A stretch of DNA of 64,000 bases from Candidatus Poribacteria bacterium. Lineage in GTDB: Bacteria; Poribacteria; WGA-4E; WGA-3G. The translations under genes were made by a program, and so were the position numbers. The stretch's first letter is position 1. The number at the start of each line of letters is the position of its first letter. The notes beneath the pieces are model-generated. The model saw only the letters and a program-made list of their open reading frames with translations. It was not told the DNA's origin and ran no database searches. Below, piece by piece: positions 1 to 64,000 of this stretch. The DNA lies in contig JAJEDN010000104.1 in the NCBI GenBank assembly GCA_022821495.1, positions 14,043 through 78,042 of the forward strand, written 5' to 3'.

Positions 1-2
1 TT

Positions 3-176
3 TCCCTCGGAAAACCGATCACTATCACAGAAACAACGCGCACAGCCGGACCGCCGATTGCTTATGCTGAGAGTGCCGAATTCGCTGCTGATGACGGTGC
101 TCGCAGCTCGACCCCTATCCAAACCGGAGAACTCACCGTTACTATTAACATCACCATCGTCTACGAGATTGAATAG
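3..176 (+). CDS. 3' end of a CDS entering from the left edge (possibly SIMPL/DUF541-like tail)
   Basis: Frame 3 is open from the window edge to TAG at 174-176. Peptide ends TPIQTGELTVTINITIVYEIE. No start codon in window, so it is absent from the ORF track. Confidence 0.3.
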   Translation, partial: SLGKPITITETTRTAGPPIAYAESAEFAADDGARSSTPIQTGELTVTINITIVYEIE

Positions 177-263
177 GACTTACGCAGCCCCCTGCTGGCG
201 GGGTTTCAAACCCCGCCAGCAGGGCATCGGATGTCTGTTATCATCGAAAAATGCGTAAGTCCT
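175..263. repeat. MITE-like element with 12-bp terminal inverted repeats AGGACTTACGCA / TGCGTAAGTCCT and a perfect 14-15 bp internal stem at 190-224
   Basis: TIRs at 175-186 and 252-263. The same TIRs bound the R1 copies at 9860-10024 and 35126-35263. Internal stem is CCCTGCTGGCGGGG-loop-CCCCGCCAGCAGGG. Confidence 0.6.
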
Positions 264-934
264 GTAAAATAGATAAATGGATTATACGCCTGCGTTGCCA
301 ATACAGCAAGCGATAACCCAAACAGTGTTATGCATATCCCTATTTTGAGAGGCGTCAACCGCTGCGTCCAATCCCACGTCTGTGGAAAACACCACACAGC
401 AATACCTGCGACACACATAACCCATAGATAGTAAGGCTGATAGAGGAGACCCGCAATCAAATCGGTGCCGGGTTGAATTTGGGCGGACTGGGCTACCCAG
501 CCCCTACCAAACATGCATCGCAGATAGAGGACTGCATCCGATAGTTCACTGATTCTAAAGAAAACCCACGCTACCAGCACAAGCAGGAATGTCGCTATAA
601 CTCGTAGTGGTTTCGGTATTGATCCGTAAAAACTCGCCTTTCCCCGTTTTCTTTCAAGCGCGAGCATACCACCGTGAATTCCGCCCCAGATAACAAAATT
701 CCAAGACGCACCGTGCCACAAGCCTCCCAGCAGCATCACAAGAGCCAAGTTGATGTATGTGCGGGCAGCACCTCGACGGTTCCCACCAAGCGGAATATAG
801 AGGTAATCGCGCAACCAACTCGAAAGCGAGATATGCCATCGCCGCCAGAACTCTGTAATAGATTCAGCACGGTAGGGTGAATCAAAGTTTTTGGGAAAAG
901 TAAATCCCAGCATTAATCCCAAACCGATCGCCAT
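206..934 (-). pseudogene. MBOAT family O-acyltransferase (AlgI/DltB-like), C-terminal half only
   Basis: Motifs FWRRWHISLSSWLRDYLYIPLGG and LWHGASWNF are present. MBOAT proteins are normally about twice this length. No N-terminal half lies upstream, because the methyltransferase gene ends 42 bp away. The last 19 codons and the stop are encoded by the MITE at 175-263. Confidence 0.6.
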
Positions 935-976
935 ATTAATTCAACGATAGTTTGATCCAGTCTTTCCCGGAGCAGA

Positions 977-2200
977 TTACGTAATTCCACCTTTGTCAGC
1001 ATAAATCATCGGCTCCTGAAACAGATGGAGTTGTTGTCCGGTAACGTTTTCCAATGACGTCACACGGTTCTGTAAAATTTTATCAAGCACCCAACCTACC
1101 AATACAGGTGGAACAGCATTACCGTATAAGGCATATTGATTATAGATAGAAACAGCAGAACAGTGATCATCTGGGAAACCTTGTAATCGCGCATATTCTA
1201 TATTTGTTAAGCGCCGATATCGATCCCCCACTTTGTAACGTTCATAGTGTCGACTGGTAGCAGCTGTGAGGGTCGGTGCAATTCCATCAATACCAAACAC
1301 CGTATATCCCATGCGAGCCCCCCTCTTCTGATTATAGAGAAGTTGAACACCATCCAGAAATCTATTAATCCGCGTGCTTTCCTCTAAACGTTGGAGCGTG
1401 CTCTCGGTAAAATCAAAAGTCGAGTCAACAGCAGATTGCAGAACGCTACGGAGTGTTACAGACGGCTTCGCTTCCGAGAAGCATTCCAAATTAGAAGTAA
1501 AAAAACGTTGATGAAATGCTAAACCCCAATTGCCAAATTTTCGATGATGTTTTTCAATCTCAAGCCAACTCGACATATCTGTGAGCCAACGAAAATTGTT
1601 TTCCAAACCTTCGCAAATATCTGCTGACTCCGCAAGTCTGATCGTAGGATAATTATCTTTTACATCTAAAGAACCTAATATAAGCACGCGTTCACGGTTC
1701 TGTGCCAAACCGAAGTGTCTCGTATTGACTAAACGCCACTCAATATGATAATCGAGTTCTGTTAGGGCAGAGAGCACTGTTGCAAAATGTATCCCTTTTT
1801 CCATTAAAAGCAGCCGTTTCACGTTTTCCAAAATGAAATAACGCGGACGATGCGTCCTTAAAACTTCTACAATAACGGAGAAAAGCAGGCCCCTTGGGTC
1901 ACGAAAACCCCTTTTCTGTCCAGCACTGCTGAAGGGTTGACAAGGAAATCCTGCTGTGAGTAAATCGTGTGAAGGAATTTCATGGGTCAATTCCCGAAGA
2001 TCGCCTTCACTAATCTCAGCATCACCAAATTGACTCCGATACACTTGACAAGCTTTCGGACAAATGTCATTCGCCCACAACGTTTGAAGTCCCTTTTGGG
2101 CAGCAGCTAAACGGAATCCGCCAATACCCGCGAAGAGTTCAACTGTTGTCTTAATTGCTTTAGAAGACATTTGCTGCTTTCCCTTATTAATTTGACTCAA
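977..2200 (-). CDS. DNA (cytosine-5)-methyltransferase
   Basis: Motifs ELFAGIGGF (I), GFPCQPFS (IV), FILENV (VI), QNRERV (VIII) and GNAVPP (X). The start could instead be the ATG at 2170. Confidence 0.9.
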   Translation of the reverse strand: MSQINKGKQQMSSKAIKTTVELFAGIGGFRLAAAQKGLQTLWANDICPKACQVYRSQFGDAEISEGDLRELTHEIPSHDLLTAGFPCQPFSSAGQKRGFRDPRGLLFSVIVEVLRTHRPRYFILENVKRLLLMEKGIHFATVLSALTELDYHIEWRLVNTRHFGLAQNRERVLILGSLDVKDNYPTIRLAESADICEGLENNFRWLTDMSSWLEIEKHHRKFGNWGLAFHQRFFTSNLECFSEAKPSVTLRSVLQSAVDSTFDFTESTLQRLEESTRINRFLDGVQLLYNQKRGARMGYTVFGIDGIAPTLTAATSRHYERYKVGDRYRRLTNIEYARLQGFPDDHCSAVSIYNQYALYGNAVPPVLVGWVLDKILQNRVTSLENVTGQQLHLFQEPMIYADKGGIT

Positions 2201-3110
2201 GGAGCGTCATCTGTTCAGCAGAAATTCCATCGGAGAGTGTAACTTTCTTGGCCAGACCATGTTTTCCCCAAATCGTTTCTAAATCCAGGGTCCAGGCATA
2301 ATCCTTGAAAAAGCGTGAGACATCATCCGATTCTCGTCGTTCGGCAAGCCTGTCTTGAATGAGTTCAACATTCTGAGAATCCAGTTCAATGCCTATTGAC
2401 TTTCGTCCTAATTGCTCTGCTACAACCAACGTTGTGCCTGAACCTGCGAACGGATCCAAGACAACATCACCCAAATTTGTCGAAGAGAGAATAATCCGAA
2501 GGAGGAGTTGGATAGGTGCTTGTTGCTTATGTAGACGATTCCCATCCGTATCCCGCAACGCTTCATCGCCTGCAAAATAGCCAGAGGTTAACTCACGGAT
2601 ATCATCCCACACATCGGTAACGAACATACCGTTCTCGCGCGCGTGTTTGTAGCCTGCTGGCAGCGGTGGGTCAATCCGCAAACGATGGAAAACACGTGGT
2701 GTTTTGCCTTTCGTTGCAAACGCAATCACTTGATAATGCTTACCGAAACGCTTTACGCCTGGCACTGCCGAGGTCTTTTTTTTCCAGATAATCAGATTTT
2801 GGAAAGTCCATCCAGTATCGCGTAAGCACTGCAGAACGAATTCTGTATTCTTCTCGCGTTGCATGAAATAAATCGCGCCACCAGCGGAAGTCAATGCATA
2901 CACCTTGGCACAGATATCGCGCATCCACTCCCAATATCTCTCCGGTGGCATATTATCATCCCAAGCGTTGTAAGCTTTATCTTGATTAAAGGGGGGATCG
3001 AGAAAGGAGAGGTCTATTTTTGAAGCGAAGTCGCTGCTATCCAAGGCAGTCGTGCAATTTTCATGGCGGACGACATAGTTTTCTCTAAGTGGGTTACACA
3101 TAACGTTCAC
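2187..3110 (-). CDS. beta-class N6-adenine or N4-cytosine DNA methyltransferase
   Basis: DPPF catalytic motif (LDPPFNQ) precedes the SAM motif DPFAGSGTT. Overlaps the C5 methyltransferase ORF by 14 nt. Confidence 0.85.
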   Translation of the reverse strand: MNVMCNPLRENYVVRHENCTTALDSSDFASKIDLSFLDPPFNQDKAYNAWDDNMPPERYWEWMRDICAKVYALTSAGGAIYFMQREKNTEFVLQCLRDTGWTFQNLIIWKKKTSAVPGVKRFGKHYQVIAFATKGKTPRVFHRLRIDPPLPAGYKHARENGMFVTDVWDDIRELTSGYFAGDEALRDTDGNRLHKQQAPIQLLLRIILSSTNLGDVVLDPFAGSGTTLVVAEQLGRKSIGIELDSQNVELIQDRLAERRESDDVSRFFKDYAWTLDLETIWGKHGLAKKVTLSDGISAEQMTLLESN

Positions 3111-3227
3111 ACGTGCTCAAATTAACGCCCAAGGACAGGCGTGATTATACCGTGCCAATATACAGATGTGTTGAACCGGTATCCACCTGTGGAGTGGAGA
3201 TAATGCTGGGGACATCGGGACTTGAAA

Positions 3228-3737
3228 TTAGACCGTATATTGCTTTAGCGTATCGTCATCTAAGTTCTCTAAAACATCTTTCGGATCGTGCTGCTCGCCT
3301 TCGCTCAATTCTTGTTCAGAGAACCCATGGTCCGCAATCACGTCTTCGGCAACAAAGATAGGCACTTCACATCGCAGCGCAAGCGCGATCGCATCACTCG
3401 GACGGCAATCCACCTTAATCTCTTCGTCGCCCGCTTGCAAAGTGACATGCGCAAAAAAAGTTCGTTCTTCAACATCGCGCACACATATATCCTTCACCTT
3501 TGCCCCAAGCGTCTCAATCATAATTTTCAGCAAATCGTGTGTCATCGGGCGCGGGAGTTCAACATTTTCTATATGCATTTGAATAGCACCCGCTTCTGAT
3601 TCGCCGATCCAAATCAGGAGTATCCGATTTGAGTCTTCGCCTGTCTCCTTCAGGACAACTATCGGCGCGCCTGTCCTCCGATCGATTGAGAGAAAGTGAA
3701 TTTTAACTTCAGTCTTTGCCTGTTTCTCAATATCCAT
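3228..3737 (-). CDS. bifunctional nuclease (BFN/DUF151) family protein
   Basis: Motifs PIVVLKE, ILLIWIG, EAGAI, RPMTHDL and RPSDAIALA are typical of DUF151. Confidence 0.65.
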   Translation of the reverse strand: MDIEKQAKTEVKIHFLSIDRRTGAPIVVLKETGEDSNRILLIWIGESEAGAIQMHIENVELPRPMTHDLLKIMIETLGAKVKDICVRDVEERTFFAHVTLQAGDEEIKVDCRPSDAIALALRCEVPIFVAEDVIADHGFSEQELSEGEQHDPKDVLENLDDDTLKQYTV

Positions 3738-3768
3738 TTGTGCATCCTTTCATGGGTTTTTATATTCC

Positions 3769-4410
3769 TTAATCAGCATCCATCAATTCTGCTTTTCTCA
3801 CATCAAAGATCCGTTTTGTGTCGTCATAGTTCACGAGGATCACAGTATCTCCCTTGACAGGAGGGGTCTCATCAGATTCGGCGCGGCAACTGACGGTTAA
3901 CTCCGGCCCATCTGGAACTCGCAAACGCGCCGTACCAAAAGTAGTCGTAATCTGTCCGCTGATGACGCGTCCACTCAAACCGAGCAGCTCGTCATCACTG
4001 ACAATTTTCTCACGCTGCGGAAAGAACTTCAAAAACACGATAGAGATACAGCGGGCACTTAGGAAAGAAAAGAAAAGCGCAAGGATACACGTTATCCAGA
4101 GCTGCTGCGGCTTTTCAGAAACATCAAGTACCGAGTTCGCAATGAGCCCAACAATCCCCCACGCCACGAATAGCGATATGAGCACAACTCCCAAGGGCAC
4201 GCTGCCAACATTTAAACGACAGCACTTCGCTTTCAGGAACCCAAGTATACCAATCAAAGAAGAGCGTTGCCCTTTAGCCGCCGCATCTGTCTCACTGAAA
4301 CCCATTGGACCTTTAACAAGTCGAAAGAACAGCCATAAAACCACAATCACCAAGGGGATCGTAAAGCAGATATTATACGAAGCGAGAAAATACATCAGGA
4401 ACGCTTTCAT
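3769..4410 (-). CDS. membrane protein with C-terminal OB-fold (NfeD/YqiJ-like)
   Basis: Several hydrophobic helices followed by GRVISGQITTTFGTARLRVPDGPELTVSCRA...GDTVILV. Confidence 0.35.
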   Translation of the reverse strand: MKAFLMYFLASYNICFTIPLVIVVLWLFFRLVKGPMGFSETDAAAKGQRSSLIGILGFLKAKCCRLNVGSVPLGVVLISLFVAWGIVGLIANSVLDVSEKPQQLWITCILALFFSFLSARCISIVFLKFFPQREKIVSDDELLGLSGRVISGQITTTFGTARLRVPDGPELTVSCRAESDETPPVKGDTVILVNYDDTKRIFDVRKAELMDAD

Positions 4411-4419
4411 GTCTAACTG

Positions 4420-4812
4420 CTACTTTGTGAGCTGCTCAGTGATGCAGACGTAGGCACACCGGGCTGAACGAAAATTGATATTATCGATCCAATGGACATT
4501 ACGTATAACGCTAATTTCAAGTCTTGCTTGGCTGAGAAGCCGATGCCTGAGTTGCCGGACCAATTTCACATCCTGAATCTCCGTGAATAATAAATTACAC
4601 CGGATATTCGCATAAGAAACAGCGAGGCTACCTATATACCGTTCGTCTAAGACCAGCACCCGTCGCGTCGTGATAAAAACGAAATCCGGACGCAGGAAAC
4701 TTGAGCGACCAAGGATACACAAACAGACTTCCTCACCCGCACCTATATGTGCTTGCACTGTCTGCTGAATACGAGGTGGCATGTTGACAAATTCAGCCAT
4801 GTCATTACGCAA
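4420..4812 (-). CDS. hypothetical protein, possibly a bacterial PH-domain protein
   Basis: ORF of 130 aa. The pattern GEEV...FITTRRVLVLD resembles bPH domains. Weak call. Confidence 0.3.
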   Translation of the reverse strand: MRNDMAEFVNMPPRIQQTVQAHIGAGEEVCLCILGRSSFLRPDFVFITTRRVLVLDERYIGSLAVSYANIRCNLLFTEIQDVKLVRQLRHRLLSQARLEISVIRNVHWIDNINFRSARCAYVCITEQLTK

Positions 4813-4853
4813 CCAAATCGACGCTCAATAAGAATAGGATCACTACACGGGAA

Positions 4854-5204
4854 TGGAGGTGGCGGGAATCGAACCCGCGTCCGAAGGCATTTCAATAGAG
4901 GCTACTACATGCTTATCACAGGTTTTGAGGTTCGTCTATAAGACTCCCCTGTGCAGGATTCAGCATAGACTATCTCAAAAGTGGTTCGCGGCACGCTCCT
5001 TGAGAATGAGCGAGCGGCTAGCCCGTATTGCGACGCTTTAACTTCCCTGACGGGCAACAGGTCGGTCAAGCGTAGCCGCGTTTAGGCAGCTAGTGCTAAT
5101 TCTTCATCAGCATTTATAAGTGTTCCGCCTATTTAACGAGGCCTGCGGAGACCTCGGCATGCAACCTATATCTCATCCACCTTCGTCGAAACCTTGACAC
5201 CCCC
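4854..5204 (-). ncRNA. ssrA: tmRNA (SsrA)
   Basis: 5' end GGGGGTGTCAAGGTTTCGACG. 3' end GCGGGTTCGATTCCCGCCACCTCCA. The acceptor stem has a G3:U pair. Internal reading frame ends NADEELALAA-TAA (stop at 5082-5084). Lies directly downstream of smpB. CCA is not encoded. Confidence 0.9.
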
Positions 5205-5241
5205 AAATTGTAAATACACCATCAGAAACCGAACTAACACA

Positions 5242-5700
5242 TTAATTATACGACCGTATTTCATTCGCGGTCGCTTCACGTTCTATCTTATCGCGTTTAT
5301 CATAAAGTTGTTTACCCATCGCAACCGCCAACTCCAACTTCACTTTACCATTGCTGAAATACGCGCGCGTCGGAACGATCGTCATCCCTTTTGAACGGAT
5401 CGAGCGTTCAAGTTTCGTGATCTCCCGACGATGCAAAAGCAATTTGCGTTTCCGCTTCGGTTCGTGGTTGGCGATATTCCCGTGTTCATACGGACCGATG
5501 TGGGCATCCATCAGAAACACTTCGCCATCCGCTACCTGCGCATAACTATCCGTTAAGTTAAGGCGTCCCGCCCGAATCGCTTTCACTTCTGTCCCTTGCA
5601 AGACAACACCCGCTTCATACCGGTCACGTAAGTGATAGTCATACCGCGCTTTGCGATTCACAGTAATCGTTGGGGTTGCAGAATCTTTAGCACCTTTCAT
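5242..5700 (-). CDS. smpB: SsrA-binding protein SmpB
   Basis: Motifs NRKARYDY, GTEVKA, KRKLLLHRREI, GMTIVP and GKVKLELA. Start taken at the internal ATG (MKGAKDS); the ORF track extends to 5739. Confidence 0.9.
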   Translation of the reverse strand: MKGAKDSATPTITVNRKARYDYHLRDRYEAGVVLQGTEVKAIRAGRLNLTDSYAQVADGEVFLMDAHIGPYEHGNIANHEPKRKRKLLLHRREITKLERSIRSKGMTIVPTRAYFSNGKVKLELAVAMGKQLYDKRDKIEREATANEIRSYN

Positions 5701-5894
5701 GATGACCTTAAGTATAACATACACACAACTTGTATGCAAGAAAAAATGGCAGAAAAGTCAGGACGATTTAGTTTTAAGGTTTTTGTCCAATTTATCGGTA
5801 AAGTCGCGATTCGGAGATCGCTCCTACCAAAGTCACACTAATTATGGGATCTACTATAAATTAACGACAATTAACCTGATCAGGTTGACTGAAG

Positions 5895-7355
5895 CAGCGT
5901 GATAGACCCAAGTCTAAAGACTTGGGCTTCCGCAAAAGTTATGCGAAAGCGTTTGTGGAATGCAGAAGCGGACTGGACGCTTCAACGGAGGTGCCTACGA
6001 TCTCGCCAAGCAAGACGATAGGTCTTACAACTCCTAACCCAAAGGAAGCTACCCCTTCCTTAAGGATATTGATAGCAGCGTTATGGTCTCTGTCAAGATG
6101 TGTATGGCAACTTGGACACGTCCATTCTCTATCTGCTAACGTTAACTCATTGTTTTTATCTTCACAAACAGAACAACACTTTGTAGTCGGTATCCACCGT
6201 CCAATCTTCAGAACAGAGCGTATCCGTTTTTTAGATTGGTGTTTGAGTTTTTTCACAAACTCACCAAAGGCAAGGTCAGAGACTTGTTTGCCCCAGAGGC
6301 GTTTCATACCTTCAAGGTTAAGGTTTTCAAAGAACATTATATCGGATTGCCCGCAAAGTTCTATTGCGAGTTTCCAGTGGTGGTCTATGCGTTGATTTTC
6401 AGTTTTCTTATGGATACGAGCAATATTCTTTCGTTCTCGTTCTCTGTTATGAGAACCTTTGACCTTACGTGAATGTGCTTTTTGTGCCTTTGCTAACTTA
6501 TTAGCGTTCTGTTTGTAAAACATAGGAGAAGTATATCGCTTACCATCACTGCCAGTCAGGAAGTCTTTTATACCGAAATCAAACCCTTCCGCATTACCGG
6601 TCTTGGGTTCAGGTATAACTTCCGAGTAATCTTCAGTGACTGTGATATAAATATCTCCGAGTGCGTCTCGTGTAACTTGAACTTGTGTGATTTCACCTTT
6701 TATTTCACGGTGTAAAGCGAAACGATACCAACGTCCGTTGAGACGGATACGATACGTAGGATGCTTTCTTTCGTTTTTCTGTCCGTCTAACAGTTTTTCT
6801 ATTCGGGCTTGCGTGCCGTCAAACGTCATGCCTTTATGTTTTTTACAAGCCTTGAAACGCGGACGCCCCCGACCAAGTGTTTTAATTTCTCTAATGGACT
6901 GCCCTAACCGTTTTAGAACATTCTGTAAACTCCACGCATACGGGATATTCCAATGCTGATATTTCTCAAGTTTCTTGAGTTTCGTCAAATGGGCAGACAT
7001 TTTATTATAGGACAACGACTTGCCGTAACGCCTATGATAGCGGCGAGACAAGCCAACAAAATGATTACGGACTATGCCACAGATATTCAAATCGTTATGA
7101 ATACATTTCAACGACTTATCGTAGAAAAGTTTATACTTCGTGTTTCGCATGGTATCAAGTATCAAGATTTTAACCCCTTTTCAGTGGGTAGGCAGACACG
7201 TAACCTTGCGATTACGCTGAAAAATGTCTGCCAACTTGATACGCTAATTATACAACATTTTTAGCCGAAAGTCAAATCTATTTTCAAACGTTTGGTCTAA
7301 TTAACATAGGCGGTGTCTACATCCCAAACCTGAAGGATTGGGTTTTGACACCGAA
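5895..7355 (-). mobile_element. IS200/IS605-family tnpB-only element (IS1341-like); boundaries approximate
   Basis: Contains the tnpB ORF. An 8-bp stem hairpin CCCAAGTC-TAAA-GACTTGGG at 5907-5926 lies just past the stop, which is a position typical of the right end and omega-RNA scaffold. Nested inverted repeats at 7159-7242 and a hairpin at 7311-7353 lie upstream, in the left-end region. No tnpA is present. Confidence 0.45.
5939..7150 (-). CDS. tnpB: RNA-guided endonuclease TnpB (IS605 OrfB family)
   Basis: RuvC-like motifs GFDFGIK, FFENLNL and DRDHNAAINI. Zinc ribbon CSVC...CPSC. Appears intact. ATG at 7150 preferred over the TTG at 7165. Confidence 0.9.
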   Translation of the reverse strand: MRNTKYKLFYDKSLKCIHNDLNICGIVRNHFVGLSRRYHRRYGKSLSYNKMSAHLTKLKKLEKYQHWNIPYAWSLQNVLKRLGQSIREIKTLGRGRPRFKACKKHKGMTFDGTQARIEKLLDGQKNERKHPTYRIRLNGRWYRFALHREIKGEITQVQVTRDALGDIYITVTEDYSEVIPEPKTGNAEGFDFGIKDFLTGSDGKRYTSPMFYKQNANKLAKAQKAHSRKVKGSHNRERERKNIARIHKKTENQRIDHHWKLAIELCGQSDIMFFENLNLEGMKRLWGKQVSDLAFGEFVKKLKHQSKKRIRSVLKIGRWIPTTKCCSVCEDKNNELTLADREWTCPSCHTHLDRDHNAAINILKEGVASFGLGVVRPIVLLGEIVGTSVEASSPLLHSTNAFA

Positions 7356-7405
7356 ATCTGATAATTACCGAAAATTTGAAGTTTTTTCCTAAAACAGGAT
7401 TTTAG

Positions 7406-7434
7406 TTGAAAACTGAAAGTAAATCTGATAAAAT
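7406..7434 (+). promoter_or_regulatory. sigma70-like promoter TTGAAA-17-TAAAAT upstream of hflX
   Basis: Hexamers at 7406-7411 and 7429-7434 with a 17-bp spacer. Confidence 0.35.
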
Positions 7435-7513
7435 ATTCTCTAAGTTCCACGCTATTGGAGCATCCTAACACGGTGCTTTGATTGCACGCTAAAACTGAGA
7501 AAGGGGTCCCTTA

Positions 7514-8803
7514 ATGCCAGAACTCTACGATACTCGTTCACCAAATCCACCTTCACGTGCGATTTTAGTAGGTGTTAAACTACGAAATAACCAGATGCAC
7601 GAAACAGAGGAATCGCTCCAAGAACTCCGGCAACTCGCAGAAACTGCCGGTATTGAAGTCGTCTGTGAGACAATCCAACCCCGTAACATGCCAAATCCAA
7701 CCTATTTTATTGGTGAAGGGAAGGTTGAAGAACTCAAACCCCTGATCGAAGAACTCGATGCCGACGCAATCATCTTTGACGAAGAACTGTCGCCAGCACA
7801 GAATCGGAACCTTGAAAAGGCTCTCGATGTCGCTACAATTGACCGTACAGGCCTCATCCTTCAAGTTTTCGCACAACGCGCACTCACGAAAGAGGCACGG
7901 TTGCAAGTCGCATTGGCACAACTCGAATACGCGCTACCACGTCTCACGCGGATGTGGACACACCTTTCACGACTTGCCACTGGCGGTGGCGGCGGTAGAC
8001 ACCTCCGGGGCCCCGGTGAAACACAACTCGAAATGGATAGACGTTGGGTCCGTAGGAACATTGCACACGTCAGAAAAGCACTTGAATCCGTCGAAAAGCA
8101 ACGTCATGTGCAGCGAAGAAATCGATCCGAAAAAATTAAGGTCTCTTTCGTTGGATATACCAATGCCGGAAAATCAACACTTTTCAACCGATTGACAGGT
8201 GAGAATGTCCTGGCTGAAGATAAACTGTTCGCAACTTTAGATTCAACCACACGCAAGGTGGAATTGCCACAAAAGCAACAGATTCTCCTAAGCGACACCG
8301 TCGGATTCATCAAGAAACTGCCACACCAATTAGTCGCAGCATTTAAGGCAACCCTCGAAGAGGTCGCCGCAGCAGATTTTCTGCTTCACGTCGTTGATGT
8401 CAGCCACCCAGAGGCAGAAGCACAGATAGCCGCTGTTAATACAGTCCTTAACGAATTGGAGGCGACTGACATCCCGACCTTTATGGTCTTCAATAAAACC
8501 GATAGACTCAAAACAGAGGAGGAGCTGCACATCCTACAATGCCAGTACCCAGATGCGTTCCCAATCTCAGCACAACGCGGTGATGGCGTTGAGGCACTCA
8601 TGGAAGCATTAGCAAACCGTTTTGCCGATCTCGGTACAAACCTCGACCTTAGCATTCCATATACAGAAGGGAAAGCACTCGATTTACTCTACAAACACGG
8701 GACTGTGCTTAACACTGAATACGCAGATGAAGCCATTCACGTCAAGGCACGTTTACCGAACCGCTACCTCAAATCGGTCTCCCAATTTTTGGTGTCTTCC
8801 TGA
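7514..8803 (+). CDS. hflX: GTPase HflX
   Basis: HflX N-domain, then G motifs GYTNAGKST, DTVGF and NKTD. Confidence 0.9.
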   Translation: MPELYDTRSPNPPSRAILVGVKLRNNQMHETEESLQELRQLAETAGIEVVCETIQPRNMPNPTYFIGEGKVEELKPLIEELDADAIIFDEELSPAQNRNLEKALDVATIDRTGLILQVFAQRALTKEARLQVALAQLEYALPRLTRMWTHLSRLATGGGGGRHLRGPGETQLEMDRRWVRRNIAHVRKALESVEKQRHVQRRNRSEKIKVSFVGYTNAGKSTLFNRLTGENVLAEDKLFATLDSTTRKVELPQKQQILLSDTVGFIKKLPHQLVAAFKATLEEVAAADFLLHVVDVSHPEAEAQIAAVNTVLNELEATDIPTFMVFNKTDRLKTEEELHILQCQYPDAFPISAQRGDGVEALMEALANRFADLGTNLDLSIPYTEGKALDLLYKHGTVLNTEYADEAIHVKARLPNRYLKSVSQFLVSS

Positions 8804-8812
8804 GGGGGCATA

Positions 8813-9064
8813 ATGCGATGGCTCGACCAGACTGACATCGGACACGACTTGCAAATCTGTCCAGACTGTGATAGGGAATACGAGGTACTTGACCAGTTTC
8901 TCGGAAGCCCATCCGAGGATCAATCACATAACTGGATTATTGATGCAGTATTCAACGACGCTTACTATGTCGCTATCCGGTGCCCACAATGCCTCGAAAT
9001 CCGTTACCTCTGTATACAATCTCTAACTGCTACACAGTTTCATAACGAAAAGGAAAATCAATGA
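8813..9064 (+). CDS. small hypothetical protein with two CxxC pairs (zinc-ribbon-like)
   Basis: CPDC and CPQC pairs. Tightly spaced between hflX and the next gene. Confidence 0.3.
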   Translation: MRWLDQTDIGHDLQICPDCDREYEVLDQFLGSPSEDQSHNWIIDAVFNDAYYVAIRCPQCLEIRYLCIQSLTATQFHNEKENQ

Positions 9065-9852
9065 AGATAGGTGTTACCCAAATCATACTCGGAAACATGT
9101 CGTTGGACGATACGCTCTCCCTTTGCCAAGAGGCAGGATACGATGCCGTTGAACTCACTTTCGGTGAAGGAAAAGACACCGACATCAATATGAGTGATAC
9201 AGAACTGCAAGGCATCGCAGCGAAATGTGAGGCAGCAGGCATTGAAATTGGCAGTATCACAGCAGGTTATGCCGACCGTGGCAACCTCTTGAGTCTGGAT
9301 GCAACGGATCGAGAAAAAGGCGCGGTCTCGCTCGCGCGTGGCTTAGAAGTCGCCGGAGCACTCGGTGTCGGTGGAATCTTATTGCACCCAGGGCAACTCA
9401 CCGCTGATGGAACATATCAAGAAGTCTGGGATAACCTCGTCGGTATCCTAAAAGACTTAGCACCTTCAGCAGAAGCACATAAGGTTGCAATCGGGCTTGA
9501 AAACGTCTGGAACAAATTTCTGTTAAGCCCAAAAGAGATGCGCGACATCGTGGATGAAATAGACAGCGAGTGGGTCGGTACCTACCTTGACACAGCAAAT
9601 ATGATGGCTTACGGCTACCCCGAACACTGGATTCGTGAACTCGGGCACCGCATCAAACGGGTACACTTCAAAGATTTCGCTCGCGGCGCACACCAGTTCG
9701 TCAACTTATTAGATGGAGACACGGATTGGAAAGTAGTGATGGAAGCATTCCGAGCCATCGGCTACGACGGCTACGTCATTCACGAAGTCGGTGGCGACAA
9801 AGAAGCCCAAATCGACCTTGCAAAACGGATGCGTAAGATCGTTTCAATGTAA
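9061..9852 (+). CDS. sugar phosphate isomerase/epimerase (xylose isomerase-like TIM barrel)
   Basis: Length and the motifs GYDAVEL, ILLHPG, GLENVWN and HFKD are typical of this family. Confidence 0.7.
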   Translation: MKIGVTQIILGNMSLDDTLSLCQEAGYDAVELTFGEGKDTDINMSDTELQGIAAKCEAAGIEIGSITAGYADRGNLLSLDATDREKGAVSLARGLEVAGALGVGGILLHPGQLTADGTYQEVWDNLVGILKDLAPSAEAHKVAIGLENVWNKFLLSPKEMRDIVDEIDSEWVGTYLDTANMMAYGYPEHWIRELGHRIKRVHFKDFARGAHQFVNLLDGDTDWKVVMEAFRAIGYDGYVIHEVGGDKEAQIDLAKRMRKIVSM

Positions 9853-9859
9853 TCACAAT

Positions 9860-10024
9860 AGGACCTACGCATTCCCGCTCAAAGTCCCCCTGATAAGCGG
9901 GATTTAGGGGGTTAAAGATGCTCTCAAAGTCCCCTGATAAGGGGGATTTAGGGGGTTAAAAAATACGGAAATCACCGCTCTTTGCGTCTAAATGTCCGAT
10001 ATTTTCCCGATTTGCGTAAGTCCT
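9860..10024 (+). repeat. R1 MITE with two tandem cores
   Basis: TIRs AGGACCTACGCA (9860-9871) and TGCGTAAGTCCT (10013-10024). Core AAAGTCCCCCTGATAAGGGGGATTTAGGGGGTTAAA occurs twice. Ends 45 bp from the 3' end of tRNA-Leu. Confidence 0.7.
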
Positions 10025-10068
10025 ACGCAAAAGAGAAAGCGATGGCTCTATCAGAAACCATCGCCTAA

Positions 10069-10153
10069 TGCCGGAGGTCGGACTCGAACCGACACGGACC
10101 CAGGGCCCGCGGGATTTTGAATCCCGTGCGTCTACCAGTTTCACCACTCCGGC
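10069..10153 (-). tRNA. tRNA-Leu(CAA)
   Basis: Reverse complement reads GCCGGAGTGGTGAAACTGGTAGACGCACGGGATTCAAAATCCCG...GGTTCGAGTCCGACCTCCGGCA. Long variable arm and anticodon loop TTCAAAA. Confidence 0.9.
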
Positions 10154-10393
10154 TCTGCTCAGCAACATAATATTATAGCATACTTTCAGCGAAAAGTCAA
10201 ATTTCTAATTAGCCATCAACCATCAATGCGTTTCTTCAAAAAATCTTTCAGTTTTCAGGACGGTTTTTCTGCGAAAAACCTTTAAGAGACAGTAGTCAGT
10301 AAATAGTTAAGAGTGCCTCGCAGTGAGAGTTCGATGCATCAAGTCTTTCTTTTAACTGGTAACTCGTAACTGGAAACTGACAACTATAAAACC

Positions 10394-11245
10394 ATGGCAA
10401 ACCAACAACGAAACCCAGCATCTGAAAACATAGTCCAACGCATCTTTATGATCGCGGTAGCATTTCTCAGCCAACTCCGTGAAAAAGAGACGTGGCAAAC
10501 CATGTGGCATTGGGTGCTCTGGCGCACCATTCCCAAACGTCGCCGCATTCTTAGGTTGATACAAGACCTCCAACCGCTCCACGTAGACGCGCCTGCTGAA
10601 ATGCGCGCACTTCGGGACGAAGTTTTCGCAAAAAGCTGCTTAGAACTGAAATACGCAGAACAAGAACAGGTTCTCTTAGATATCCTGATACATGCACATC
10701 AACCTCTCGGATTCGAACAAATCTTTTTCGCTGCCATCTATCCGGTCATACTCAAACGCGACATGGAAGCCATCCAAATCACGACTGAAACACCGCATCG
10801 GCTTGACGTAGAAATCGGTTATCTCGGACACAATGAAGATTACTTCTTCTGGGTCCTTGAGATCGACGGCACAAAACGCCTCACACTCAACACACCGCTC
10901 AATCCAAGAGAGGAGACGCGAGCCGACAAACGCTACGTAATCTACTCCCTGGGAAGCACAGGCCTCGTGGATACAGACTTTACCGAATACGCCGCACAAT
11001 GGCTGCTGGACTCACCCCGATTGACAATCGCACTCCCGCTGCTTGCCGCGACTTACGCTGACCAGTGGATCCTCAACGCACGCCTCTATCTCGCACATAT
11101 CTTCGCAGATCTCAAAAAACGGAATTACCAGGTCACAGCAACGGTAATAACCGATTTTGAACGGGAGCGGTTGTCACTCTTACGCCGTCTCTCCCTGGAC
11201 CGGCTAAGAAAACGTCAACTTCTGTCCGAACGCCGAAATCGCTAA
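10394..11245 (+). CDS. hypothetical protein
   Basis: 283-aa ORF with no recognisable motif and an Arg-rich tail. Its 3' end overlaps the convergent peptidase gene by about 113 nt. Confidence 0.4.
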   Translation: MANQQRNPASENIVQRIFMIAVAFLSQLREKETWQTMWHWVLWRTIPKRRRILRLIQDLQPLHVDAPAEMRALRDEVFAKSCLELKYAEQEQVLLDILIHAHQPLGFEQIFFAAIYPVILKRDMEAIQITTETPHRLDVEIGYLGHNEDYFFWVLEIDGTKRLTLNTPLNPREETRADKRYVIYSLGSTGLVDTDFTEYAAQWLLDSPRLTIALPLLAATYADQWILNARLYLAHIFADLKKRNYQVTATVITDFERERLSLLRRLSLDRLRKRQLLSERRNR

Positions 11246-12314
11246 GGTAGATACCCGGCTCAATTGAAAAACAGACACCAGAAATCAAAACCCGTGCATC
11301 ACGCGTCTCCAAGTTATCTAAATTTACACCGTTCCCATGGATAACAGTACCGATATTGTGTCCCGTGCGGTGAATAAAGTAATCGCCATACCCTTTCTCA
11401 GTGATATATCCCCGGACACAATCATCCACCTCATAACCGTGAATCGGTGCATCGGCAGCCCATTTCTCCTTAATGAAGCGTATTGCCCTGTCCCGCGCCT
11501 CCTTAACTATATCAAAAATCTCAATATACTTCGTGGGAACAACTTCCCCAGCGTAAGCGACCCACGTTGTATCCGCAAAAACGGCATCAGAATCTTTCTG
11601 CTTCGCCCACAAATCAATTAAGATAAAGTCTCCGACTTTAATGGCTTGCGTGTCCACCGCTGACGGCGCATAATGTGGGTCGCTGCTCTTCGCATTCACA
11701 GCGACAATAGGCGGATGATCTGTGACCAAATCCATCGCATCAAATTGCCCGAGAATCTCCTGCTGCACGTCGTATTCCGTAATGCTTTTCCCATCCCGCA
11801 GCTGTGCACCGATCCACGCGAAAGCATAATCCTTCGCTTGCAGCACCAAGCGTGCAGAGGCTTGATGCCCTGTTGCTTGTGCCTCACTGAGCCGTGCCTC
11901 CATACGCTGCGCCAGTTCCGCAGACGTACGCACCTCAATTCCAAACGAACGAATCCACTCCAGCGTGCCAGCATCTACCCGCGAAATATAAGGAATCTCG
12001 GCGTTCGGTGAATACTCCATCGCAACTGTTTTGATACCAGCGAGCAGCGTCTGGATCGCTTCATTAAGTTCTTCCCACCCTGCATAGAGTGCAACCTGTC
12101 CTTGCACATCGGTAAAATTCGATGTCTCAATCCGATGGACAAGCCACCGCGGCGCACCTTGTTTAGGAATAAGACAGAACCACCGGCGCGTGATATGCGC
12201 CCCCGCCAAACCAGCCACGTTCTGTGCAATCGGGTTAATCCCCCGAAAATCGTAAAGAAGCCACGCATCTAATTTCAACGCCGCCAGTTCATTCTGAATC
12301 TCGGTTATCTTCAT
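11133..12314 (-). CDS. M24 family Xaa-Pro aminopeptidase/creatinase-like metallopeptidase
   Basis: Motifs HRTGHNIG and FSIEPGIY with pita-bread fold metal ligands. Confidence 0.8.
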   Translation of the reverse strand: MKITEIQNELAALKLDAWLLYDFRGINPIAQNVAGLAGAHITRRWFCLIPKQGAPRWLVHRIETSNFTDVQGQVALYAGWEELNEAIQTLLAGIKTVAMEYSPNAEIPYISRVDAGTLEWIRSFGIEVRTSAELAQRMEARLSEAQATGHQASARLVLQAKDYAFAWIGAQLRDGKSITEYDVQQEILGQFDAMDLVTDHPPIVAVNAKSSDPHYAPSAVDTQAIKVGDFILIDLWAKQKDSDAVFADTTWVAYAGEVVPTKYIEIFDIVKEARDRAIRFIKEKWAADAPIHGYEVDDCVRGYITEKGYGDYFIHRTGHNIGTVIHGNGVNLDNLETRDARVLISGVCFSIEPGIYLSDFGVRTEVDVFLAGPGRDGVRVTTAPVQNRLLPLL

Positions 12315-12382
12315 ATTGCCAACCTCTTGTCAACGGTAAACCCACCCACGACACGGGTATTTAGTTTTACATATTTACTTTT

Positions 12383-12457
12383 GTAGGAGCGAGCTGTGCT
12401 CGCGATCTTGTTATGCTTACAATTTTACTGTAGGAGCGAGCTGTGCTCGCGATCTTG
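12383..12457 (+). repeat. REP-like doublet (GTAG head plus palindrome), direct orientation
   Basis: GTAGGAGCGAGCTGTGCTCGCGATCTTG occurs twice with a 47-bp period. The palindrome is GCGAGC-TGT-GCTCGC. Confidence 0.7.
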
Positions 12458-12549
12458 CGAAAAAATATTGATACCTATAAACGAAAATCAAAGCCAAAAC
12501 CGAAAACTATGGTAAATTTTAGAATTACTTATACACTCTTCATACAAAG

Positions 12550-12692
12550 TCAACCCCCTAAAGAATCAGAATCAGAATCAACGGTATGAAGCCCGTATGG
12601 GCTTCCCCGGGTATGAATGCCTTATGGGCATTCCCCGGGTATGAATGCCTTATGGGCATTCACCGCCCCTTATCAAGGGGACTTTGAGAAGG
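12550..12692 (-). repeat. R1 core interrupted by an R4 insert (two GAATGCC-N5-GGCATTC hairpins)
   Basis: Near reverse complement of 46794-46903. Confidence 0.7.
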
Positions 12693-12777
12693 ACAGGGTT
12701 ATTGATAAATGTCAACTTATTTCTATAATTCACCATAAATCGTCCTGGGGTACGGCACACGGTGTATGCCTACTACT

Positions 12778-15700
12778 TTACCGAATCTCCAACGCAGGCA
12801 AGTTTTCTATAATATCCACCGTCTCCAAGCTCACCGTAATCACCTTCCCAATCAACCTAACAATATACTGCGGATCGTCCGTACGGTTCGGGTCGTTAAC
12901 AATCCCGCTCCGTTTGTCCGTCTTCACACGATACTGATCCACCACCCATTCCAAAGCCGAACGCGTCCCAAGTCGATAGTCAAAAACCTTTGGAGGAATC
13001 CCCGATAACGTCAGAAAATCGTTGTAGATAAGCGAGGTTTTATCCCTGGAGAGTTTCATCTTCTCGACACGCCAATTGAGCGGCACATCCGGCGTTTGGA
13101 CGAACTTGAGTTTATCGTATTCAGGTTGCGATTCGTAGGTGACGTGGAGGTCTGCCAACCGCGCGCCCGCTTCTGCGAATCCCCAGAAATCCGCTGCAAC
13201 CCCCCTGTCAAGGGGGGCAAGGGGGGTTGGGATATGTGGCAGATCGCGTTTGAGGTTCGCTTCGTATTTTTCACGATAGTCAGGATGATGCAGGAGTCCG
13301 TAATTACAATGGAAGATGTCCCATTTGGTAATGGTGTCGTCGTTGTAATGGGTACGGAATTCTGTCAATGCCCAATCGGTGATGTTTTCGCGTCGGTTGG
13401 TGCCGTCTGCATCGTAGATGTAGAAGGGGAAGCATTGAGAACCACCTTGAGGCAATCGATCAGCAAGTTGATTGACCATTAATCCAAACATCGGCCAGTC
13501 TCTTCCGACCTTAAGCCATATCACCCGATTTTCCATTTCGGTTTCTGGCGTGGGAAAGATGAACCGGAAGAGGGAAACTTCATCGTTCATAATGGAATCA
13601 AAAAACAGATTAGATTTCGTGAAAGGACGATAGAGTGAATTTCTTACCTTATGTTCAGCGTATTCGGCAATTTTGTTTTGTTTCAATTCGCGTTTTAAGT
13701 TCCGACTCCATTTGATTTCTTTATCATCAGGTATCACAAAATCATCAAGGTTAACATTTCGATCTGTTCTTTGGCCCCATCGAGTCACTTCAGTATTATA
13801 AGTTTGGATCATTTTACTTATGTTTTCAGTTAGCACGTTTCGATTAAAATTGTAAATCCATGCATCACGACCAGTGAGGATACCGGTACTGTAAGTTTGA
13901 AAAATCACATTTTTTGCCGCATCCTTTAATGCTTTCGCTTCTTTTGTCCCCATTGGCATAAAGGTCTCAAATTCGGTGTGGAGTCCTTCAGTCAGCCATG
14001 TGTGCCGCGTGTCGGGTTGGATCGGTTGCCATGGGACATTGCCTGTATGTTGGTATTCATCCAGAAAGTCGAATTTCTGTTGCTTGTCCCACAAGTCATG
14101 GGTACGATGGTAGAAAATACGCGGTAATTCCGACCGGTTTTCCTTTTTCTTTACAAATAGGTTGATGCTCACGCCGACGCGAATCCCGAACACATTCGCG
14201 TCAGAGACTTTTAACCCTTTCCGCGCATTTCCACCTAAATCGAGGATATAGATTGCATCGCAATCTTCGGCGAGGTGTTTCCGCATGCCGTCAAACGCCA
14301 CGCCGCTGAGAAAACTGTTGTTTGTGACGAAAGCGACAACACCTTCGTCATCAATCCTGTCCAACCCCCATCGAATTGATTTTATGTATGGATCGTAGAG
14401 CGCAGTTCTAAGCGTTGCTTTGGAGTCTTTTGCATAAGTGTCCGCAACCCGCTGGTCCATCGTCTTATACTTCCGGTTTTTGTTGTTATCGTTCTCGTTA
14501 ACCTGTCCCATATTGTAAGGTGGATTGCCGATGACGACGAACATCTCAGTCTCTTTCTGCTTCTCGACGCGCGCCGTGTTCGCAGGTGTGAGGAGCGACA
14601 TCTGTTGGTCCTCTATCATCTCAAACGTATCCACGAGGCAGATACCTTCGTAAGGCATATATTGGTGCGTTGCCGTGTAGAATTCTTGCTCGATGTTCAT
14701 ACTGGCGATATAGTAGGGCAGGAGCATCACCTCATTGCACTGGAGTTCCGGTGGGTCAGCGGTATACTTGCGCTCCAGTGAAATCGGATCAAGTGCCTGC
14801 ATGATACGGACGATGAAGTTGCCAGTGCCGACAAACGGGTCGATGATATGCACGCCACTATCCGAAAGTGAACGATCAAACTCAGTCTGTAAAAGATGCG
14901 CAACGCTCTTCACCATGAAATCGACGATCGGCTGCGGTGTATAGACGATGCCGTGTGTATCCGCAACCTTGACGGAGAACCCTTGAAAAAACTGCTCATA
15001 GACGGTGTTGAGGAATCCCTGTTTCTGTGAGAAATCGGTAATCGTACCGGCAGTCTGCTCAATCGCAGCGTAGAACGGCTCCAAAGGACGGAGAAACTCG
15101 GAACGATTCAGTGTCCGTTCGGTCAGCACGTCAATGACAGTCTCAATTTCACGGGCGATAATATTTCGACGGGTAAAGTCAGGATTATCAAAGACAGTAC
15201 GGAAGATACGTTCTGTCAACAGATGCTGGATGAGCATCTCCTCTACAGCGGCGACAGAAAGGTTCGGGTTAATCGAGGCTTGACACTGCTGATGAAAACT
15301 GGCGAATGCTTCCTGAAAATGTGGGTTGTTTTGGCGTTCTGTTTCGATTAACGCCGCCAATTTGTCACCGAGTTCCGGTACCGTGTCTTTGAATTCAGCG
15401 ACGGCGGTATGCCATGCTGAGATGTTCTCCGCTTGATAGGTGAAGAAGGTCTGGAGCACTTGGATAAGGTTTCTCGGCTCGGTGATGTCAAGGTCAAGTT
15501 GAAGTCGTCCGTGCTGATAGAGGAGCGCGTGGGTGGGAGATTGGATGACGATATTTTTCAAGGGGTAACCCACCGCAAACTTCTTATCTGCTTCAGTGTG
15601 GAGATCGTCCTGGGTATCTTTCGCTTCCCAGTAGCCGTGTGGCAGACCATAAGTATCGACAACTTCACCATCGGGTTGGATACGCCTGTAACCCCCCTTA

Positions 15701-15900
15701 CCCCCCTTATCAGGGGGGAGAATGTGGCTTTTTTCACAGAGGAGCGTGAGGTTAGATTGGCGGCAGTAGTGCTGGAGAAGGTCTTGAAATGCAGCGCGGA
15801 CAGTGCCCTCATTTTCTATCCCATGCTGCGCATATTTTTCGAGCTCAGCATAGTAGTTTTTGATGGGCTTGTGTGTCGGTTTGATAGTGAAATCTGGCAT
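12778..15900 (-). CDS. single-chain restriction-modification-type enzyme: N-terminal PD-ExK motif, N6-adenine methyltransferase and a type ISP-like C-terminal domain
   Basis: IQPDGE...GYWEAKD (D-x14-E-x-K), DPFVGTGNF (motif I), VIGNPPYN (motif IV), and C-terminal RSALEWVVDQYRVKTDKRSGIVNDPN. No helicase domain. Confidence 0.75.
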   Translation of the reverse strand: MPDFTIKPTHKPIKNYYAELEKYAQHGIENEGTVRAAFQDLLQHYCRQSNLTLLCEKSHILPPDKGGKGGYRRIQPDGEVVDTYGLPHGYWEAKDTQDDLHTEADKKFAVGYPLKNIVIQSPTHALLYQHGRLQLDLDITEPRNLIQVLQTFFTYQAENISAWHTAVAEFKDTVPELGDKLAALIETERQNNPHFQEAFASFHQQCQASINPNLSVAAVEEMLIQHLLTERIFRTVFDNPDFTRRNIIAREIETVIDVLTERTLNRSEFLRPLEPFYAAIEQTAGTITDFSQKQGFLNTVYEQFFQGFSVKVADTHGIVYTPQPIVDFMVKSVAHLLQTEFDRSLSDSGVHIIDPFVGTGNFIVRIMQALDPISLERKYTADPPELQCNEVMLLPYYIASMNIEQEFYTATHQYMPYEGICLVDTFEMIEDQQMSLLTPANTARVEKQKETEMFVVIGNPPYNMGQVNENDNNKNRKYKTMDQRVADTYAKDSKATLRTALYDPYIKSIRWGLDRIDDEGVVAFVTNNSFLSGVAFDGMRKHLAEDCDAIYILDLGGNARKGLKVSDANVFGIRVGVSINLFVKKKENRSELPRIFYHRTHDLWDKQQKFDFLDEYQHTGNVPWQPIQPDTRHTWLTEGLHTEFETFMPMGTKEAKALKDAAKNVIFQTYSTGILTGRDAWIYNFNRNVLTENISKMIQTYNTEVTRWGQRTDRNVNLDDFVIPDDKEIKWSRNLKRELKQNKIAEYAEHKVRNSLYRPFTKSNLFFDSIMNDEVSLFRFIFPTPETEMENRVIWLKVGRDWPMFGLMVNQLADRLPQGGSQCFPFYIYDADGTNRRENITDWALTEFRTHYNDDTITKWDIFHCNYGLLHHPDYREKYEANLKRDLPHIPTPLAPLDRGVAADFWGFAEAGARLADLHVTYESQPEYDKLKFVQTPDVPLNWRVEKMKLSRDKTSLIYNDFLTLSGIPPKVFDYRLGTRSALEWVVDQYRVKTDKRSGIVNDPNRTDDPQYIVRLIGKVITVSLETVDIIENLPALEIR
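13198..13229 (+). repeat. R1 core embedded in-frame in the RM gene (antisense to the CDS)
   Basis: CCCCCCTGTCAAGGGGGGCAAGGGGGGTT compared with the intergenic core TCCCCCTGATAAGGGGGATTTAGGGGGTT. Encodes PTPLAPLDRGV. Confidence 0.6.
15690..15721 (-). repeat. R1 core embedded in-frame in the RM gene (sense to the CDS)
   Basis: The minus strand reads CCCCCCTGATAAGGGGGGTAAGGGGGGTT. Encodes LPPDKGGKGGY, 6 aa before the PD of the nuclease motif. Confidence 0.6.
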
Positions 15901-16024
15901 GTCCTTTCCCTATATGTTGTAGATGGACGAAACAAGGTCAAATTATACATAGATTCGGGCGGAATTTCAAGGAAAATTTTGTTATATAGCCGAACCATTC
16001 AGTTGAAACCCTTCCCAAGACATA

Positions 16025-16053
16025 TTGACAATTAACCGTTCACACCGTATAAT
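16025..16053 (+). promoter_or_regulatory. consensus sigma70 promoter TTGACA-17-TATAAT
   Basis: Hexamers at 16025-16030 and 16048-16053. GGAGGA lies 8 nt before the ATG at 16084. Confidence 0.55.
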
Positions 16054-16083
16054 ACCCGTTAAATCAACACGGAGGATGCGGAA

Positions 16084-16389
16084 ATGGATCTTAATTTCAT
16101 AGACTTGGAATTCACGGCTCTATTTGGTGCTTTAGGCGGTTTTTTGGGAATGAGTGCTGTAATCCTAACAGTTCTGGTACATATCGTCTTTGCCATAGCC
16201 GTCTACCGAGATGCAACTGACTTAGATCGCGTACGAACTTTGATTATAGCAGGTCCTGCGATATGGTGTATAGCAACCCTCATTGGCGGTGTAATCACAG
16301 CGGCTATCTATTGGGCAATGCATCACTCGCGCCTCAACCCAGACATCCCTATCGCCGCCACAGACACAACAGAAACCGAAGAAACGTAA
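16084..16389 (+). CDS. small membrane protein
   Basis: Two to three hydrophobic helices, with a good promoter and SD upstream. Confidence 0.45.
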   Translation: MDLNFIDLEFTALFGALGGFLGMSAVILTVLVHIVFAIAVYRDATDLDRVRTLIIAGPAIWCIATLIGGVITAAIYWAMHHSRLNPDIPIAATDTTETEET

Positions 16390-16451
16390 AAGAATAACAC
16401 GGATACCACTGCTACCCTGCAAAACAAGAAATCAATTGCCAATTACAACCT

Positions 16452-16796
16452 ATGGATCCATCTGAAAAACAGAAATATCCGCAAGAATACTTAGAAAAAT
16501 GTCGGCACCCTGAAATCCAAGCACTCCGTCCCGAAACAGCAGAGCCTGAAGCCGTATGGATACCGACATCCGAACAACTACAACAACTCCTAACACAGAA
16601 ACTCCCCTACCCAGATCGGTCAGTTTTCCAACGCACCGCAGACGGTTGGGAATACCAAACCTATTTTCGGGAGTGGGCTGCCGATTACGGCACTTATATT
16701 GATACACACAGACAGTTCGTTGGAACCAATGCCGAAAGTGTGCTTTTAGAGGCACTAATAGCACTGCTCGGTATCAGCGAACGATGGATGGTTTAA
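16452..16796 (+). CDS. hypothetical protein
   Basis: ORF only. Confidence 0.35.
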   Translation: MDPSEKQKYPQEYLEKCRHPEIQALRPETAEPEAVWIPTSEQLQQLLTQKLPYPDRSVFQRTADGWEYQTYFREWAADYGTYIDTHRQFVGTNAESVLLEALIALLGISERWMV

Positions 16797-16808
16797 TTAG
16801 AGGAAATT

Positions 16809-17519
16809 ATGACATTTGCAACGCTACTAACAACAATTCGAGACTACAAACAGGCAGGCATCTCAAACCTTGAAACCTTAACAACGCTGATCAATGACGC
16901 ATTTGGTGACTGGCTCGCATCACAAGGAGTCAGCTGCCTCACCATGCTGTCACCGGACAAATTGTGTCTGAATGTAACAGGGTCGTTAAAACACACTAAT
17001 TCCGCGGAGGGCATCGGATTCCACTCCCGGTTCCTCGTGATTTTTTTAGACGACGTAGCAGAAGCACCCGAGACAATAGCAGAGGCACTTAAATCCTACA
17101 CTTCAGACGGCGATGGTGCCTATGTCTGGGTGATTCCAGACGGGTACATGGCAGCGTTAACCCCAGCAGAGCAGGAATGGGAACAGCACGGCGGCGGCTA
17201 TTTCTCACATGAATCTATATGTATCTCCAACACCGCCGATATAGATACCCGTTGTGTCTTAGAAGTGCTTTATGAGGATCCCGGGCTGGAGAACGTCTCT
17301 TGTGAATTTGACGTGCCAGCGCATCGATCGGTGCATTACCGACTCGATAAACTCAAAGCCGAAAACGGTGAACCGCTGATTGCCAAAGATGCCCCTGTCA
17401 GTTATAAAATCACGAGCCGCGATGCCCGGATCGTCGTTCAAGGCTCGCGCATCCTGACAAGCGGTGAAAACAGCATATTCGCCAGCTTCGGCACCGTCAT
17501 GGCGTGGTCCCCGCAATAG
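16809..17519 (+). CDS. protein with a C-terminal ASRT-like (sensory rhodopsin transducer fold) domain
   Basis: C-terminal about 120 aa (HESICISNTADIDTRCVLEVLYED...VPAHRSVHYRL...IVVQGSRI) resembles the Anabaena ASRT family as I remember it. The N-terminal about 110 aa is unassigned. Confidence 0.4.
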   Translation: MTFATLLTTIRDYKQAGISNLETLTTLINDAFGDWLASQGVSCLTMLSPDKLCLNVTGSLKHTNSAEGIGFHSRFLVIFLDDVAEAPETIAEALKSYTSDGDGAYVWVIPDGYMAALTPAEQEWEQHGGGYFSHESICISNTADIDTRCVLEVLYEDPGLENVSCEFDVPAHRSVHYRLDKLKAENGEPLIAKDAPVSYKITSRDARIVVQGSRILTSGENSIFASFGTVMAWSPQ

Positions 17520-17570
17520 CACCTTTTCTTTCTAATGCTACCATAACTGAGTCCCTACGGCTGATAGCCA

Positions 17571-20153
17571 TTACACCTTCTGCTTCGGATTCCAGAACGC
17601 ACAAATCACTGCTGTAATCGGAATCGCAAGCACCAAGCCGAGTGTACCAGCCAGTAACCGCACAATCTCTGCGGAAACAACACCGATGCTCAATAACTGC
17701 GCAGGCGGCGATTTGAAGAAATTCAGATCCGGCGCTATAACCGTGACAACAAGCAGCAACTCCACACCGAGATAGGCAAAGACCAGCGTATTCACCATCG
17801 TTCCAAGGATGTCCGTCCCGACGTTGAGACCAGAAGCGATGAGTCGCCATGTCGGCATGTTTGGGTTCGCTCGGCGAATTTCTTCCATACTTGACGCCAC
17901 CTCAATCGCGCCGTCAACAGCGACACCTAACACCCCCATCAACATCCCTGCCAAGAGGATCTGCACGAAATCGAAGGGTGGCGTACGCGTCGCCTCTATA
18001 ATGTCCGCCGAAATCGCATTCTCTAACCCAGAGAAATGGAGATGTTGCTGCGCAAACAGGACAATCAGACCGGCGACCAAGATGCCTCCCATCGTCCCCA
18101 ACACAGCTGAAAACGTCTTCCGACTCGGACCGATAACGAACACCAGCGACACAAACGCGACCACACCTGAAGTCAGCGTCACGATGAACACAGCATTCGC
18201 ACCCCCCGAAATCAACGGCAGCATGAAGAAATAGATAACCGCCGCAGAGATCAGCATCGCACACGCCGTACGGATACCTTCAATCCGACCGACGAGGATA
18301 ATCAGGAGCAGCATCCCGCCGACCATCCAAACCAGGAACCGGTCTCTACCGTAATCTTGGACGATGTTAACAAGACTGACCTGATCAGGATCCCCGGCAA
18401 CACGGCACAAAATAACGTCACCGGGTTCTGCCGGAATACTCAGCAACGGCATATTGTGGTTCACAATATTCCGCAACACCAAGCGTCTGCCTTTATACAT
18501 CCCGCTCAGCATCTCCACCTCAAGGATATGATTCTCGCTCTTCGATTCAAAGACACTCAGGACAGTCTTCTCTCCCTGATCCGTCTCACGAATACTATAG
18601 GTCTGTTCATATTTAATATCCGAAAGGAGCCAGCGACTATCCTTCCACGGTTTGACGGCGACGGTAACTTCGTCAGAGAGCGGAATGTTCTCGGTGCCGA
18701 ACGCCTCACGCAATGCAACAGGAACGACCGCATTGTCCAGATCGTTTATAGCACTGCTATCAATATCAAAAAGGAAATTGCCGTTCGACTCAAGCAGTTG
18801 GGTAACTCTACCCTTCGCGTATTCCGACTGCTCCGAGATTGCAGCCGAGAGTCCGTGTGTACGATGATACACAAAGATGGTGCCGACCAAAACGACAGCC
18901 ATCGCAATAGGCACAGCGATACGCGCCTTGCTACGTGGCGGATCGGCACGGAACAACTCTTCTAACTCTTCCTCTGAAGGCAGGTTCTCGTGAATTTCGG
19001 ATCTGTCTACCTTCGCGTATTGCGTCAGGAACCCCGCAACGGATGCCGCAATCGGAACCGTCAACACCAATCCGATGGTGCCAACCACCGCTTGAATAAT
19101 CGCAACCGCTGTCGCTTCATCGTTGACGAGACGGAGAAATGGATAGAGGTAACCGACTTCAGGGAATTCGATGCGCGGGAGTAGCATCGTCATCATGTGC
19201 GCGCCGAGATAGGCAAAGATAAGCGTATCCGCCATCGTCCCCATAATGTCGCGTCCGACATTCAGACCCGCACGGATCGCCTGTCGCACGGTGATATTCG
19301 GGTTCACCTGCTTGACTTCATGCACACTTGAAGAGATGGACATACTCACATCCATCATCGCACCGACAGCCCCCAAGATAATGCCCGCAGTCAGGATCCC
19401 CGTGAAATCCCAGTGATGTGAGGCCGGTGTCCGCCACAACGCAATTCCGAGCTCAAGGAACCCGAACTCTTGCGCCAATCCTGTCAGTGCCATCGCGTGT
19501 TGACTGATGACCGACAAAACACCAACAGCAGCTAAACCGCCGAGGGTGCCTATCACACCAGAGATGACCTTGAAACTAAACCCCGTAATAAAAAGGAAAG
19601 TCACTAACGTGAGGAGGGCAGCAATTAAAAGTGCAACGCCAATCGGGTTGTAACCACTAATCGTCAGAGGCACCAGCAAATACAGCACAGCAAGGGCAGT
19701 GACAAACAGCGTCAAAATCGCGCGAACACCCTTCATCCCAGCGACAAGGACCATCAACACACCCAACGTACCCGCCAGATATAACAGGAACGGTGTCCGG
19801 AAATACTCTCGCATTGATACCCGTTCAATTCTCGGGTTTTTCGGATCCCGGAGCGGAATATCAAGGAACAGCACATCGCCTTTATGTAACACGCGATCAC
19901 CGAAGGCGCGTCCCGTCCAGACGTTATTGACCTGAACGACCTCGCCACGAAATTGTCCGGAGAGAATACGGAAAGACAATACCTGATCCGCTTCGTCACT
20001 TGTGTCTATTTTAATAACACGTCCCAAGCAGACCAGCACCTGTAACGCCCCATCGTGCGTTACCTTTGCAAACTGATAGAGTTGGACGTGCAACACCGCA
20101 ACACCCAAGAGGATGAGCAAGATAGCGATGATTTTGATATTTCTTTCTCGCAT
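17571..20153 (-). CDS. tandemly duplicated YibE/F-family membrane protein
   Basis: Two halves, each with an N-terminal soluble segment plus a polytopic region. Each half ends in a GA(M)MDVSMSISSS...GRDIMGTM..TL.FAYLG-type motif. Confidence 0.65.
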   Translation of the reverse strand: MRERNIKIIAILLILLGVAVLHVQLYQFAKVTHDGALQVLVCLGRVIKIDTSDEADQVLSFRILSGQFRGEVVQVNNVWTGRAFGDRVLHKGDVLFLDIPLRDPKNPRIERVSMREYFRTPFLLYLAGTLGVLMVLVAGMKGVRAILTLFVTALAVLYLLVPLTISGYNPIGVALLIAALLTLVTFLFITGFSFKVISGVIGTLGGLAAVGVLSVISQHAMALTGLAQEFGFLELGIALWRTPASHHWDFTGILTAGIILGAVGAMMDVSMSISSSVHEVKQVNPNITVRQAIRAGLNVGRDIMGTMADTLIFAYLGAHMMTMLLPRIEFPEVGYLYPFLRLVNDEATAVAIIQAVVGTIGLVLTVPIAASVAGFLTQYAKVDRSEIHENLPSEEELEELFRADPPRSKARIAVPIAMAVVLVGTIFVYHRTHGLSAAISEQSEYAKGRVTQLLESNGNFLFDIDSSAINDLDNAVVPVALREAFGTENIPLSDEVTVAVKPWKDSRWLLSDIKYEQTYSIRETDQGEKTVLSVFESKSENHILEVEMLSGMYKGRRLVLRNIVNHNMPLLSIPAEPGDVILCRVAGDPDQVSLVNIVQDYGRDRFLVWMVGGMLLLIILVGRIEGIRTACAMLISAAVIYFFMLPLISGGANAVFIVTLTSGVVAFVSLVFVIGPSRKTFSAVLGTMGGILVAGLIVLFAQQHLHFSGLENAISADIIEATRTPPFDFVQILLAGMLMGVLGVAVDGAIEVASSMEEIRRANPNMPTWRLIASGLNVGTDILGTMVNTLVFAYLGVELLLVVTVIAPDLNFFKSPPAQLLSIGVVSAEIVRLLAGTLGLVLAIPITAVICAFWNPKQKV

Positions 20154-20404
20154 ATTTTTTTTCGTTATTCGTTATCAGTAAGAAATTTGTGATTTACCCA
20201 AGTTACCTTTCAACCGATGACCGATAATCAATATTTTTCTGCTGCAACCGCTCCGGCACTAAATATCAAGACTGCAAATAATATGCCAATCCAAAAACCC
20301 CACATTTACGCTACAGTCCAACGCTCCCGGCATTAAAATTGCCCGAATCGGTGCAGTACCCGCACGGAGATTGCCCAAATCCGTGCAAGTTTTCGCTAGG
20401 CAAA

Positions 20405-20977
20405 TTACGCCAAAGTAACACGCCTATAAATACGGCGCAAATGAAGTTCACATTTAATTGAAGAAAGGGGAACCACATCCGCGATATCCTGGAATTCAGT
20501 GGATACCCACCGGTTTGCTTGACGAATGTAGTGCTCCACATGCATTCGGCTTTGGGAAATAAGCAGGTATTCTTTCAAAGATGCAATTTGCTGATAACGT
20601 GTAAATTTTTCATGCCGGTCATACGCTGCGGTCGAAGGCGACAGGACTTCTATGACAACAATCGGGTTAAGAAGCGTATCAAAAACGTCATCTTCAAAAC
20701 GTGGTTTCCCACAAACGACAGCGACATCCGGATACAAATAAGAGAGTGGAGCGTTCACTCCAACGCGCATATCACTGGCGTAAACGAGACAATCTCGGTC
20801 AAACAACTGGTTGTAAAGTTGATTAGCCGTATTCATTGTAATGATGTTGTGGGCGTTACTCGCGCCTGACATCGCGACAATTCGACCGCTTAGATACTCG
20901 CTTTTCGTAGAAGATTTACGCTCCAAGCTGATGTATTCCGCTGGAGATAGGTATGTTTGTGCTGCAAGATTTGACAT
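20405..20977 (-). CDS. Uma2 (DUF820) family endonuclease
   Basis: Motifs EY..LE...KSEY..G.I.AM.GAS..H, YPDV.VVC and EVLSPST are typical of Uma2. Confidence 0.8.
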   Translation of the reverse strand: MSNLAAQTYLSPAEYISLERKSSTKSEYLSGRIVAMSGASNAHNIITMNTANQLYNQLFDRDCLVYASDMRVGVNAPLSYLYPDVAVVCGKPRFEDDVFDTLLNPIVVIEVLSPSTAAYDRHEKFTRYQQIASLKEYLLISQSRMHVEHYIRQANRWVSTEFQDIADVVPLSSIKCELHLRRIYRRVTLA

Positions 20978-20989
20978 TTATCCTCCTCT

Positions 20990-22864
20990 TCAGAGATGCT
21001 TCCGTATATTCTCCGCTACGCTCCGTGGAATCCCTTTCACAGAGAGCAATGTATCCAGACTCGCCTCCCGGATCGCCTCAATTGAACCGAAATGCTGGAG
21101 CAGCGCCTGTTTCCGTCTCGGACCGACGTTCGGAATCTCGTCAAGCACAGACGCACTCAGCGACTTTTGTCGGAGCCTGCGATGATACGTAACCGCAAAC
21201 CGATGCGCCTCATCCCGTAATCGCTGGATCATGTGTAGCGTCGGATTATCTTCTCGTAATACAATCGGTCCCAATTTCCCCGGCACGAAAATCTCTTCAA
21301 TCCGCTTCGCAAGCGCGATCATTGGAATATCGGGAAGATGCGATGCCGCGAAAGCCTTCATAGCCGCCTGCGCCGCACTCAGCTGACCTTTCCCACCATC
21401 AATCAACATTAGATCCGGCAATTTATTAAATTTCTCATCGTCTGCCAAGGCACGGCGGAAACGGCGGGTGATCACCTCTCCCATCATCGCGAAATCGTTT
21501 TGCCCTTCAACCGAGCGAATCTTGAATCGGCGATACTCGCTCGAAGCCGGTTTTCCATCTTCCAAGACCACCATCGATCCGACCGCAAACCGATCACCGA
21601 GATTAGAAATATCGTACGCTTCAATCCGTCTGAGTGGGTGTTTTAACGCAAGAAGTTCCTGTAATTCGACGAGCGCAGGCTCCACACCGCTACTATAAAC
21701 CACATTCTGTTCCCGCTGTGTCAGCAAAATCTCAGCGTTTTTTGATGCCAAAGTTTGCAGCTTCCTGAGCCGACCGGCTCTCGGCACATGCAACCCGACA
21801 CGATTCCCACGTTTGTCACTCAGCCAATTCTCAATCACTTCCACCGATTCAATCGGCATCGGCAGGACAACCGTCTTTGGCACAAAAACAGCATTTTGAT
21901 AATACTGCGAAATGAATGCACTTAACGCCGTCGCGAGCGACGCTGGATCCGCATCGTTGAGGTAGTAATGCTCACGCTCAAGCAGTTTGCCGTCCCGAAC
22001 CCGCAGCAGCTGCACACACGCAATCTCTGTCCGTGCGGCGATCCCGATGACATCTTCATCTGCAGCGGAAACGCTATCGATGTTCTGTGTTGTGATCGCC
22101 TGCTGAACGTCTTTAAGTGTATCACGATACTTCGCGGCACTCTCAAAATCGAGTGCCTCCGCTGCGGCTTCCATCTGTTCTGTCAATTCTTTAACGACAG
22201 CATCTGTATTCCCACTCAAGAATTGACATACCTTTTGAACGATCTCCTCGTAATCTGCGACATTCATCTTATCGGCACAAGGTCCCGGACACCGTCCGAT
22301 GTGATAATCAAGGCAGACCCGATACGTGTTACCTGTCTCCCTGAGCGGCAAGGTACAGGTACGGATCGGAAAAAACTTCGTCAACTCCTTAAGCACCTGG
22401 CGTGTTGAACGCACATGAACAAACGGACCGAAATATCGCGTCCCATCATTTTCGGCTTTACGGGTAATATGGATACGTGGAAAAGCCTCATGCGTCGTTA
22501 CACGTAGATACGGGTAGCGTTTATCATCTTTCAACTTAACGTTGTAGCGGGGTTGATGCGCCTTAATGAGATTATTCTCTAAAATCAACGCCTCCACTTC
22601 AGTCTCTGTAACGATGTAATCAATCTCAGTCACATACCGCACCATCTGCGAAATCAACACCGATGTAGATTTATCCCGACTGTTAACAGCAAGTTTTGGC
22701 TTGCCAGCTTCGCCAAAATAGGAGCGCACGCGCGTCCGCAAACGGATCGCTTTCCCGACATAGATGACAGTACCATCGGAGGCTTTCATGAGATAAACGC
22801 CCGGCGCATTCGGCAGCGATTGCCACAATTCAGGGGGCGCAGTGTCCCGTTGTTCTGTCTTCAT
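20990..22864 (-). CDS. uvrC: excinuclease ABC subunit UvrC
   Basis: GIY-YIG N-terminus (GVYLM...VIYVGKA), UVR domain, Endo V-like domain and a C-terminal HhH. Confidence 0.95.
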   Translation of the reverse strand: MKTEQRDTAPPELWQSLPNAPGVYLMKASDGTVIYVGKAIRLRTRVRSYFGEAGKPKLAVNSRDKSTSVLISQMVRYVTEIDYIVTETEVEALILENNLIKAHQPRYNVKLKDDKRYPYLRVTTHEAFPRIHITRKAENDGTRYFGPFVHVRSTRQVLKELTKFFPIRTCTLPLRETGNTYRVCLDYHIGRCPGPCADKMNVADYEEIVQKVCQFLSGNTDAVVKELTEQMEAAAEALDFESAAKYRDTLKDVQQAITTQNIDSVSAADEDVIGIAARTEIACVQLLRVRDGKLLEREHYYLNDADPASLATALSAFISQYYQNAVFVPKTVVLPMPIESVEVIENWLSDKRGNRVGLHVPRAGRLRKLQTLASKNAEILLTQREQNVVYSSGVEPALVELQELLALKHPLRRIEAYDISNLGDRFAVGSMVVLEDGKPASSEYRRFKIRSVEGQNDFAMMGEVITRRFRRALADDEKFNKLPDLMLIDGGKGQLSAAQAAMKAFAASHLPDIPMIALAKRIEEIFVPGKLGPIVLREDNPTLHMIQRLRDEAHRFAVTYHRRLRQKSLSASVLDEIPNVGPRRKQALLQHFGSIEAIREASLDTLLSVKGIPRSVAENIRKHL

Positions 22865-22914
22865 CTTTATGCTCCTGTATCGGTTTGTGGCATGTTCCGA
22901 TGGTCGCGCGATGC

Positions 22915-23496
22915 CTACGAAAACTGAATCTTCGCATAGATCGCCCGCAAAGACAATTCACACCCTATCGAAACAAGGGAAAACACATCATCAAGCGATC
23001 GAAACGCCGTCAAATCCCACGTCTGTCCCTGTCGCAGATAGTGTTCAACGTGGACGCTGTTCTGCGAGATAAGCACATACTCACACAAGGAATCAAGTTT
23101 TTGATAGGACGCGAATTTCTCGCCGCGATCATAAGCTGCCGTTGACGGAGAAAGCACCTCTATCAAAACAGTCGGATTCAAAAGCGTATCAAAGTGTGAA
23201 TCCTCAAAACGCGGTACCTCACAGACAACAACAACATCTGGATAGGTATATCGTCCTGTTGAACTTACCTTCACACGCATATCGCTTGGATAAACTATAC
23301 ATGTCCGGTCCCGCAACTGGATATGAAGTTCAGCAAACGTATTCCCCATGATAACATTATGTTCATGACTGGCACCGGGCATTGCATATATCTGTCCGTT
23401 GCGGTATTCGCTTTTTCTCAATGCTTTTCGCTCCTGAGCCAGATATTCTTCAGGTGTTAGGAAGGTTCGTGTCGCAGTAGTTCCTACAGTTTCCAT
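22915..23496 (-). CDS. Uma2 (DUF820) family endonuclease
   Basis: Paralog of 20405-20977. Start taken at METVGTT to avoid overlap with trmB; the ORF track extends to 23538. Confidence 0.8.
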   Translation of the reverse strand: METVGTTATRTFLTPEEYLAQERKALRKSEYRNGQIYAMPGASHEHNVIMGNTFAELHIQLRDRTCIVYPSDMRVKVSSTGRYTYPDVVVVCEVPRFEDSHFDTLLNPTVLIEVLSPSTAAYDRGEKFASYQKLDSLCEYVLISQNSVHVEHYLRQGQTWDLTAFRSLDDVFSLVSIGCELSLRAIYAKIQFS

Positions 23497-23509
23497 AACT
23501 TTCTCCGTT

Positions 23510-24223
23510 TCACTCGGCTTTAAGACAAACTTTCTCATACACCGCCCGATAGATAGGTCTACCCTCTAAGATATACTTGGTTTCAAAGTTCGTAGCGATA
23601 TCGCGATCGGGTTTGAGATCCGCATCAATAGAATGCAGTACCGACAAATCTGCAAGCCGTTCCCGAATCTCTTGGAAATATGCCGCATAATCCGTCACAA
23701 TATACAACCGACCGCCATCTGAATTGAGTGTGTGTATCAACGCAGACAGGAAGTCTTGATTCCGAAAAATCCGGCGTTTCCGTTGCCGTTTCTTGGGCCA
23801 CGGATCAGGAAAATAGATATGATACGCTTGCACAGATGCTGCAGGCACATATCGAGTCAGAAAGTAGTTCGCATCCGTCCACGCCAACCGAACATTTGAG
23901 AAGGTTCCAGATGCTCTATCAATCCCGAAATGCCGTATGTATTTCTCAAACCGCTCCCGTGTCAATTCAACATACTTCTGTGCACGCTCTACGCCGATAT
24001 AGTTAACCTTCGGATACCGTTTCGACGCTTCAAGCAAAAAGCGACCCTTGCCGAATCCAATCTCTATTTCCACCGGGTGCGTATTCCCAAAGAACGCTTC
24101 CCAATCCATCGGCGCAGCGAACTCGCTAAGTGGGACAGCACGTTCTGTTATAATGTCAATGATCTGAGAGTGGGAAGTTGTATTCTGATAGTAGAGATCG
24201 TTGTAGTCAGGATTTTCACGCAT
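23510..24223 (-). CDS. trmB: tRNA (guanine-N7)-methyltransferase
   Basis: Motifs EIGFGKG and FPDPWPKKRQRKRR. Confidence 0.85.
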   Translation of the reverse strand: MRENPDYNDLYYQNTTSHSQIIDIITERAVPLSEFAAPMDWEAFFGNTHPVEIEIGFGKGRFLLEASKRYPKVNYIGVERAQKYVELTRERFEKYIRHFGIDRASGTFSNVRLAWTDANYFLTRYVPAASVQAYHIYFPDPWPKKRQRKRRIFRNQDFLSALIHTLNSDGGRLYIVTDYAAYFQEIRERLADLSVLHSIDADLKPDRDIATNFETKYILEGRPIYRAVYEKVCLKAE

Positions 24224-24268
24224 TTTTTATTAGTTTCTTCTTAGTACCAAAAACAAAGTTCGTAATGT

Positions 24269-24442
24269 AATGGAGAACGGATATACGCAATAGAACACTA
24301 AAGCATCAACACACCTGAACGATCCGCAAGGAAATATAAAAAAATGGAGAACGGATATACGCAATGAGACTCAAAAGCATCAACACACCTGAACGATCCG
24401 CAAGGAAATACAAAAAACCGAACCGCAAGGTATTATAAAAAA
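24269..24442 (+). repeat. R2 element, about 2.3 tandem units of 74 bp
   Basis: Unit is AATGGAGAACGGATATACGCAA...CCGCAAGGAAATATAAAAA. The final partial unit ends CCGAACCGCAAGGTATTATAAAAAA and overlaps the stop codon of the minus-strand gene at 24433. Confidence 0.7.
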
Positions 24443-25182
24443 TTGTGGAGATGCGTTTTAACCAAATTGTCTTCGGGTTGATACCCTAATACCTCAACAG
24501 CACCGCTGATATCAAGATAACTCTGCTGATAGCCATCAGAATTCGCAGACCGTCCATAAGTAACCAGATATTTAACCGGCCCATCATAATCCACAGCCAG
24601 CCCGAAAAGTTGCACACAATCTCGCGGTGTTAGGAGCGTGCTACAGTGGCGAATCCCACTCGGTTCATAAGTCCCATTGAAACTCCCGATTCGGAAGCTG
24701 ATGAACCGCATATCGTACGCATCAACGAGATACCGTCCCGCAATCTCCGCCATCCCCTTCATCGCGCCGTACCAACCATCAGGACGAAACTGATCCGCGG
24801 TCGAAAACCGAGGTGGCGAGTTCAACCGCTCATTCCAACCCGAAACATGATTCGTACTCGCATACACAATCTTCCGAATACCGCCCACTCGCGCCGCCTC
24901 AAATATATTCATAGATGCCCCGATATCGCTAACTTCATCCGGCACCTTCGGCACTGAATTTTGACGTATATAAGCGAGATGCACCAAAACATCCTGATCA
25001 CGACACAACTCCTGCATCGCCGCGTAGTCCCGAATATCCGCCTGCACGACACGAGAACTCGCACCCACAATCGGGTTAATATCCATTAACGTTAATGTGT
25101 AGGTATCTTGTTCTTCCCACGCCTTCCAAAGCGCGGTCCCGACTGTACCAGCCGCACCCGTGATAAGTACTCGTTGCTTCAT
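24433..25182 (-). CDS. NAD-dependent epimerase/dehydratase family protein
   Basis: Rossmann motif VLITGAAGTVG right after the ATG at 25182. The GTG-initiated extension to 25284 in the ORF track is unlikely. Confidence 0.7.
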   Translation of the reverse strand: MKQRVLITGAAGTVGTALWKAWEEQDTYTLTLMDINPIVGASSRVVQADIRDYAAMQELCRDQDVLVHLAYIRQNSVPKVPDEVSDIGASMNIFEAARVGGIRKIVYASTNHVSGWNERLNSPPRFSTADQFRPDGWYGAMKGMAEIAGRYLVDAYDMRFISFRIGSFNGTYEPSGIRHCSTLLTPRDCVQLFGLAVDYDGPVKYLVTYGRSANSDGYQQSYLDISGAVEVLGYQPEDNLVKTHLHNFL

Positions 25183-25289
25183 CAAGTTCTTCGGGATGGA
25201 AACCTCACCTTTTAAGGCGGGGAGGAAATCCCGCTCCTTTATTGTTAAGATTCCCCTAAAGGGGTCAGTCCGTTTTTTCGCCACGGTTT

Positions 25290-25385
25290 TATTGGCGATT
25301 CTCTCAAGTGGGCTGCTTCGTTCAACAAGACTGTCACGACTTGCCTAATAGACCTGACCCGGTGCTTTTAAGAAAACAGGTAATG
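25290..25385 (-). ncRNA. candidate SRP RNA domain IV-like hairpin with a 31-nt apical insert (boundaries uncertain)
   Basis: The minus strand reads GCACC-GGGUCAGGUC-[31 nt]-GAAGCAGCCC-A-CUUGAGAGAA. The flanks match the E. coli 4.5S core GGUCAGGUC(CGGAAG)GAAGCAGCC, including a 4-nt/1-nt asymmetric loop. The GGAA tetraloop is replaced by the insert. Confidence 0.35.
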
Positions 25386-25661
25386 ACCTTTCGGCGCTCC
25401 GCTTTCGCGGGTGTATGTTTCCGCATCCAGATCGCAAGTATCAGCCTTTATGTCAGACTTGGGGAGCATCCTTAGATATACCTACTACCCGTTCGGCATA
25501 CCGTTTTAAGACAGACCTTGTGGCTGCCACGCCACGATACTGCGATATATTACTGTAGTCAATAAGGGGTTTCCCTCGTGATAGTTACAGGCAGGCTACC
25601 ATCTACCACAAGCCCCCATGCTTTAGCAGGGGGTTATTGACCTCTTCTCCTTCAATTAAAA

Positions 25662-28379
25662 CTATCCCCCATTCTCAGCATCCAATGCCGCCATAATATC
25701 AGCATGCACCGCTTTCGGATCAAGCACCGGTTGCACATAGAACCGATCAATCGCCTGTCCACCTAACCCAGAACATTTACACATCTCGACGTTCAATCCG
25801 AGTTTCGCCAAAATACCACTAAAGTAGTGGAGAAACCCCATCTTTTCCTCACCAACAACGACAATCTCTGAGTAACTCCGTGCTGCCTCAACAGTGACAT
25901 CATCAACCTGCCATGTATCATTCATATTCACATAGCGCCTCTCAAAAATCTCGTCAAGTGTAACCTCCTCTGCAAGGAGACTCCGGATGTCAAAATCGAG
26001 GTCCCGCTTGAGTTCTTCATCAAGCGGCATCGGCTCCCCTTGGTGGTGGAGCGGTTGATGGACGAGTCGATAGATTTCAAGCTCAATATTCGTATCCTGT
26101 TTCGTATAGACGCGTGCGTCGCGAACGTCTATACCGTTCGAGAAAAAGAGACCGCTCACGGTGTGCAACTTCCCGATCCGACTCGGACTACAGAGATGGA
26201 GTTCAGTGAATCCAGGACGATCAACAAACTGGACGATCCCTGTGATGGATGTCGCATCCCTTTCCATAGTAGTGGCTTCAGCCTGTGTTGCCATTTTTAT
26301 ATGCATAGCGATCTCTTCTGGAGAAACACTAATACGGTAGGAAACCGGCATATGATGAAGGAATTGTTGAAATTCTTCAACGGGCGCAAAGGCACCCCAC
26401 TGCGTCTCCTCTTGACCGACAAAACGAGTTCGCGCCACCTCATATAAACTCTTCAAGTTATGTTTAACCACATGACTGAAGTTCTGTGAACCGTTGGCTT
26501 TGGAATCACAGTAAGTAAGCAGATACAGCGCAGTCAGACGCTCCAACGAGTTAACCTTCTTACAGAATTCGGCGATCGTACTTTCATCCCAATGGTGATA
26601 GCGCGCCAAATCTATCATTGCAAGGTGTTCGCGAATGAGGAAGCAAATTTCATCCGTCTGTTGTGAGTTGAACCCAAACTCCGGCGCGATGCGTTCCGCT
26701 TTCTCCGCACCCGTTATCGGATGACTCGGATCCGGCTTATCTATATCGTGAAGGAATAGTGCCATATAAAGCGGACTCGAATCCGAAAGCGAGCGGAATG
26801 CGGTGTTGAGTTCCTCTAACTCGGAAGTCGGGGACGGGGACACCGGTGCCCCGAAACCGCCCGCGCCACCAAAAGGGCTACTCGACTCCGTTTGCCGGAT
26901 TTCATCAAGATACCCAATCGCAACGAGCGTATGTTTTCCAACCGTATACGGATCAAGACTCCGTTCGCTCCGCGTCATCATCGCTTTCTCAAAAAGTTCC
27001 CCGCCTTCCCCTAAATGGGACAAGATATTGAGTCTATGCAAGCGTGTTAAGGTCTTCGCGAGATCCCCCGGCATGTTCATCAACTCCGCCATCCGCTTCC
27101 CGAAAGAACGCCAATCAAACGCGTGAACATAACGGGAGATGAATGTCGAAAGCGATGCATCAATCTCAAAATCGTATTGCTGGAAATAAGTGAATAACGT
27201 AAAGAGTTCGCCCGCATCCAGCTCACCGAAGTTATTGTCAATACAATATAGTAAATCCGTCCGCACCGCCAGCACATCGGAAACAGGAATCCCATTCGCC
27301 AGCATCTTCCGGGTTAACAACTCCGCTTTGAAATGCAGATATTTCGCTTTCGCATAATATTCCGCCATGAACGCGTAACGACCTTCGTCCGTTTCATCAG
27401 TTAATCCAAGCACGCGAGCAATCTGCGCCTGAAGCGTATCCTCTTTTTCAGGGTGGTACGTGAGATCATCATGTGGGGCATCGGCAAGTACATGCAGAAG
27501 GTTCCGCACCTTGAACACAAAATCGAGGGACGGTAGCAACTCATCATCACTGTACTGTTCGTAGAGTTCAGGAATTGATATAAAGTCTGGCAGCCCACAT
27601 ATCCAGAGCGCGTACTGAAGCGTCCGCAGTCCACCCCGCCCCGTCTTTACATTCGGTTGGTTAAGATAGATCGTATCCTCAGAAGCCTTGAAAGCATCTG
27701 CCTTAGACTTCAGCAGATCCAGCACGAGCGAGATATCCGATTTTTCAGAATGCACCGCCTTTCGGAAACGTTCTGTTAACGTCTCATCACCCGTAATAAA
27801 CCGCATATCAATCAGGGCGGTCATATCTTGGTAATTCCACTGCGCTATATCTGCAAGCGGTCGGTAGATAAAACTGAACTCAAATCCCGGAATCACCGAG
27901 TGGAGGCTATCAAAAAAATCGTAGAACCATCGAATCAGTTCAAGCGTGCTTTCATCGTAAATATCCTCTAAATCCACAGAAGACGTATAGACAACATCCA
28001 CATCCGAAAAATAGCAAAGCTCATTTCGACCATAACTGCCAACACCATAGAGTGCGACATCCGGCGACCATCCCTCCAATTCTGCCTTTAAGTCAGCAGT
28101 ATCAACGCCTGGCAGTTCGTTCAGTACGTCAATCTGTTTCTGGTATTCATCCCGAATCTGAAAAGAGGCAACTTCATAAATCTTCTGAATAACCACATCC
28201 CACATCTGGGCATGGATATTACAAGCACCAAATCCGCTTGCGCCCGCCAAGATTTGGGCTTTTAGTTGCTCCCGTTCTGATTGGATAAAAGCTGATAGTT
28301 GTTTTTGCAATTCCTCAAAAGGCACACCCAAGTCCGGCACGTATGTATTGAGTCGTTTTCCGATCTGTATGATTTCCAT
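25662..28379 (-). CDS. glnD: GlnD-like [protein-PII] uridylyltransferase/uridylyl-removing enzyme
   Basis: Nucleotidyltransferase motif GVGSYGRNEL...SDVDVV, HD domain (LFLHDIDKP) and C-terminal ACT-like repeats. Confidence 0.7.
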   Translation of the reverse strand: MEIIQIGKRLNTYVPDLGVPFEELQKQLSAFIQSEREQLKAQILAGASGFGACNIHAQMWDVVIQKIYEVASFQIRDEYQKQIDVLNELPGVDTADLKAELEGWSPDVALYGVGSYGRNELCYFSDVDVVYTSSVDLEDIYDESTLELIRWFYDFFDSLHSVIPGFEFSFIYRPLADIAQWNYQDMTALIDMRFITGDETLTERFRKAVHSEKSDISLVLDLLKSKADAFKASEDTIYLNQPNVKTGRGGLRTLQYALWICGLPDFISIPELYEQYSDDELLPSLDFVFKVRNLLHVLADAPHDDLTYHPEKEDTLQAQIARVLGLTDETDEGRYAFMAEYYAKAKYLHFKAELLTRKMLANGIPVSDVLAVRTDLLYCIDNNFGELDAGELFTLFTYFQQYDFEIDASLSTFISRYVHAFDWRSFGKRMAELMNMPGDLAKTLTRLHRLNILSHLGEGGELFEKAMMTRSERSLDPYTVGKHTLVAIGYLDEIRQTESSSPFGGAGGFGAPVSPSPTSELEELNTAFRSLSDSSPLYMALFLHDIDKPDPSHPITGAEKAERIAPEFGFNSQQTDEICFLIREHLAMIDLARYHHWDESTIAEFCKKVNSLERLTALYLLTYCDSKANGSQNFSHVVKHNLKSLYEVARTRFVGQEETQWGAFAPVEEFQQFLHHMPVSYRISVSPEEIAMHIKMATQAEATTMERDATSITGIVQFVDRPGFTELHLCSPSRIGKLHTVSGLFFSNGIDVRDARVYTKQDTNIELEIYRLVHQPLHHQGEPMPLDEELKRDLDFDIRSLLAEEVTLDEIFERRYVNMNDTWQVDDVTVEAARSYSEIVVVGEEKMGFLHYFSGILAKLGLNVEMCKCSGLGGQAIDRFYVQPVLDPKAVHADIMAALDAENGG

Positions 28380-28599
28380 TTATCTTCACTCCAACGTATC
28401 AAAGCAGCCCGATTCTCACGTAAGTTACCTTCAAATAACGAAATCAGGACGATACAGCGTGTCTTATTAATTCTAAACTTTACTATAAATACCCCTGATA
28501 ACGAAATGACTACCTATTGACTTAAACGCATTATATATCAAATACGGAAAAAAAACAACTCTCATTTCAATAGTGCTTCCTAAGAACGCCACTTTTTCC

Positions 28600-28628
28600 T
28601 TGACACACATTGGTAACCTTGCTAACAT
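28600..28628 (+). promoter_or_regulatory. sigma70-like promoter TTGACA-17-TAACAT
   Basis: Hexamers at 28600-28605 and 28623-28628, 20 bp upstream of the ATG at 28649. Confidence 0.45.
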
Positions 28629-28648
28629 GAAAAATCGGGAGATCCAAA

Positions 28649-29707
28649 ATGAACGACACCAAATATCGCGTAGCCATCATCGGGTGTGGACGGATGGGAC
28701 AGAACTATGCGGAAGCATACACGACCTATCCTGATACAGAAATTGTCGCAATCGTTGATGCGAATACCCAACGACAAAATGTCCTCGGCGCGCGCTTCGG
28801 CGTTGATGCACTCTACTCAGATGTAGACGCACTATTACGCGACATTGTGCCAGATATCGCAGTCGTTGTCACGCCCACGAAGTATATGAAAGATGCCGTA
28901 ATTGCCTGTGCCGAAGCCGGTGTCAAAGGGATTTCAACGGAGAAACCGATCGCCGCACGCCTTGAAGATGCCGACGCAATGGTTGACGCGTGTGCAGAAC
29001 GCGACGTGGTGTTCGCTGGCGGCAACCTACAACGCGCAATGAACGAAGTACAAGAAACTGCATCCCGACTCCACAATGGTGAATTTGGGGATATCCGAGG
29101 GGCAAGCGTTCATGGGTTCGGTGGCGAGATTTCCGGCGGTGGATGCCAACACATCTCAGTCCTACGACTTTTCACAAACACTGAAGTTGAAGAAATCGTC
29201 GCATACGGAAGCCCACCTGAAGCATTAAACGCAGAAACCGACGAAGGCTTAATCATCAATGGATCCTTCCGACTCACAAACGGATTGGTATGTAGCGTCT
29301 TCGGGACACCCACACCGTGCCGCGGCGTAGATGTCTGGACAGACGAATGCCTCGTCCGCTGGGACTGGAACCCGCCAGAGATTTTCAGAGGCTACGACAA
29401 GCAGGGCAATCGTATCCGCCTCGAACCCAATTACAATCCGTACCCCTGGAGCGAATTTAGTTACCTCACCGGCTCAATCCGCTCCTTTTTGGCAGCTGTT
29501 GACAGGAACGGACACCCATGGATTACTGGCGCGGATCTCCGACAAGCATTAGAGGTGGCAATCGCCGCGAAACTCTCCGCAACTCGAAACAGTGTTCCCG
29601 TCAAATTACCTCTGGAGGACAGATCCTTAGCACTCTACCCACGTCCCTACCGATGGCTCGGTGGCGACGCAACCGGCAAACCTCAAAGTATCGAAGAAGC
29701 AAAGTAG
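28649..29707 (+). CDS. Gfo/Idh/MocA family oxidoreductase
   Basis: N-terminal Rossmann motif RVAIIGCGRMG and the EKP motif. Confidence 0.8.
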   Translation: MNDTKYRVAIIGCGRMGQNYAEAYTTYPDTEIVAIVDANTQRQNVLGARFGVDALYSDVDALLRDIVPDIAVVVTPTKYMKDAVIACAEAGVKGISTEKPIAARLEDADAMVDACAERDVVFAGGNLQRAMNEVQETASRLHNGEFGDIRGASVHGFGGEISGGGCQHISVLRLFTNTEVEEIVAYGSPPEALNAETDEGLIINGSFRLTNGLVCSVFGTPTPCRGVDVWTDECLVRWDWNPPEIFRGYDKQGNRIRLEPNYNPYPWSEFSYLTGSIRSFLAAVDRNGHPWITGADLRQALEVAIAAKLSATRNSVPVKLPLEDRSLALYPRPYRWLGGDATGKPQSIEEAK

Positions 29708-29764
29708 TAGGCACGCGCCGTCGTGCCGTCCACAGAGTAGTAGGCACGCGCCGCGTGCCGCAAC
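29703..29764 (+). repeat. REP-like doublet (GTAG head plus GGCACGCG..CGTGCC palindrome)
   Basis: AGTAGTAGGCACGCGCCG(TC)GTGCCG occurs twice in direct orientation. The first copy overlaps the stop codon at 29705-29707. Confidence 0.65.
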
Positions 29765-29777
29765 AGGAGTACCAACG

Positions 29778-30566
29778 ATGAACGAAGATCAGAAATACCT
29801 ATTCGATTTGACCGGATTCCTCATCGTCGAAAACGCGCTGACAGACGAAGAAGTCGCACAATGCAACGCCGCTATTGACCATCACATTGAAGCACTCAGA
29901 GAACGTGATAGCTCACTGGCTGGCGGTTCACCCGCGCTTGTCGGCACAGCACACCGGATGGACATGGGCGGCATGCTCGCATGGGAGAAACCGTGGTGCG
30001 AACCGTTCCGAAATCTCCTCGTGCATCCGAATGTTAAACCCTACCTTGTAGAGGTCTTAGGCAAACAATATCGACTCGACCACGGTCCCGGCTTAATCGC
30101 CATGGAAAACGGAACAGAAGGCGGAACCTTACACGGTGGCGGGATTGAGCGTCCCAATTTCTCCGAAGCCTATTTCTTCAAACACGGAAGAATCTATACA
30201 GGTTTGACTGTCGTCGAATACATGCTCGCCGATGAAGGCCCCGGCGATGGCGGCTTAGCGATCATACCCGGCAGCCACAAGGCAAATCTTCCGTGTCCGA
30301 GCAATATGAAGCGATATGAGCAATATCAAAATCTGGTGCTCGAAGTCAACGCCAAAGCCGGCGATGCGGTGATTTTCACTGAAACCTTGACACACGGCAC
30401 ACTCCCCTGGAAAGGTGACCATCAACGCCGTGCCTTACTCTACAAGTTCAGTCCTGGATTCCAAGCGTACAGCGCAGGCGCGCACCAGATCGCATACCCA
30501 GATTACATTGAGGACATGTCCCCCGAACAACGAGAAGTCATGGAAGCACCCCATATCCGGCACTAA
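29778..30566 (+). CDS. phytanoyl-CoA dioxygenase (PhyH) family protein
   Basis: Motifs YLFDLTGFLIVENAL, IIPGSHK and ETLTHG. The ATG at 29778 follows the repeat; the ORF-track extension from 29661 runs through the repeat. Confidence 0.7.
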   Translation: MNEDQKYLFDLTGFLIVENALTDEEVAQCNAAIDHHIEALRERDSSLAGGSPALVGTAHRMDMGGMLAWEKPWCEPFRNLLVHPNVKPYLVEVLGKQYRLDHGPGLIAMENGTEGGTLHGGGIERPNFSEAYFFKHGRIYTGLTVVEYMLADEGPGDGGLAIIPGSHKANLPCPSNMKRYEQYQNLVLEVNAKAGDAVIFTETLTHGTLPWKGDHQRRALLYKFSPGFQAYSAGAHQIAYPDYIEDMSPEQREVMEAPHIRH

Positions 30567-30574
30567 ACCCGTTC

Positions 30575-30704
30575 AGAACTTACGCAGTACCTCTCAAAGT
30601 CCCCCTGATAAGGGGGATTTAGGGGGTTAGGATTTAGGGCTGTTTCGTAGAAATCTCGGCACCTCTTAAAGTCCCCCTGATAAGGGAGATTTAGGGGCTT
30701 AAAA
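30575..30704 (+). repeat. R1 element with two cores and only the left TIR
   Basis: AGAACTTACGCA is followed by two AAAGTCCCCCTGATAAGGG(G/A)GATTTAGGGG cores. Confidence 0.65.
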
Positions 30705-30717
30705 TAAGGAGAAACCC

Positions 30718-31665
30718 GTGTCAAATCTACGCGTTGCTGTTATCGGCTGCGGCGGCAGAGGTCGCGGCCACATGAAAATCCTCTCACAATTTGACGATAC
30801 TGATCTCGTCGCTGTCTGCGATCCTGTTGAAGCCGCACGAAATGAGGCAGCGGACAGATTCAACGTCTCGAATCGCTACGAAAGCATTGATGCGTTATTG
30901 GACAGTGAAACCTTAGATGCCATTTTCGTTGCGACACCCGCACACCTCAACGGTGAGGCGGCACTCCCGTGCTTTGAACGCGGTGTTCACACGCTCTTAG
31001 AGAAACCACCCGGCATGAGCGTTTCAGAAACAGTCGCCTTGCGTACTGCCGCAGAACGGACAGGCGCGAAAGGGATGGTGGGTTGGAACCGTCGCTTCCA
31101 TCCGATCATCGTTGAAGCGAAACGGCAAGTCACCGCACGCGGTCCCGTCACACAAATCGTTGGCGAATTCCATAAGAGTATTACCCGATTGGCGCAATCC
31201 GGCAAATTTCCTGAACATCTGATGGATAACATGTTTCTGGAAACACCGATTCACGCGCTTGATGCAATCCGTGCCATCGCTGAAGCAGACGTCCAAGAAG
31301 TGCATAGCGTCGTCCAGCGAACAATCTCAGATTACAAAGACGTCCACGCTGCGCTCATTCTGTTTGACAACGGCTGCGTCGCCCAACACATTGCCAACTA
31401 CACAACAAATGCCCGCCTCGAACGCTACGAGATTCACGGGAGAGATATCTCGGCTTACCTCGAAGGTGTCTCCCAAGGCACCGTTTTCTGTGATGGAACA
31501 CAGCACAAACTCACTGAAGCAGGCACCGGCGGCACCGTTGAGCAGAACAGGTACTTCTTAGATTGCGTCAAATCCGACACCCCCGTTTCGTTCCCAGCAG
31601 CGAACCTTGACGAAGCCGTCAAAACCATGCAACTCGCCGAAGATATTCTAAACGGACTGCGTTGA
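30718..31665 (+). CDS. Gfo/Idh/MocA family oxidoreductase
   Basis: RVAVIGCGGRGRGH and the EKP motif. GTG start preceded by AAGGAG. Confidence 0.8.
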   Translation: MSNLRVAVIGCGGRGRGHMKILSQFDDTDLVAVCDPVEAARNEAADRFNVSNRYESIDALLDSETLDAIFVATPAHLNGEAALPCFERGVHTLLEKPPGMSVSETVALRTAAERTGAKGMVGWNRRFHPIIVEAKRQVTARGPVTQIVGEFHKSITRLAQSGKFPEHLMDNMFLETPIHALDAIRAIAEADVQEVHSVVQRTISDYKDVHAALILFDNGCVAQHIANYTTNARLERYEIHGRDISAYLEGVSQGTVFCDGTQHKLTEAGTGGTVEQNRYFLDCVKSDTPVSFPAANLDEAVKTMQLAEDILNGLR

Positions 31666-31718
31666 GAATATCCGCGTCCTGTACAAGATCGGAAAGGATA
31701 GATGGGATAGCAGGAACT

Positions 31719-31815
31719 GATTGGAAGGAGGGAAGGATGGAGGAATGGAAGAAGCGTTGCTACACAATCTTCCAATCTTCCAGTCTTCCAATTCCCTACT
31801 TCCAGTCTTCCAATC
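31719..31815. repeat. heptamer-based imperfect inverted repeat (TCTTCCA-type units)
   Basis: Left arm GATTGGAAGGAGGGAAGGATGGAGGAATGGAAGA. Right arm is tandem TCTTCCA-like heptamers. Confidence 0.55.
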
Positions 31816-31879
31816 CCAGACGCAAACGAATAGATTCTGTGTAAGCCCTAAAATTGAAAATTGCTTGAAAGGAAAACCA

Positions 31880-32704
31880 ATGCCAACATTAGAAGAACGA
31901 TTTGAAGCCTATAAAACCGATGGCTTTGCAATTTTTGAAAAAGTCTTTGACGAACCCCAAATGCAAAGTTGGCGCGAGAAACACGCAGAACTCTCCGCAG
32001 CCAACGATGGACAGACATGGTTCGGCAATACCCTTGAACTGGCACCCGAATTGATGTGGCCCGCTGTCTCACACCCGACACTCCTTGAATTCATAGAAAA
32101 GGTGATGGGTCCCTTCGTGCAATTAGACAACCTCACACTCGCTGCGTTCCCACCCATGGAAAAGGAAAAAGCGGAGGGCAGGGTCTCTGGATGGCACCGC
32201 GACCGATGGGCACACGTTCCGTATACCGACGCGTATCACCGTCCGAACGCCATCAATGCCATCTCCTATCTGCAAGATTTAACACACGAATTCGGACCCC
32301 TGCGCGTCATTGTCGGATCACACCGAAAACCGATTACCATGGAAGATTCACAGCGCGGCGTGCCACATCCCGATGAAACACTCATCCACATGGGCGCCGG
32401 CGATGTCGTCATCACACACAACGGACTTATCCACTCCGGCACACCGAACACCTCTGCGGAATTACGTTATTTTTTCAGTATTTACTATAACCTGACGTGG
32501 CTGAAACACACCGATCACCATACGGGACCGCACACCCAAAAGTTGTTGGAAACCGCAAAAACAGCCAATAACCATCAACACATGCGGCTCCTCGGTGTCG
32601 ATGAGCAACTCCAGCCGCGCTGCAACTCAGGCTTCCTCCAATCGGACGAAGAACGCTGGAAAGAGTGGGCAACCGCTGACCAAGAGGCAATCAAGGAGGC
32701 GTAA
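31880..32704 (+). CDS. phytanoyl-CoA dioxygenase (PhyH) family protein
   Basis: Motifs GFAIFEKVF, GWHRD, GSHR and HSGTPN. The internal ATG at 31880 is preferred over the ORF-track start at 31721. Confidence 0.7.
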   Translation: MPTLEERFEAYKTDGFAIFEKVFDEPQMQSWREKHAELSAANDGQTWFGNTLELAPELMWPAVSHPTLLEFIEKVMGPFVQLDNLTLAAFPPMEKEKAEGRVSGWHRDRWAHVPYTDAYHRPNAINAISYLQDLTHEFGPLRVIVGSHRKPITMEDSQRGVPHPDETLIHMGAGDVVITHNGLIHSGTPNTSAELRYFFSIYYNLTWLKHTDHHTGPHTQKLLETAKTANNHQHMRLLGVDEQLQPRCNSGFLQSDEERWKEWATADQEAIKEA

Positions 32705-32707
32705 CCG

Positions 32708-33451
32708 ATGGCAAACCCTGTAGTACCCGCAACACTCAACGTTGATTTGGATTACGAATTGCAACAAGAGGTCAATTTCTTCCTCAACTGGGGCTATCTT
32801 ATCGTTGATAACGCCGCAACCCCGGAACAGATTGAATCGTTACGCGCGGCACTCGATGAAAGCTACGAACGCAGAGACAAAAGCCAATTCATCGGGGAAC
32901 TCCTTGAGGAAGATGACCGGTTCGCGTTTCTGTTAGATAATCCACCGGTCATGAAACGGATGGAAGCCATATTAGGCACCTGTGTCCAACTCCACAGCAC
33001 AACAGCACGCATCACGGAACCCGGAACACCCGATCAACATTGGCACCGTGACGGCCCCTGGCCCGTCGCACCGAACGGCACACCTTACGGGAGCCTCCCT
33101 GCACAGATTAACTGCGGTTATTACCTCGACGAAGTTACCGACGAGAACGGTCCCACGGTTGTCCAGCCCGGTAGTCATAGAGCACCCTTCCGTCCGCCCC
33201 CCACGCCTGTCGAATTGCCCGATGAAAAACGGGTACTCGTCTCCCCCGGACAAGCGGTTATGTTCGACGGATGGACGTGGCACCGAGGCGCAGCAAATAA
33301 CTCCTCAGAACGCCGGCGCGTCTGTCTGATGTGCTATCAAAACGCCTGGATGAAATCTCGCGAACCCTTTGATGGACCGCGCGTCACAAAACTCCGAGAA
33401 GAAGGCACACCCCAGCAACAACTCTTACTCGGCGCAATCCCAAAATGGTAA
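32708..33451 (+). CDS. phytanoyl-CoA dioxygenase (PhyH) family protein
   Basis: Motifs WGYLIVDNA, HWHRDG, PGSHR and WHRGAAN. Confidence 0.7.
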   Translation: MANPVVPATLNVDLDYELQQEVNFFLNWGYLIVDNAATPEQIESLRAALDESYERRDKSQFIGELLEEDDRFAFLLDNPPVMKRMEAILGTCVQLHSTTARITEPGTPDQHWHRDGPWPVAPNGTPYGSLPAQINCGYYLDEVTDENGPTVVQPGSHRAPFRPPPTPVELPDEKRVLVSPGQAVMFDGWTWHRGAANNSSERRRVCLMCYQNAWMKSREPFDGPRVTKLREEGTPQQQLLLGAIPKW

Positions 33452-33452
33452 C

Positions 33453-33511
33453 GTAGGGGCGAGGTCGCCTCGCCCAACACCAAACACACGTAGCGGCGAG
33501 GTCGCCTCGCC
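33453..33511 (+). repeat. REP-like doublet (GTAG head plus GGCGAGGTCGCCTCGCC palindrome)
   Basis: GTAGGGGCGAGGTCGCCTCGCCC and GTAGCGGCGAGGTCGCCTCGCCC in direct orientation. Confidence 0.7.
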
Positions 33512-33538
33512 CGATTTCAAACTAATGGAGAACGCTAT

Positions 33539-34993
33539 ATGAATCTTGCCTACATCGTCATCGACACACTCCGCTACGACTACATCGGTGCAAACGGGAA
33601 CGATTGGATAGAGACACCGAATATCGATCGGTTCGCTGCCAAGGCTTGGGCTTACGATCACGCCTTCTGTGCCAGCTTCCCAACTATCCCGTACCGAACC
33701 GATGTCATCACCGGACAATACGGCGCGCCCTTCCACGCATGGAAACCGCTCCGTCACGAACGCCAAACCCTACCGTGGACACTCGCACAAAGCGGCTATG
33801 CAACACAACTCATCCACGACACACCGCATCTCGTCAACGGCGGACATAACTTCGACTGGCCCTTCCACGCATGGACATTCGTCCGCGGCGCAGAGGTCGA
33901 TCGAGATTGGATTATGGATACCGACCCCTGGCCCGATAACTGGACCCGCCAATCGCTTTTTGATGCCATCAATGACAAAGCCGCCGAATCCGGGATGCTC
34001 CGCAGCTACGCACGCGCAAACAGAAATCGCAAGAAACCGGAGGACTGGAACTGCGCAAAACTTTTTAATACTGCCGCCCAATTCCTCAAAGATAACGCCA
34101 AACGGGATAACTTCTTCCTCTGGATAGACTGCTTCGATCCACACGAACCTTGGGACTCACCCCCTGAGTTCATGAAAAAATACGACAAGCGACCCGGCTA
34201 TGACGGGCGCGTCGATCCACGGAGCCTCGGCGCACGCGGCAACGCGGAACTCTCAGACGAAGCGAAACAACACATTAAAGACCAATACGCCGCGAAAACG
34301 ACATGGATGGATCACTGCTTCGGACAGTTCCTTGAGGCACTTGAATCCACTGGACTCGACAAAAACACCGCTGTCATCTTCACCGCTGACCACGGCACAA
34401 ACGTCGGTGAAAGAGGTAGATTTGGCAAAGGACAACCCGTCCGTGAACAAGAAGCACACGTCCCGCTTTTCATCCGCCTCCCCGAAGGCGACACCGGACG
34501 GAGCAACGTCATCGTTCAACCCCAGGATTTCTTCCCAACGATTCTCAATATCTTGGGCGAAGCGCGCCCTGACGGACTTGAGGGACACGACATCTTAACG
34601 CCTGCCCGTGCAGGAAACGCCGGTGAAAGAGAACTTGCGCTCTCAGGCGGAAGTATCGAACGCTGGCAGCAAGCATCACAAAACGAAAACGCGATCCTCT
34701 TCACCGCATTCAGCCAAGAATGGAGCTTAGAAGTCGCCGCAAAACCTGAAAATTCAAAACTCGTCCGACTCGGTGATTTAGAATACGCCCAGGACCAGCA
34801 CCCAGACCTCGTCGCGAAACTCCATGCCGCTGCCGTCGATGAAATCGAACGCCGCGGCACTGATCCTGCATTGATGGCGTGGCTCCGAAGCGGCGGCGAA
34901 GACACGTTCCCCGCCGATGCCAATTACTGGGACGGTTTCCCCGGACCCGCAGGCTACCGCCCCTATTTCGGTAAACTCTATACTGGGGAATAA
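33539..34993 (+). CDS. sulfatase-like hydrolase (alkaline phosphatase superfamily) with Thr at the formylglycine position
   Basis: N-terminal IVIDTLRYD. The signature T-I-P-Y-R-T-D-V-I-T-G (33683-33715) matches the spacing of C/S-x-P-x-R-x3-[LMI]-T-G. Also FTADHG. No signal peptide. Confidence 0.65.
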   Translation: MNLAYIVIDTLRYDYIGANGNDWIETPNIDRFAAKAWAYDHAFCASFPTIPYRTDVITGQYGAPFHAWKPLRHERQTLPWTLAQSGYATQLIHDTPHLVNGGHNFDWPFHAWTFVRGAEVDRDWIMDTDPWPDNWTRQSLFDAINDKAAESGMLRSYARANRNRKKPEDWNCAKLFNTAAQFLKDNAKRDNFFLWIDCFDPHEPWDSPPEFMKKYDKRPGYDGRVDPRSLGARGNAELSDEAKQHIKDQYAAKTTWMDHCFGQFLEALESTGLDKNTAVIFTADHGTNVGERGRFGKGQPVREQEAHVPLFIRLPEGDTGRSNVIVQPQDFFPTILNILGEARPDGLEGHDILTPARAGNAGERELALSGGSIERWQQASQNENAILFTAFSQEWSLEVAAKPENSKLVRLGDLEYAQDQHPDLVAKLHAAAVDEIERRGTDPALMAWLRSGGEDTFPADANYWDGFPGPAGYRPYFGKLYTGE

Positions 34994-35030
34994 TTTTTAG
35001 TAATGTCGGACGGGTTCGTAACCCCCAAAA

Positions 35031-35123
35031 ATAAACAGACCTCTTTGTAGCATAACCTGTTAGGTTGTGCCAGTGTGAATGCCTGTCATAGGTATTCACA
35101 CTGTTTGAGAGTACCCAATTAAT
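35031..35123 (+). repeat. R6 element, copy 1
   Basis: About 93 bp: CAGACCTCTTTGTAGCATAACCTGTTAGGTTGTGCCAGTGTGAATGCC...CCCAATTAAT. Near-identical to 36967-37061. Confidence 0.7.
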
Positions 35124-35125
35124 TT

Positions 35126-35263
35126 AGGACTTACGCGCCGCTTCTTAAAGTCCCCCTGATAAGGCGGTGTTTTTGCTGGGGTGTTTCTTAGGGGGTTAAA
35201 AATATGGAAAATATCGTTTTCTGCGTCTAAATGTCCAATATTTCCTCAATTTGCGTAAGTCCT
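35126..35263 (+). repeat. R1 MITE with an R3 insert inside the core hairpin
   Basis: TIRs at 35126-35137 and 35252-35263. The core CCCCCTGATAAGG is interrupted by CGGTGTTTTTGCTGGGGTGTTTCTT (35165-35189) before AGGGGGTTAAAAA. Confidence 0.7.
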
Positions 35264-35308
35264 GAATAATTATAAACATCACCGGGATAGATTGCGAAGT
35301 TGTAAAAA

Positions 35309-36715
35309 TTATTCCATGCTCCAGAGCCGTTCTTGGGCCCACTTGAAGCGGTTAGGAGCGACATCCTCCAGCTTCGCGTAGCCAATCATTTTTCTCGGGT
35401 AAGCAATCCAATAGTAAGCGCACACTTCGGCCGCGTTTTCAAACAACCATTTGTCATACCATTGATCGATATCGTAGGGTGCGACCCTGCCGAATTCGGC
35501 AAGATCTTTTTCCCGAGCCTCTGCGAAGGCCTGGCCTTCAGGAGTGTTTTCCCATTCCACAACACCCAGATCACTACCGTCAACAGAAACCAAGGCATGC
35601 TGACGGGCGTGTGCTATCTCATGGGCGAGTGCTTGCAGTAATTTTCCTGCCGGATCAGCAGATTGACTATGAAGGTCGGTATTGAGTGTAATCATGCCGT
35701 CGTAGTCGGAATACGTCGCACTGGCTTTGCCCTTTAGCCGCAAGGAACCCTCATAGTACAATAAGTCATACACCAGAAGGGTGTTTTCCAATATGGGTCG
35801 TATCTCGTCAGGCCAGCGTTGGCCGATATAGATAAGACCGGGATCCTTTGGACGATCACGGAATTTCGGCGCATCACCGTTTGCGAGGATCGTCTGGCGA
35901 TCTCTGTAGATGATGACCTCCTTGGGTTCAAAGTATTCCTTCTCTATGCGCAGATGAAGTTCATCTGTCGCGATGTTTGAGAAAACATAATGACCGTTGC
36001 GGTCAGTAACCACACGTTCACCGGATCGTGGACCTGTCATAATGGTGACAGTGACACCGGCAACCGGATGTTGGAGCAAAGCACACACCACACCGACAAA
36101 ATCATTCGGATTTTTTCGAACGGGTAAGCTGTATTTGCCCCATGAAACCCATCCTTCAGAGTAAAGGATGACCTCAAGTAAGTTTCCTTCAGACGCGTTA
36201 GTATGAGTGAAGAAATGTTTCGCAAAATCTTCCGTTCCCACAATATACTTGCAAATGAAGGAGTCTTGGTAGGGCATAGCATCCCCGCTCTGCAAATCAG
36301 AGCCATGCGGCTTCATACGGTACCGGCTTGTCATCTCTATTTGGCGAGAATTATCGGTGCTCGGTCTGGTCGTAAAAAAGATACTCGGTCGAGCATCTTC
36401 GCCATCAGAAATAACCACCGGAACCTCTTCCAAAAACATTACCTGTGTATAGAGAGTGGTTCCGATTTCTATTGTCCCTACAACCGGTTCTGTTAGGTCG
36501 ATATCTCGGTAGTACACAATCTCTGCAGGTGGTGTGGGTGCTGTATATTCCGGTTCTGGTACCTCGGGTACCTTTATTTCACCCATAGTTACCGGCGTTT
36601 CTGATCCTTTGTCATCGGGTATAACCGGCTTCACCACAGTCATACCTTCATCACATCCGAGGAATAGGGATGTTAGTCCCAAGAACAAGGCTGCCAACAT
36701 AATTATTTTTTTCAT
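35309..36715 (-). CDS. lipoprotein, putative zinc metallopeptidase with a carboxypeptidase-regulatory-like domain
   Basis: Lipobox LFLGC after a signal peptide. HEIAH (HExxH) lies near the C-terminus. GVTVTI...TDRNGHYVF is a beta-sandwich motif. Confidence 0.5.
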   Translation of the reverse strand: MKKIIMLAALFLGLTSLFLGCDEGMTVVKPVIPDDKGSETPVTMGEIKVPEVPEPEYTAPTPPAEIVYYRDIDLTEPVVGTIEIGTTLYTQVMFLEEVPVVISDGEDARPSIFFTTRPSTDNSRQIEMTSRYRMKPHGSDLQSGDAMPYQDSFICKYIVGTEDFAKHFFTHTNASEGNLLEVILYSEGWVSWGKYSLPVRKNPNDFVGVVCALLQHPVAGVTVTIMTGPRSGERVVTDRNGHYVFSNIATDELHLRIEKEYFEPKEVIIYRDRQTILANGDAPKFRDRPKDPGLIYIGQRWPDEIRPILENTLLVYDLLYYEGSLRLKGKASATYSDYDGMITLNTDLHSQSADPAGKLLQALAHEIAHARQHALVSVDGSDLGVVEWENTPEGQAFAEAREKDLAEFGRVAPYDIDQWYDKWLFENAAEVCAYYWIAYPRKMIGYAKLEDVAPNRFKWAQERLWSME

Positions 36716-36966
36716 TTCGCGTTTCCTTGTTGTATAAATATTTAGGAGATAGCTAGACAGACTCTAGCTGTTTTGTCAATTTTATAGATAACATGAGTTT
36801 GAGAATAAACCGGAGTCAACCGTTAACCAATGGAGCGAATGTTTGCTATCCGCTTCGTACCGCGCCTCGCGACCCATCGCAAGACAATTGACACACTTAT
36901 TCAGTTATAATAGGTCAATTATTGTCTTTATTCAATCAAAAAAACAAAAACTCTATACCTAACCAT

Positions 36967-37061
36967 AAATAAGCAGACCTCTTTGTAGCATAACCTGTTA
37001 GGTTGTGCCAGTCTGAATGCCTGTTATAGGCATTCAGACTGTTTGAGAGTGCCCAATTAAT
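36967..37061 (+). repeat. R6 element, copy 2
   Basis: Direct repeat of 35031-35123, with paired G/C changes that keep the long stem intact. Confidence 0.7.
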
Positions 37062-37209
37062 CATAGATTTTACTATAAATGATCTTGGCTACCAAAAGAA
37101 GGTGTGTAAATATGTTTATCAAGTCTTAGAATTAAAAACGGGGTCTGGCACAAACTCACAGTTTATGCTATAGTGGAAGACCATGTGTTAAAAGGTAAAA
37201 GATACAGAC

Positions 37210-37238
37210 TTGACAAAGACTCCCGATTTTGATAGCAT
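37210..37238 (+). promoter_or_regulatory. sigma70-like promoter TTGACA-17-TAGCAT upstream of the antitoxin
   Basis: Hexamers at 37210-37215 and 37233-37238. Confidence 0.4.
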
Positions 37239-37293
37239 ATTAACATTGAACAAGACATGCAACCCAGAAAAGATAACCCTTTCAAGGAGTTCT

Positions 37294-37527
37294 ATGATGA
37301 AGAATGCAAAATTGCAAAAGCAAGCTATGATGTTAATCGAGCGACTCCCAAACAAAAAACTCAAAGCTGCTATAGATTATATGACTTATCTCTATGACAA
37401 GGAAGCATGGGATGCGACACATGAACTGACCAGTAACGCGGAAATCGTGAAAAGCTTAGAACGTGCAGAAGCCGATGAAAAAGCCGGCAGACTCAAAAGT
37501 TGGGCTGATGTTAAGCGAGACGTTTGA
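37294..37527 (+). CDS. type II antitoxin (partner of the RelE/ParE toxin)
   Basis: 77-aa ORF with AAGGAG 5 nt upstream. Overlaps the toxin start. Confidence 0.55.
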   Translation: MMKNAKLQKQAMMLIERLPNKKLKAAIDYMTYLYDKEAWDATHELTSNAEIVKSLERAEADEKAGRLKSWADVKRDV

Positions 37528-37783
37528 ACTCGAATTCACGGATGAGGCAATTGCTGATTACGGTAGACTTGATGCTAATATGGAGCGGCGAGTCAACACT
37601 GCACTTAACACGTTAGTCAACAATCCGTTATTTGGACGTAATATAACCAAATTGCACGGACAGTACGCCGGATTATACCGTTATCGTGTTGGACGCTATA
37701 GGATTATCTATAGGATAGACAAGCAACACCGTAAATGTATCATCAGAGGGATCCAAGCGCGAGGAAAAGCGTATAACCCATAA
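37508..37783 (+). CDS. RelE/ParE family type II toxin
   Basis: KLHGQYAGLYRYRVGRYRIIYRID...IRGIQARGKAY. Confidence 0.8.
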   Translation: MLSETFELEFTDEAIADYGRLDANMERRVNTALNTLVNNPLFGRNITKLHGQYAGLYRYRVGRYRIIYRIDKQHRKCIIRGIQARGKAYNP

Positions 37784-37841
37784 TTCGGAACTATACGATT
37801 GTTCAAATCCATAAACTTCCGATCTCACATAGGAGAAAACC

Positions 37842-38891
37842 ATGCCACAGACATACAAAGCCTGTCTCGTCGGATGCGGACGGATGGGCGCGACCATTGA
37901 CGATGAAGTCGCAGGTCGACCGGATAGCTTTATCTGGCAACCCTTCTCACACGCTGCAGCCGCAGTCGCCTGTGAGCGAACTGACCTCGTCGCTGTCTCC
38001 GATGTCTTCGAGGAAAAAGCCGAAACCATCAGAAAACGTTACGGAGCCGAGCGCGCCTATACAGATTACCAAGAGATGATCGAAAAAGAGAAACCCGACA
38101 TCATCTGCCTCGCCACGCGTCCGGGTCCACACGCCGATATTACCGTCTTTGCCGCCGAAAACGGCGTTAAGGGCATCTACTGCGAAAAACCGCTCTGCTG
38201 CTCTATGGAAGAAGCAGACATCATGGTAGATGCTGTCGAAAAGCACGGTGTCAAATTCAACTACGGCACACAGCGCCGCTATATGCCGATCTACCGCAAG
38301 GTACGAGAACTCGTTGATGCCGGCGAAATCGGCAATGTCCAGTGTACCATCGCGCAGTACGGTGCCAGCTCCGCGCTCTGGGGACTCACCCACGCCGCCG
38401 ATATGCTCCTCTTCCTCGCAGGCGACCCAGAAGTAGATTTCGTGCAAGGCACGGTTGTTTGTGACGATTCAGATTGGGACGGGAACCGCCTCAACACCGA
38501 TCCCGCCATCACCAGCGGTTATATCCGTTACGCCAACGGTGTACACGGCTATAATACGGCAGGGACTGGACCCGAATATGAGGTTTGCGGCACGGGTGGC
38601 AAAATCCGTGTACAAAACAACAGCAGAGAAATCCAATTCCGAAAAAAGGATGGCACCTTCTTTGAAGAAGTCCCGTTCCCTGAGACCTCCCGTGCGACAG
38701 GCACCGTGATGGGGATCACAGATGTCGCTGAGGCACTCGACGAAGACCGTGAGACAAAGGGACCCATCCATCTCGCACGCCGGAGCCAAGAGACACTCAT
38801 GGGTATCATCGAATCGCACCGACTCGACGGCAAACGCGTCTCACTCCCGATGGAAAATCGAGGTCTCTACGTCGGTGGAAAAAGTTGGTAA
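37842..38891 (+). CDS. Gfo/Idh/MocA family oxidoreductase
   Basis: KACLVGCGRMG and the EKP motif. Confidence 0.8.
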   Translation: MPQTYKACLVGCGRMGATIDDEVAGRPDSFIWQPFSHAAAAVACERTDLVAVSDVFEEKAETIRKRYGAERAYTDYQEMIEKEKPDIICLATRPGPHADITVFAAENGVKGIYCEKPLCCSMEEADIMVDAVEKHGVKFNYGTQRRYMPIYRKVRELVDAGEIGNVQCTIAQYGASSALWGLTHAADMLLFLAGDPEVDFVQGTVVCDDSDWDGNRLNTDPAITSGYIRYANGVHGYNTAGTGPEYEVCGTGGKIRVQNNSREIQFRKKDGTFFEEVPFPETSRATGTVMGITDVAEALDEDRETKGPIHLARRSQETLMGIIESHRLDGKRVSLPMENRGLYVGGKSW

Positions 38892-38916
38892 AATTTCGCA
38901 CATCCGGCACCCAACC

Positions 38917-39028
38917 GCAGGCGAGGTGTTTTTGCTAGGGGTATTTGCTTGGGTATTTCTGCGGATTTCCCCTAGTAACCTCGCCCCAAAGTTTGGTCCC
39001 TACTGCAGGCGAGGTTTGTAACCTCGCC
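38917..39028 (+). repeat. REP-like doublet; the first copy carries a 50-nt R3-type insert in its loop
   Basis: The intact copy at 39005-39028 is GCAGGCGAGG-TTTGT-AACCTCGCC. The copy at 38917-38985 has the same arms separated by TGTTTTTGCTAGGGGTATTTGCTTGGGTATTTCTGCGG.... Confidence 0.7.
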
Positions 39029-39037
39029 CAACAAAAT

Positions 39038-40024
39038 ATGAACTTAGAAACCCAAATCCAGCAATTCCGCGAGACCTTTTACAACGTCAAATCCGAAGTC
39101 CAAAAACGCATCGTCGGTCAAGACGCTATCATTGAAGGTGTGCTTTTCTGTCTACTCGCCAACGGACACGCACTCCTCGAAGGTATCCCCGGCTTAGGCA
39201 AAACCCAACTCATCTACACACTCAGCGAAGCACTTGATCTCGCTTACAAGCGCATCCAGTTCACACCGGATATGATGCCTTCAGATGTCACAGGCACAAC
39301 GCTCCTCGTAGAAGACGAACACGGCGGAAGACAACTCGAATTCCAACAGGGACCCATTTTCGCACAACTCATCCTCGCAGATGAGATTAACCGTGCCACA
39401 CCGCGCACCCAATCCGCGCTCCTTGAAGCGATGCAAGAACGCACCGTCACCATCGGACGTACCAGCCATAAGTTAGAAGAACCGTTTTGCGTCTTAGCAA
39501 CACAAAACCCGCTGGAGATGGAAGGCACGTACCCGCTCCCAGAGGCACAACTCGATCGGTTCCTCTTCAAACTCCTCATCGACTTCCCGAACGAAGACGA
39601 GATCGTCGAAATCCTACGCCGCACCACATCCGGTGCCGACATCACTATCGACAAGGTTACAGATACCGAAACGCTCAACGAGATGCGCCGACTCGTGCCG
39701 CAAGTCCCCATCGCCGAGCATGTTGAACGCCACATCATCCGACTCGTCCGAGCGACGCACCCGGACGCCGAAGACGCCCCCGATATTGTGAAACAATATG
39801 TCCACCTCGGCGCAGGGATCCGAAGCGTCCAAGCCATCGCCCTCACCGCCAAAATCAACGCCGTCCTCAACGAACGCTACAACGTCGCCTTCTCGGACAT
39901 CGATGCTGTGTTGCTCCCCGCACTCCGCCACCGCATCCTCCTCAACTTCGAGGGGCAAGGCGAAGGCATAGAACCCGACACCATCGTCAACGAAGTCCGC
40001 AACACCATAACCCCAACATCATAG
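39038..40024 (+). CDS. MoxR-like AAA+ ATPase
   Basis: Walker A GIPGLGKT, Walker B ILADEINR and the SALLEAMQE motif. The ATG at 39038 is preferred over the ORF-track start at 38945. Confidence 0.85.
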   Translation: MNLETQIQQFRETFYNVKSEVQKRIVGQDAIIEGVLFCLLANGHALLEGIPGLGKTQLIYTLSEALDLAYKRIQFTPDMMPSDVTGTTLLVEDEHGGRQLEFQQGPIFAQLILADEINRATPRTQSALLEAMQERTVTIGRTSHKLEEPFCVLATQNPLEMEGTYPLPEAQLDRFLFKLLIDFPNEDEIVEILRRTTSGADITIDKVTDTETLNEMRRLVPQVPIAEHVERHIIRLVRATHPDAEDAPDIVKQYVHLGAGIRSVQAIALTAKINAVLNERYNVAFSDIDAVLLPALRHRILLNFEGQGEGIEPDTIVNEVRNTITPTS

Positions 40025-40083
40025 CTTCGTCCCATTCGTCATTTGTTTCTCAAAAGCATTTTGGTTCGCAGTTCTCATCTAAT

Positions 40084-40220
40084 GCCCCCCTGATAAGGGG
40101 GGTTAGGGGGGTTAGGGGCGTTATCTTCTTATACTAAAATCGGAAAATATGTTTACACTTCGCCCCCTCGTAGGGAGTTTTGCTGGAGTGTTTCTTCAAG
40201 GGGCACCCAGCCCTACGAGC
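40084..40220 (+). repeat. composite repeat: R1 core, then an R5 segment, then a hairpin with an R3 insert
   Basis: CCCCCCTGATAAGGGGGGTTAGGGGGGTTAGGGG. TTATACTAAAATCGGAAAATATG resembles 42688-42722. CTCGTAGGG-[R3]-CCCTACGAG lies at 40167-40219. Confidence 0.6.
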
Positions 40221-40259
40221 TATGAAACTGAACAGTCCTAAGCAGAATAAATTAACCTC

Positions 40260-40288
40260 TTGACATCCGCTTGAACCTACGTTATAAT
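40260..40288 (+). promoter_or_regulatory. consensus sigma70 promoter TTGACA-17-TATAAT upstream of fic
   Basis: Hexamers at 40260-40265 and 40283-40288. Confidence 0.55.
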
Positions 40289-40363
40289 ATGATAGTATTA
40301 TCAAAAATAGGGAAAAATGACAACACAAATTTGCCATTTTCAAAAAGAGGCGAAAACGGTAAT

Positions 40364-41491
40364 ATGCAAAATTTTACAGCGGGCGTGTACCGACAGCAGC
40401 GAGAATACAAGAGTTTTAGTCCATCTTTCATCAACCATCCTTTTGCTTGGGAGAACCGTCAAATAGATCAGTTGGTTGAACAAGCTGCCAATCTTTTGGG
40501 AGCACTCAAGACTTATGCGGAAATCGTTCCAGATGTCGATTTCTCGATGCCAATGAGTATCGCAAAAGAAGCGATAGACTCTAATCTGATTGAAGGCACA
40601 AAAACTAAGATTGATGAGGTCGTTCTGCCACAAACAGAGATTCCAGCAACCCGACGGGCTGATTGGGAAGAAGTCCAAAATTATATTGAAGCCATGAATT
40701 TCGCGATAGCCGAACTCCCAAGAATCCCACTTTCTATGCGACTTCTCAAAGATGTCCATAAAATATTGATGTCCGGTGTTCGTGGAAGACATAAGGCACC
40801 CGGCGAAATTCGTAGAAGCCAAAACTGGATCGGTGGTGCGTCGCTCGCAGACGCGCTTTTCGTCCCTCCCTCACCGGAAGAACTGCCCGATCTTCTAAGC
40901 GATCTGGAAAAATTTTGGCACAACACATCACTCCAACTACCTTACCTTATCAAAATCGCTATTACACACTATCAGTTTGAAACCATCCATCCGTTTTTGG
41001 ACGGCAATGGAAGGTGCGGAAGACTTTTAATCGTTTTGCAACTCATCGACGCACAATTGCTTAGCAAACCTATCCTTTACGCATCCACCTTTTTTGAGAA
41101 AAACAAGGTCTCATACTACAATTCACTGACCCGTGTTCGCACTGCAAATGACTTGGAACAGTGGATCGTATTTTTCTTAATCGGAATCGTCGAGACTGCC
41201 CAGCACGGACTCAAAACATTCAAAGCGATTATTGCACTCCGCGAAGAATATGATACCAAAATCCTAACACTCGGTCCTCGAGCAAAAAACGCACAAAAAT
41301 TGCTTCACCTTATGTATGCCACACCTATCATTAACGCGAGATCCGTTGAAAAGGAATTAGAAATAAGCTTTTCAAGCGCGAATCGACTCCTAAAATCCTT
41401 AACAGCACTCGGTGTCTTGAAAGAGACCACTGGACACTCCCGTAACCGCCTCTTCGTATTGGAGAAATACCTGAATCTCTTTAGAAGTTAG
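40364..41491 (+). CDS. Fic family protein
   Basis: Fic motif HPFLDGNGRCGRLL and a C-terminal wHTH-like region. The ATG at 40364 is preferred. Confidence 0.85.
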   Translation: MQNFTAGVYRQQREYKSFSPSFINHPFAWENRQIDQLVEQAANLLGALKTYAEIVPDVDFSMPMSIAKEAIDSNLIEGTKTKIDEVVLPQTEIPATRRADWEEVQNYIEAMNFAIAELPRIPLSMRLLKDVHKILMSGVRGRHKAPGEIRRSQNWIGGASLADALFVPPSPEELPDLLSDLEKFWHNTSLQLPYLIKIAITHYQFETIHPFLDGNGRCGRLLIVLQLIDAQLLSKPILYASTFFEKNKVSYYNSLTRVRTANDLEQWIVFFLIGIVETAQHGLKTFKAIIALREEYDTKILTLGPRAKNAQKLLHLMYATPIINARSVEKELEISFSSANRLLKSLTALGVLKETTGHSRNRLFVLEKYLNLFRS

Positions 41492-41518
41492 CGAATCCCA
41501 CACAAAAATGAGGAAATT

Positions 41519-41944
41519 ATGACGATGAGGACATCCCAAACGTATCTCACACCGGAGGAATACATCACTTTAGAACGTAAGGCGATCCCTGACGCTGATA
41601 CAGTTAAAAGTGAATACATGAACGGTGAAATTATCGCAATGTCTGGAGCAAGCTTCGAGCATAATCTGATCACTTACAACATCTCTGGTGAACTCCGAAA
41701 CCGCTTGAAAGGCAGTGGATGCCTCGCATTCGCTAATGAAATGCGTGTCAGTATCCCCGCAGCAAATTCCTATTTTTACCCCGATGTCGGTGTGGTCTGT
41801 GAAGAACCCCGTTTTGAAGACGATGTTCTTGACATACTCCTCAACCCCATAGTCGTCGTAGAAGTGCTTTCTCCGTCAACAGAGGCTTACGACAGAGGCG
41901 ACAAATTCGCACACTACCGCCAACTCCAATCTCGGTACGGCTGA
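41519..41944 (+). pseudogene. Uma2 family endonuclease, 3'-truncated
   Basis: Collinear with the two intact paralogs up to ...KFAHYRQLQS (about 41932). It then diverges and stops after 3 more codons (RYG). About 50 C-terminal residues are missing. Confidence 0.7.
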
Positions 41945-42408
41945 ACGGACGGTGCTGGCGGATTTTGACTTCACCGAGTTTCGGCACTTTCAGCATGTTA
42001 TGCCGTTTACCTGTTTCACGGATCGGATTCTGACGGACACGCTCACCACTCTTGAGTTTGTGTTTACGCAAAGACCAAGACAACGAGCGAACAGAACGCC
42101 TGAACTTAGGATAGCCTTTTTTCCGCCCCCTCTTTACAACGGCGTTGAAAATGCTCATGTGCAGCATTGACGCGTTTGATCGTGGATACTTGCATATCTT
42201 GGGGATGTTCAGAATAGTGATAAGTGGCCGCGCGGAGGTCCTTGAGATGGTTAATCTGGTCATACATCGACACAGAAACACTCCCATACTCCCACATCTG
42301 ATTCCGCATCTGGAGCATATAGTTCTGCAACTGCTTCTGGTGGCGCAACTCCGCATAAAGCCACTGCCCCTCTGTTTTCGTAGGCTTCACACGAAACTTA
42401 AAAGTCAT
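41933..42408 (-). pseudogene. tnpB fragment (first about 160 codons, frameshifted)
   Basis: MTFKFRVKPTKTEGQ... continues in another frame as GYPKFRRS...LKVPKLGEVKIRQHRP. The frame break is at the A-run near 42119-42125. The RuvC and zinc-finger parts are absent. Confidence 0.7.
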
Positions 42409-42489
42409 TGAAAAAGTGTGTAATTAATCCCAAAATTTACCATATAATACCAATTCTAATTGATGATTTCTCATAAAGCGTCTACTGTT

Positions 42490-42930
42490 TTGGGTTATGA
42501 CCGGTTCGGTTAGGAAACCGAACCATAGGTGTCAATTTAGCGATTTTCATGGTATTTCCGGGGACAGTCTCTATAGATGCCGCCCCTACGGGGCTAAAGA
42601 CAAACACATTTCTACACAGATACCGTCGCTACGCGACTGAAGAGGGTTTTGAAGTCTTCAAGGTTTCCGCGTAGAATCCGGTTCGGTTTTATAGTAAAAT
42701 CCGAAAATAAATGAACACTTTTACGAAGATAACCCCCTAGGGGAAACACCCCAGCAAAAACACCCCCTTATCAGGGGGGAATAAGATAGGAATCGATTTG
42801 ATTGGATGTGTCTCAATAATTATGGGCTTTACTATAAACCGAACCTACCGGACCTGGGGGTGAAACGGTTATTTTTTCTTAAATTGACGCTTATGGTTCG
42901 GTTAGGAAACCGAACCTACCGGGCCTGGCG
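42490..42930. repeat. patchwork of small repeats in a 620-bp non-coding gap
   Basis: GGTTCGGTTAGGAAACCGAACC hairpin at about 42503 and about 42895. An R5 segment at 42688-42722. A reverse-oriented R1 core with R3 insert at 42731-42780. Confidence 0.55.
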
Positions 42931-43029
42931 GTCCAAAATTGGACGAAAAAACCGAGAACTAAATAGCCCTGGTAAACGCCCCTATTTTCCTTGCTATCTA
43001 CCCCTAAATTATGCTAAAATACACATAGC

Positions 43030-44412
43030 ATGAACCGACACGACCTAAAACACCCACATAAAGAACTCCACAACCTCCTCGGAACACGATTCAGCACAGA
43101 CGATGCTATCCGAAATGCACACGCACGCGATGCATCATACCACCAAGGCGCGCTCCCAGATGCCGTTGTCTTCCCGAAAACGAATACCGAAGTCGCAGAA
43201 ATCGTCAAAATCTGTGTAAAACATAAGATACCGATCGTCCCTTATGGCACCGGTACCGGTGTTGAAGGCGCAGTCGTCGCAACCGAAGGCGCGCTTTGTA
43301 TCGCACTCAACGAAATGAACCAGATCCTCCGTATCAGTCCAAACGACAGAGACGCTACTGTCGAAGCAGGCGTAACGCGTCTCGAATTGAACACGCATCT
43401 CGCAGAGATCGGCACACAACTCCACTTCTCCGTCGATCCAGGTGCAGATGCCTCGTTAGGCGGGATGGTCGCAACCCGCGCATCCGGCACGAGTGCCGTC
43501 CGGTACGGCACAATGCTTGATAACGTCCTCGGCTTGACTGTCGTCACTGCGGACGGCTCTATCGTTCACACTGGCAGCAGAGCCAGAAAATCCGCCGCAG
43601 GCTATGACCTCACCCGTCTCTTCATCGGCTCAGAAGGCACACTCGGGATTATCACCGAAATCACACTCAAATTGACAAGGTTACCAGAAGCCGTCGCCTC
43701 AGCAGTTTGTGCTTTTTCAACTATAGCCGCAGCCGTAGATACCGTTATCAAACTGATGGATACAGGTGTCAGTATCGCACGCATCGAACTGTTGGATGAA
43801 CTACAGATGGATGCCGTCAACAAATACGCAGGATTAGATTACGAAGTCGCACCGACGCTCTTCTTTGAATTTCACGGGTCTGAATACACGGTTGCCGAGA
43901 GTTCGGAGATCGCCGGTAAAATTGCAGCAACACGCGGCAGTGGCGATTTCCGGTGGGCAACAGACGAAAACGAACGCAAACGGCTCTGGCAAGCCCGATA
44001 CGATAGCTACTACGCCGCACTCAACCGCCGTCCGGGTGCCGTTGGCTATGTAACCGATGTATGTGTCCCAATTTCCGAACTCGCCGAGTGTATCGCGAAG
44101 ACGAAAGCACTGCTCGCTACATCATATCTCGTGCCATCAATTCTCGGACATGTCGGCGACGGAAATTTTCACGTCGTCTTCCCCCTCGAACCCAACAACA
44201 AAGACGAATTAGCAGAAGCGCAGCGACTCAGTGATCAAATCGTAGACATCGCCTTAGAGATGGATGGGACCTGTACGGGTGAACACGGGGTCGGCATCGG
44301 GAAACGGAACGCCTTAGAGAAGGAACACGGAAAAGCAGTAGACCTGATGCGTGCAATCAAACACGCCTTAGATCCACAAAATTTAATGAACCCGGGTAAA
44401 GTTTTTTTGTAA
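43030..44412 (+). CDS. FAD-linked oxidase (GlcD/D-lactate dehydrogenase family)
   Basis: FAD-binding PCMH-type N-terminus (IVPYGTGTG) and C-terminal GEHGVG. Confidence 0.8.
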   Translation: MNRHDLKHPHKELHNLLGTRFSTDDAIRNAHARDASYHQGALPDAVVFPKTNTEVAEIVKICVKHKIPIVPYGTGTGVEGAVVATEGALCIALNEMNQILRISPNDRDATVEAGVTRLELNTHLAEIGTQLHFSVDPGADASLGGMVATRASGTSAVRYGTMLDNVLGLTVVTADGSIVHTGSRARKSAAGYDLTRLFIGSEGTLGIITEITLKLTRLPEAVASAVCAFSTIAAAVDTVIKLMDTGVSIARIELLDELQMDAVNKYAGLDYEVAPTLFFEFHGSEYTVAESSEIAGKIAATRGSGDFRWATDENERKRLWQARYDSYYAALNRRPGAVGYVTDVCVPISELAECIAKTKALLATSYLVPSILGHVGDGNFHVVFPLEPNNKDELAEAQRLSDQIVDIALEMDGTCTGEHGVGIGKRNALEKEHGKAVDLMRAIKHALDPQNLMNPGKVFL

Positions 44413-44436
44413 AGGTAAAGGACATCTATAACCGAC

Positions 44437-45435
44437 ATGGCAAACAACTGGAAAATCCTCATCACCGATTACGCATGGGCCTCTATTGAACCCGAACGAC
44501 AGGTCCTTGCTGAAGTCGGCGCAGAACTCATCGCCGCGGAGACCGGCGACGAACCGGAACTGCAAACGCTCGCACCCACGATGGACGGTATCCTCACCTG
44601 TTGGAACCCAGTCCGAGAACCCGCTATCACCGCCGCGAAGAAGTGTCAGGTCATCGCGCGCTACGGCATCGGACTTGACAACATCGATGTAGAAGCCGCT
44701 ACCGAACAAGGCATCGTTGTCACCAATGTCCCTGCCTACTGTATGGACGAGGTTTCTGACCACGCGATGGGACTTCTATTGGCGTGTGCCAGAAAAATTT
44801 CACGTTTTGATTGGGCTGTTAGAAACGGTATATGGGACCAGAATATCGGACCAGAGATGCACAGAATCCGAGGCAAAACGCTCGGCATCGTCGGGTTCGG
44901 ACGGATCGGACAGGCGATTATCCCAAAAGCGAAGGCGTTCGGACTTACAATCAACGTCTGCTCCCCACGCACGGATCCAAAGCGAATTCAAGAGGCAGGG
45001 GCAGAGAAAGTCACATTTTCAGAACTCCTCACAACGTCCGACTTTATCACAATCCACGCGCCGCTGACACAAGAGACAGAACATCTGTTCAGCGATGCCG
45101 AATTCCGTGCGATGAAACCGACAGCACTTTTAATTAACACGGCGCGCGGCGGCATCGTCGATACGGCTGCACTCACAAGGGCACTTTGTAATCGTGAAAT
45201 CGCTGGAGCAGGGCTGGATGTCTTGGAAACCGAGCCACCCAACCCAAACGAAGAACTGCTAACACTTAATAATGTCGTCTTTACACCGCACGCCGCATTC
45301 GTCTCAGAAGACGCAATCCTTGAACTGGAAGTCACTGCTGCCAGATGTGTCGCACAAGTGCTCACAGGACAACTGCCGGAATCCATTGTGAACCCATCGG
45401 TGCTGGAACAACCGAACCTCCGCGCAAATTTCTGA
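44437..45435 (+). CDS. D-isomer specific 2-hydroxyacid dehydrogenase family protein
   Basis: NAD motif GIVGFGRIG and the catalytic region NTARGG...TPH. Confidence 0.8.
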   Translation: MANNWKILITDYAWASIEPERQVLAEVGAELIAAETGDEPELQTLAPTMDGILTCWNPVREPAITAAKKCQVIARYGIGLDNIDVEAATEQGIVVTNVPAYCMDEVSDHAMGLLLACARKISRFDWAVRNGIWDQNIGPEMHRIRGKTLGIVGFGRIGQAIIPKAKAFGLTINVCSPRTDPKRIQEAGAEKVTFSELLTTSDFITIHAPLTQETEHLFSDAEFRAMKPTALLINTARGGIVDTAALTRALCNREIAGAGLDVLETEPPNPNEELLTLNNVVFTPHAAFVSEDAILELEVTAARCVAQVLTGQLPESIVNPSVLEQPNLRANF

Positions 45436-45504
45436 TGATGGACTCCTGCGTGAATTTGATAATTAAAAAACTGTTGAACCCAAAACAGAGCTTGCAACAA
45501 TGGT

Positions 45505-45597
45505 GCAAGGCTTTTGCTTGGGCGTTTCTTCAGATACACGGAGATGAATATGAAATCCCAGATCCACCCAAACGAACCGCAAGGTATAATTAAAAAA
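45505..45597 (+). repeat. R2 element (with R3 module) ending at the first conserved trpB codon
   Basis: GGCTTTTGCTTGGGCGTTTCTTCAGATACACGG...AACGAACCGCAAGGTATAATTAAAAAA. Confidence 0.65.
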
Positions 45598-46782
45598 CTT
45601 CCTGACGCAACCGGGCATTTCGGACAATTCGGGGGTAGATATGTTCCCGAAACCCTGATGCCCGCGCTCTTAGAACTCGAAGACGCATACAACGCACTCA
45701 AAGATAACGCCGACTTCCAAGAAGAATTCCGGTACTACCTCCGCGAATACGTCGGACGCCCCAACCCACTCTATTACGCCGAACGTCTGACAGAAACCCT
45801 CGGCGGCGCGAAGATATATCTCAAACGGGAAGATCTCAACCATACAGGCGCACATAAAATCAACAGTGCGATCGGACAAATCCTTCTCGCACGCTGGATG
45901 GGCAAAAAACGCATCATCGCCGAAACCGGTGCAGGACAACACGGCGTGGCAACAGCCACCGTCGCAGCAAAATTCGACATGGAGTGCGAAGTCTATATGG
46001 GTGAAGAAGACATAGAACGGCAAGCACTTAATGTTTTCCGTATGCAGTTGATGGGAACGAAAGTCGTGCCGGTGAACTCCGGTTCGCGGACCCTCAAAGA
46101 CGCGATCAACGCCTGTTTCCGAGACTGGGTCACGAATGTCCGTACCACCTACCTACTGCTCGGTTCGGTTGTCGGCGCGCACCCTTATCCGATGATCGTC
46201 CGAGACTTCCAAGCCGTCATCGGTGAAGAAGCGAGAGCACAGATTTTAGAACAAGAAGGCGCGTTGCCGGATTGTGTCGTCGCTTGTGTCGGCGGTGGCA
46301 GCAATTCGCTCGGTATGTTCTATCCGTTCTATGCCGATGAATCCGTGCGAATGATCGGCGTAGAAGCCGCCGGTGAGAGCATCCGTAGCGGACGACACGC
46401 CGCACCGCTTACTGCAGGCAGCGTCGGTGTCTTTCACGGTGCTAAGTGCTATCTATTGCAAGAAGACGATGGGCAGATAACGCCAGCGCACTCCATCTCT
46501 GCCGGGTTAGATTATCCGGGTGTCGGCCCCGAACACAGTTATTACCGTGAAACCGGTAGAGCCGAATATGTCCCTGTTACCGATGCAGAAGCGGTGGAAG
46601 GGTTCCAGTTGTTATCAGAAACAGAGGGTATCATCCCCGCATTAGAATCCGCACACGCCATCGCTTACCTGCGTGAACTTGCACCGAAACTCGGTAAAGA
46701 TAAAGTCGTCGTTGTCTGTCTCTCAGGCAGAGGCGACAAAGATGTCTATACCATCGCAAAAGAATTAGGCATCAGCCTCTAA
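45550..46782 (+). CDS. trpB: tryptophan synthase beta chain
   Basis: Motifs [23 protein letters not shown] and GGGSN. ATG at 45550 with GGAG 6 nt upstream. The first 16 codons lie inside the R2 repeat. Confidence 0.9.
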
Positions 46783-46793
46783 CGCACTTCTGT

Positions 46794-46903
46794 CTTAAAG
46801 TCCCCCTGATAAGGGGCGGTGAATGCCTATAAGGCATTCATACCCGGTGAATGCCCATAAGGCATTCATACCGTTGATTCTGATTCTTTAGGGGGTTAAA
46901 AAT
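46794..46903 (+). repeat. R1 core interrupted by an R4 insert
   Basis: CTTAAAGTCCCCCTGATAAGGGG-[two GAATGCC-N5-GGCATTC hairpins]-TTAGGGGGTTAAAAA. Confidence 0.7.
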
Positions 46904-46944
46904 TTCGCGCTATAAGTGTCAACTTAAGATAAAGTAAAAACAAT

Positions 46945-46973
46945 TTGGAATCCTATCCGATATATGTTATAAT
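46945..46973 (+). promoter_or_regulatory. sigma70-like promoter TTGGAA-17-TATAAT
   Basis: Hexamers at 46945-46950 and 46968-46973. Confidence 0.4.
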
Positions 46974-47013
46974 GTTTGTCGCTTAGTCTAAAAAAAGCGA
47001 ACGAGGTGGCACG

Positions 47014-47628
47014 ATGACCCGCGAAACTGTAGATGCTGGTTCAAGTCTGTCGCTACAACAAAAAGCCCGCAAGTTCATCAAGTGGCTCTCACACCGAGAC
47101 GGTCCGGTTCGGAATTGGCGATATATCCCGACACACGTGTTGCTACGAAAACTGCGTTCAGAGTCCGCAGAAATGCGTGCCTACGCCGCCGAAGGGTTAG
47201 GGGGTGTCGGTGATGTCCACGCCGTCGCACCGCTCATTGATGCTTTAACCGACAACAACTCAACCGTCCGCCGATTCGCTATCTCCTCACTCGGACGGAT
47301 TCGCGATGCCCGCGCCATTGATGTCCTCATCCCATTCCTACAAGACGAGGAACCCGATATGCGCTGCGCCGCCGCCACTGCTCTCGGAGAACTCGGGCTC
47401 ACTGAGGATCGGTTTTCAACGCCACCAATACAAGTAATAGAGGCACTGATAAACACGATAACAGATAGTGATAGAGGTGTCTGCGCTGCCGCCGTTGTCG
47501 CTTTAGGCAGAATCGGTAATCCACAAGCCGTCTCTGCGCTCAACGCCCTCACGGAAAGCACCGACAGCGAATGGATCCGCCGCTATATCAGTGAAGCTTT
47601 GCATCAAATTGAGGAACAGAACGCCTAA
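47014..47628 (+). CDS. HEAT-repeat protein (PBS-lyase HEAT-like repeats)
   Basis: Repeated units of the type R..AA.ALG..GD..AV..L...L.D. Confidence 0.7.
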   Translation: MTRETVDAGSSLSLQQKARKFIKWLSHRDGPVRNWRYIPTHVLLRKLRSESAEMRAYAAEGLGGVGDVHAVAPLIDALTDNNSTVRRFAISSLGRIRDARAIDVLIPFLQDEEPDMRCAAATALGELGLTEDRFSTPPIQVIEALINTITDSDRGVCAAAVVALGRIGNPQAVSALNALTESTDSEWIRRYISEALHQIEEQNA

Positions 47629-47715
47629 CAATCCGAAACAATCAATAAATTCCAATTTAGCAACCTGCAAGCGATGTGCTATGAAACGAAAAATTAATAT
47701 AGAGGAAAATATGCT

Positions 47716-47931
47716 ATGAAGAAAGAACAAATTGTCTCCCAAAATCCACGGATTATGAATGGCAGGTTGGTTTTTGCTGGCACTCGTGTTCCGGTTGAAA
47801 GCCTAATTCAGCACCTTGCTGCAGGAGATTCACTCAATAAATTTCTCGACCACTTTCCGACAGTATCGCACGAGCAAGCAGTTGCTTACTTGAAAATGAC
47901 TTTGGAGTTCGTGGATGCGCGTGTTGCTTGA
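47716..47931 (+). CDS. DUF433 domain protein (antitoxin-like)
   Basis: PRIMNGRLVFAGTRVPVESLIQHLAAG. Confidence 0.7.
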   Translation: MKKEQIVSQNPRIMNGRLVFAGTRVPVESLIQHLAAGDSLNKFLDHFPTVSHEQAVAYLKMTLEFVDARVA

Positions 47932-48238
47932 TGAAAACCTACCCCATACATTACGACAACTTTTTGAAAACCGAATTGAAGTTATCACAGTTAGTTATCG
48001 GGGTTGGACAGGAAAGGAAAATGGGGAACTCCTACGCTTGGCAGCGGATGAATTCGATGCCTTTATTACAATGGATGGAAGTATTCCGTACCAACAAAAC
48101 TTGGAGTCAATTCAGATAGGTATTATCTTGTTGAAAGCCGATAGTAACCGTGATGAAGACCTTGCACCACTGATTCCTCAAGTTAATTCAATACTGAAAA
48201 CTCTCAAGAAGGGTGAAGTTGTGAACGTGAGTACCTAA
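47915..48238 (+). CDS. DUF5615 family PIN-like protein (toxin-like partner of DUF433)
   Basis: MRVLLDENLP.... Overlaps DUF433 by 17 nt. Confidence 0.65.
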   Translation: MRVLLDENLPHTLRQLFENRIEVITVSYRGWTGKENGELLRLAADEFDAFITMDGSIPYQQNLESIQIGIILLKADSNRDEDLAPLIPQVNSILKTLKKGEVVNVST

Positions 48239-48457
48239 AACTGTTTCTATTTCTCGTGAATGCTATATCCTCAACGGCACCAAAAGACATCATTAGAACC
48301 AAATGGAATCCAGAGACCTTACTTTGAAATAGCAAACGAAACGATTCCGAATTCTTTCAAGGAATTCCTTTGCTTTTTATAAGCAAATTTGATATAATAG
48401 ATATTGGTTTATTTTTTTAATTTAATGCATCACAAAGTAACATCATCTTTGAGAATT

Positions 48458-49375
48458 ATGGACGAAATCCAAAACTTCAAATCTGGTTACGTTAGTATTA
48501 TCGGTGCCCCTAACGTCGGCAAATCGACGCTGCTTAATGCTTTTTTGGGGCAGAAATTAGCGATCGTCACCCCGAAACCACAGACAACGCGTAACCAGAT
48601 TCGTGGCATCCTCACCACGGACACCCATCAAATTATCTTTGTCGATACCCCCGGGCTGATGACCCCTAAATATCGCCTACAGAGCGAAATGGTCAAAACA
48701 GCGTATGGCGCCTTAGGGGATGCCGATGTCGTTCTTTTCGTGATTGATGCCAAACGCCAAAACCCAGATATCGAAGATACAATCCTAAAACGCCTTAAAC
48801 GGATTAAATCGACAACAATCCTCGTCCTCAATAAAGTAGACCTCGTCGAAAAACAGAGCCTACTCCCGCTCCTTGAGCACTACAGCCAAAAATTTGAATT
48901 TGCGCATATAATCCCGATCTCTGCCTTAACGACCGACGGTGTGCCGGTGCTTCTTGAGCAAATCGAAAACTATCTGCCCATCGGCCCTCACTACTTTCCA
49001 GAGGATCAACTCAGCGATCTCCCGGAACGGTTTTTCATTGCCGAAACTGTCCGAGAAAAAATTATGCTCCTGACCCAACGTGAGATACCCTACGCCTCTG
49101 CTGTTGTCGTTGAAGAGTTTGAAAAACGCCAGACAAACAAATCAAGCGAGATTCTTTATATCCGTGCCATCGTCTATGCAGAACGACAGACACAAAAGCA
49201 GATTATCATCGGCAAAGGCGGCAAATTAATTAAACGGGTCGGTGAACTCGCACGCATGGATATCGAAAACTTCTTAGATGAACGCGTCTTCTTAGAACTC
49301 TACGTAACAGTCAAAGCCGATTGGCGCAGAGACGCACGCAAACTCAAAGAATTAGGCGGCTTTTTAGATATTTAA
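48458..49375 (+). CDS. era: GTPase Era
   Basis: G motifs GAPNVGKST, DTPG and NKVD, with a C-terminal KH domain. The ATG at 48458 is preferred. Confidence 0.92.
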   Translation: MDEIQNFKSGYVSIIGAPNVGKSTLLNAFLGQKLAIVTPKPQTTRNQIRGILTTDTHQIIFVDTPGLMTPKYRLQSEMVKTAYGALGDADVVLFVIDAKRQNPDIEDTILKRLKRIKSTTILVLNKVDLVEKQSLLPLLEHYSQKFEFAHIIPISALTTDGVPVLLEQIENYLPIGPHYFPEDQLSDLPERFFIAETVREKIMLLTQREIPYASAVVVEEFEKRQTNKSSEILYIRAIVYAERQTQKQIIIGKGGKLIKRVGELARMDIENFLDERVFLELYVTVKADWRRDARKLKELGGFLDI

Positions 49376-49497
49376 CAGCGTTCCTCTGAATCAAAAACTT
49401 AATCACCTCTAACATAGTCAAGAATTAATCAAAAACCTGCCTGAAACGAAATCGAAGGGTTTTTGCAAACGCTAAAATCCGTCCAGCAGGACAAAAA

Positions 49498-49519
49498 ATG
49501 AAAATGCAAGCATTTTCAT
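49498..49519. promoter_or_regulatory. perfect 10-2-10 palindrome ATGAAAATGC-AA-GCATTTTCAT, 58 bp upstream of uvrA
   Basis: Seen directly in the sequence. Possible operator with an unknown regulator. Confidence 0.3.
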
Positions 49520-49577
49520 ACTTTTGCTTCCGCAGCGAAGAAAGTGTTTCTTTACATCAGGAGCCAAATAGAAAAAA

Positions 49578-52500
49578 ATGACAGAAGCGTCAATTCACGT
49601 ACAAGGTGCGCGAGAACACAACCTACGCAATATTGACATCCAACTGCCAAAAGATAAACTCATCGTCTTCACCGGCGTTAGCGGTTCCGGTAAATCCTCA
49701 CTCGCAATTGACACCGTTTACGCCGAAGGGCAACGACGATACATCGAGTCTTTATCCGCTTACGCACGGCAATTTCTCGGACAACTCGGAAAGCCAGATG
49801 TAGATGAAATCGTTGGGCTCTCCCCGTCTATCGCTATCAGTCAAGGATCAACCGGACATAACCCGCGCTCCACGGTCGCCACTGTAACCGAAATCTACGA
49901 TTACCTCCGTGTGCTCTATGCCCGTGTCGGGCAATTCCACTGCCCCGAATGCGGTCGTGAAGTCGGCTCACAAACGCCCGCGGACATCGTCAATACTTTA
50001 CTCGACTATCCCGAACGCACAAGGCTCATCATTTTAGCACCTATTGCCAGAGGTTCCCGCGGCGCACATGAAAAAGAAATCGAGGACCTACGAAACGCCG
50101 GTTTCGTCCGATTACGCGTGGATGGCGAAATACACGAAATCCGCCCAGGCTTCGCGCTCAGTCGCAACCAACGCCACGACATTGATCTCGTCATCGACCG
50201 GATCATCATCAAAGACGGCATCGAACCACGGATCACGCAGGCAGTAGACACAGCACTCTTGCGCGGAGAGGGTAGCATGCTTGTCCAAGTTGTTCCGATT
50301 GAAGGCGAGGCATCCCCATTTGTGTCAGAAGAAGACGACCTGCTCTTTAGTAGAGATTACACCTGTTCGCACTGTCGGATAAGTTTCGTGAAACCGGAAC
50401 CCCGCCATTTTTCTTTCAACAACCCCGACGGAATGTGTGAAAACTGCAGGGGTTTGGGTGTACAAATGGGGATCCTACCGCAGTTGATTATCCTTGATGA
50501 TACGCTCTCTATCATGAAAGGCGCTATCAGTCTGTGGGGCTCCCTTAACACGCAAAAACGGGCCACAGAAAAAGCCATCGCCGAAGCACTCGCAAGACAC
50601 CTCGGATTTGATGTCAAGACACCTTGGAAGGAACTCACACCGGAACAACAAAACGCTGTCCTCTACGGCACCGGCGACGACGTCCTCACGATTATCACCC
50701 AGGCAAAAAGCACACACAAAAAACGAAAACAACGCCGACGACACCGCGTCCACTTTCACGGTATCATCCCCGCTGAAGAACAGAAGTACTACTTTGATGA
50801 TGATGAAACCGATGAAGACGACTTTCCTGATTACTTCGTCAAAATGCCCTGTCGGGAATGTGAAGGGACCCGACTTAACTCGTGGACAAAAGCGATAACG
50901 ATAAACGAGACACCTATCACCGATATCCTTGAAAAATCTATTCAGGACGCGACCCATTTCTTCAATGAAGTCGAACTTCCTGAACGCGAGGCGTTCATCG
51001 CCAAGGAACTCCTGAAGGAAATTCGAGGACGGCTCGGATTCCTTATAGATGTCGGACTCGGATACTTGACGCTCTCACGTCCCGCACCGACACTTTCCGG
51101 CGGCGAAGCGCAACGCATCCGTCTCGCCAGTCAGGTAGGCGCAGGGCTGCGTGATGTTACCTACGTGCTTGATGAACCGAGCATCGGATTACACCCACGC
51201 GACCACGCCGGGCTACTCACGACACTCCTAAACCTACGGAATCAAGGCAATACCGTTATTGTTGTTGAACACGATGAGGCAACGATGTTGGTAGCTGACT
51301 GGATCATCGACTTCGGTCCTGGTGCAGGCATTAAAGGTGGAAAGATAACGGACATCGGGACACCCGCACAATTCATTAAGGAGAGTCGCACCCTTACCGC
51401 CCAATACCTTCGTGGCGATAAGGTAATCATCCAGCCAGAATCCCGCCGCCCAACAGGAGACAAATGGATACAGATACAGAATGCACGTCAAAATAACCTG
51501 AAAGCGATCAGCCCTAAAATACCGATCGGCACCCTCTGCTGTGTAACAGGCGTCAGCGGTTCAGGAAAGAGCTCCTTAATCCACGATATCCTCTACAACG
51601 CACTCGCTCGCGACCTCATGAAGGCAAAAACCGTGCCAGGTGACTACGACGATATCCGAGGGATCATCAAAGAAAAAGACGTACCTATCTCCAATGTTAT
51701 TGACAAGATTATCAACATTAACATGGCACCCATCGGACGAACACCACGCTCCAATGCTGCAACCTATACAAAGGTGTTTGATGCGATTCGCGCGCTCTAC
51801 GCCAGTTTGCCCGATGCGAAATTACGAGGCTATAAACCCGGACGGTTCAGTTTCAATGTTGCCGCCGGTAGATGTGAAGCATGTAGCGGCAACGGCGCAA
51901 AAAAGGTCGATATGGGGCTCCTCTCTGATGTCTGGGTGGAGTGTGAAGTGTGCAATGGGAAACGGTTTAACACCGAAACGCTCGCGATTAAATATAAAGG
52001 CAAAGACATCGCTGAAGTCCTCGAAATGGATATTGATACCGCACTCGTCCACTTCGCCGATATTCCAAGAATCGCAAGAGGGTTAAAACTACTCCACGAT
52101 GTCGGCCTCGATTACATTAAACTCGGACAACCCGCACCGACACTTTCCGGCGGCGAGGCGCAACGCATCAAACTTTCAAAGGAACTCTCCAAACGAGGCA
52201 CCGGCAAAACCCTCTATATACTTGATGAACCCACAACGGGGTTGCATTTTGACGATGTAAATAAACTACTAACGATCCTTCATCGACTCGTAGACGACGG
52301 TAACACCGTTGTCGTCGTAGAGCATAACCTTGAGGTCATCAATTCCGCAGACTACCTCATCGATTTAGGACCGGAGGGCGGCGTTGGCGGCGGCACCATC
52401 GTTGCCGAAGGCACACCTGAACAAATCGCTGAGATGCCTGAATCCTACACCGGACAAGCACTTCGCGGGGACTTCGATATCTCCTCTGCTTCCGACCCGA

Positions 52501-55439
52501 ATGAACCACAAGGTATAATTGCAGATTCCGACGAAATCGTAGCCCGTAACGAAGAGGAGGGCGGATATACGGAACGGAACGTGAAACGACCCATTCGCTT
52601 GAACGAACCGCAAGAGAAAACTAAAAACATCACAGTGCAAGGTGCTACCGAAAATAACCTCAAAAACGTGGACATCGATATCCCGCACCGAAAAATGACG
52701 GCGTTGACAGGGGTCAGCGGCTCTGGAAAGACATCTCTCGCACTTGATACTATCTACGCCGAAGGACAACGTCGTTATATAGAGACCCTTAGCACCTATG
52801 CCCGTCAGTTTATAGGACAGATGGAGAAACCGAAAGTCTCAAAAATTGAGGGACTTTCACCCGCTATCGCAATTTCAAATGCAAATGCAGGTCAAAACCC
52901 ACGCTCAACGGTCGCGACAATCACCGAAATCCACGATGGACTCCGCACGCTTTACGCCAGATGGGGGAACCCCCACTGTCCTGATTGTCTTGAAGAGGTC
53001 CAACCCCAAAGTGCCGAACAAATCACACAACAGGTTTTTGAAATCCTCCCGCAAGAGCGGGTGGATGTGCTTGCCCCGCTTACGAACTTTTTACTTATTT
53101 CAGATGCCGAAGAAAGCGTGTCAAGAGGTAAAATCATTGACATCAACGCCAATGAATCCGCTTATGGACTCAAGGGAAACGAGGATTACGCCGATGTATT
53201 CAGCCGATTGCAACGCGCAGGTTTCGCACGCGTCCAAATTGATGGCGAAATTCACAGACTTGATGAAGCTCCTAAACTTAGCAAAGGCATTCGCCATGAA
53301 ATTTTTATCGTCATAGATCGCGTCGAACTCGTTGACGCAGAAAAGGCGCGGTTTACGGAAGCCGTCGAATTAGCACTCCTTCAAAGCGGAGGGTTCGTAC
53401 TCATTCAGAAGACACGTTCCACCACTCGGGCATCCACGAGTAGCAACCGATCAAAACAAAAAACCACGGAAAAACCAGAGGCGGAGCCAACTGATAAAAA
53501 ATTCTTCAGCGAACACGCCATGTGTGCTTCCTGTGGTAGTAACTTCGCACAGCTGACACCACGCCACTTCTCCTTTAACAACAAAGTCGGCGCGTGCGAC
53601 TTCTGCGACGGACGCGGCAGGAATTTACACCCACCACACGACGCATGCAACCAATGTCAAGGCACTCGTCTGAAACCCTTTCCGAGCTGTGTCATGTTTG
53701 AAGATACAACCATCGCCGAACTGATGGAAATGTCAATTACCGAAACCATTGCTTTCTTCAACGTCCGGTTGAAAGAAATTGAAACGCAAGTCGGCAATGA
53801 AACACAAAACAGTAAAGCGGATCCTTCTGTAGCGAAAGGGGTGTCAACCTCCAGAGCGACACATCCTGCACTCCATGTACACACTTCGCCTGAATTTGAA
53901 GCCGAAGTCCTCCAGCAAATTCAGATACGCCTTCAGTTCTTAGAAGATATCGGTCTCGGTTACCTCGCATTAGACCGTGGGGCACCGACGCTTTCGGGCG
54001 GCGAAATGCGTAGAATCCAACTCGCAAGTCAACTCGGCAGCGGGCTCACCGGCGTAACCTATATCCTCGACGAACCGAGCATCGGGCTACACCCGCGCGA
54101 CCAAGAACGTCTCATCAACGCGCTCAAGGAACTCCGCGATATCGGCAACAGCGTCCTCGTCGTTGAACACGATCGCGATACAATATTAGCCGCCGACCAT
54201 GTGATTGACTTCGGACCTCAGGCAGGCAAAAACGGTGGTGAGATTGTCGCTACCGGTACACCGGACACCTTCACTATAGAAGGTAAAGAGGTTTCCGAGA
54301 GCCATAAATCATTGACGCAAGCCTATCTTTCCAATGAAGTCGAAATCCGTGTTCCAAAAACGCGACGTAAAGGGACAGGCAAACAGTTGGCAATCTCCGG
54401 GGCGAAAACGAATAACCTCAAAAACATTGATGTCAAGATTCCGCTCGGAACACTCACCTGTGTAACCGGTGTTTCCGGGTGCGGAAAAAGCTCACTCGTT
54501 GAAGGCACACTCAAACCAGCACTTGAAAGTCGCAGCTCTATCAAAACCGGCGATGCCGAAGATCGCCGTTATACCCACCATATCAGCGACAACCAGCGGG
54601 AACCCATATATAACGACTACGGGGTACCGGAGTATGAAAGCATCCGCGGTGTTAGCTATATCAAGCGGCTCATCAACGTAGACCAGAAGGCGATCGGTGA
54701 AACACCGCGTTCCAATCCTGCCACTTATACCGATTTGTTCACGAAAATCCGTGAACTCTTCGCCGAGCAACAAGATGCCCAGATGCGCGGCTTCGGTATC
54801 AGTATGTTCAGCTTCAACCTTGCTGCTGGACAGTGCCACGTATGCGAGGGACACCGCTTCAATCGTATCGAGATGCATTTTCTGCCGGATGTCTGGATAC
54901 CGTGTGAAGCGTGTAATAGCACGGGTTACAATATGGATACGCTTGAGATTCGTTATAATGGGAAAAATATCGCTGAAGTCTTAGATATGACGGTAGATGA
55001 GGCACTCACATTCTTCAGTGACAGTTCACGTATCTGCCGGACACTCCAGATGTTAGCAGATGTCGGATTGGGCTACATCCAGTTAGGTCAACCCGCGACG
55101 ACACTCTCCGGCGGTGAGGCACAGCGCGTCAAACTCGCGAAAGAGTTAGCACGCCGCCAAACCGGTTCAACGCTCTATATCATGGATGAACCGACCACAG
55201 GACTCCACTTTGATGACATCCAAAAACTCCTCAAAGTTCTGAACAGGCTCGTCGATGCGGGGAACACAATCATCGCTGTGGAACACAACATCGATGTCAT
55301 CAAATCCGCAGACTGGATTATCGACTTGGGACCGGAGGGCAGTAAAGGCGGCGGAAACGTCGTTGCAATGGGCACACCAGAACAGGTCGCATCGGTCCAA
55401 GAATCCCATACGGCTCGCTTCTTACGTGAAGTCTTGTAA
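49578..55439 (+). CDS. uvrA: tandem UvrA-UvrA fusion (excinuclease ABC subunit A x2)
   Basis: Four Walker A motifs (GVSGSGKS, GVSGSGKS, GVSGSGKT, GVSGCGKS), four LSGGE signatures and zinc CxxC modules in both halves. Canonical UvrA C-terminus ...HTARFLREVL at the end. Confidence 0.88.
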   Translation: MTEASIHVQGAREHNLRNIDIQLPKDKLIVFTGVSGSGKSSLAIDTVYAEGQRRYIESLSAYARQFLGQLGKPDVDEIVGLSPSIAISQGSTGHNPRSTVATVTEIYDYLRVLYARVGQFHCPECGREVGSQTPADIVNTLLDYPERTRLIILAPIARGSRGAHEKEIEDLRNAGFVRLRVDGEIHEIRPGFALSRNQRHDIDLVIDRIIIKDGIEPRITQAVDTALLRGEGSMLVQVVPIEGEASPFVSEEDDLLFSRDYTCSHCRISFVKPEPRHFSFNNPDGMCENCRGLGVQMGILPQLIILDDTLSIMKGAISLWGSLNTQKRATEKAIAEALARHLGFDVKTPWKELTPEQQNAVLYGTGDDVLTIITQAKSTHKKRKQRRRHRVHFHGIIPAEEQKYYFDDDETDEDDFPDYFVKMPCRECEGTRLNSWTKAITINETPITDILEKSIQDATHFFNEVELPEREAFIAKELLKEIRGRLGFLIDVGLGYLTLSRPAPTLSGGEAQRIRLASQVGAGLRDVTYVLDEPSIGLHPRDHAGLLTTLLNLRNQGNTVIVVEHDEATMLVADWIIDFGPGAGIKGGKITDIGTPAQFIKESRTLTAQYLRGDKVIIQPESRRPTGDKWIQIQNARQNNLKAISPKIPIGTLCCVTGVSGSGKSSLIHDILYNALARDLMKAKTVPGDYDDIRGIIKEKDVPISNVIDKIININMAPIGRTPRSNAATYTKVFDAIRALYASLPDAKLRGYKPGRFSFNVAAGRCEACSGNGAKKVDMGLLSDVWVECEVCNGKRFNTETLAIKYKGKDIAEVLEMDIDTALVHFADIPRIARGLKLLHDVGLDYIKLGQPAPTLSGGEAQRIKLSKELSKRGTGKTLYILDEPTTGLHFDDVNKLLTILHRLVDDGNTVVVVEHNLEVINSADYLIDLGPEGGVGGGTIVAEGTPEQIAEMPESYTGQALRGDFDISSASDPNEPQGIIADSDEIVARNEEEGGYTERNVKRPIRLNEPQEKTKNITVQGATENNLKNVDIDIPHRKMTALTGVSGSGKTSLALDTIYAEGQRRYIETLSTYARQFIGQMEKPKVSKIEGLSPAIAISNANAGQNPRSTVATITEIHDGLRTLYARWGNPHCPDCLEEVQPQSAEQITQQVFEILPQERVDVLAPLTNFLLISDAEESVSRGKIIDINANESAYGLKGNEDYADVFSRLQRAGFARVQIDGEIHRLDEAPKLSKGIRHEIFIVIDRVELVDAEKARFTEAVELALLQSGGFVLIQKTRSTTRASTSSNRSKQKTTEKPEAEPTDKKFFSEHAMCASCGSNFAQLTPRHFSFNNKVGACDFCDGRGRNLHPPHDACNQCQGTRLKPFPSCVMFEDTTIAELMEMSITETIAFFNVRLKEIETQVGNETQNSKADPSVAKGVSTSRATHPALHVHTSPEFEAEVLQQIQIRLQFLEDIGLGYLALDRGAPTLSGGEMRRIQLASQLGSGLTGVTYILDEPSIGLHPRDQERLINALKELRDIGNSVLVVEHDRDTILAADHVIDFGPQAGKNGGEIVATGTPDTFTIEGKEVSESHKSLTQAYLSNEVEIRVPKTRRKGTGKQLAISGAKTNNLKNIDVKIPLGTLTCVTGVSGCGKSSLVEGTLKPALESRSSIKTGDAEDRRYTHHISDNQREPIYNDYGVPEYESIRGVSYIKRLINVDQKAIGETPRSNPATYTDLFTKIRELFAEQQDAQMRGFGISMFSFNLAAGQCHVCEGHRFNRIEMHFLPDVWIPCEACNSTGYNMDTLEIRYNGKNIAEVLDMTVDEALTFFSDSSRICRTLQMLADVGLGYIQLGQPATTLSGGEAQRVKLAKELARRQTGSTLYIMDEPTTGLHFDDIQKLLKVLNRLVDAGNTIIAVEHNIDVIKSADWIIDLGPEGSKGGGNVVAMGTPEQVASVQESHTARFLREVL
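52494..52628 (+). repeat. R2 element sequence forming the in-frame linker between the two UvrA units
   Basis: AATGAACCACAAGGTATAATT..GTAGCCCGTAACGAAGAGGAGGGCGGATATACGG..AACGTGAAACGACCC..GAACGAACCGCAAGAGAAAACTAAAAAC is collinear with 58444-58583 and 57585-57673. Confidence 0.7.
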
Positions 55440-55589
55440 CATAATTACGCATTAAGCAATCCCTTCAGAGTCTTTATCAAGCACCTGCTACGCTCCAAAT
55501 TTCCGAACTACACCCCCGAATTTCTACTTGACAAATTCTGGAATCTGTGGAATTATATTACTGTATCTATCACAAATTTCGTATCTATA

Positions 55590-56453
55590 ATGCAAATTCC
55601 AGATTACTATCAAATCTTAGAAATCGAGCGGAGTGCCACCGATCGTGAAATAAAGGGAGCCTATCGGAAACTCGCAAAACGCTACCATCCCGACAAAAAT
55701 CCGGAGCGGACCGCTTTTGCTGAGAAAATGTTCCGCGAAATCTGTAGTGCCTATAACACACTCCAAGACAAAAAACGGAAATCTGATTACGATCGGACAT
55801 TACAGACAATTGAACGGCAGCAGAAATCACAAGAAGCGTATTTCGACAAGCTGAATAGACTTGAGCATAACTACGCTAAATTAGAATTGCTGTTGCACGC
55901 ACTACTCCATCATAATTACGAAACCGGCATTTCTATGTATGAACAGTTGTGCCACCACTCCCAAGAAACTGGTAAGGAATGGTGTATTGATGATTTCCTG
56001 AGCTACGAAGAGAGTCGAGACTGCGAATTCCTCATCGCTGAAGCGTACCAAAAACTCGGATTTTCTAACGGAGCGGCATCTTCTCCACTTGAGCGACACC
56101 GAAAAATCGAACAGGCGATGCTGCTTTACGAATCCCTGCTCTCCGCTGAATCAAAACGTCCCTGCTTCAAACACTTTATTGAAGAAGTTAAAGAACGTCT
56201 CAAATTTATCTATCTCTACCACTTTAGCGTCGAAGGTTACGACGAAAGGTGTCATATCCCGTTGACGAAGATCCGCGCCTTAAAACTCCCGAAACGCGAG
56301 ACCGCATGGATGTACAAAAAAATCGCTGAATTTTATGTCGAGATCAATCAACTTCCAGAAGCACGCATCGTTCTGAAAATGGCGTTTGAACTGCAACCGC
56401 GCCTCACCGGTGCCAAAAAGATTTGCCAACGATTGAACATGGTTATTAGTTAA
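55590..56453 (+). CDS. J-domain (DnaJ-like) protein with a helical-repeat C-terminus
   Basis: DYYQILEI...AYRKLAKRYHPDKN. Confidence 0.7.
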   Translation: MQIPDYYQILEIERSATDREIKGAYRKLAKRYHPDKNPERTAFAEKMFREICSAYNTLQDKKRKSDYDRTLQTIERQQKSQEAYFDKLNRLEHNYAKLELLLHALLHHNYETGISMYEQLCHHSQETGKEWCIDDFLSYEESRDCEFLIAEAYQKLGFSNGAASSPLERHRKIEQAMLLYESLLSAESKRPCFKHFIEEVKERLKFIYLYHFSVEGYDERCHIPLTKIRALKLPKRETAWMYKKIAEFYVEINQLPEARIVLKMAFELQPRLTGAKKICQRLNMVIS

Positions 56454-56524
56454 TGGTTAATAGTTATTGGTTAATGGTAAGAGGTTTCTTGACCAACCAC
56501 CATTAACCATTAACCAACCACCAC
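56441..56524. repeat. heptamer-based imperfect inverted repeat (TTAATGG-type units)
   Basis: Left arm GGTTATTAGTTAATGGTTAATAGTTATTGGTTAATGGT. Right arm ACCAACCACCATTAACCATTAACCAACCACCAC. Overlaps the stop codon at 56451-56453. Confidence 0.55.
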
Positions 56525-56607
56525 TAAACTTTGGCCAAACAACTCGACTCCGTTATAAATGTTAAGGCACGAGTTGTTTGGTCAAAACCATCGAAAAGGA
56601 AATCCCA

Positions 56608-57495
56608 ATGCGAAAAGAGGTACGCTGGGAACGGATGTTCCCTGACGAATTGGAAGCAGCACTTAGCGAATGTCCCGCCGTCTATTTTACTTATGGGCTT
56701 TGCGAACCCCACGGTCCCCAAAACACGGTAGGACTTGATGCCCTCAAAGCACACGGCATCGCTTGTCGTGCCGCACATACGCACGGCGGCATCGTCGCGC
56801 CACCCGATTATTGGCATATCCACGAGCACGGCATGTATGCGAATTGGGCATACCGGAATGTCGGCGAAGTGCGCAGCTGGCTGACAGCAATGCCAGCCTG
56901 GCAACATTTCAAAAACGTCTGCTATCACGTCCGTGCTGCGGATGCGCTCGGATTCCACGCCGCTATCTTTCTCACCGGACACTATGGACCCAATTGGCAA
57001 GACCTCAAGACCCTTCTATCCCTAATCCAGCCGCACTTCGCTATGCAGCTTTACGGACTTCCCGACTTTGAAGCAAATACACCGGGCTTCGACCATCAAG
57101 GCAACGGTGGCGATCACGCTGGCAGAGTCGAGACCTCACTCCTGTGGGCATTGGAACCTGACTGTGTTGACATGTCACGGATGCCTGCAGCGGATGCAGA
57201 AGGACCGCATTTCGCGATGGGAGGAAACGCACCCGACTCCGACCGGCGCATCGGTGAACGTATGGTAGAAGATGAAGTCGCATGGCTCGGAAAAAAGATG
57301 CAGGAATTATTGGAGGCTTACGCACAGCAAAACATTGCTGAACGCCAACCTGTAACTTTCGAGGAAGTCGAACAGATATGGACAGAAACCGTATCCCCTG
57401 CCTTGAAAACCTTTGAGACGATGAAAAATCCAGACGAATCGCCACCGGAAGATTCACAGTGGTTCCGCCAGTGTAAACTGCCAGAACTTTCCTAA
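56608..57495 (+). CDS. creatininase-family amidohydrolase
   Basis: CEPHGPQNTVGLD and LTGHYGPN resemble the E-x-HG...D and GHGGN motifs. Moderate call. Confidence 0.5.
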   Translation: MRKEVRWERMFPDELEAALSECPAVYFTYGLCEPHGPQNTVGLDALKAHGIACRAAHTHGGIVAPPDYWHIHEHGMYANWAYRNVGEVRSWLTAMPAWQHFKNVCYHVRAADALGFHAAIFLTGHYGPNWQDLKTLLSLIQPHFAMQLYGLPDFEANTPGFDHQGNGGDHAGRVETSLLWALEPDCVDMSRMPAADAEGPHFAMGGNAPDSDRRIGERMVEDEVAWLGKKMQELLEAYAQQNIAERQPVTFEEVEQIWTETVSPALKTFETMKNPDESPPEDSQWFRQCKLPELS

Positions 57496-57584
57496 GAGAG
57501 ATTTTTAATTTTTAGGCACCTGAACTGTGCTCCATTCCACTACGCGCAGGTTTTTGGTTAAGAATGAAACATTAAATGGAAATT

Positions 57585-57673
57585 GTAGCCTGCAACAACG
57601 GCGCAGGCGGATATACGCAAAGGCACGTGAATGTCCTAACCACCCTGACCGAACCGCAAGGAATAATTAAAAA
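57585..57673 (+). repeat. R2 element ending exactly at the ATG at 57674
   Basis: GTAGCCTGCAACAACGGCGCAGGCGGATATACGCAAAGGCACGTGAATG...CCGAACCGCAAGGAATAATTAAAAA. Confidence 0.65.
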
Positions 57674-58447
57674 ATGGAAACGACAAATGGACAACTCCTT
57701 GAAAATTACCGAAAAGACGGATTCCTGACCGGCATCCACGTCGCTGAAAACGCTGAAGCTTTACATTTTCGTAAAGAATATGATGCGTTAGAAGCCGAAG
57801 TCGGTGCAGAGAAATGTGAAATCGGTCTCATTGATTGGCACTTTGATTATAAATTCATTTGGGACCTGGCAACCCATCCCAAAATCGTTGATGTCATTGA
57901 GACGCTTATCGGACCAGATGTGATGCTGTTAGCCACACACTTCTTTTGTAAGTATGGACCTCGCGAAAAATTCGTCGCATGGCACCAAGACGTGACCTAC
58001 TGGGGACTTGAGCCACCAGATGCAGTTACCGCTTGGTACGCCATAGATGATAGTGACACAGGCAACGGCTGCATGCAGGTAATCCCCGGAAGCCATCAGC
58101 GCGGCATACAAGAGCACGGAACATCAGAACAGGAAGGCAATCTGTTAAGCATCAATCAGGAAGTTCCGGTCACCGAAGCGGAAGCAGAGACTGCCGTCGA
58201 TCTTATCCTAAAGGCGGGTGAGATGTCTATCCATCACGGGCAGATAATCCATGGGAGTCTACCGAACCATTCCACGAGGCGGCGATGTGGTTTAACAGTC
58301 CGCTATATCCCACCGACAGTAAGACAAGCAGAAGATAATTCGCTGAAACGTCCATGGAAACCGATCCTACTGCGTGGCGAAGACCGACACCAAAATTTTA
58401 CCACCGTGCCGAATCCATTCCCACACCACGAAGGTTCTAAACGATGA
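57674..58447 (+). CDS. phytanoyl-CoA dioxygenase (PhyH) family protein
   Basis: Motifs WHQDVTYW, PGSHQ and HGSLPN. Confidence 0.75.
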   Translation: METTNGQLLENYRKDGFLTGIHVAENAEALHFRKEYDALEAEVGAEKCEIGLIDWHFDYKFIWDLATHPKIVDVIETLIGPDVMLLATHFFCKYGPREKFVAWHQDVTYWGLEPPDAVTAWYAIDDSDTGNGCMQVIPGSHQRGIQEHGTSEQEGNLLSINQEVPVTEAEAETAVDLILKAGEMSIHHGQIIHGSLPNHSTRRRCGLTVRYIPPTVRQAEDNSLKRPWKPILLRGEDRHQNFTTVPNPFPHHEGSKR

Positions 58448-58583
58448 AGTAGCCCGTAACGTAGTGGAGGGGTTTTTGCTTGGGCGTTTCTTCAGATATA
58501 CGGGAAGACACGTGAATGCCCAAATTTACATTACCGAACCGCAAGGAACAATTAAAAACCGAACCGCAAGGAAAATTAAAAAG
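58444..58583 (+). repeat. R2 element (with R3 module and a duplicated tail) ending exactly at the ATG at 58584
   Basis: GTAGCCCGTAACGTAGTGGAGG-[GGTTTTTGCTTGGGCGTTTCTTC]-AGATATACGGG..CACGTGAATG..CCGAACCGCAAGGAACAATTAAAAACCGAACCGCAAGGAAAATTAAAAAG. Confidence 0.7.
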
Positions 58584-59744
58584 ATGTACGATGCAATTGT
58601 GATTGGTGCTGGTGGGATGGGTAGCGCGACCGCATACCACCTCGCTAAATCTGGCGCAGATGTGCTCGTCTTAGAACAGTTCCAACGCGGGCATACCCTT
58701 GGTAGTTCACACGGAGAAACCCGTATCATCCGTTTCTTCTATGATAAGCCTTTCTACACCGAACTGATGAAAACCGCCTATGCTGAGTGGCGCGACCTTG
58801 AATCGGTATCTAAGAAATCGTTGTTGTTCATCACAGGAAGTGTCGGTATCGGTGCGAAGGGAAACCCGTATGGACGCGCTGCACGGCGCAGCTTAGATGC
58901 CGCAGGCGTTGAATCCGAGTGGTGGGATGCCACACAACTCACAGAACGTTTTCCACAATTCCGGGTGTCAAATGAGATGGACATTCTCTATCAGAAAGAC
59001 ACCGGTTTTCTCCGCGCGGCCGAGTGCGTCTCCACCCACTTGCAATTAGCAGAACAACACGGCGCGACAATTCGAGAGGAAACGCCTGTAACCAATATAG
59101 ATTGGCAAACAGATGTCCCAACTGTTCGGACCGAAAATGACTCGTTTCAGGGAAGAAAAGTTATCCTGACAGCGGGCGCGTGGGCTGGTACGCTACTCGC
59201 AGAATTGAATCTTCCACTCACGGTTACAAAACAACAGGTATGCTACTATCAACCTGCAGACAGCAAACGTTTTCAGCCAGATCGGTTTCCAGTCTTCACG
59301 GAATCAACGCCTGATGGAGAATTCATCTATGGCATTCCTGCTTTTGGTTCTTTTAATGCGGGGGGCGGACTAAAAATTGCCCGCCACGGCAGAGGACAGA
59401 TCATCTCGCCCGATACGCTTAAACGCACACCGGATGCCGATTACATCGCCCATATAGATGCTTATGTGCAAGAACGCCTCCCAGAACTCGGGAAAACTAC
59501 GCACGCCGAAGTCTGTCTCTATACCGAAACCCCAGACGAAGACTTTATCATCGACGCACACCCACACTGCTCGGATGTTTTGATTGCGGCAGGTTTTTCA
59601 GGACACGGTTTTAAATTTTGTGCACTCGTCGGACGTATTATGAGCGAACTCACACAAAACGGTGAAACCGATTTTGACATCTACCCATTTCGTATTGACC
59701 GAAAACACGAAATCTCAAGCGGTATCCCAAGACTACAATCCTAA
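58584..59744 (+). CDS. FAD-dependent oxidoreductase, monomeric sarcosine oxidase/N-methyltryptophan oxidase-like
   Basis: YDAIVIGAGGMGSATAYHLAK dinucleotide motif and C-terminal GFSGHGFK. The ORF-track extension from 58374 runs through the repeat. Confidence 0.7.
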   Translation: MYDAIVIGAGGMGSATAYHLAKSGADVLVLEQFQRGHTLGSSHGETRIIRFFYDKPFYTELMKTAYAEWRDLESVSKKSLLFITGSVGIGAKGNPYGRAARRSLDAAGVESEWWDATQLTERFPQFRVSNEMDILYQKDTGFLRAAECVSTHLQLAEQHGATIREETPVTNIDWQTDVPTVRTENDSFQGRKVILTAGAWAGTLLAELNLPLTVTKQQVCYYQPADSKRFQPDRFPVFTESTPDGEFIYGIPAFGSFNAGGGLKIARHGRGQIISPDTLKRTPDADYIAHIDAYVQERLPELGKTTHAEVCLYTETPDEDFIIDAHPHCSDVLIAAGFSGHGFKFCALVGRIMSELTQNGETDFDIYPFRIDRKHEISSGIPRLQS

Positions 59745-59789
59745 CAAAACAGACGAAAATAATTGTTGGCGCGGTTTCCGCACTTTTTC

Positions 59790-59818
59790 TTGACATTCAG
59801 GAAAATTTCGGGCATACT
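59790..59818 (+). promoter_or_regulatory. sigma70-like promoter TTGACA-17-CATACT
   Basis: Hexamers at 59790-59795 and 59813-59818, upstream of the DUF433 gene. Confidence 0.35.
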
Positions 59819-59887
59819 TTAAAAAAACAACGCGTGGTGTTATTCACAATTTTGTCGCGATTTTCTTGAGATTTAGGAGGCAAGGAA

Positions 59888-60181
59888 ATGAATCACTATA
59901 GAGAGATTATTACCATTGAACCGGATAAACGCAGCGGACAACCTTGTATTCGAGGAATGCGGATCACTGTTTACGATATTTTTGAATATCTCGCATCCGG
60001 CATGACGGTAGCAGAAATTCTTGATGATTTCCCCGAATTAACTGAGACAGACATTCGTGCCTGTTTCGCGTATGCTGCGGACAAGGAAAAATCGCAGATG
60101 GTTGTTTACACCAATGAAACTTCTATTCGACCAGAACCTATCGGACCAACTGGTAACGCTGCTGGCGGATCTGTTCCCTAA
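59888..60181 (+). CDS. DUF433 domain protein (antitoxin-like) with an extended tail
   Basis: DKRSGQPCIRGMRITVYDIFEYLASGMTVAEILDDFPELTETDIRACFAYA. The ORF runs 68 nt into the partner gene. Confidence 0.7.
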   Translation: MNHYREIITIEPDKRSGQPCIRGMRITVYDIFEYLASGMTVAEILDDFPELTETDIRACFAYAADKEKSQMVVYTNETSIRPEPIGPTGNAAGGSVP

Positions 60182-60455
60182 TTCTATACATGTCAAAACT
60201 ATTGGGTTAAATACAGCAACTGATACCGAATTATGGGATTATGCCCGCGATCATGACTACCTTATCGTGTCAAAAGACACAGATTTCAGTAGAAGAAGTG
60301 CCGTTCATGGACATCCACCAAAAGTGATTTGGATCAGGTTGGGGAACTGTGCCACACACATCGTCGAAAACATATTAAGAAATCACTATCTAAATCTCAC
60401 AACTTTTGCAAAAGATTCAAATCAAGGTCTATTCGTCCTCCTGCCGTCCGATTAA
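60114..60455 (+). CDS. DUF5615 family PIN-like protein
   Basis: MKLLFDQNLS...IVSKDTDF. The ATG at 60114 is preferred. Confidence 0.65.
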   Translation: MKLLFDQNLSDQLVTLLADLFPNSIHVKTIGLNTATDTELWDYARDHDYLIVSKDTDFSRRSAVHGHPPKVIWIRLGNCATHIVENILRNHYLNLTTFAKDSNQGLFVLLPSD

Positions 60456-60558
60456 GCCTGACAGTTATACACATAGATTTTTCACAGTTCCATCCATTAA
60501 CTCGCTTAAGAAGTGAGTTCGTTTATTTCGATTGAATTTGCTACAAGGAGACGGGACA

Positions 60559-61908
60559 ATGCAAACAACACTTAAAGCAGGCAGCGCAACCTCAAACATA
60601 ACACCACCCCTCGGCACAAGAATACCGGGCGGCTTCCGACCCAGATATGCTGAAAATGTTGACGATGAACTTTTTGCTAAAGCCGTTGTCATCGATAACG
60701 GCACGACACGCATCGCTATCGTCACGTGCGACCTCATCGCTATACCCGAGAAGGTAGCAGACGCAGCCAAAGCACGCATCGCTGAACGGTGCGATATCCC
60801 GCCGGCACACGTTATGATAAACGCGACACATACACATACCGCCGTTGCGATCGCCGATCTGCTCGGTGTTGACGAAGATACCGGGTATACCGAATGGGCA
60901 CCACTGAAAATTGCCGATGCCGTTGAACTCGCTGTGTGGCGACTCCAGCCAGCACGCGTAGGATTCGCCAGCGTTAACGAAGAACGTATCACTTTCAATC
61001 GGCGGTGGCACATGAAAGACGGGACCGTCCGTTTTAATCCCGGGGTCAATAATCCAGATCTTGTGAAACCGACTGGCACGATTGATCCAGAGTTGGCGAT
61101 GATGTTCGTTGAAGCAGAGGATGGCGCGCCAATCGCTGCTGTCGCTAACTTCTCGCTCCACTACATCGGCACAGACAACGGCAACGCACTCTCCGCAGAC
61201 TATTTTGGACACTTCGATAAACTTATGCGACACTATCTCGGAGATACGTGTATCTCGCTCCTCTGGAACGCCGCATCAGGACAGATAAACAATACCGATT
61301 TCAGTGGACAGACGAAATGGACGGCGAGCGGACACCAACAGGCAGTGAAAATGGCGAACGTTCTCGCGGGGCATTTTATTACTGAAATGCAGTTTATGGA
61401 GATGCAGAACACGCTCGACCTCAGTGGGAATCTCGCTACGCTAACATTTCAACCCAAACAAATTACCGCCGAAGACCTCGAAGTCGCGGAACAGGTGCTG
61501 TCCGTACCACAAGGAACTTACGATGCTTACGAAACCGGTCCGTTTAGTTGGGTCGTTGGGCAGCCGATACCGAATGCCCTGGTTGATGTCTACGCGCATG
61601 AATGTCAACGCTTGGCAAAACTCCCAGCGCAGATGACAGCACCTATTCAGGTAATACGTCTCGGTGAGGCAGCTATCGTGGCACTCCCTGGGGAGGTTTT
61701 TGTTGAAACGGGGATGAATATCAAAGCCGCATCCGACGCGAGCCAGACGTTTATCGTCAGCTTAGCGAATGCGTATATCGGTTATATTTGCACAGATAAA
61801 GCGTTGACCGAGGAGGGTGGATACGAGACATGGGCGGCGATGTCCTCTCTACCGGCTGTCGGAACAGTGCCAACTATGGAAACACTCGTCGCTTCGTTAT
61901 TGACGTAA
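60559..61908 (+). CDS. neutral ceramidase-like hydrolase family protein (tentative)
   Basis: N-terminal ITPPLGTRIPGG, IAIVTCDLI and NATHTHTA resemble the ceramidase N-terminal domain family. AAGGAG lies upstream of the ATG at 60559. Confidence 0.4.
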   Translation: MQTTLKAGSATSNITPPLGTRIPGGFRPRYAENVDDELFAKAVVIDNGTTRIAIVTCDLIAIPEKVADAAKARIAERCDIPPAHVMINATHTHTAVAIADLLGVDEDTGYTEWAPLKIADAVELAVWRLQPARVGFASVNEERITFNRRWHMKDGTVRFNPGVNNPDLVKPTGTIDPELAMMFVEAEDGAPIAAVANFSLHYIGTDNGNALSADYFGHFDKLMRHYLGDTCISLLWNAASGQINNTDFSGQTKWTASGHQQAVKMANVLAGHFITEMQFMEMQNTLDLSGNLATLTFQPKQITAEDLEVAEQVLSVPQGTYDAYETGPFSWVVGQPIPNALVDVYAHECQRLAKLPAQMTAPIQVIRLGEAAIVALPGEVFVETGMNIKAASDASQTFIVSLANAYIGYICTDKALTEEGGYETWAAMSSLPAVGTVPTMETLVASLLT

Positions 61909-61943
61909 TGCAAATCCCTATAAAGCAAGAACATTGCCCTGTT

Positions 61944-61979
61944 AAAAAATAAAGAGGCAGGCACAAAAACCCGCCTCTC
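61944..61979 (-). terminator. rho-independent terminator downstream of glnB
   Basis: The minus strand reads AGAGGCGGG-TTTTTGTG-CCTGCCTCT followed by TTATTTTTT. Confidence 0.55.
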
Positions 61980-62000
61980 CGAGAAAATAGAATAGAAAAA

Positions 62001-62480
<480 letters not shown>

Positions 62481-62533
62481 TCTCAATCAGGGCTTACAAT
62501 CTTTGCCCTCAAGATTTACAAATATGAGTAAGC

Positions 62534-62557
62534 GGGCGGCTGCGAGGAACCGCCCGA
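62534..62557 (-). terminator. possible terminator hairpin downstream of glnA
   Basis: CGGGCGG-N10-CCGCCCG with only a weak U-tract. Confidence 0.3.
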
Positions 62558-62588
62558 TACAACGATTTCAGAACCTCGTTCACGCGAT

Positions 62589-64000
62589 CTAAATATCGTG
62601 ATAGAGGTAGAATTCATACGGATGGGGCCGCATGTTTACCGCATCGACCTCATTTTCACGTTTATAGTCAATCCAGACATCTAAAACATCTTGGGTGAAG
62701 ACATCACCTTTAAGGAGATACTCGTGGTCTTCCTCTAAAGCATCAAGAGAATCACCAAGAGATACTGGCGTGGATTCGATGTCGGCGAGTTCTTCCGGCT
62801 CAAGATCATAAAGGTCTTTGTCGAGCGGATCACCCGGATGGATGCGATTCTGTATGCCATCAAGTCCTGCCATAAGCAGGGCGCTGAAGGCGAGGTACGG
62901 ATTACAGGACGGATCCGGTGTCCGGAATTCAACCCGTTTTGCCTTCTCACTCTTTGAGTAGACAGGAATACGGACACACGCACTACGGTTCCGTTGCGAA
63001 TAGGCGATGTTCACAGGGGCTTCATATCCTGGGACCAACCGTTTGTAAGAATTAGTTGTCGGAGCGATGATTGCACAGAGCGAGCGAGCATGCGTCAGCA
63101 AGCCGCCGATGTAGTAGAGCGCGTCTTCACTGAGAAGCGAATATCCCTGTGGATCGTAGAAGATGTTCTTACCGTCTTTCCAGAGACTCTGGTGGACGTG
63201 CATCCCAGAACCGTTGTCTTGGAAGAGTGGTTTCGGCATAAATGTAGCAACAAGGTTGTTCTCTCGCGCCATATTTTTGATGATGTACTTATACAACGCA
63301 ATCTTATCACCAGTCGTGGTCAACTCACCAAAGCGGATGTCAATCTCACCTTGCCCAGCAGTTCCGACTTCGTGGTGGTGAACTTCCACATCAACACCAG
63401 CTTCCATGAGCTTAAGGCAGATCTCGGAACGCAGATCTTGAAGTGTATCGGAAGGCGGAACGGGGAAGTAACCTTCTTTGTAACGCGGTTTGTAACCGAG
63501 GTTCGGATTTTCTTCACGCCCTGAATTCCAACTGCCCTCAACCGAATCAACAGCATAGAAACCAGAATGTTGGTTCTGACCGTAGCGAATATCATTGAGG
63601 AGATAGAATTCTGCTTCAGGTCCCCAGTAACTCGTATCTGCGATGCCTGTGGACTGTAAATACGCTTCCGCTTTCTGTGCGATATGCCGGACATCGCGCG
63701 TGTAATTCTCCAATGTGATCGGATCTTTGATGTTACACGTGATGCTCAGCGTCGGCACCTTGCAGACAGGATCAATCAGCGCCGTCGTCGGATCCGGAAA
63801 GAGCAACATATCGCTCTCATTAATCGCCTGGAAACCACGGATACTTGAGCCATCAAAACCGCACCCCTCCTCAAAGAGGTCTTCGCTCAACTCTTCTGCC
63901 ATAAGGGAAAAGTGTTGCCACATACCCGGCAGATCCATGAATTTGAGGTCAATGATTTTTACATCATTCTCTTTTGCAAGTGCAACCACCTCACTTGGTG
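62589..64000 (-). CDS. glnA: glutamine synthetase type I (5' end beyond the window)
   Basis: Motifs [33 protein letters not shown] and NRSACVRIP. The frame stays open to the window edge upstream of the GTG at 63989. Confidence 0.92.

What the first reader, a model, noticed from the sequence alone, without database searches (positions are those of the whole stretch)
13198..15721. Two R1 repeat cores inserted in-frame, in opposite orientations, inside the restriction-modification gene
Seen: 15690-15721 in the sense orientation encodes LPPDKGGKGGY. 13198-13229 in the antisense orientation encodes PTPLAPLDRGV. Both match the intergenic core TCCCCCTGATAAGGGGGATTTAGGGGGTT, and the 1040-codon frame stays open. 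The first lies 6 aa before the PD of the D-x14-E-x-K motif. The second lies between the conserved-looking ...LPHIP and ADFWGFAEAG...LHVTYE segments. Established: in-frame palindromic-element insertions are known for Rickettsia RPEs. Inference: the same kind of repeat-into-protein insertion occurs here, and it could modulate or disable the nuclease while sparing the methyltransferase.
Basis: partly seen in the sequence, partly recalled or inferred. Interest (0 to 1): 0.7.

Follow-up and report, generated by a model that had tools for sequence, protein, structure and literature searches.

The report
Selfish hairpin repeats inside a restriction enzyme
Two copies of a short hairpin-forming repeat really are inserted in frame in a sponge-symbiont restriction-modification gene. 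The gene still looks functional, and the repeat is the end-piece of a widespread, apparently undescribed selfish cassette that carries a small DUF559 endonuclease gene and often sits in loops of DNA-methylase and restriction proteins.

Summary
[quoted passage not shown] Residues 60-71 (ILPPDKGGKGGY) and 892-901 (TPLAPLDRGV) are encoded by two units of a dispersed repeat, in opposite orientations. About 200 close homologs were compared, including one 94% identical. Most have YTPEK and a single F at those positions, so the net gains are +7 and +9 aa.

The idea that the inserts disable the nuclease is not supported. All catalytic residues are kept. dN/dS of the nuclease domain is 0.04-0.17 in insert-bearing pairs, the same as in empty pairs. 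All 22 insert-bearing alleles are intact.

Three results go beyond the finding:
- Both positions are recurrent insertion hot spots: 14/81 and 8/81 genes, polyphyletic, in different frames, tandem and composite forms.
- The repeat is not specific to Poribacteria. An exact 25-base pattern hits more than 120 metagenome contigs with 35-64% GC.
- The repeat is the inverted terminal repeat of a cassette encoding a DUF559 (Vsr-like) endonuclease. A Poribacteria copy has a left end 28/29 identical to the site-1 unit.

Full cassettes, solo units and empty sites alternate at one loop of an unrelated DNA methylase. I found no paper describing this cassette. How it moves is inferred.

The parts
12778..15900 (-). 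DrdV-like Type IIL restriction-modification gene, 1040 aa. Domain order: N-terminal PD-(D/E)XK nuclease, helical coupler, N6-adenine methyltransferase, Type ISP C-terminal specificity domain.
   Evidence: ORF list. Pfam Type_ISP_C 5.5e-90, ISP_coupler 7.5e-18, N6_Mtase, Eco57I. PDB 7LO5 DrdV matches at E=3.3e-176 over residues 13-1036; LlaGI and LlaBIII match over residues 198-1039.
15688..15723 (-). Site 1: residues 60-71, ILPPDKGGKGGY. This is a forward, left-end-type repeat unit (C6-TGATAA-G6-TAA-G6-TTAC). It replaces the YTPE[KN] loop of empty alleles, a net gain of 21 nt (7 aa), four residues before P76-D77.
   Evidence: It is 28/29 identical to the window copy at 40085 and to the left end of the Poribacteria DUF559 cassette in L201.
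13198..13227 (-). Site 2: residues 892-901, TPLAPLDRGV. This is a repeat unit in reverse orientation relative to the gene (C6-TTG-C6-TTGACA-G6-TT on the sense strand). It replaces one Phe of empty alleles, a net gain of 27 nt (9 aa), between the conserved DLPHIP and ADFWGFAEAG.
   Evidence: Its reverse complement is 27/29 identical to the L201 left end.
15619..15675 (-). Nuclease catalytic motif P76-D77 ... E92-A-K94. Together with E31 (15808-15810) and K107 (15580-15582), all residues are intact.
   Evidence: The alignment to DrdV is. The DrdV catalytic residues D64, E79, K81, K94 and E25 come from bioRxiv 10.1101/2021.01.06.425610. The residues are kept in 77 of 80 family members.
14515..14526 (-). 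Methyltransferase motif IV, NPPY (residues 459-462). Motif I, DPFVGTG, lies at 14821-14841. Both are intact.
15942..15970 (-). Promoter-like site TTGAAA-17-TATAAT, 42 nt upstream of the start codon.
   Evidence: Consensus scan only.
9885..9957 (+).
   Evidence: The same 44-nt period is seen in the array that follows the DUF559 gene in L201.
30600..30700 (+). Two intergenic right-end-type units in direct orientation, 72 nt apart. The first is an exact copy of the R1 core.
40085..40123 (+). Intergenic left-end-type unit, CCCCCCTGATAAGGGGGGTTAGGGGGGTTAGGGGCGTTA. This is the closest copy in the window to the site-1 insert.
42763..42779 (+). Intergenic hairpin-only copy, CCCCCTTATCAGGGGGG.
46802..46818 (+). 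Intergenic partial unit, AAAGTCCCCCTGATAAGGGGCGG.

Best explanation
The two segments are solo terminal-repeat units of a hairpin-ended selfish DNA family. [quoted passage not shown]

The full element is a cassette with three parts:
- a left end, C6-TGATAA-G6-NAA-G6-TTAC, translated as PPDKGGxGGY;
- an ORF of about 115 aa for a DUF559 (Vsr-like, PD-(D/E)XK) endonuclease;

Solo ends and tandem or inverted multimers are scattered between genes. Five of the unit's six reading frames have no stop codon, so copies also survive inside genes as 9-12-residue Pro/Gly-rich loops.

Shown:
- the insertion itself;
- its absence from close homologs;
- purifying selection on the host nuclease domain;
- recurrence at the same two positions;
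- distribution across phyla;
- the physical link to DUF559;
- empty, solo-unit and full-cassette states at one loop of another methylase.

Inferred:
- the DUF559 endonuclease drives copying, homing-like, by cutting a site that is then repaired from a filled copy;
- solo units are partial copies or remnants;
- the hot spots reflect site preference, recombination among the many paralogs, and a filter for permissive loops;
- the peptides themselves are neutral passengers.
For: Insertion. Close homologs lack exactly these residues, as do DrdV and LlaGI.

Same repeat family. Site 1 is 28/29 identical to the intergenic copy at 40085 and to the L201 left end. Site 2 is 27/29 identical to that left end. 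The hairpins fold as 7-bp G/C stems.

The enzyme is not disabled. Catalytic and SAM motifs are intact, and nuclease-domain dN/dS is 0.04-0.17 in filled pairs. There are no stop codons in any of the 22 filled alleles. A promoter-like site precedes the gene.

The insert is younger than the gene, or is homogenised. The core units differ by 0-17% between alleles. The flanks differ by 9-25% overall and by 18-48% at third codon positions.

Recurrence.
- 14/81 genes are filled at site 1 and 8/81 at site 2.
- Filled alleles are scattered when alleles are clustered on about 400 nt of local flank.
- L077 and L080 read the unit in another frame (TPLIRGARGV). L016 has it in triplicate. L035, L059 and L063 have 70-90-nt composites.

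Other genes are hit too. The neighbouring M24 peptidase gene of L005 has a clean 69-nt in-frame insertion that the window's copy lacks. Metagenome copies lie in frame in an E2 acyltransferase linker, O-antigen-ligase-like proteins, ApbE and an Eco57I-type methylase.

Across phyla. More than 120 contigs match, with GC 35-64%. Named DUF559 hits come from Omnitrophota, Deltaproteobacteria, Dehalococcoidia and Nitrospirae.

Cassette.
- DUF559 is confirmed by Pfam at 1.1e-32.
- It lies next to the unit in about 24 of 120 loci.
- 18 of 19 copies have a forward unit within 61 nt upstream, and 9 of 14 have a reverse unit within 74 nt downstream.
- The Poribacteria locus L201 was retrieved by protein similarity, not by the DNA pattern. 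It shows both ends.
- 90 of the 120 best DUF559 hits carry the left-end peptide.

Three states at one site. The N6_N4 methylase loop IEVKPHV|KKNS|VAVELTDF is empty in about 100 of 120 homologs. P0249 and P0272 carry a solo unit there, checked at the DNA level for P0272. P0241, P0253 and P0288 carry a full in-frame cassette.

DrdV-like enzymes of other lineages carry full in-frame DUF559 cassettes (P0367, P0404) or other insertions exactly at site 2 (P0380, P0390).
Against: - No DUF559 gene occurs in the window or in 700 kb around the 80 Poribacteria homologs. The window's genome was not shown to hold a cassette. The link to a Poribacteria genome rests on L201, which I assign to Poribacteria only because its contig has the same length (3,570,899 nt) as the contig carrying RM homolog P0077.
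- The metagenome loci were selected for containing the forward unit, so the upstream association is partly built in.
- Neither site in the RM gene is a clean insertion. 15 nt (or 9 nt) of host sequence is replaced at site 1, and TTC is replaced at site 2. There are no target-site duplications. The mechanism is therefore unknown.
- The gene family is a recombination mosaic. Part of the apparent recurrence could be transfer of short tracts rather than new insertions.
- No structural model could be obtained (mean pLDDT 37), so 'surface loop' rests on sequence alignment and indel tolerance only.
- No activity or methylome data exist.
Confidence: 0.8

Rival explanations
1. Adaptive modulation. The inserts were retained because they change how the enzyme behaves. 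Site 1 lies four residues before the catalytic Asp and seven residues after the residue aligned with DrdV R46, which is part of the nuclease-nuclease dimer interface. It could tune cleavage, stop mixed assemblies forming between the several near-identical paralogs in one cell, or help the enzyme escape phage anti-restriction proteins.
For: - The insert is close to D77 and to the residues aligned with the DrdV interface residues E41 and R46.
- Insertion recurs at the same two positions in many lineages.
- Genomes hold up to five or more paralogs, some in tandem.
- Filled alleles persist under purifying selection.
Against: - The same units occur in unrelated proteins and between genes.
- The peptide differs with reading frame (PPDKGG against PLIRG) at the same site. 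That argues against a specific peptide function.
- 83-90% of family members do without the inserts.
- The unit's DNA, not its peptide, is what is conserved.
Confidence: 0.12
2. Phase-variation device. Each unit brings three G6/C6 homopolymer runs into the reading frame. Slippage would switch the restriction enzyme off and on, as homopolymer tracts do in the RM genes of Neisseria, Haemophilus and Helicobacter.
For: - Six runs of six G or C lie in the ORF.
- Run lengths vary between alleles: C7 in L059 and G7 in L021.
- Phase variation of RM genes through homopolymer tracts is established knowledge from those genera; it was not tested here.
Against: - All 22 filled alleles are in frame, so no frameshifted variant was seen.
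- Runs of 6-7 are shorter than the tracts of 8 or more that usually give high switching rates (established knowledge).
- The units also occur in housekeeping genes such as the M24 peptidase and an E2 acyltransferase, where switching would not be useful.
Confidence: 0.05
3. One ancient insertion per site, later spread among paralogs and species only by homologous recombination and lost by deletion. On this view there is no repeated insertion and no site preference.
For: - The gene is clearly mosaic. Against L013 it is 99-100% identical over nt 1500-2450 but about 90% elsewhere, and only 74-81% next to site 1.
- The window and L004 share both inserts and have the closest neighbouring peptidase gene (97% aa), so they share the inserts by descent.
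- Orientation is constant at each site.
Against: - Filled alleles are scattered even when clustered on about 400 nt of local flank.
- Junctions differ between alleles: GGY-RRI, GGS-N-RRI, and a different frame and replaced segment in L077/L080 compared with L076.
- The units are far less diverged than the surrounding synonymous sites.
- The same hot-spot behaviour, with a full cassette, is seen in an unrelated methylase from several phyla.
Confidence: 0.15
4. The resemblance is coincidental or an assembly artefact. On this view the segments are native Gly/Pro-rich loops, or chimeric joins made at repeats during metagenome assembly.
For: The source is probably a metagenome-assembled genome, and repeats are where assemblies tend to break.
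Against: - The same protein (99% identical, both inserts) is present in four member sequences on two contigs (P0001).
- The inserts recur in independent assemblies: L004, L014, L024 and others.
- Flanking sequence is colinear with empty alleles on both sides.
- Chance expectation for the motif is about 0-0.1 per window.
Confidence: 0.01

Closest known systems
Rickettsia palindromic elements (RPEs) and other intragenic MITEs (ERIC, BOX, Anabaena MITEs); review PMC10969869 citing Ogata et al. 2000
   Same: They are dispersed palindromic repeats found both between genes and in frame inside unrelated genes. They add a peptide segment without destroying the host protein, and the insertions are absent from orthologs.
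   Different: RPEs are about 100-150 bp, confined to Rickettsia, and have no known autonomous partner. The unit here is about 27-33 nt. It occurs in contigs with 35-64% GC and in several named phyla. It is the terminal repeat of a cassette that encodes an endonuclease. It re-hits the same positions of one protein family. There is no sequence similarity to RPEs.
Homing endonuclease genes of the EDxHD / Vsr-like family (I-Bth0305I; PMC3239194), to which DUF559 has been assigned (PMC9403480, PMC3424549)
   Same: The element carries a small Vsr-fold endonuclease ORF. It shows a presence/absence polymorphism at one precise position of conserved host genes in distant taxa. The same site is invaded repeatedly.
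   Different: Known members sit in self-splicing group I introns or inteins, or are free-standing in phages. Here the ORF is read straight through in frame with the host protein, with no intron or intein signature. It is bracketed by hairpin-forming inverted repeats that also exist as solo copies. Cleavage activity and target are untested.
REP / REPIN elements with their RAYT transposases (PMC3116915)
   Same: The units are short G/C-rich imperfect palindromes. They occur singly, in tandem or as inverted doublets that form long hairpins. They flank a small gene thought to mobilise them.
   Different: The flanked gene is a PD-(D/E)XK-type DUF559 endonuclease, not an IS200/IS605-type Y1 transposase. 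REPs are extragenic and specific to a species. These units are often intragenic, and near-identical units are found across phyla.
Small dispersed repeats (SDR) of Nostocaceae (Elhai et al. 2008, Genome Res 18:1484; not held in the library, so recalled from memory and from the mention in PMC5861425)
   Same: They are very small (21-27 nt) mobile repeats, sometimes nested and sometimes inside genes.
   Different: SDRs were reported only in Nostocaceae (PMC5861425) with no associated protein. I could not compare sequences.
[quoted passage not shown]
   Same: The host gene aligns end to end with DrdV (E=3.3e-176). It has the same domain order and all the catalytic residues.
   Different: It has two extra loops made of repeat DNA. 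Its TRD segment is 99-100% identical to that of a relative that is otherwise about 90% identical. Its recognition sequence is unknown.

Membership tests
Type IIL (DrdV-like) restriction-modification enzyme | Single polypeptide with N-terminal PD-(D/E)XK nuclease, helical connector, gamma-class N6-adenine methyltransferase and C-terminal TRD, with no helicase domain | tested here: met
   Pfam finds ISP_coupler, N6_Mtase/Eco57I and Type_ISP_C. The protein aligns full-length to DrdV 7LO5 at E=3.3e-176. LlaGI and LlaBIII match only from residue 198 onwards, so there is no translocase domain.
Type IIL (DrdV-like) restriction-modification enzyme | Catalytic residues of both activities present | tested here: met
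   E31, D77, E92, K94 and K107 correspond to DrdV E25, D64, E79, K81 and K94. NPPY is at 459 and DPFVGTG at 354.
Type IIL (DrdV-like) restriction-modification enzyme | Methylates one strand of an asymmetric site and cuts at a fixed distance downstream, with multiple sites needed for cutting | not testable with these tools
   This needs methylome data or purified enzyme.
In-frame intragenic palindromic repeat (works like RPE or an intragenic MITE) | The same repeat is present at several other places in the genome | tested here: met
   There are seven intergenic copies in the window and others in Poribacteria loci.
In-frame intragenic palindromic repeat (works like RPE or an intragenic MITE) | The insert is absent from close orthologs and the reading frame is preserved | tested here: met
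   P0002/L013 (94% identical) and most of the roughly 200 homologs lack both inserts. The net gains are +21 and +27 nt.
In-frame intragenic palindromic repeat (works like RPE or an intragenic MITE) | The host protein remains under selection | tested here: met
   dN/dS is 0.04-0.17 in filled pairs. No stop codons occur in the 22 filled alleles.
Rickettsia palindromic element family proper | Sequence homology to RPE-1 to RPE-10, about 100-150 bp, in Rickettsia genomes | tested here: not met
   The unit is about 30 nt and the organism is Candidatus Poribacteria. No Rfam or other family matched. The resemblance is functional only.
Classical MITE / IS-derived element | Terminal inverted repeats flanked by a target-site duplication | tested here: inconclusive
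   The DUF559 cassette does have inverted ends. No target-site duplication is seen at RM site 1, RM site 2 or the clean 69-nt peptidase insertion. In L121 a stretch of about 27 nt of host sequence is repeated on both sides of the cassette, which I did not resolve.
REP/REPIN-RAYT system | An associated IS200/IS605-type Y1 transposase (RAYT) gene flanked by the repeats | not tested
   I made no search for Y1 transposases. The gene found flanked by the repeats is DUF559.
Homing endonuclease gene (EDxHD / Vsr-like lineage) | The endonuclease ORF belongs to the Vsr-like fold family | tested here: met
   Pfam DUF559 at 1.1e-32. Nearest solved structure is 3HRL at 2.3e-16. DUF559 is grouped with Vsr and I-Bth0305I in PMC3424549 and PMC9403480.
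Homing endonuclease gene (EDxHD / Vsr-like lineage) | Presence/absence polymorphism at one precise site of a conserved host gene | tested here: met
   The N6_N4 methylase loop occurs empty, with a solo unit, or with a full cassette. DrdV-like P0367 and P0404 carry cassettes.
Homing endonuclease gene (EDxHD / Vsr-like lineage) | Embedded in a self-splicing intron or intein, or free-standing with its own expression signals | tested here: not met
   The cassette is read through in frame with the host protein (L163 914-aa ORF; P0241, P0253, P0288). Pfam reported only N6_N4_Mtase, DUF559 and MTES_1575 on it, so no intein domain. No Rfam intron match was found in the 15 loci scanned, a set that did not include L163.
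Homing endonuclease gene (EDxHD / Vsr-like lineage) | The enzyme cleaves the empty target site | not testable with these tools
   This needs biochemistry.

The most novel reading that the evidence does not exclude
The R1 units are the ends of a previously unrecognised class of mobile element found across phyla. It is a homing-like cassette built from a DUF559 (Vsr-fold) endonuclease gene bracketed by hairpin inverted repeats. It invades coding sequences without an intron or intein by being translated through as an extra loop or domain. It leaves solo 30-nt ends as footprints or partial copies. It preferentially colonises restriction-modification and DNA-methyltransferase genes, which may also carry it between phyla.
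Probability: 0.4. Interest if true: 0.85.

Novelty: new variant of a known kind. Interest (0 to 1): 0.68.

Why it matters
For this gene the answer is modest. The restriction enzyme tolerates two pieces of selfish DNA and probably still works. Annotators should not call it a pseudogene, nor treat the loops as native structure.

The wider result matters more.
- DUF559 is a very large 'unknown function' family, with 3191 hits for this subfamily alone. A consistent genomic anatomy gives it a testable role as the engine of a mobile cassette.
- The cassette shows a way for selfish endonuclease genes to enter essential coding regions without an intron or intein.
- The solo units act as natural insertion mutagenesis. 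They mark permissive loops in DrdV-like enzymes and other methylases, which is useful for engineering them.
- Near-identical 27-nt units in genomes of 35-64% GC imply frequent horizontal movement, possibly riding on RM genes.
- These units will seed spurious ORFs, false 'programmed inversion' calls and assembly breaks in metagenomes.

Tried and rejected
- Cyanobacterial origin was my first guess. Genome hits are all Candidatus Poribacteria, so I rejected it.
- AlphaFold2 on the full protein with 37 homologs gave mean pLDDT 37. The model is unusable, so I ran no fold search and made no structural mapping. I did not use the second job because the available homologs are all at least 78% identical.
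- Rfam. Nothing at gathering threshold in the window except tmRNA and a tRNA. Only sub-threshold miRNA-hairpin noise on 15 repeat-bearing loci.
- Literature. No held paper contains the repeat sequence. The only paper containing one of the encoded peptide strings is an unrelated study of human fusion transcripts. None of the 25 papers that mention DUF559 describes a repeat-flanked cassette. Elhai et al. 2008 is not held.
- DUF559 in the window or the 80 Poribacteria loci: none by tblastn or by a custom HMM.
- Other in-frame copies in window genes: none in stop-free frames of 150 aa or more.
- Clean target-site duplication at the RM sites: none.
- Frameshifts at the G/C runs. The ORFs that looked truncated in my first parse were neighbouring tandem paralogs, not frameshifts.
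- A common target motif upstream of left ends. I inspected the junctions by eye and found only a weak T[AT] before the C-run, so I did not pursue it.

Full report
**1. What is at the coordinates**

The window holds an open frame of 1040 codons at 12778-15900 on the minus strand.
- On the sense strand, 15688-15723 encodes ILPPDKGGKGGY. Its DNA reads ATT CTC CCC CCT GAT AAG GGG GGT AAG GGG GGT TAC.
- 13198-13227 encodes TPLAPLDRGV. Its DNA reads ACC CCC CTT GCC CCC CTT GAC AGG GGG GTT, the same kind of unit in the opposite orientation.

The repeat is far beyond chance. The 29-nt core has 4 intergenic matches with up to 3 mismatches, against 0.00 expected. A looser hairpin pattern has 19 matches against 0.10 expected.

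The genic copies are a subtype of the family. They have runs of six G or C and 3-nt spacers. Site 1 is 28/29 identical to the intergenic copy at 40085-40111.

**2. The host gene**

- Pfam finds Type_ISP_C, ISP_coupler and N6_Mtase/Eco57I domains.
- The protein aligns end to end with the solved Type IIL enzyme DrdV (7LO5, E=3.3e-176). [quoted passage not shown]
- The DrdV paper gives D64, E79, K81, K94 and E25 as the nuclease site (bioRxiv 10.1101/2021.01.06.425610). These correspond to D77, E92, K94, K107 and E31 here, and all are present.
- NPPY (459) and DPFVGTG (354) are also present.
- A promoter-like TTGAAA-17-TATAAT lies just upstream.
- The neighbours are an M24 peptidase gene downstream, and a small membrane protein gene followed by an ASRT-domain gene upstream.

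**3. Are the residues extra?**

Yes. I compared 120 database homologs (78-99% identity) and 80 genomic loci. All 80 loci come from Candidatus Poribacteria or from unnamed sponge-type metagenome-assembled genomes.
- The common state is ...EK[ST]H-YTPE[KN]-RRI... and ...DLPHIP-F-AxDFWGF....
- The nearest relative, P0002/L013 (94% identity, 1024 aa), lacks both inserts.
- At the DNA level, site 1 replaces TAC ACC CCA GAA AAC with 36 nt, a net gain of 21. Site 2 replaces TTC with 30 nt, a net gain of 27.
- Neither junction has a target-site duplication.
- DrdV and LlaGI also lack these residues, and both positions fall in gapped parts of the alignment.

**4. Is the nuclease disabled?**

The evidence says no.
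- Pairs of insert-bearing alleles have nuclease-domain dN/dS of 0.04-0.17. Empty pairs have 0.03-0.11.
- The five catalytic residues are kept in 77 of 80 genes.
- All 14 site-1-filled and 8 site-2-filled alleles have uninterrupted frames.

Site 1 is nevertheless only four residues before the catalytic Asp, so a quantitative effect cannot be excluded. I could not map the loops in three dimensions because the AlphaFold model failed (mean pLDDT 37).

**5. Hot spots and mosaicism**

The gene family is large. The genome collection holds 514 relatives, several per genome, and some are in tandem.

The family is mosaic. The window gene is 99-100% identical to L013 over nt 1500-2450, about 90% elsewhere, and only 74-81% next to site 1.

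About 21 loci share the gene order ASRT gene, membrane-protein gene, RM gene, peptidase gene. By its peptidase gene (97% aa), L004 is the closest genome. It shares both inserts, so those two lineages share them by descent.

Beyond that pair, filled alleles are scattered when alleles are clustered on about 400 nt of local flank. They also differ in form:
- PPDKGGKGGY, PPDKGGQGGS-N and a shortened PSDKGGY;
- a triplicated unit in L016 and a doubled one in L007;
- the same unit read in another frame, with a different replaced segment, in L077/L080 (TPLIRGARGVK) compared with the empty L076;
- 70-90-nt composites of a reverse and a forward unit at site 2 in L035, L059 and L063.

Orientation is constant at each site.

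The unit DNA differs by only 0-17% between alleles. Their flanks differ by 9-25% overall and by 18-48% at third codon positions. The units are therefore either younger than the genes or kept uniform by exchange with other copies.

I read this as repeated gain at two preferred and permissive positions, with some spread by recombination. A single gain per site followed by short conversion tracts is not excluded.

**6. Other genes**

Only the RM gene is hit in the window.

In L005, however, the ortholog of the neighbouring M24 peptidase carries a clean 69-nt in-frame insertion of two units (TPQPPLSGGQNGDPLSGGQDGDS) between codons that are adjacent in the window's copy.

**7. The repeat is not specific to Poribacteria**

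Their GC content ranges from 35 to 64%.

The unit is read in all five stop-free frames: PPDKGGxGG, PLIRGARGV, TPLAPLIRGV, NPPxPPYQGG and PPLPPLSGG. It lies inside real genes. Examples are an E2 acyltransferase linker, O-antigen-ligase-like membrane proteins, ApbE, a stop-free frame running from murG through murC into a murB-like C-terminal segment, and an Eco57I-type methylase.

No Rfam family matches it and no held paper contains it.

**8. What the repeat belongs to**

In about 24 of the 120 loci the unit lies next to a DUF559 ORF (Pfam 1.1e-32).

The anatomy is consistent across loci:
- a forward unit ends 2-60 nt before the conserved start of the DUF559 core ([YF][IL]PYN...) in 18 of 19 assessable copies;
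- an inverted unit follows the ORF within 74 nt in 9 of 14.

Those loci were selected through the DNA pattern, so I also looked at one locus retrieved by protein similarity alone. L201 lies on a 3,570,899-nt contig. That is the same length as the contig carrying the Poribacteria RM homolog P0077, which is my only basis for calling it Poribacteria.
- Its left end is ...CACTCTTA CCCCCCTGATAAGGGGGGCAAGGGGGGTTAC ATTCCATACAAC..., read as HSYPPDKGGKGGYIPYN. This is one base different from the window's site-1 unit.
- Its right end is AACCCCCTAAATCCCCCTTATCAGGGGGA.
- The right end is followed by a 44-nt tandem array of itself, the same period as the window's pair at 9885/9929.

Of the 120 best DUF559 hits, 90 carry the left-end peptide. 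In 58 of them it lies at a fixed distance from the core. Named sources are Omnitrophota, Deltaproteobacteria, Dehalococcoidia and Nitrospirae.

**9. Three states at one site**

In an unrelated N6_N4 DNA methylase, the loop IEVKPHV-KKNS-VAVELTDFSVFY occurs in three forms:
- it is empty in about 100 of 120 homologs from many phyla;
- it holds a 10-residue solo unit in P0249 and P0272 (P0272 DNA: ACCCCCCTGTCA...CAAGGGGGGAGCGAGGGGGGTT);
- it holds a complete DUF559 cassette read through in frame in P0241, P0253, P0288 and the loci L104, L163, L148 and L124.

A search of 50%-identity representatives with the window protein found more cases among DrdV-like enzymes of other lineages:
- P0367 has an in-frame DUF559 cassette between residues aligned to 856 and 857;
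- P0404 has one in the loop aligned to 586-595;
- P0380 and P0390 have other insertions exactly at site 2.

**10. Interpretation**

Shown: the window's two inserts are solo left-end-type units of this family, tolerated in a gene under purifying selection.

Inferred: the DUF559 protein mobilises the cassette. DUF559 has a Vsr-like fold. The nearest solved structure is 3HRL, and the family has been grouped with the EDxHD homing endonuclease I-Bth0305I (PMC3424549, PMC9403480, PMC3239194). The likely route is cutting a preferred site, followed by repair from a filled copy. Solo units would then be partial copies or remnants.

The replaced host nucleotides and the lack of duplications would fit copying by repair rather than cut-and-paste, but nothing here tests that.

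One systematic study lists DUF559 proteins and RM methylases among the gene families most enriched for flanking inverted repeats (PMC9881135). That is what this anatomy would produce.

**11. Comparison with known elements**

The behaviour matches RPEs and intragenic MITEs (PMC10969869) in outcome, REP/REPIN elements (PMC3116915) in form, and homing endonuclease genes in site recurrence. The element is not a member of any of them:
- it has no sequence relation to RPEs;
- its partner gene is not a Y1 transposase;
- it has no intron or intein.

The in-frame insertion itself is a known kind of event. What appears new is the element, its association with an endonuclease, its spread across phyla, and its liking for restriction and methylase genes.

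Noticed in passing
window 12778-15900 compared with L013 (JAJDTM010000017.1): The RM gene is a recombination mosaic. Gene nt 1500-2450 (the variable part of the target-recognition region) are 99-100% identical to L013, while the rest is about 90% identical. L004 shows the reverse pattern. This points to a recent swap of the specificity segment between Poribacteria lineages.
   Followed up: partly
L050, L056, L060 (OY282383.1) and generally: Poribacteria genomes carry many paralogs of this DrdV-like gene. The genome collection holds 514 relatives, with at least five in OY282383.1. Some lie in head-to-tail tandem arrays about 300-400 nt apart.
   Followed up: partly
L005 8460-8530: The ortholog of the window's neighbouring M24 peptidase gene (window 11133-12314) has a clean 69-nt in-frame insertion of two repeat units. 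The window and L004 lack it.
   Followed up: yes
L078 about 3170-3270 (site 1 of that RM homolog): A different small hairpin element (TCGGGATCCCGATGCCG...CGGAACCTGTCGGGACCG) appears nested inside the loop of the repeat unit, with GATAA on both sides. It looks like one small repeat inserted into another.
   Followed up: no
L076 and L077, at the position aligned to residue 341 of the window protein: There is a third, rarer in-frame insertion: GSEGNGGRATPSHRGKDAPPTGGEEE in L076 and a shorter form in L077. It is made of a different G/C-rich repeat.
   Followed up: no
L201 2780-3080 and 3460-3700: The Poribacteria DUF559 gene is preceded by a duplicated copy of its own first ~90 nt, with four tandem partial left-end units between the two copies. 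It is followed by a 44-nt tandem array of right-end units. The repeat ends seem prone to local amplification.
   Followed up: no
L121 about 3050-3650: About 27 nt of host methylase sequence (GC.ATCG.AGTCAAGCC.CA.ATTGAT) is present on both sides of a DUF559 cassette, followed by a second solo unit. This is either a long target duplication or two successive events.
   Followed up: no
window 13096-13482 (+) and 15433-16035 (+): The ORFs of 128 and 200 aa on the strand opposite the RM gene run through the repeat units (NPPVKGGKGGW, TPLTPLIRGE). I take them to be spurious. They exist because the units have no stop codon in most frames.
   Followed up: partly
window 4851-5204 (-) and 10069-10153 (-): A tmRNA gene (183 bits) and a tRNA gene. 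The tRNA lies about 110 nt from the tandem R1 pair at 9885-9957.
   Followed up: no
window 16809-17519 (+): The gene two places upstream of the RM gene encodes a protein with an Anabaena-sensory-rhodopsin-transducer (ASRT) domain (2e-15). It is conserved in synteny across about 20 Poribacteria loci.
   Followed up: no
L130 (metagenome contig Ga0233425_10000186): At least three units in tandem with a 33-nt period are read in frame, with further degenerate copies alongside, as repeated NPPNPPYQGGT inside a membrane protein of a 35% GC organism.
   Followed up: no

Follow-up and report, generated by a model that had tools for sequence, protein, structure and literature searches.

Very small nested repeats, R3 and R4, within MITEs, REP hairpins and 5'-leaders of Candidatus Poribacteria

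In bacteria, detailed accounts of mobile repeats shorter than about 40 nt come, to our knowledge, essentially from a single lineage, the Nostocaceae with their SDRs. SDR1-8 of Nostoc punctiforme and relatives are highly conserved repeats of 21-27 nt dispersed in diverse contexts, which lie within mini-transposons, tandem heptamers and their own copies; only some of them form a stem-loop, and their insertion is precise and site-preferring, as for SDR5 in HIP1 (PMC5861425, PMC4390886). No SDR-like repeat was found beyond the Nostocaceae (PMC5861425).

Here we describe two repeats, R3 (23 nt) and R4 (36 nt), from a scaffold of Candidatus Poribacteria, a sponge symbiont, and from related loci; the 64-kb stretch of this scaffold that was analysed is called the window. 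Going by description, the SDRs appear to be the closest known elements. Like them, R3 and R4 occur within their own copies as well as in MITEs and REPs, R4 also in (TAAATCC)n arrays, and both are sharp units, dispersed in many unrelated contexts and self-nested; R3 also differs in presence or absence at an orthologous site. Unlike the SDRs, they belong to the phylum Poribacteria and have GTAG-headed REPs as their main hosts, and a replication-strand bias of R4 suggests that the intermediate is DNA and not RNA. Our literature searches returned no description of Poribacteria repeats, and Poribacteria are the second bacterial group, after some cyanobacteria, with near-minimal mobile DNA.

The hosts of R3 and R4 invite comparison with REP/REPIN systems, in which GTAG-tagged REPs go with the Y1 nucleases called RAYT or TnpAREP (PMC3116915, PMC3733652, PMC8266576), and REPs within other palindromes were already described by Di Nocera et al. 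Our hosts are likewise hairpins of 20-35 nt with an unpaired GTAG(G) head, one related genome has a Y1 gene flanked by inverted REP doublets, and R4 resembles REPs in being hairpin-based and clustered, with compensatory stem changes. R3, on the other hand, is non-palindromic: it has no self-complementarity, folds with an MFE of 0 and forms no imperfect palindrome of 20-40 nt. Neither repeat has the GTAG tag at its 5' foot (R4 begins CGGG), R4 ends in a 9-nt tail, no RAYT is linked to them, and these modules of 23-36 nt break REP stems and loops instead of adjoining them. Enterobacterial BIMEs are similar as mosaics of REP hairpins and short conserved non-palindromic motifs, and R3, much like the BIME linker motifs, is often found next to a REP head, but those motifs lie between REPs, outside stems and loops, are not self-nested and do not occur in dozens of unrelated hosts. 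The ends of IS200/IS605 elements carry two different subterminal hairpins, and derivatives of these elements are usually longer than 100 nt. Like these elements, R4 duplicates no target, keeps one orientation to its short target (after CC), prefers structured or single-stranded DNA and has a replication-strand bias, but its 36 nt hold a single hairpin, R3 lacks hairpins altogether, and of this family the window encodes only tnpB.

The MITE at 35126-35263 and its R1 core

The flagged stretch (35126..35263, + strand, 138 bp) is an ordinary MITE bounded by terminal inverted repeats (AGGACTTACGC / GCGTAAGTCCT), and the R1 module inside it has been secondarily invaded by R3. Five full copies of the shell carry both inverted repeats; counted from GGAC as the repeat start, the flanks are TA...TA in two of the five and TA...TG in the other three. 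The R1 module (35149..35199, +; CCCCCTGATAAGGCGG ... AGGGGGTTAAAA) is interrupted by R3 (GTTTTTGCTGGGGTGTTTCTT, 35169..35189, +), which stands in place of ATTT between the R1 G-runs, its edges being taken from the information profile of 124 copies. Among the aligned sister copies one is empty (L099), one in the window has R1 duplicated and lacks R3 (9860..10024, +, same inverted repeats), and two carry R4 (L196 and L139). A further MITE with these inverted repeats (175..263, +) has a REP hairpin as internal module instead of R1, while at 30575..30710 (+) two uninterrupted R1 cores follow a single left inverted repeat, and the orthologous spacer in the related locus L123 is 38 bp. Within one MITE family we find empty copies, R3 between the G-runs, R3 past the second G-run, and one or two R4 units.

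Scanning the window for the R1 core (CCCCTGATAAGGGG) gave 18 matches against 0.33 expected; as the core is near-palindromic, these amount to about 10 sites. At four places in the window R1 is broken at one identical point, the ATTT between its two G-runs, which bears out the preliminary description: R3 splits it at 35169-35189 and at 42740-42761 (- strand), and R4 arrays do so at 46817-46886 and 12570-12675 (- strand). The 42740..42761 copy sits in an R1 core within another MITE shell (TATAGTAAA...TTTACTATAAA), of which a near-identical composite exists in another genome (L100). The R4 inserts had been described as two hairpins each. This holds for 46817..46886 (+), where two hairpin units are followed by two GATTC tails (H-H-T-T), but not for 12570..12675 (-), which has three hairpins, the third with two compensatory stem changes, and then three GATTC tails (H-H-H-T-T-T). 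The best predicted fold of R1 is AAGTCCCCCT/AGGGGGATTT with the loop GATA, and the split point therefore lies in or at the 3' arm and not in the loop. All sequences and coordinates cited in the earlier work are present in the window. An assembly artefact is ruled out, since complete long-read chromosomes and independent assemblies show these architectures too. An Rfam scan of the window detected only tmRNA and one tRNA, and no RNA family covers the repeats.

Empty and filled hosts of R3 and R4

R3 is an unstructured element of about 23-25 nt (21 nt at 35169-35189). Its core TTTTGCTGGGGTGTTTCTT occurs six times in the window at three or fewer mismatches, against 0.02 expected. Over 124 copies with differing flanks the information content drops to background beyond about 25 nt, and the flanks fall into about 64 clusters that are unrelated beyond a G-run. 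Among the 80 matches listed, the exact 19-mer was found in at least 35 Poribacteria genomes and only twice outside the phylum, as chance predicts. A viral link was considered and dropped, as the eight IMG/VR matches comprised seven chance matches from two coding-sequence families and one ordinary REP-hosted copy. The sole constant is the G-rich 5' flank, with G at -2 in 110/124 copies and at -4 in 96/124; R3 lies just 3' of a G-run or a GTAGG head, with 0-4 nt replaced. The comparisons of empty and filled sites gave no target duplication. They include clean R3 insertions (GGAGT^TCCC, GGGGT^TGGG and TAGGT^TGGG), and in R2 and REP hosts CG, TT or TG is replaced.

The R2 5'-leader, of which R3 is the commonest variant feature, occurs both with and without it, as had been reported. 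R3 lies in the leader upstream of a PALP gene (45510..45531, +) and of a DAO oxidoreductase gene (58472..58493, +); the leaders at 52553, 57599, 24269 and 24343 lack it, the elements being 52540..52626 (+; GGAGGG-CG-GATATACGG) and 57599..57672 (+; GCGCAGG-CG-GATATACGC) for the first two. Sigma-70-type promoter scans of the R2/R3 leaders gave no score above those of shuffled sequences.

The earlier account of three further hairpins stands. The hairpin at 39005..39028 (+) is plain and empty, and its sister copy (38919..38985, +; GGCGAGG...AACCTCGCC) has in place of the loop a 50-nt nest made up of the 5' part of R3 and then a hairpin CTAGGGG/CCCCTAG with an R3 variant inside. The GTAG-headed stem CTCGTAGGG...CCCTACGAG (40167..40219, +) encloses R3 at 40176-40197, directly after GTAGGG, and a related copy is found in L050. 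Comparing strains had been proposed as a check for presence/absence polymorphism; comparison with relatives gave a single clean orthologous pair for R3: the REP at 39005 is empty in the window and in L123 holds a nest of about 80 nt after GCAGG, with identical flanks, and the outgroups L121 and L124 have plain REPs. Every spacer of the syntenic block differs from that of the relative. Outside the window, many REP hosts have R3 in the 5' arm right after the GTAGG head.

R4 is a conserved span of 36 nt comprising CGGG, a 7-bp hairpin, ATAC and a CGTTGATTT tail, found at more than 120 sponge-metagenome loci. Its hairpin folds with -7 kcal/mol (z = -3.1), and the form GAATGCC-N5-GGCATTC has four perfect occurrences in the window, in the two arrays. 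Hairpin and tail counts agree in 23 of 27 arrays. The R4 hosted by R1 forms a distinct subfamily (loop CATAA, tail GATTC). Altogether R4 was seen with 55 distinct flank pairs in about 12 host types, which include heptamer (TAAATCC)n arrays and the loops of five or more hairpins unrelated to one another. It inserts cleanly after (A/T)CC, as in GCGACC^TCCC, and without target duplication; C is enriched at -6 and -5 before its CGGG (64/126 and 66/126, with weak information content), and some copies follow GTAGG or G-runs instead of CC, as most R3 copies do. The GTAGGAGCGACC REP family has 47 empty and 34 R4-filled copies with common outer flanks.

Nests reach four levels deep: we find R3 in a hairpin in R3 in R2 (L056) and R4 in R3 in R2 (L038), and R3 nests in itself in both orientations. 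Because edges are sharp, flanks unrelated, and the same hosts exist empty and filled, the nesting is real and came about by insertion, which supports R3 and R4 being separate modules that were brought into their hosts recurrently. The composites had been expected to arise by insertion rather than deletion, and this is what the palindromes indicate, being complete in R3-empty hosts and broken in the filled ones; a deletion derivative also occurs. Many copies lie in amplified composites, hence the independent insertion events of R3 and R4 are far fewer than the copies (for R4 about 12 host types). The blooms are lineage-specific: the R4-rich loci, 701 kb in all, hold no R3 copy, and R4 is nearly absent from 895 kb of R3-rich loci.

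Loop preference, strand bias and candidate enzymes

The preliminary description placed both modules precisely in hairpin loops and suggested a HUH/Y1-type mobilisation that recognises such loops. For R4 this fits in part. Of the R4 sites, 58% were enclosed by a stem of 4 bp or more within 8 nt, against 30% of the controls, and R4 has a real preference for the stem-loop junction (5' arm/loop) of GTAG-headed REP hairpins. For R3 the loop preference is modest at most. It lay in a hairpin loop in 34% of 64 independent contexts against 28% at mock sites, which is no preference, although a perfect stem of at least 5 bp enclosed it in 36% against 22% (p=0.02). Folding energy from flank to flank did not differ from that with permuted flanks; this being a weak control, per-cluster stem and MFE tests were used for R3 instead. 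The R1 split in or at the 3' arm and the R3 copies in REP 5' arms also fall outside loops. As R3 has no hairpin, no strand bias and no loop preference, recognition of hairpin loops is not a common rule.

Of 76 loci, 62 have R4 on the C-rich strand, and the de-duplicated, masked set gives 54 of 68 (p=1e-6). GC skew over 3-15 kb serves only as a proxy for the direction of replication, and while one of the two arrays in the window obeys this strand rule, the other does not. Relative to genes R4 is unbiased (12:12). REPs filled by R4 show a strand ratio of 16:5 against 12:17 for empty ones (p=0.02), and neither gene orientation nor the orientation of the host REP accounts for the bias. Absence of bias towards transcription together with bias towards GC skew points to replication and not to RNA. 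The orientation of R3 is unbiased against GC skew (80:72).

It had been stated that the window encodes tnpB and no Y1 transposase, and this is correct: the tnpB gene (5939..7165, -; OrfB_IS605 plus a Cas12f1-like TNB domain) has no adjoining tnpA, and no Y1 gene was found in the 64 kb. A genome search for tnpA(Y1), RAYT or IS110-type genes had also been proposed, and in 1.7 Mb no Y1 or other candidate gene was found near any R3 or R4 copy. The tblastn queries were approximate IS200 TnpA and E. coli RAYT sequences, used as leads only, followed by two Y1 proteins that were found. A Y1 gene detected elsewhere, on an 87-kb scaffold of a related genome (L006), is flanked by inverted REP doublets, and these belong to the '...ATGTCTATAG' REP family, among whose members R3 is hosted, rather than being R3 or R4 themselves. 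Its protein scored 28 bits against the NCBIfam RAYT model, where the cut-off is 80. TnpAREP, which cuts next to REPs, accepts any strand with a 3'-OH for joining (PMC8266576).

Possible routes of spread

To the following reading we give a probability of about one half. R3 and R4 would form a guild of very small non-autonomous Poribacteria repeats that are individually copied into other repeats, namely GTAG-headed REP hairpins, MITE cores, the portable 5'-leader R2 and themselves, R4 as a single strand by HUH/Y1 chemistry and R3 by another route. R4 would be moved in trans by a putative HUH/Y1 protein of IS200/IS605 or RAYT type and integrate as single-stranded DNA at replication, 3' of (A/T)CC and preferably at an exposed stem-loop junction; repeated insertion at ATAC(C)^ inside a resident R4 would give the hairpin-hairpin-tail-tail arrays. 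R4 fits such transposition because its single conserved hairpin has fixed flanks, its target is not duplicated, it enters REP hairpins cleanly after (A/T)CC at the junction of 5' arm and loop, it nests in itself, and its strand bias with GC skew is strong; against the model, its last four bases mismatch the 'guide' logic of IS608. The Y1 model does not suit R3, which has neither strand bias nor structure, and we infer, more weakly, that its route differs. R3 may be joined directionally to a 3' end just past a G-run or GTAGG head, with loss of 0-4 target bases, and the simplest account would be that microhomology in the G-run primes synthesis on a short template. That R3, having no inverted repeats, hairpin, target duplication or strand bias, spreads by a mechanism new to bacterial mobile DNA, such as telomerase-like or target-primed short-template copying onto G-run 3' ends, is a bolder and rather unlikely proposal; if true, R3 would be among the smallest mobile elements, and the Poribacteria repeats and the Nostoc SDRs would be two cases of one general pathway.

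Other explanations of the same data were weighed. The modules might have no dedicated mobility, having entered a few composites once and spread by MITE/REPIN amplification with recombination or gene conversion, so that some 'empty' forms would be deletions. Composites do amplify, as the long outer flanks common to many copies indicate, the R1-hosted R4 subfamily is consistent with a single founding event, and in L008 a deletion between both R3 GGGG runs has left GGGGGGTTTCTT. Shuffling of this kind appears improbable, since about 64 R3 flank contexts are alike only in their G-run, R4 occurs in at least five unrelated hairpin loops and in heptamer arrays, the empty forms are symmetric complete palindromes, and gene conversion accounts neither for the strand bias of filled over empty REPs nor for the hairpin-hairpin-tail-tail order. 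A selected function of R3, for instance as a T-run that makes a terminator or attenuator, or as a protein-binding site, could explain why an exact 19-mer is kept in at least 35 species-level genomes among the matches listed, why R3 is so frequent a variant of the R2 leader, and why the hairpin CTTGCAACAATGGTGCAAG with the R3 T-run at 45491-45520 scores as terminator-like. It would leave the arrival at new sites unexplained, R3 copies face either way with respect to genes, and R3 is missing from R4-rich relatives; we also rejected R3 as a terminator maker that always stands behind a hairpin 3' arm, since a hairpin ended at the R3 junction in 38% of cases against 28% at GG-ending controls (p=0.11). 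As the main reason for the pattern, a function is very unlikely.

RNA could carry the modules, in a scheme where their transcripts are copied by a reverse transcriptase, target-primed, into nicked DNA; RNA intermediates were reportedly argued for in the spread of SDRs by Elhai et al. 2008 (Genome Res 18:1484). The R3 5' junction is fuzzy and G-rich (variable G/T and T-run length) and the 3' end sharper (...CTTCA), which is expected if microhomology primes synthesis that then runs off the end of a short template, and between co-directional genes R3 leans to the sense orientation (40:18). The lean is weak per independent context (18:11), R4 is unbiased with respect to transcription yet biased by GC skew, and Rfam gives no match, so we hold the RNA route for doubtful. 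Template switching has a G-run in its favour: at a fork stalled by a REP hairpin, the nascent G-run 3' end would re-anneal before a distant R3, copy it and return, in keeping with the G-run directly 5' of R3, its place within or beside hairpin-forming repeats, the loss of 0-4 target bases and its nesting at its own GGGG. But the 3' boundary is constant and has no microhomology to the right flank of the host, switches to distant loci should be rare whereas the boundaries are identical across about 64 contexts, and an R3 inside an inverted R3 has ACACC as left flank; we consider this quite unlikely.

Whichever route is taken, the finding of such behaviour in a second phylum, unrelated to the first, shows that it is not peculiar to cyanobacteria. 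Poribacteria are also the better material, and their many complete long-read chromosomes, contrasting R3 and R4 families and clean junctions make the mechanism testable. R3/R4-type turnover affects nearly every intergenic spacer between genomes with 90% identical proteins (MoxR as yardstick), and the elements can contribute or modify 5' leaders and insert in frame into genes, which makes them relevant to the annotation, strain typing and assembly of sponge-symbiont genomes.

Rickettsia palindromic elements are in-frame gene insertions of 100-150 nt. R1 is shorter, about 30 nt, and was seen in a single gene, but like them its cores lie in frame, within a restriction-modification gene of the window at 13182-13235 and 15690-15725.

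R3 and R4 are small elements inserted one at a time

We show here that the small repeats R3 and R4 are discrete micro-elements, each inserted individually, and that their nesting arises by repeated insertion. The window lies on an 87-kb metagenome scaffold (ENA ERZ23491296, KELL22-1 scaffold_301), and its genes include sulfatases, PhyH, Gfo/Idh/MocA oxidoreductases and MoxR. The 138-bp MITE at 35126-35263 shares its ends, AGGACTTACGC and GCGTAAGTCCT, with two sister copies, one (9860-10024) with a doubled R1 core and without R3, the other (175-263) with a REP hairpin instead of R1. In other genomes, full copies match 35126-35263 from end to end. In this alignment the copy at locus L099 is empty, R3 separates the two G-runs of R1 in the window copy, and R4 units occupy the same point in L196 (one) and L139 (two). 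In the L046 copy R3 instead follows the second G-run. Comparison of the copies thus gives one family in at least five states, differing only in small internal modules. Two 99-nt direct repeats, 93% identical (35025-35123 and 36963-37061), bracket this MITE together with an ORF of 468 aa that has a CarboxypepD_reg-like domain. The 35025-37061 segment and a downstream ParE toxin-antitoxin pair (about 37200-37800) are absent at the syntenic loci L121-L123, where the sulfatase-GFO distance is only 165-517 bp; the 517-bp spacer, in L121, contains a 76-aa ORF.

All sequences cited in a preliminary description were found in the window. R3 (TTTTGCTGGGGTGTTTCTT) has 6 copies there at three mismatches or fewer (0.02 expected), the R1 core gives 18 strand-hits (0.33 expected) and the R4 hairpins form two arrays. 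All four R1 interruptions fall at the same split point as described, a 50-nt composite occupies the loop of the REP at 38919-38985 adjoining an intact REP (39005-39028), R3 is enclosed by CTCGTAGGG...CCCTACGAG, and R2 leaders are seen both with R3 and lacking it. The proposal that the modules sit precisely in loops does not hold generally: the R1 fold pairs AAGTCCCCCT with AGGGGGATTT around a GATA loop, hence the split point is in the 3' arm.

The window and three relatives that match its MoxR protein at 90-93% identity (L121, L122 and L123) keep the gene order GlnD-GFO-PhyH-GFO-PhyH-PhyH-sulfatase-GFO-MoxR-Fic. Within this ten-gene block (window 28380-40270) every spacer shows gain or loss of small repeats among the four genomes, and some spacers are 38 bp in one genome and more than 400 bp in another. 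Between PhyH and sulfatase, L122 has 38 bp, the window has two hairpins and L121 has 429 bp, with MITEs and an R2/R3 leader. The window reads CCCTACTGCAGG-CGA-GGTTTGTAACCTCGCC 5' of MoxR; L123 keeps these flanks and has an R3 nest of about 80 nt after GCAGG, and L124 and L125 have a single plain REP at the MoxR-upstream site. L121 carries a tandem array of five plain REPs 5' of MoxR (9805-10010; 32-nt unit AAATTAACTGCTGGCGAGGTTTCTAACCTCGC, head-to-tail), at whose site the window has an R3-filled and a plain REP.

Hosts and junctions of R3

The R3 census comprised 152 copies at two mismatches or fewer from 118 genome loci and the window. In an exact-pattern scan of species-representative genomes for R3, the matches listed were nearly all in Candidatus Poribacteria MAGs, at least 35 different genomes, with several complete long-read chromosomes among them. 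The source of the window is thus a poribacterium associated with sponges. The conserved span is (R)GGG(T)-GTTTTTGCTKGGGYGTTTCTT-CA, outside which information content is at background, and the flanks fall into about 64 clusters. Hosts include the R2 leader (GGAGGG-R3-GATATACGG), GTAG-headed REPs with R3 immediately following the head in the 5' arm (GGTAGG-R3-CGGTTTCCTAACCG), the hairpin GTAGGAGCGAG...CTCGC with R3 in the loop, R1, a hairpin module (GATGCACTTCGCATCTGGGG-R3-CAAGTACGCCGC), the '...ATGTTTATAG' REP family and R3 itself, in both orientations. Nests run deeper in L038 (an R4-like hairpin within R3 within R2) and L056 (R3 within a small hairpin within R3 within R2).

Empty and filled hosts give clean insertion sites at GGAGT^TCCC (20 nt), GGGGT^TGGG (22 nt) and TAGGT^TGGG. 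In R2, REPs and the ATGTTTATAG family a 23-nt R3 unit takes the place of a dinucleotide CG, TT or TG, in the GTAGGAGCGAG hairpins R3 substitutes for the loop, and target duplication was never seen in these comparisons. As the empty hosts are complete palindromes, insertion is the derived state; L008 is one reverse case, where deletion between the two G-runs of R3 left GGGGGGTTTCTT. The G-rich left flank is already there in empty hosts and is therefore a target preference. This 5' G-run is the robust rule for R3, with G at -2 in 110 of 124 copies and at -4 in 96 of 124.

Loop targeting by R3, proposed previously, was rejected. With a single representative for each flank cluster, 34% of R3 insertions were classified by MFE as lying in a hairpin loop against 28% of mock insertions, and a hairpin ended exactly at the junction in 38% against 28% at GG-ending controls, which is not significant. 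Perfect stems enclosing the site, 5 bp or longer and within 15 nt, were found in 36% against 22% of control sites nearby (p=0.02). Taken alone, R3 does not fold (MFE 0), and its orientation is unbiased relative to GC skew (80:72); relative to genes it has a sense bias of 40:18, weaker when counted per context (18:11).

An R3-like 22-mer with 3-4 mismatches lies antisense in the PhyH CDS and is kept in both the window (33401-33422, minus strand) and L123 (7086-7107, minus strand); it is probably a chance resemblance retained by coding constraint. At 45491-45520, within a 5' leader, hairpin CTTGCAACAATGGTGCAAG and the opening T-run of R3 score like an intrinsic terminator, hence R3 could convert upstream hairpins into attenuators. 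A REP hairpin in L122 (8529-8774; GGTGCGGTT...AACCGCACC) has a loop occupied by a 36-nt copy of the GCGGCGTACTC...GATGCA module, which hosts R3 at other places; R3 and R4 are thus not the sole small modules of this kind.

R4 arrays, strand bias and possible routes of insertion

Scanning metagenomes with GAATGCC-N5-GGCATTCATAC gave more than 120 R4 loci with about 150 copies. These loci average 43% GC, and about 20 encode proteins 70-94% identical to those of Poribacteria loci. The conserved span is 36 nt, CGGG + GAATGCC-N5-GGCATTC + ATAC + CGTTGATTT, and (A/T)CC is enriched in the left flank. R4 lies in the loop of GTAGGAGCGACC-R4-TCCCGGTCGC, where insertion is clean at the junction of 5' arm and loop, and also in the loops of GGGAACTCC-R4-GATTCCC, GGCACGCTCC-R4-GTCGTGCC and related hairpins (CCGAATACCATAC-R4-GCGTATTCGG). 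It further occurs in tandem (TAAATCC)n heptamers, directly after GTAGG, and in R1, where the R4 copies are a subfamily of their own with loop CATAA and tail GATTC. The GTAGGAGCGACC family has 47 empty copies and 34 with one to four R4 units, with outer flanks in common. Stems of 4 bp or more enclose R4 within 8 nt in 58% of cases, against 30% of controls.

Hairpin and tail counts are equal in 23 of 27 R4 arrays, and the window arrays read H-H-T-T and H-H-H-T-T-T. This order indicates that new units entered between the hairpin and tail of a resident, at ATAC(C)^; tandem duplication would yield H-T-H-T. In the array at 12570, two base pairs of unit three have changed in a compensatory way (GAAGCCC/GGGCTTC).

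As written, R4 is on the G<C strand at 62 of 76 loci (p=2e-8), and at 54 of 68 once overlapping loci are merged and the elements masked (p=1e-6). Transcription was rejected as the cause, the ratio being 12:12 between co-directional genes, as was inheritance from the host, since GTAGGAGCGACC REPs are 12:17 when empty and 16:5 when filled (Fisher p=0.02). Skew in the window is negative throughout regardless of gene orientation and hence tracks replication. The suggestion of loop-directed movement by a Y1 enzyme holds in part for R4, by its enclosing stems and strand bias, and not for R3, which lacks structure and skew bias. We give roughly even odds (about 0.5) that R4 would enter as a single strand during replication, through a Y1-type enzyme acting in trans, at an accessible ...CC that is often where stem meets loop. 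For R3 the directional junction after a G-run, the constant 3' end and the small target loss, with neither structure nor strand bias, point to another route, which would most simply be template copying primed by microhomology, from DNA or RNA.

No R3 copy was found in 701 kb of R4-selected loci, and R4 tails are nearly missing from 895 kb of R3-selected loci; both are present in the lineage of the window. Such lineage-confined blooms argue for parasites over a conserved functional motif. The behaviour of R3 and R4 is like that of the Nostoc small dispersed repeats, reported only from Nostocaceae (PMC5861425), and literature searches found no published description of Poribacteria repeats.

Candidate enzymes and other repeats

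Of such genes the window encodes, as stated earlier, only tnpB, without tnpA (5939-7165, minus strand); a tmRNA gene (4851-5204, minus strand; ARAGORN tag ADEELALAA) is some 0.7 kb away. Y1 genes were found in related genomes, and none was near R3 or R4 in 1.7 Mb. L065 has an IS605-type tnpA-tnpB pair, and L006 encodes a 159-aa Y1 transposase (Pfam Y1_Tnp, 1e-27) that lies between inverted doublets from the 'hairpin + ATGTCTATAG' REP family, one of the hosts of R3. This arrangement is RAYT-like; the protein scores under the cut-off of the NCBIfam RAYT model. In published work TnpAREP is guided by GTAG to cleave next to REPs, at CT or CA, and the cut end can be linked to any strand with a 3'-OH (PMC8266576); REPs may lie inside other palindromes (PMC3733652).

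The portable element R2, about 110-130 nt long (GTAGCCCGTAAyGnAGTGGAGG...GATATACGG...GAACCGCAAGGaAAATTAAAAA), was found in the window at 24269-24442 (tandem), 45480-45600, 52495-52626, 57599-57672 and 58445-58583, and in L121 at 6660-6795 and 2430-2550 (minus strand), once in wrong-way orientation. In most cases its end coincides with a start codon, as in a mobile 5' leader that carries a ribosome-binding site; R2 is present upstream of some orthologous genes and absent from others, and had no match in Rfam. Two R1 cores (13182-13235, plus strand; 15690-15725, minus strand) lie in frame within a Type ISP/IIL restriction-modification gene (ORF 12778-15900, minus strand), where they code for PPDKGGKGGY and for about 9 additional residues (LAPLDRGVAA) missing from the homolog PDB 7lo5; they resemble the in-frame insertions of Rickettsia palindromic elements. 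A 1953-aa ORF (49578-55439, plus strand) with UvrA interaction and DNA-binding domains also has four ABC-type segments that are internal repeats (direct-repeat family D2), and looks like a doubled UvrA-like protein.

Follow-up and report, generated by a model that had tools for sequence, protein, structure and literature searches.

A tandem UvrA of Candidatus Poribacteria with an insertion domain in its first unit only: a probable single-chain, asymmetric pseudo-dimer

The uvrA gene of Candidatus Poribacteria bacterium, a sponge symbiont, encodes two UvrA units in one polypeptide; the units are covalently joined, intact, maintained by selection and asymmetric. The gene (49578..55439, 1953 codons and a stop in a single ORF) was analysed within a stretch of 64,000 nucleotides from one contig, hereafter the window, and it lies on the + strand, as do all of its features described below. 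Its product is best read as a single-chain UvrA pseudo-dimer with built-in asymmetry, a reading that we regard as fairly probable. A covalent and intrinsically asymmetric pseudo-dimer had been proposed in the original prediction, made from the nucleotide sequence. The covalent joining was borne out, and so was the asymmetry (insertion domain in unit 1 only, altered zinc finger in unit 2), whereas the pairing of the two units within the chain is what we infer.

The frame opens with ATG at 49578, closes with the stop codon at 55437–55439 and contains no internal stop, giving a protein of 1953 aa. As predicted, it holds two complete UvrA units head to tail, separated by a linker of 52 aa, and each half, searched separately, matches UvrA equivalog models. 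The whole protein scores 2420 with NF001503 and 2332 with TIGR00630, above the curated equivalog cutoffs. One protein in public data is 100% identical to it, and at least 120 clusters align with it over the full length at 69–93% identity.

Each unit contains two ABC ATPase modules with Walker A, Q-loop, LSGGE signature, Walker B and H-loop. The four Walker A motifs are located at aa 33 (49674–49697, NBD-I of unit 1), aa 658 (51549–51572, unit 1), aa 1045 (52710–52733, unit 2) and aa 1631 (54468–54491, unit 2), and the LSGGE signatures at aa 506, 856, 1472 and 1843. All four Walker A/signature/Walker B/H-loop sets vary little or not at all among 66 Poribacteria sequences. Each unit has, in conserved form, the 12 Cys predicted to bind zinc (three Cys4 modules), and those of unit 2 are invariant in the same 66 sequences. 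The motif layout claimed for each unit thus stands. The UvrB-binding model PF17760 matches two stretches, one per unit, so that docking of UvrB is predicted for both; the insertion domain model PF17755 is matched once per chain rather than once per unit.

Unit 1 (aa 1–965, 49578..52472) is a complete class I UvrA that passes both equivalog models, with 1326 bits for NF001503 (cutoff 1147) and 1273 bits for TIGR00630. Among 167 other UvrA units, 113 columns reach a conservation of 90% or more, and unit 1 retains every one of them. Its UvrB-binding domain (aa 126–262, 49953..50363; PF17760 at aa 132–238, supported by an HMM built for the domain) splits zinc module 1 into two halves. The predicted insertion (DNA-binding) domain was found at aa 295–424 (50460..50849): PF17755 matches aa 301–405, and 130 aa, rather than the approximately 135 first estimated, separate CENCRGLG (aa 287) from CRECEGTRL (aa 425). 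In the C-terminal zinc finger and beta-hairpin (aa 766–797, 51873..51968, assessed by column counts) the zinc-knuckle residues are canonical, and the Phe of the hairpin tip is replaced by Leu781, as numbered by mapping to F755 of C. thermocellum UvrA through K39.

Unit 2 (aa 1018–1953, 52629..55436) resembles a class I UvrA but has no insertion domain. It passes TIGR00630 (1063 bits, cutoff 730), while its NF001503 score of 1094 bits falls slightly under the cutoff of 1147. It aligns end to end with T. maritima UvrA (3PIH, E = 5e-250), and failure of such an alignment had been named as grounds for rejecting the prediction. Its AlphaFold model (pLDDT 78) gives TM values of 0.71–0.77 to the UvrA crystal structures 2R6F, 3UWX and 3ZQJ. 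The two units are 45–49% identical along their whole length, the insertion domain excepted. At the place of this domain unit 2 has a collapsed zinc module 2 (aa 1340–1365, 53595..53672, CDFCDGRGRNLHPPHDACNQCQGTRL, read directly), in which CDFCDGRG (aa 1340) and CNQCQGTRL (aa 1357) are only 9 aa apart, exactly as first described. From motif to motif, this module measures 17 aa in the majority of Poribacteria and 18–27 aa in five divergent ones, and all four of its Cys are invariant in Poribacteria.

The extra low-complexity inserts reported for unit 2 are real and appear as low-confidence loops in the predicted structure. Two of them lie in its UvrB-binding domain (aa 1139–1301, 52992..53480; second PF17760 stretch and an HMM of its own), with pLDDT below 50. 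Another is located in signature domain I, at approximately aa 1400–1438 (53775..53891); it was delimited as a gap against unit 1 and against 3PIH, and pLDDT is below 50 over part of it.

The C-terminal zinc finger and beta-hairpin of unit 2 (aa 1753–1784, 54834..54929, column counts) differ from those of unit 1 in two ways. The aromatic tip Phe1768 is retained, and three zinc-finger residues are changed: G1760R, G1781S and R1783G, in columns that hold G in 165, G in 158 and R in 159 of the 167 other UvrA units, respectively. Altogether unit 2 retains 108 of the 113 near-invariant columns, and three of the five lost belong to this zinc finger. Judged from the sequences compared, the alteration is specific to Poribacteria.

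Strong purifying selection acts on both units. The dN/dS value is 0.060 for unit 1 and 0.079 for unit 2, which evolves somewhat faster; for the UvrB-binding domains it is 0.085 in unit 1 and 0.12 in unit 2. With ATPase modules, zinc modules and the UvrB-binding domain intact in each, both units look functional as far as sequence can tell.

UvrA is active as a dimer, in which the insertion domains of both protomers clamp the DNA, and the motion of this domain is linked to the UvrB-binding domain (PMC11985968; PMC12796330). In the proposed mechanism, the fusion of two UvrA coding units head to tail would yield a single chain of approximately 215 kDa (an estimate), in which units 1 and 2 fold back on each other into the head-to-head assembly that ordinary UvrA builds from two identical chains. 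The linker of 52 aa would be no more than a loose tether. Since the protomers are now separate stretches within one gene, they would be free to diverge. Unit 1 would carry the full damage-sensing kit, i.e., the DNA-clamping insertion domain and a C-terminal zinc knuckle with the canonical residues. Unit 2 would contribute both ATPase sites, the zinc ligands and the UvrB-binding domain, having lost the insertion domain and altered its zinc knuckle, and it alone would supply an aromatic beta-hairpin tip. The resulting sensor, which presumably cooperates with UvrB and UvrC in nucleotide excision repair, would possess four ATPase sites, two UvrB docking sites and one DNA clamp. With one clamp only, its binding to DNA would have an inherent polarity.

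Alternatively, the chain would not fold back upon itself. Two or more tandem chains would instead associate, unit 1 meeting unit 1′ and unit 2 meeting unit 2′ or in exchanged combinations, and form either the counterpart of two UvrA dimers or an open chain. Each unit keeps all features of a UvrA protomer except the insertion domain of unit 2 and, judging by these features, could dimerise with any other unit. However, two copies of unit 2 paired with each other would lack the insertion domain altogether, and the tether strongly favours pairing within the chain. The steady directional divergence of unit 2 from unit 1 and the repeated, one-sided loss of the domain are best reconciled with a unit 2 that always meets a unit 1. 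Pairing between chains is accordingly considered unlikely, though it deserves to be kept in mind.

A less probable alternative still, and a rather doubtful one, is that unit 2, rather than being the partner of unit 1, is a paralogue that was fused to it and serves another function, such as that of a UvrA2-like accessory or drug-resistance module. Stand-alone UvrA paralogues with missing domains do act outside excision repair (class II, Ecm16; PMC9328131), and both the somewhat faster evolution of unit 2 and its NF001503 score slightly under the cutoff could be explained in this way. Class II UvrA proteins (D. radiodurans UvrA2, 2VF7; Ecm16, 7SH1) resemble unit 2 in having shed one of two accessory domains. 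The UvrB-binding domain is absent from them, as is zinc module 1, and the insertion domain is present (PMC9328131); unit 2 is the reverse, and it is fused, whereas class II proteins stand alone. Precisely the domain missing from class II proteins is under purifying selection in unit 2. Unit 2 is also nearer to class I structures (39–45% identity) than to UvrA2 or Ecm16 (29–34%), and its 108 near-invariant columns are those of class I. Membership of the window protein in class II (UvrA2, DrrC, Ecm16) was rejected, both units having zinc module 1 and PF17760.

The linker (aa 966–1017, 52473..52628) is acidic, of low complexity and hypervariable across species. Its residues in the window protein find a mean identity of 17% and no conserved column, and its dN/dS is approximately 0.5, i.e., nearly free. 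At least four unrelated forms occur in Poribacteria, where the distance from the GPEG motif of unit 1 to the first Walker A of unit 2 ranges from 87 to 123 residues; the shortest linkers comprise approximately 20 residues of variable sequence. In the window, the linker includes an in-frame copy (52553..52626) of a 74-nt intergenic repeat, identified by alignment and motif counts, with further copies of the family (D1) at 24269, 24343 and 57599. A comparison of the linker repeat with Rfam yielded no matching family. Hypervariability, together with the repeat copy in the window, is what one would expect of a passive tether.

This repeat raises the question of whether, in the window lineage, unit 2 could also be made separately from an internal start in the linker. 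The other D1 copies close with AAGGA, followed by an A-rich spacer and ATG, immediately upstream of genes, and an in-frame GTG is found three codons past the equivalent position. In the linker copy, however, a degraded AAGAGA stands in place of AAGGA, and ATC in place of ATG; the linkers of most Poribacteria are unrelated and without the repeat, and the frame stays open in all lineages. Promoter-like sites within the gene are not in excess (8 observed, 6.7 expected), and counts of internal transcription or termination signals in uvrA are at background level only. Separate production of unit 2 is thus very improbable.

The possibility that two neighbouring uvrA genes were wrongly joined at the junction by assembly or sequencing is effectively refuted: the open junction recurs in approximately 69 independently assembled species genomes of Candidatus Poribacteria, many of them closed long-read chromosomes (closed Poribacteria chromosomes include OZ244804.1 and OX638352.1), several different linker sequences are every one in frame, and no evidence favouring such a merger was found. 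The one-frame tandem gene is present in all of these genomes, and the junction is open throughout, incomplete contigs excepted. A missed stop or frameshift at 52450–52650, for which a check had been advised, is therefore excluded. In a related MAG (L023), uvrA carries a frameshift inside unit 2, away from the junction. The product names given at NCBI to the Poribacteria tandem proteins are plain ‘excinuclease ABC subunit UvrA’.

Tandem UvrAs are not confined to Poribacteria. Of the best 150 representative matches, nearly all are tandem UvrAs, complete or partial, and they come from Chlamydiota, Planctomycetota, Fibrobacterales and other groups; more than 100 clusters at 50% identity contain tandem UvrAs, many with a unit 2 lacking the insertion domain. 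The commonest architecture is a full unit followed by a unit 2 without this domain. It was searched for as one ORF with the order Walker A, UvrB-binding domain, insertion domain, Walker A, Walker A, UvrB-binding domain, Walker A, in which the two halves of unit 2 zinc module 2 are at most approximately 80 aa apart. The window protein (P0001) and the cluster representative P0016 have this architecture. At least 35 further 50%-identity clusters with a unit 2 without the insertion domain are spread over several tandem lineages, and only three or four clusters lack the domain in unit 1 instead.

Tandem UvrAs of other phyla that lack the unit 2 insertion domain, e.g., MDB9744133.1 of Fibrobacterales and RME03298.1 of Planctomycetota, consist, like the window protein, of a full unit and then a unit with a UvrB-binding domain, with 6–50 aa between the halves of unit 2 zinc module 2. 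They are only 41–53% identical to the window protein and fall into different tree lineages. Unlike in Poribacteria, their unit 2 C-terminal zinc knuckle is canonical (31 of 35). Orthology by summed BLAST scores of the units was inconsistent because NBD-I and NBD-II cross-match, and a trimmed alignment with a neighbour-joining tree was used instead. In this tree, which has very short deep branches and carries no support values, the insertion domain of unit 2 has apparently been lost more than once among tandem UvrAs.

The NCBIfam model NF001885 (PRK00635) describes a long UvrA of 1809 positions, which we take to be the Chlamydia form. Equivalog membership of the window protein in this model was rejected (1291.5 bits, cutoff 3054), and the related tandem proteins P0199, P0203 and P0147 are likewise under the cutoff. 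The uvrA product of Chlamydia trachomatis, CT333, has 1786 aa (PMC6686042). Like the Poribacteria protein, the long UvrA of Chlamydiota is a head-to-tail fusion of two units in one ORF, annotated just as UvrA (PMC6686042). Chlamydiota-like tandem UvrAs also have a UvrB-binding domain in both units. A recognisable unit 2 insertion domain was found in about half of those scanned (55 of 118). A search with a Chlamydiota-like tandem protein matched environmental Chlamydiota only. In the named examples checked, the Walker A spacing is equal in unit 2 and unit 1. In the neighbour-joining tree Chlamydiota tandem UvrAs form a lineage separate from Poribacteria.

Canonical class I UvrA (E. coli; G. stearothermophilus, 2R6F and 3UWX; T. 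maritima, 3PIH; M. tuberculosis, 3ZQJ; C. thermocellum, 9GXK) shares its domain order with each unit: NBD-I, from which the UvrB-binding and insertion domains bud, and NBD-II with the zinc finger and beta-hairpin, along with three zinc modules. Identity to the solved class I structures is 39–45%. The class I homodimer consists of two identical chains, whereas in Poribacteria two units share one chain, unit 2 lacks the insertion domain, its zinc-knuckle residues are changed, it bears extra inserts predicted to be disordered, and the hairpin-tip Phe is present in one unit only.

In insertion-domain deletions (T. maritima UvrA d117-399, 6N9L; E. coli UvrA, Wagner et al. 2011, cited in PMC11985968) the core ATPase folds without the domain, as is proposed for unit 2. 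The T. maritima laboratory construct aligns to the model of unit 2 with a TM of 0.91, normalised to the target. These deletions strip the domain from both protomers, while in Poribacteria it is missing from one half only. The E. coli protein of the Wagner study, devoid of the insertion domain, is reportedly impaired in the discrimination of damaged DNA.

Full-length ABC transporters, ABC-F proteins and ABCE1 are single chains of two fused ABC halves that then diverge. By analogy, joining two equivalent halves may allow permanent asymmetry in tandem UvrA as well; these proteins, however, join single NBDs and not whole two-NBD proteins, and their assembly and function differ from those of UvrA.

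As to whether such fusions were already catalogued, which the original prediction had left undecided, they are present in databases (NF001885, CT333, the more than 100 clusters). The literature search yielded no publication that discusses a tandem or fused UvrA; UvrA reviews and classifications may mention it. The tandem fusion itself is thus already known in databases and less singular than first implied. The double-length UvrAs of these clusters, with several domain layouts, are all labelled plain ‘UvrA’.

UvrA is known as a symmetric homodimer, whereas the end complex of excision repair is asymmetric, with one UvrB on the damaged strand, and how the symmetry is broken is an open question (PMC11985968). 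It can tentatively be suggested, as one possibility with rather less than even chances, that fusion makes one insertion domain dispensable, that its loss, independent in several phyla, nearly always strikes the second unit, and that bacterial damage recognition needs no more than a single clamp. The fixed polarity on DNA may then bias UvrB retention and the strand cut, and Poribacteria could have gone furthest, with beta-hairpin and zinc-finger elements split between the halves. In a homodimer the protomers cannot be mutated singly; a natural single-chain UvrA permits changes in one half only, be it in an ATPase site, the UvrB-binding domain, the hairpin or the clamp. In tandem UvrAs, a single insertion domain suffices for the gene to stay under strong selection.

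The tandem uvrA gene forms one open reading frame on the forward strand, from the ATG at 49578 to the stop codon at 55437–55439 (1953 codons), with no internal stops and with uniform GC content. Against the NCBIfam models NF001503 (UvrA equivalog) and TIGR00630, unit 1 (aa 1–965) scores 1326 and 1273 bits; unit 2 (aa 1018–1953), searched alone, matches them at 1094 and 1063 bits. The units are 45–49% identical end to end, excepting the insertion domain of unit 1. Walker A motifs were read at aa 33, 658, 1045 and 1631, and LSGGE signatures at aa 506, 856, 1472 and 1843. In Pfam, the UvrB-binding domain (PF17760) is matched twice and the insertion (DNA-binding) domain (PF17755) once, at aa 301–405. 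The halves of zinc module 2 are separated by 130 aa in unit 1 and by 9 aa in unit 2 (CDFCDGRG-RNLHPPHDA-CNQCQGTRL). The original prediction of a double UvrA, with 9 aa in place of the second insertion domain, was correct in every detail of motifs and spacings.

The alignment of unit 2 with Thermotoga maritima UvrA (3PIH, E = 5e-250) extends end to end, minus the missing domain and plus some inserts. These inserts, which had also been predicted, appear as low-confidence loops in the AlphaFold model of unit 2 (34-sequence input, mean pLDDT 78, pTM 0.71). In Foldseek the model falls on class I UvrA structures (TM 0.71–0.77 to 2R6F, 3UWX and 3ZQJ; up to 0.91 to core-only entries, normalised to those entries), whereas UvrA2 and Ecm16 rank lower, at 29–34% identity.

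An identical protein is already present in public data, and at least 120 clusters of 1841–1999 aa align over the full length at 69–93% identity, the named members being 'excinuclease ABC subunit UvrA [Candidatus Poribacteria bacterium]'. Scanning one genome per species gave 71 loci, about 69 of them in Poribacteria genomes, many of which are closed long-read chromosomes. In these genomes uvrA is a single open frame of about 1900–2000 codons; the few exceptions are contigs ending within the gene and one frameshifted MAG. The window thus comes from a member of the Poribacteria. A missed stop at 52450–52650 is excluded, because the uninterrupted frame recurs in about 69 genomes. In the frameshifted MAG, a close relative (locus L023, JAJEGI010000020.1, 94% identity), the frameshift is close to the 'SESHKSL' insert of unit 2, away from the junction, and could be either an assembly error or a genuine disruption.

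Both UvrA halves are under selection and the linker (aa 966–1017) is not. Comparison of the window sequence with about 50 relatives gave dN/dS of 0.060 for unit 1 and 0.079 for unit 2 (0.085 and 0.12 for their UvrB-binding domains), against about 0.5 for the linker. Across an alignment of 66 Poribacteria sequences, each of the four ATPase motif sets (Walker A, Q-loop, signature, Walker B and H-loop) shows little or no variation, as do all 12 predicted zinc-binding Cys of unit 2. No column of the linker is conserved, and it takes at least four unrelated forms among Poribacteria (loci L001–L069); some of them resemble translated simple repeats, e.g. 'KDGRMEETEGWKKWKDGK' and 'QQETGRMEERKDGAFTLPPF'. 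This diversity suggests that the spot took in-frame insertions or replacements repeatedly. The window's own linker contains, at 52553–52626, a copy of a 74-nt repeat found elsewhere just before start codons. Since it tolerates such replacement, the linker looks like a passive tether.

The repeat (~74–88 nt, GATATACGG..ACGTGAA..GAACGAACCGCAAGGAATAATTAAAAA) lies directly upstream of the start codons of unrelated genes, at 24269–24416 (copies at 24269 and 24343) and 57599–57672; related copies occur at 45509–45596 and 58471–58571, and the segment inside uvrA spans 52497–52626. Its 3' end (AAGGA and an A-rich tail) makes it resemble a putative portable ribosome-binding leader, and ORF callers extend into it, producing 'NEPQGIIKK' in translations. 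No Rfam match for the repeat was obtained; its 17-mer also adjoins genes in 11 related Poribacteria loci. Further short intergenic families (9860–9914, 30575–30701, 35126–35180, 40060–40114) and pairs (35025–35123/36963–37061, 9952–10031/35191–35270) are present; one family has the palindromic core AAAGTCCCCCTGATAAGGGGGATTTAGGGGGTTA, and another is a 99-nt pair of 93% identity. The window also carries a tmRNA gene (4851–5204, reverse strand, 183 bits), a tRNA gene (10069–10153, reverse strand) and a forward-strand ORF (40271–41491) whose translation contains HPFLDGNGRCGRLL, which we take to be a Fic-domain signature. The genes upstream and downstream of uvrA, presumably encoding an Era-like GTPase and a DnaJ-domain protein by our reading of their translations, give no functional hint.

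The asymmetry extends beyond the missing domain. Of 113 columns with at least 90% conservation across 167 units taken from other tandem UvrAs, unit 1 keeps all and unit 2 loses five (S1052T, G1760R, G1781S, R1783G and G1922S), three of them in the C-terminal zinc finger bearing the long beta-hairpin of signature domain II. With numbering transferred via the K39A and K647A entries, the Phe at the hairpin tip of C. thermocellum UvrA (Phe755) is kept as Phe1768 in unit 2 and replaced by Leu781 in unit 1. In ordinary UvrA, the paired hairpin tips stack via this Phe, and closure of the distal ATPase site is coupled to hairpin movement (PMC12796330). What a homodimer carries in two copies is thus divided between the halves, the canonical zinc finger lying in unit 1 and the hairpin Phe in unit 2. 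The zinc-finger change is Poribacteria-specific, since 31 of 35 other unit 2s lacking the insertion domain keep the canonical residues.

The window gene belongs to a widespread tandem architecture, annotated as plain 'UvrA' in databases; no description of it was found in the literature that could be searched. In a full-library search with unit 2, the 150 top-scoring representatives, each standing for a 50%-identity cluster, are almost entirely tandem or partly tandem UvrAs (about 1200–2343 aa), only three being near single-unit length; tandem proteins rank first because both their units contribute score. Domain HMMs built for this analysis assigned 48 clusters to a full unit followed by a unit 2 without insertion domain (short zinc module 2 confirmed by reading in at least 35), 23 to two full units, and 3–4 to absence of the domain from unit 1; four lack it in both units. 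In about 28 clusters of ~1600 aa (P0171, P0178, P0190, P0202, P0214 and others) both units lack a UvrB-binding domain, making these fused class II-like UvrAs. Named proteins with a domain-less unit 2 occur in Fibrobacterales and Planctomycetota. The closest non-Poribacteria relatives of unit 1, the tandem proteins P0121 (2334 aa) and P0122 (2343 aa), exceed other tandem UvrAs by about 400 aa. Chlamydiota (Chlamydiales, Parachlamydiales, Simkania) also possess tandem UvrAs (~1860–1900 aa), about half of those scanned retaining a recognisable unit 2 insertion domain, unlike the window's protein; C. trachomatis CT333 uvrA has 1786 aa (PMC6686042). Membership of the window protein in NF001885 (NCBIfam, 1809 positions) was rejected, as it scores 1291 bits and the cutoff is 3054.

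Loss of the insertion domain in sponge-associated Poribacteria is derived, because two near relatives still have it in unit 2: L068, a Poribacteria MAG from a hot spring, and L070, which is labelled Gemmatimonadetes. A neighbour-joining tree (185 units, 729 trimmed columns) contains several separate tandem lineages, each grouping its unit 1s and its unit 2s, with domain-less unit 2s dispersed over at least four. The pattern points to ancient fusions and to recurrent loss that almost always affected unit 2. The tree has very short deep branches and no support values, so any count of such events would be provisional.

UvrA functions as a dimer. Its insertion domain and its UvrB-binding domain both emerge from NBD-I; DNA is clamped by the pair of insertion domains, whose repositioning is coupled to the UvrB-binding domain, and the route from symmetric UvrA2B2 to the asymmetric pre-incision complex is an open question (PMC11985968; PMC12796330). 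The fused chain probably folds back on itself as a pseudo-dimer. This would have four ATPase sites and two domains for docking UvrB but a single clamp, and would bind DNA in fixed polarity. Of the asymmetric covalent pseudo-dimer originally proposed, the fusion and the asymmetry are confirmed, and pairing within the chain is what we infer from sequence. Pairing of units between chains is the likeliest alternative, followed by a separate role for unit 2. Internal initiation producing unit 2, which the leader-like repeat in the linker would favour, is the least likely. No promoter or terminator excess was seen within the gene. The main value of tandem UvrA, for which the fold-back pseudo-dimer is our preferred reading, would be as a natural tool to break UvrA symmetry experimentally.
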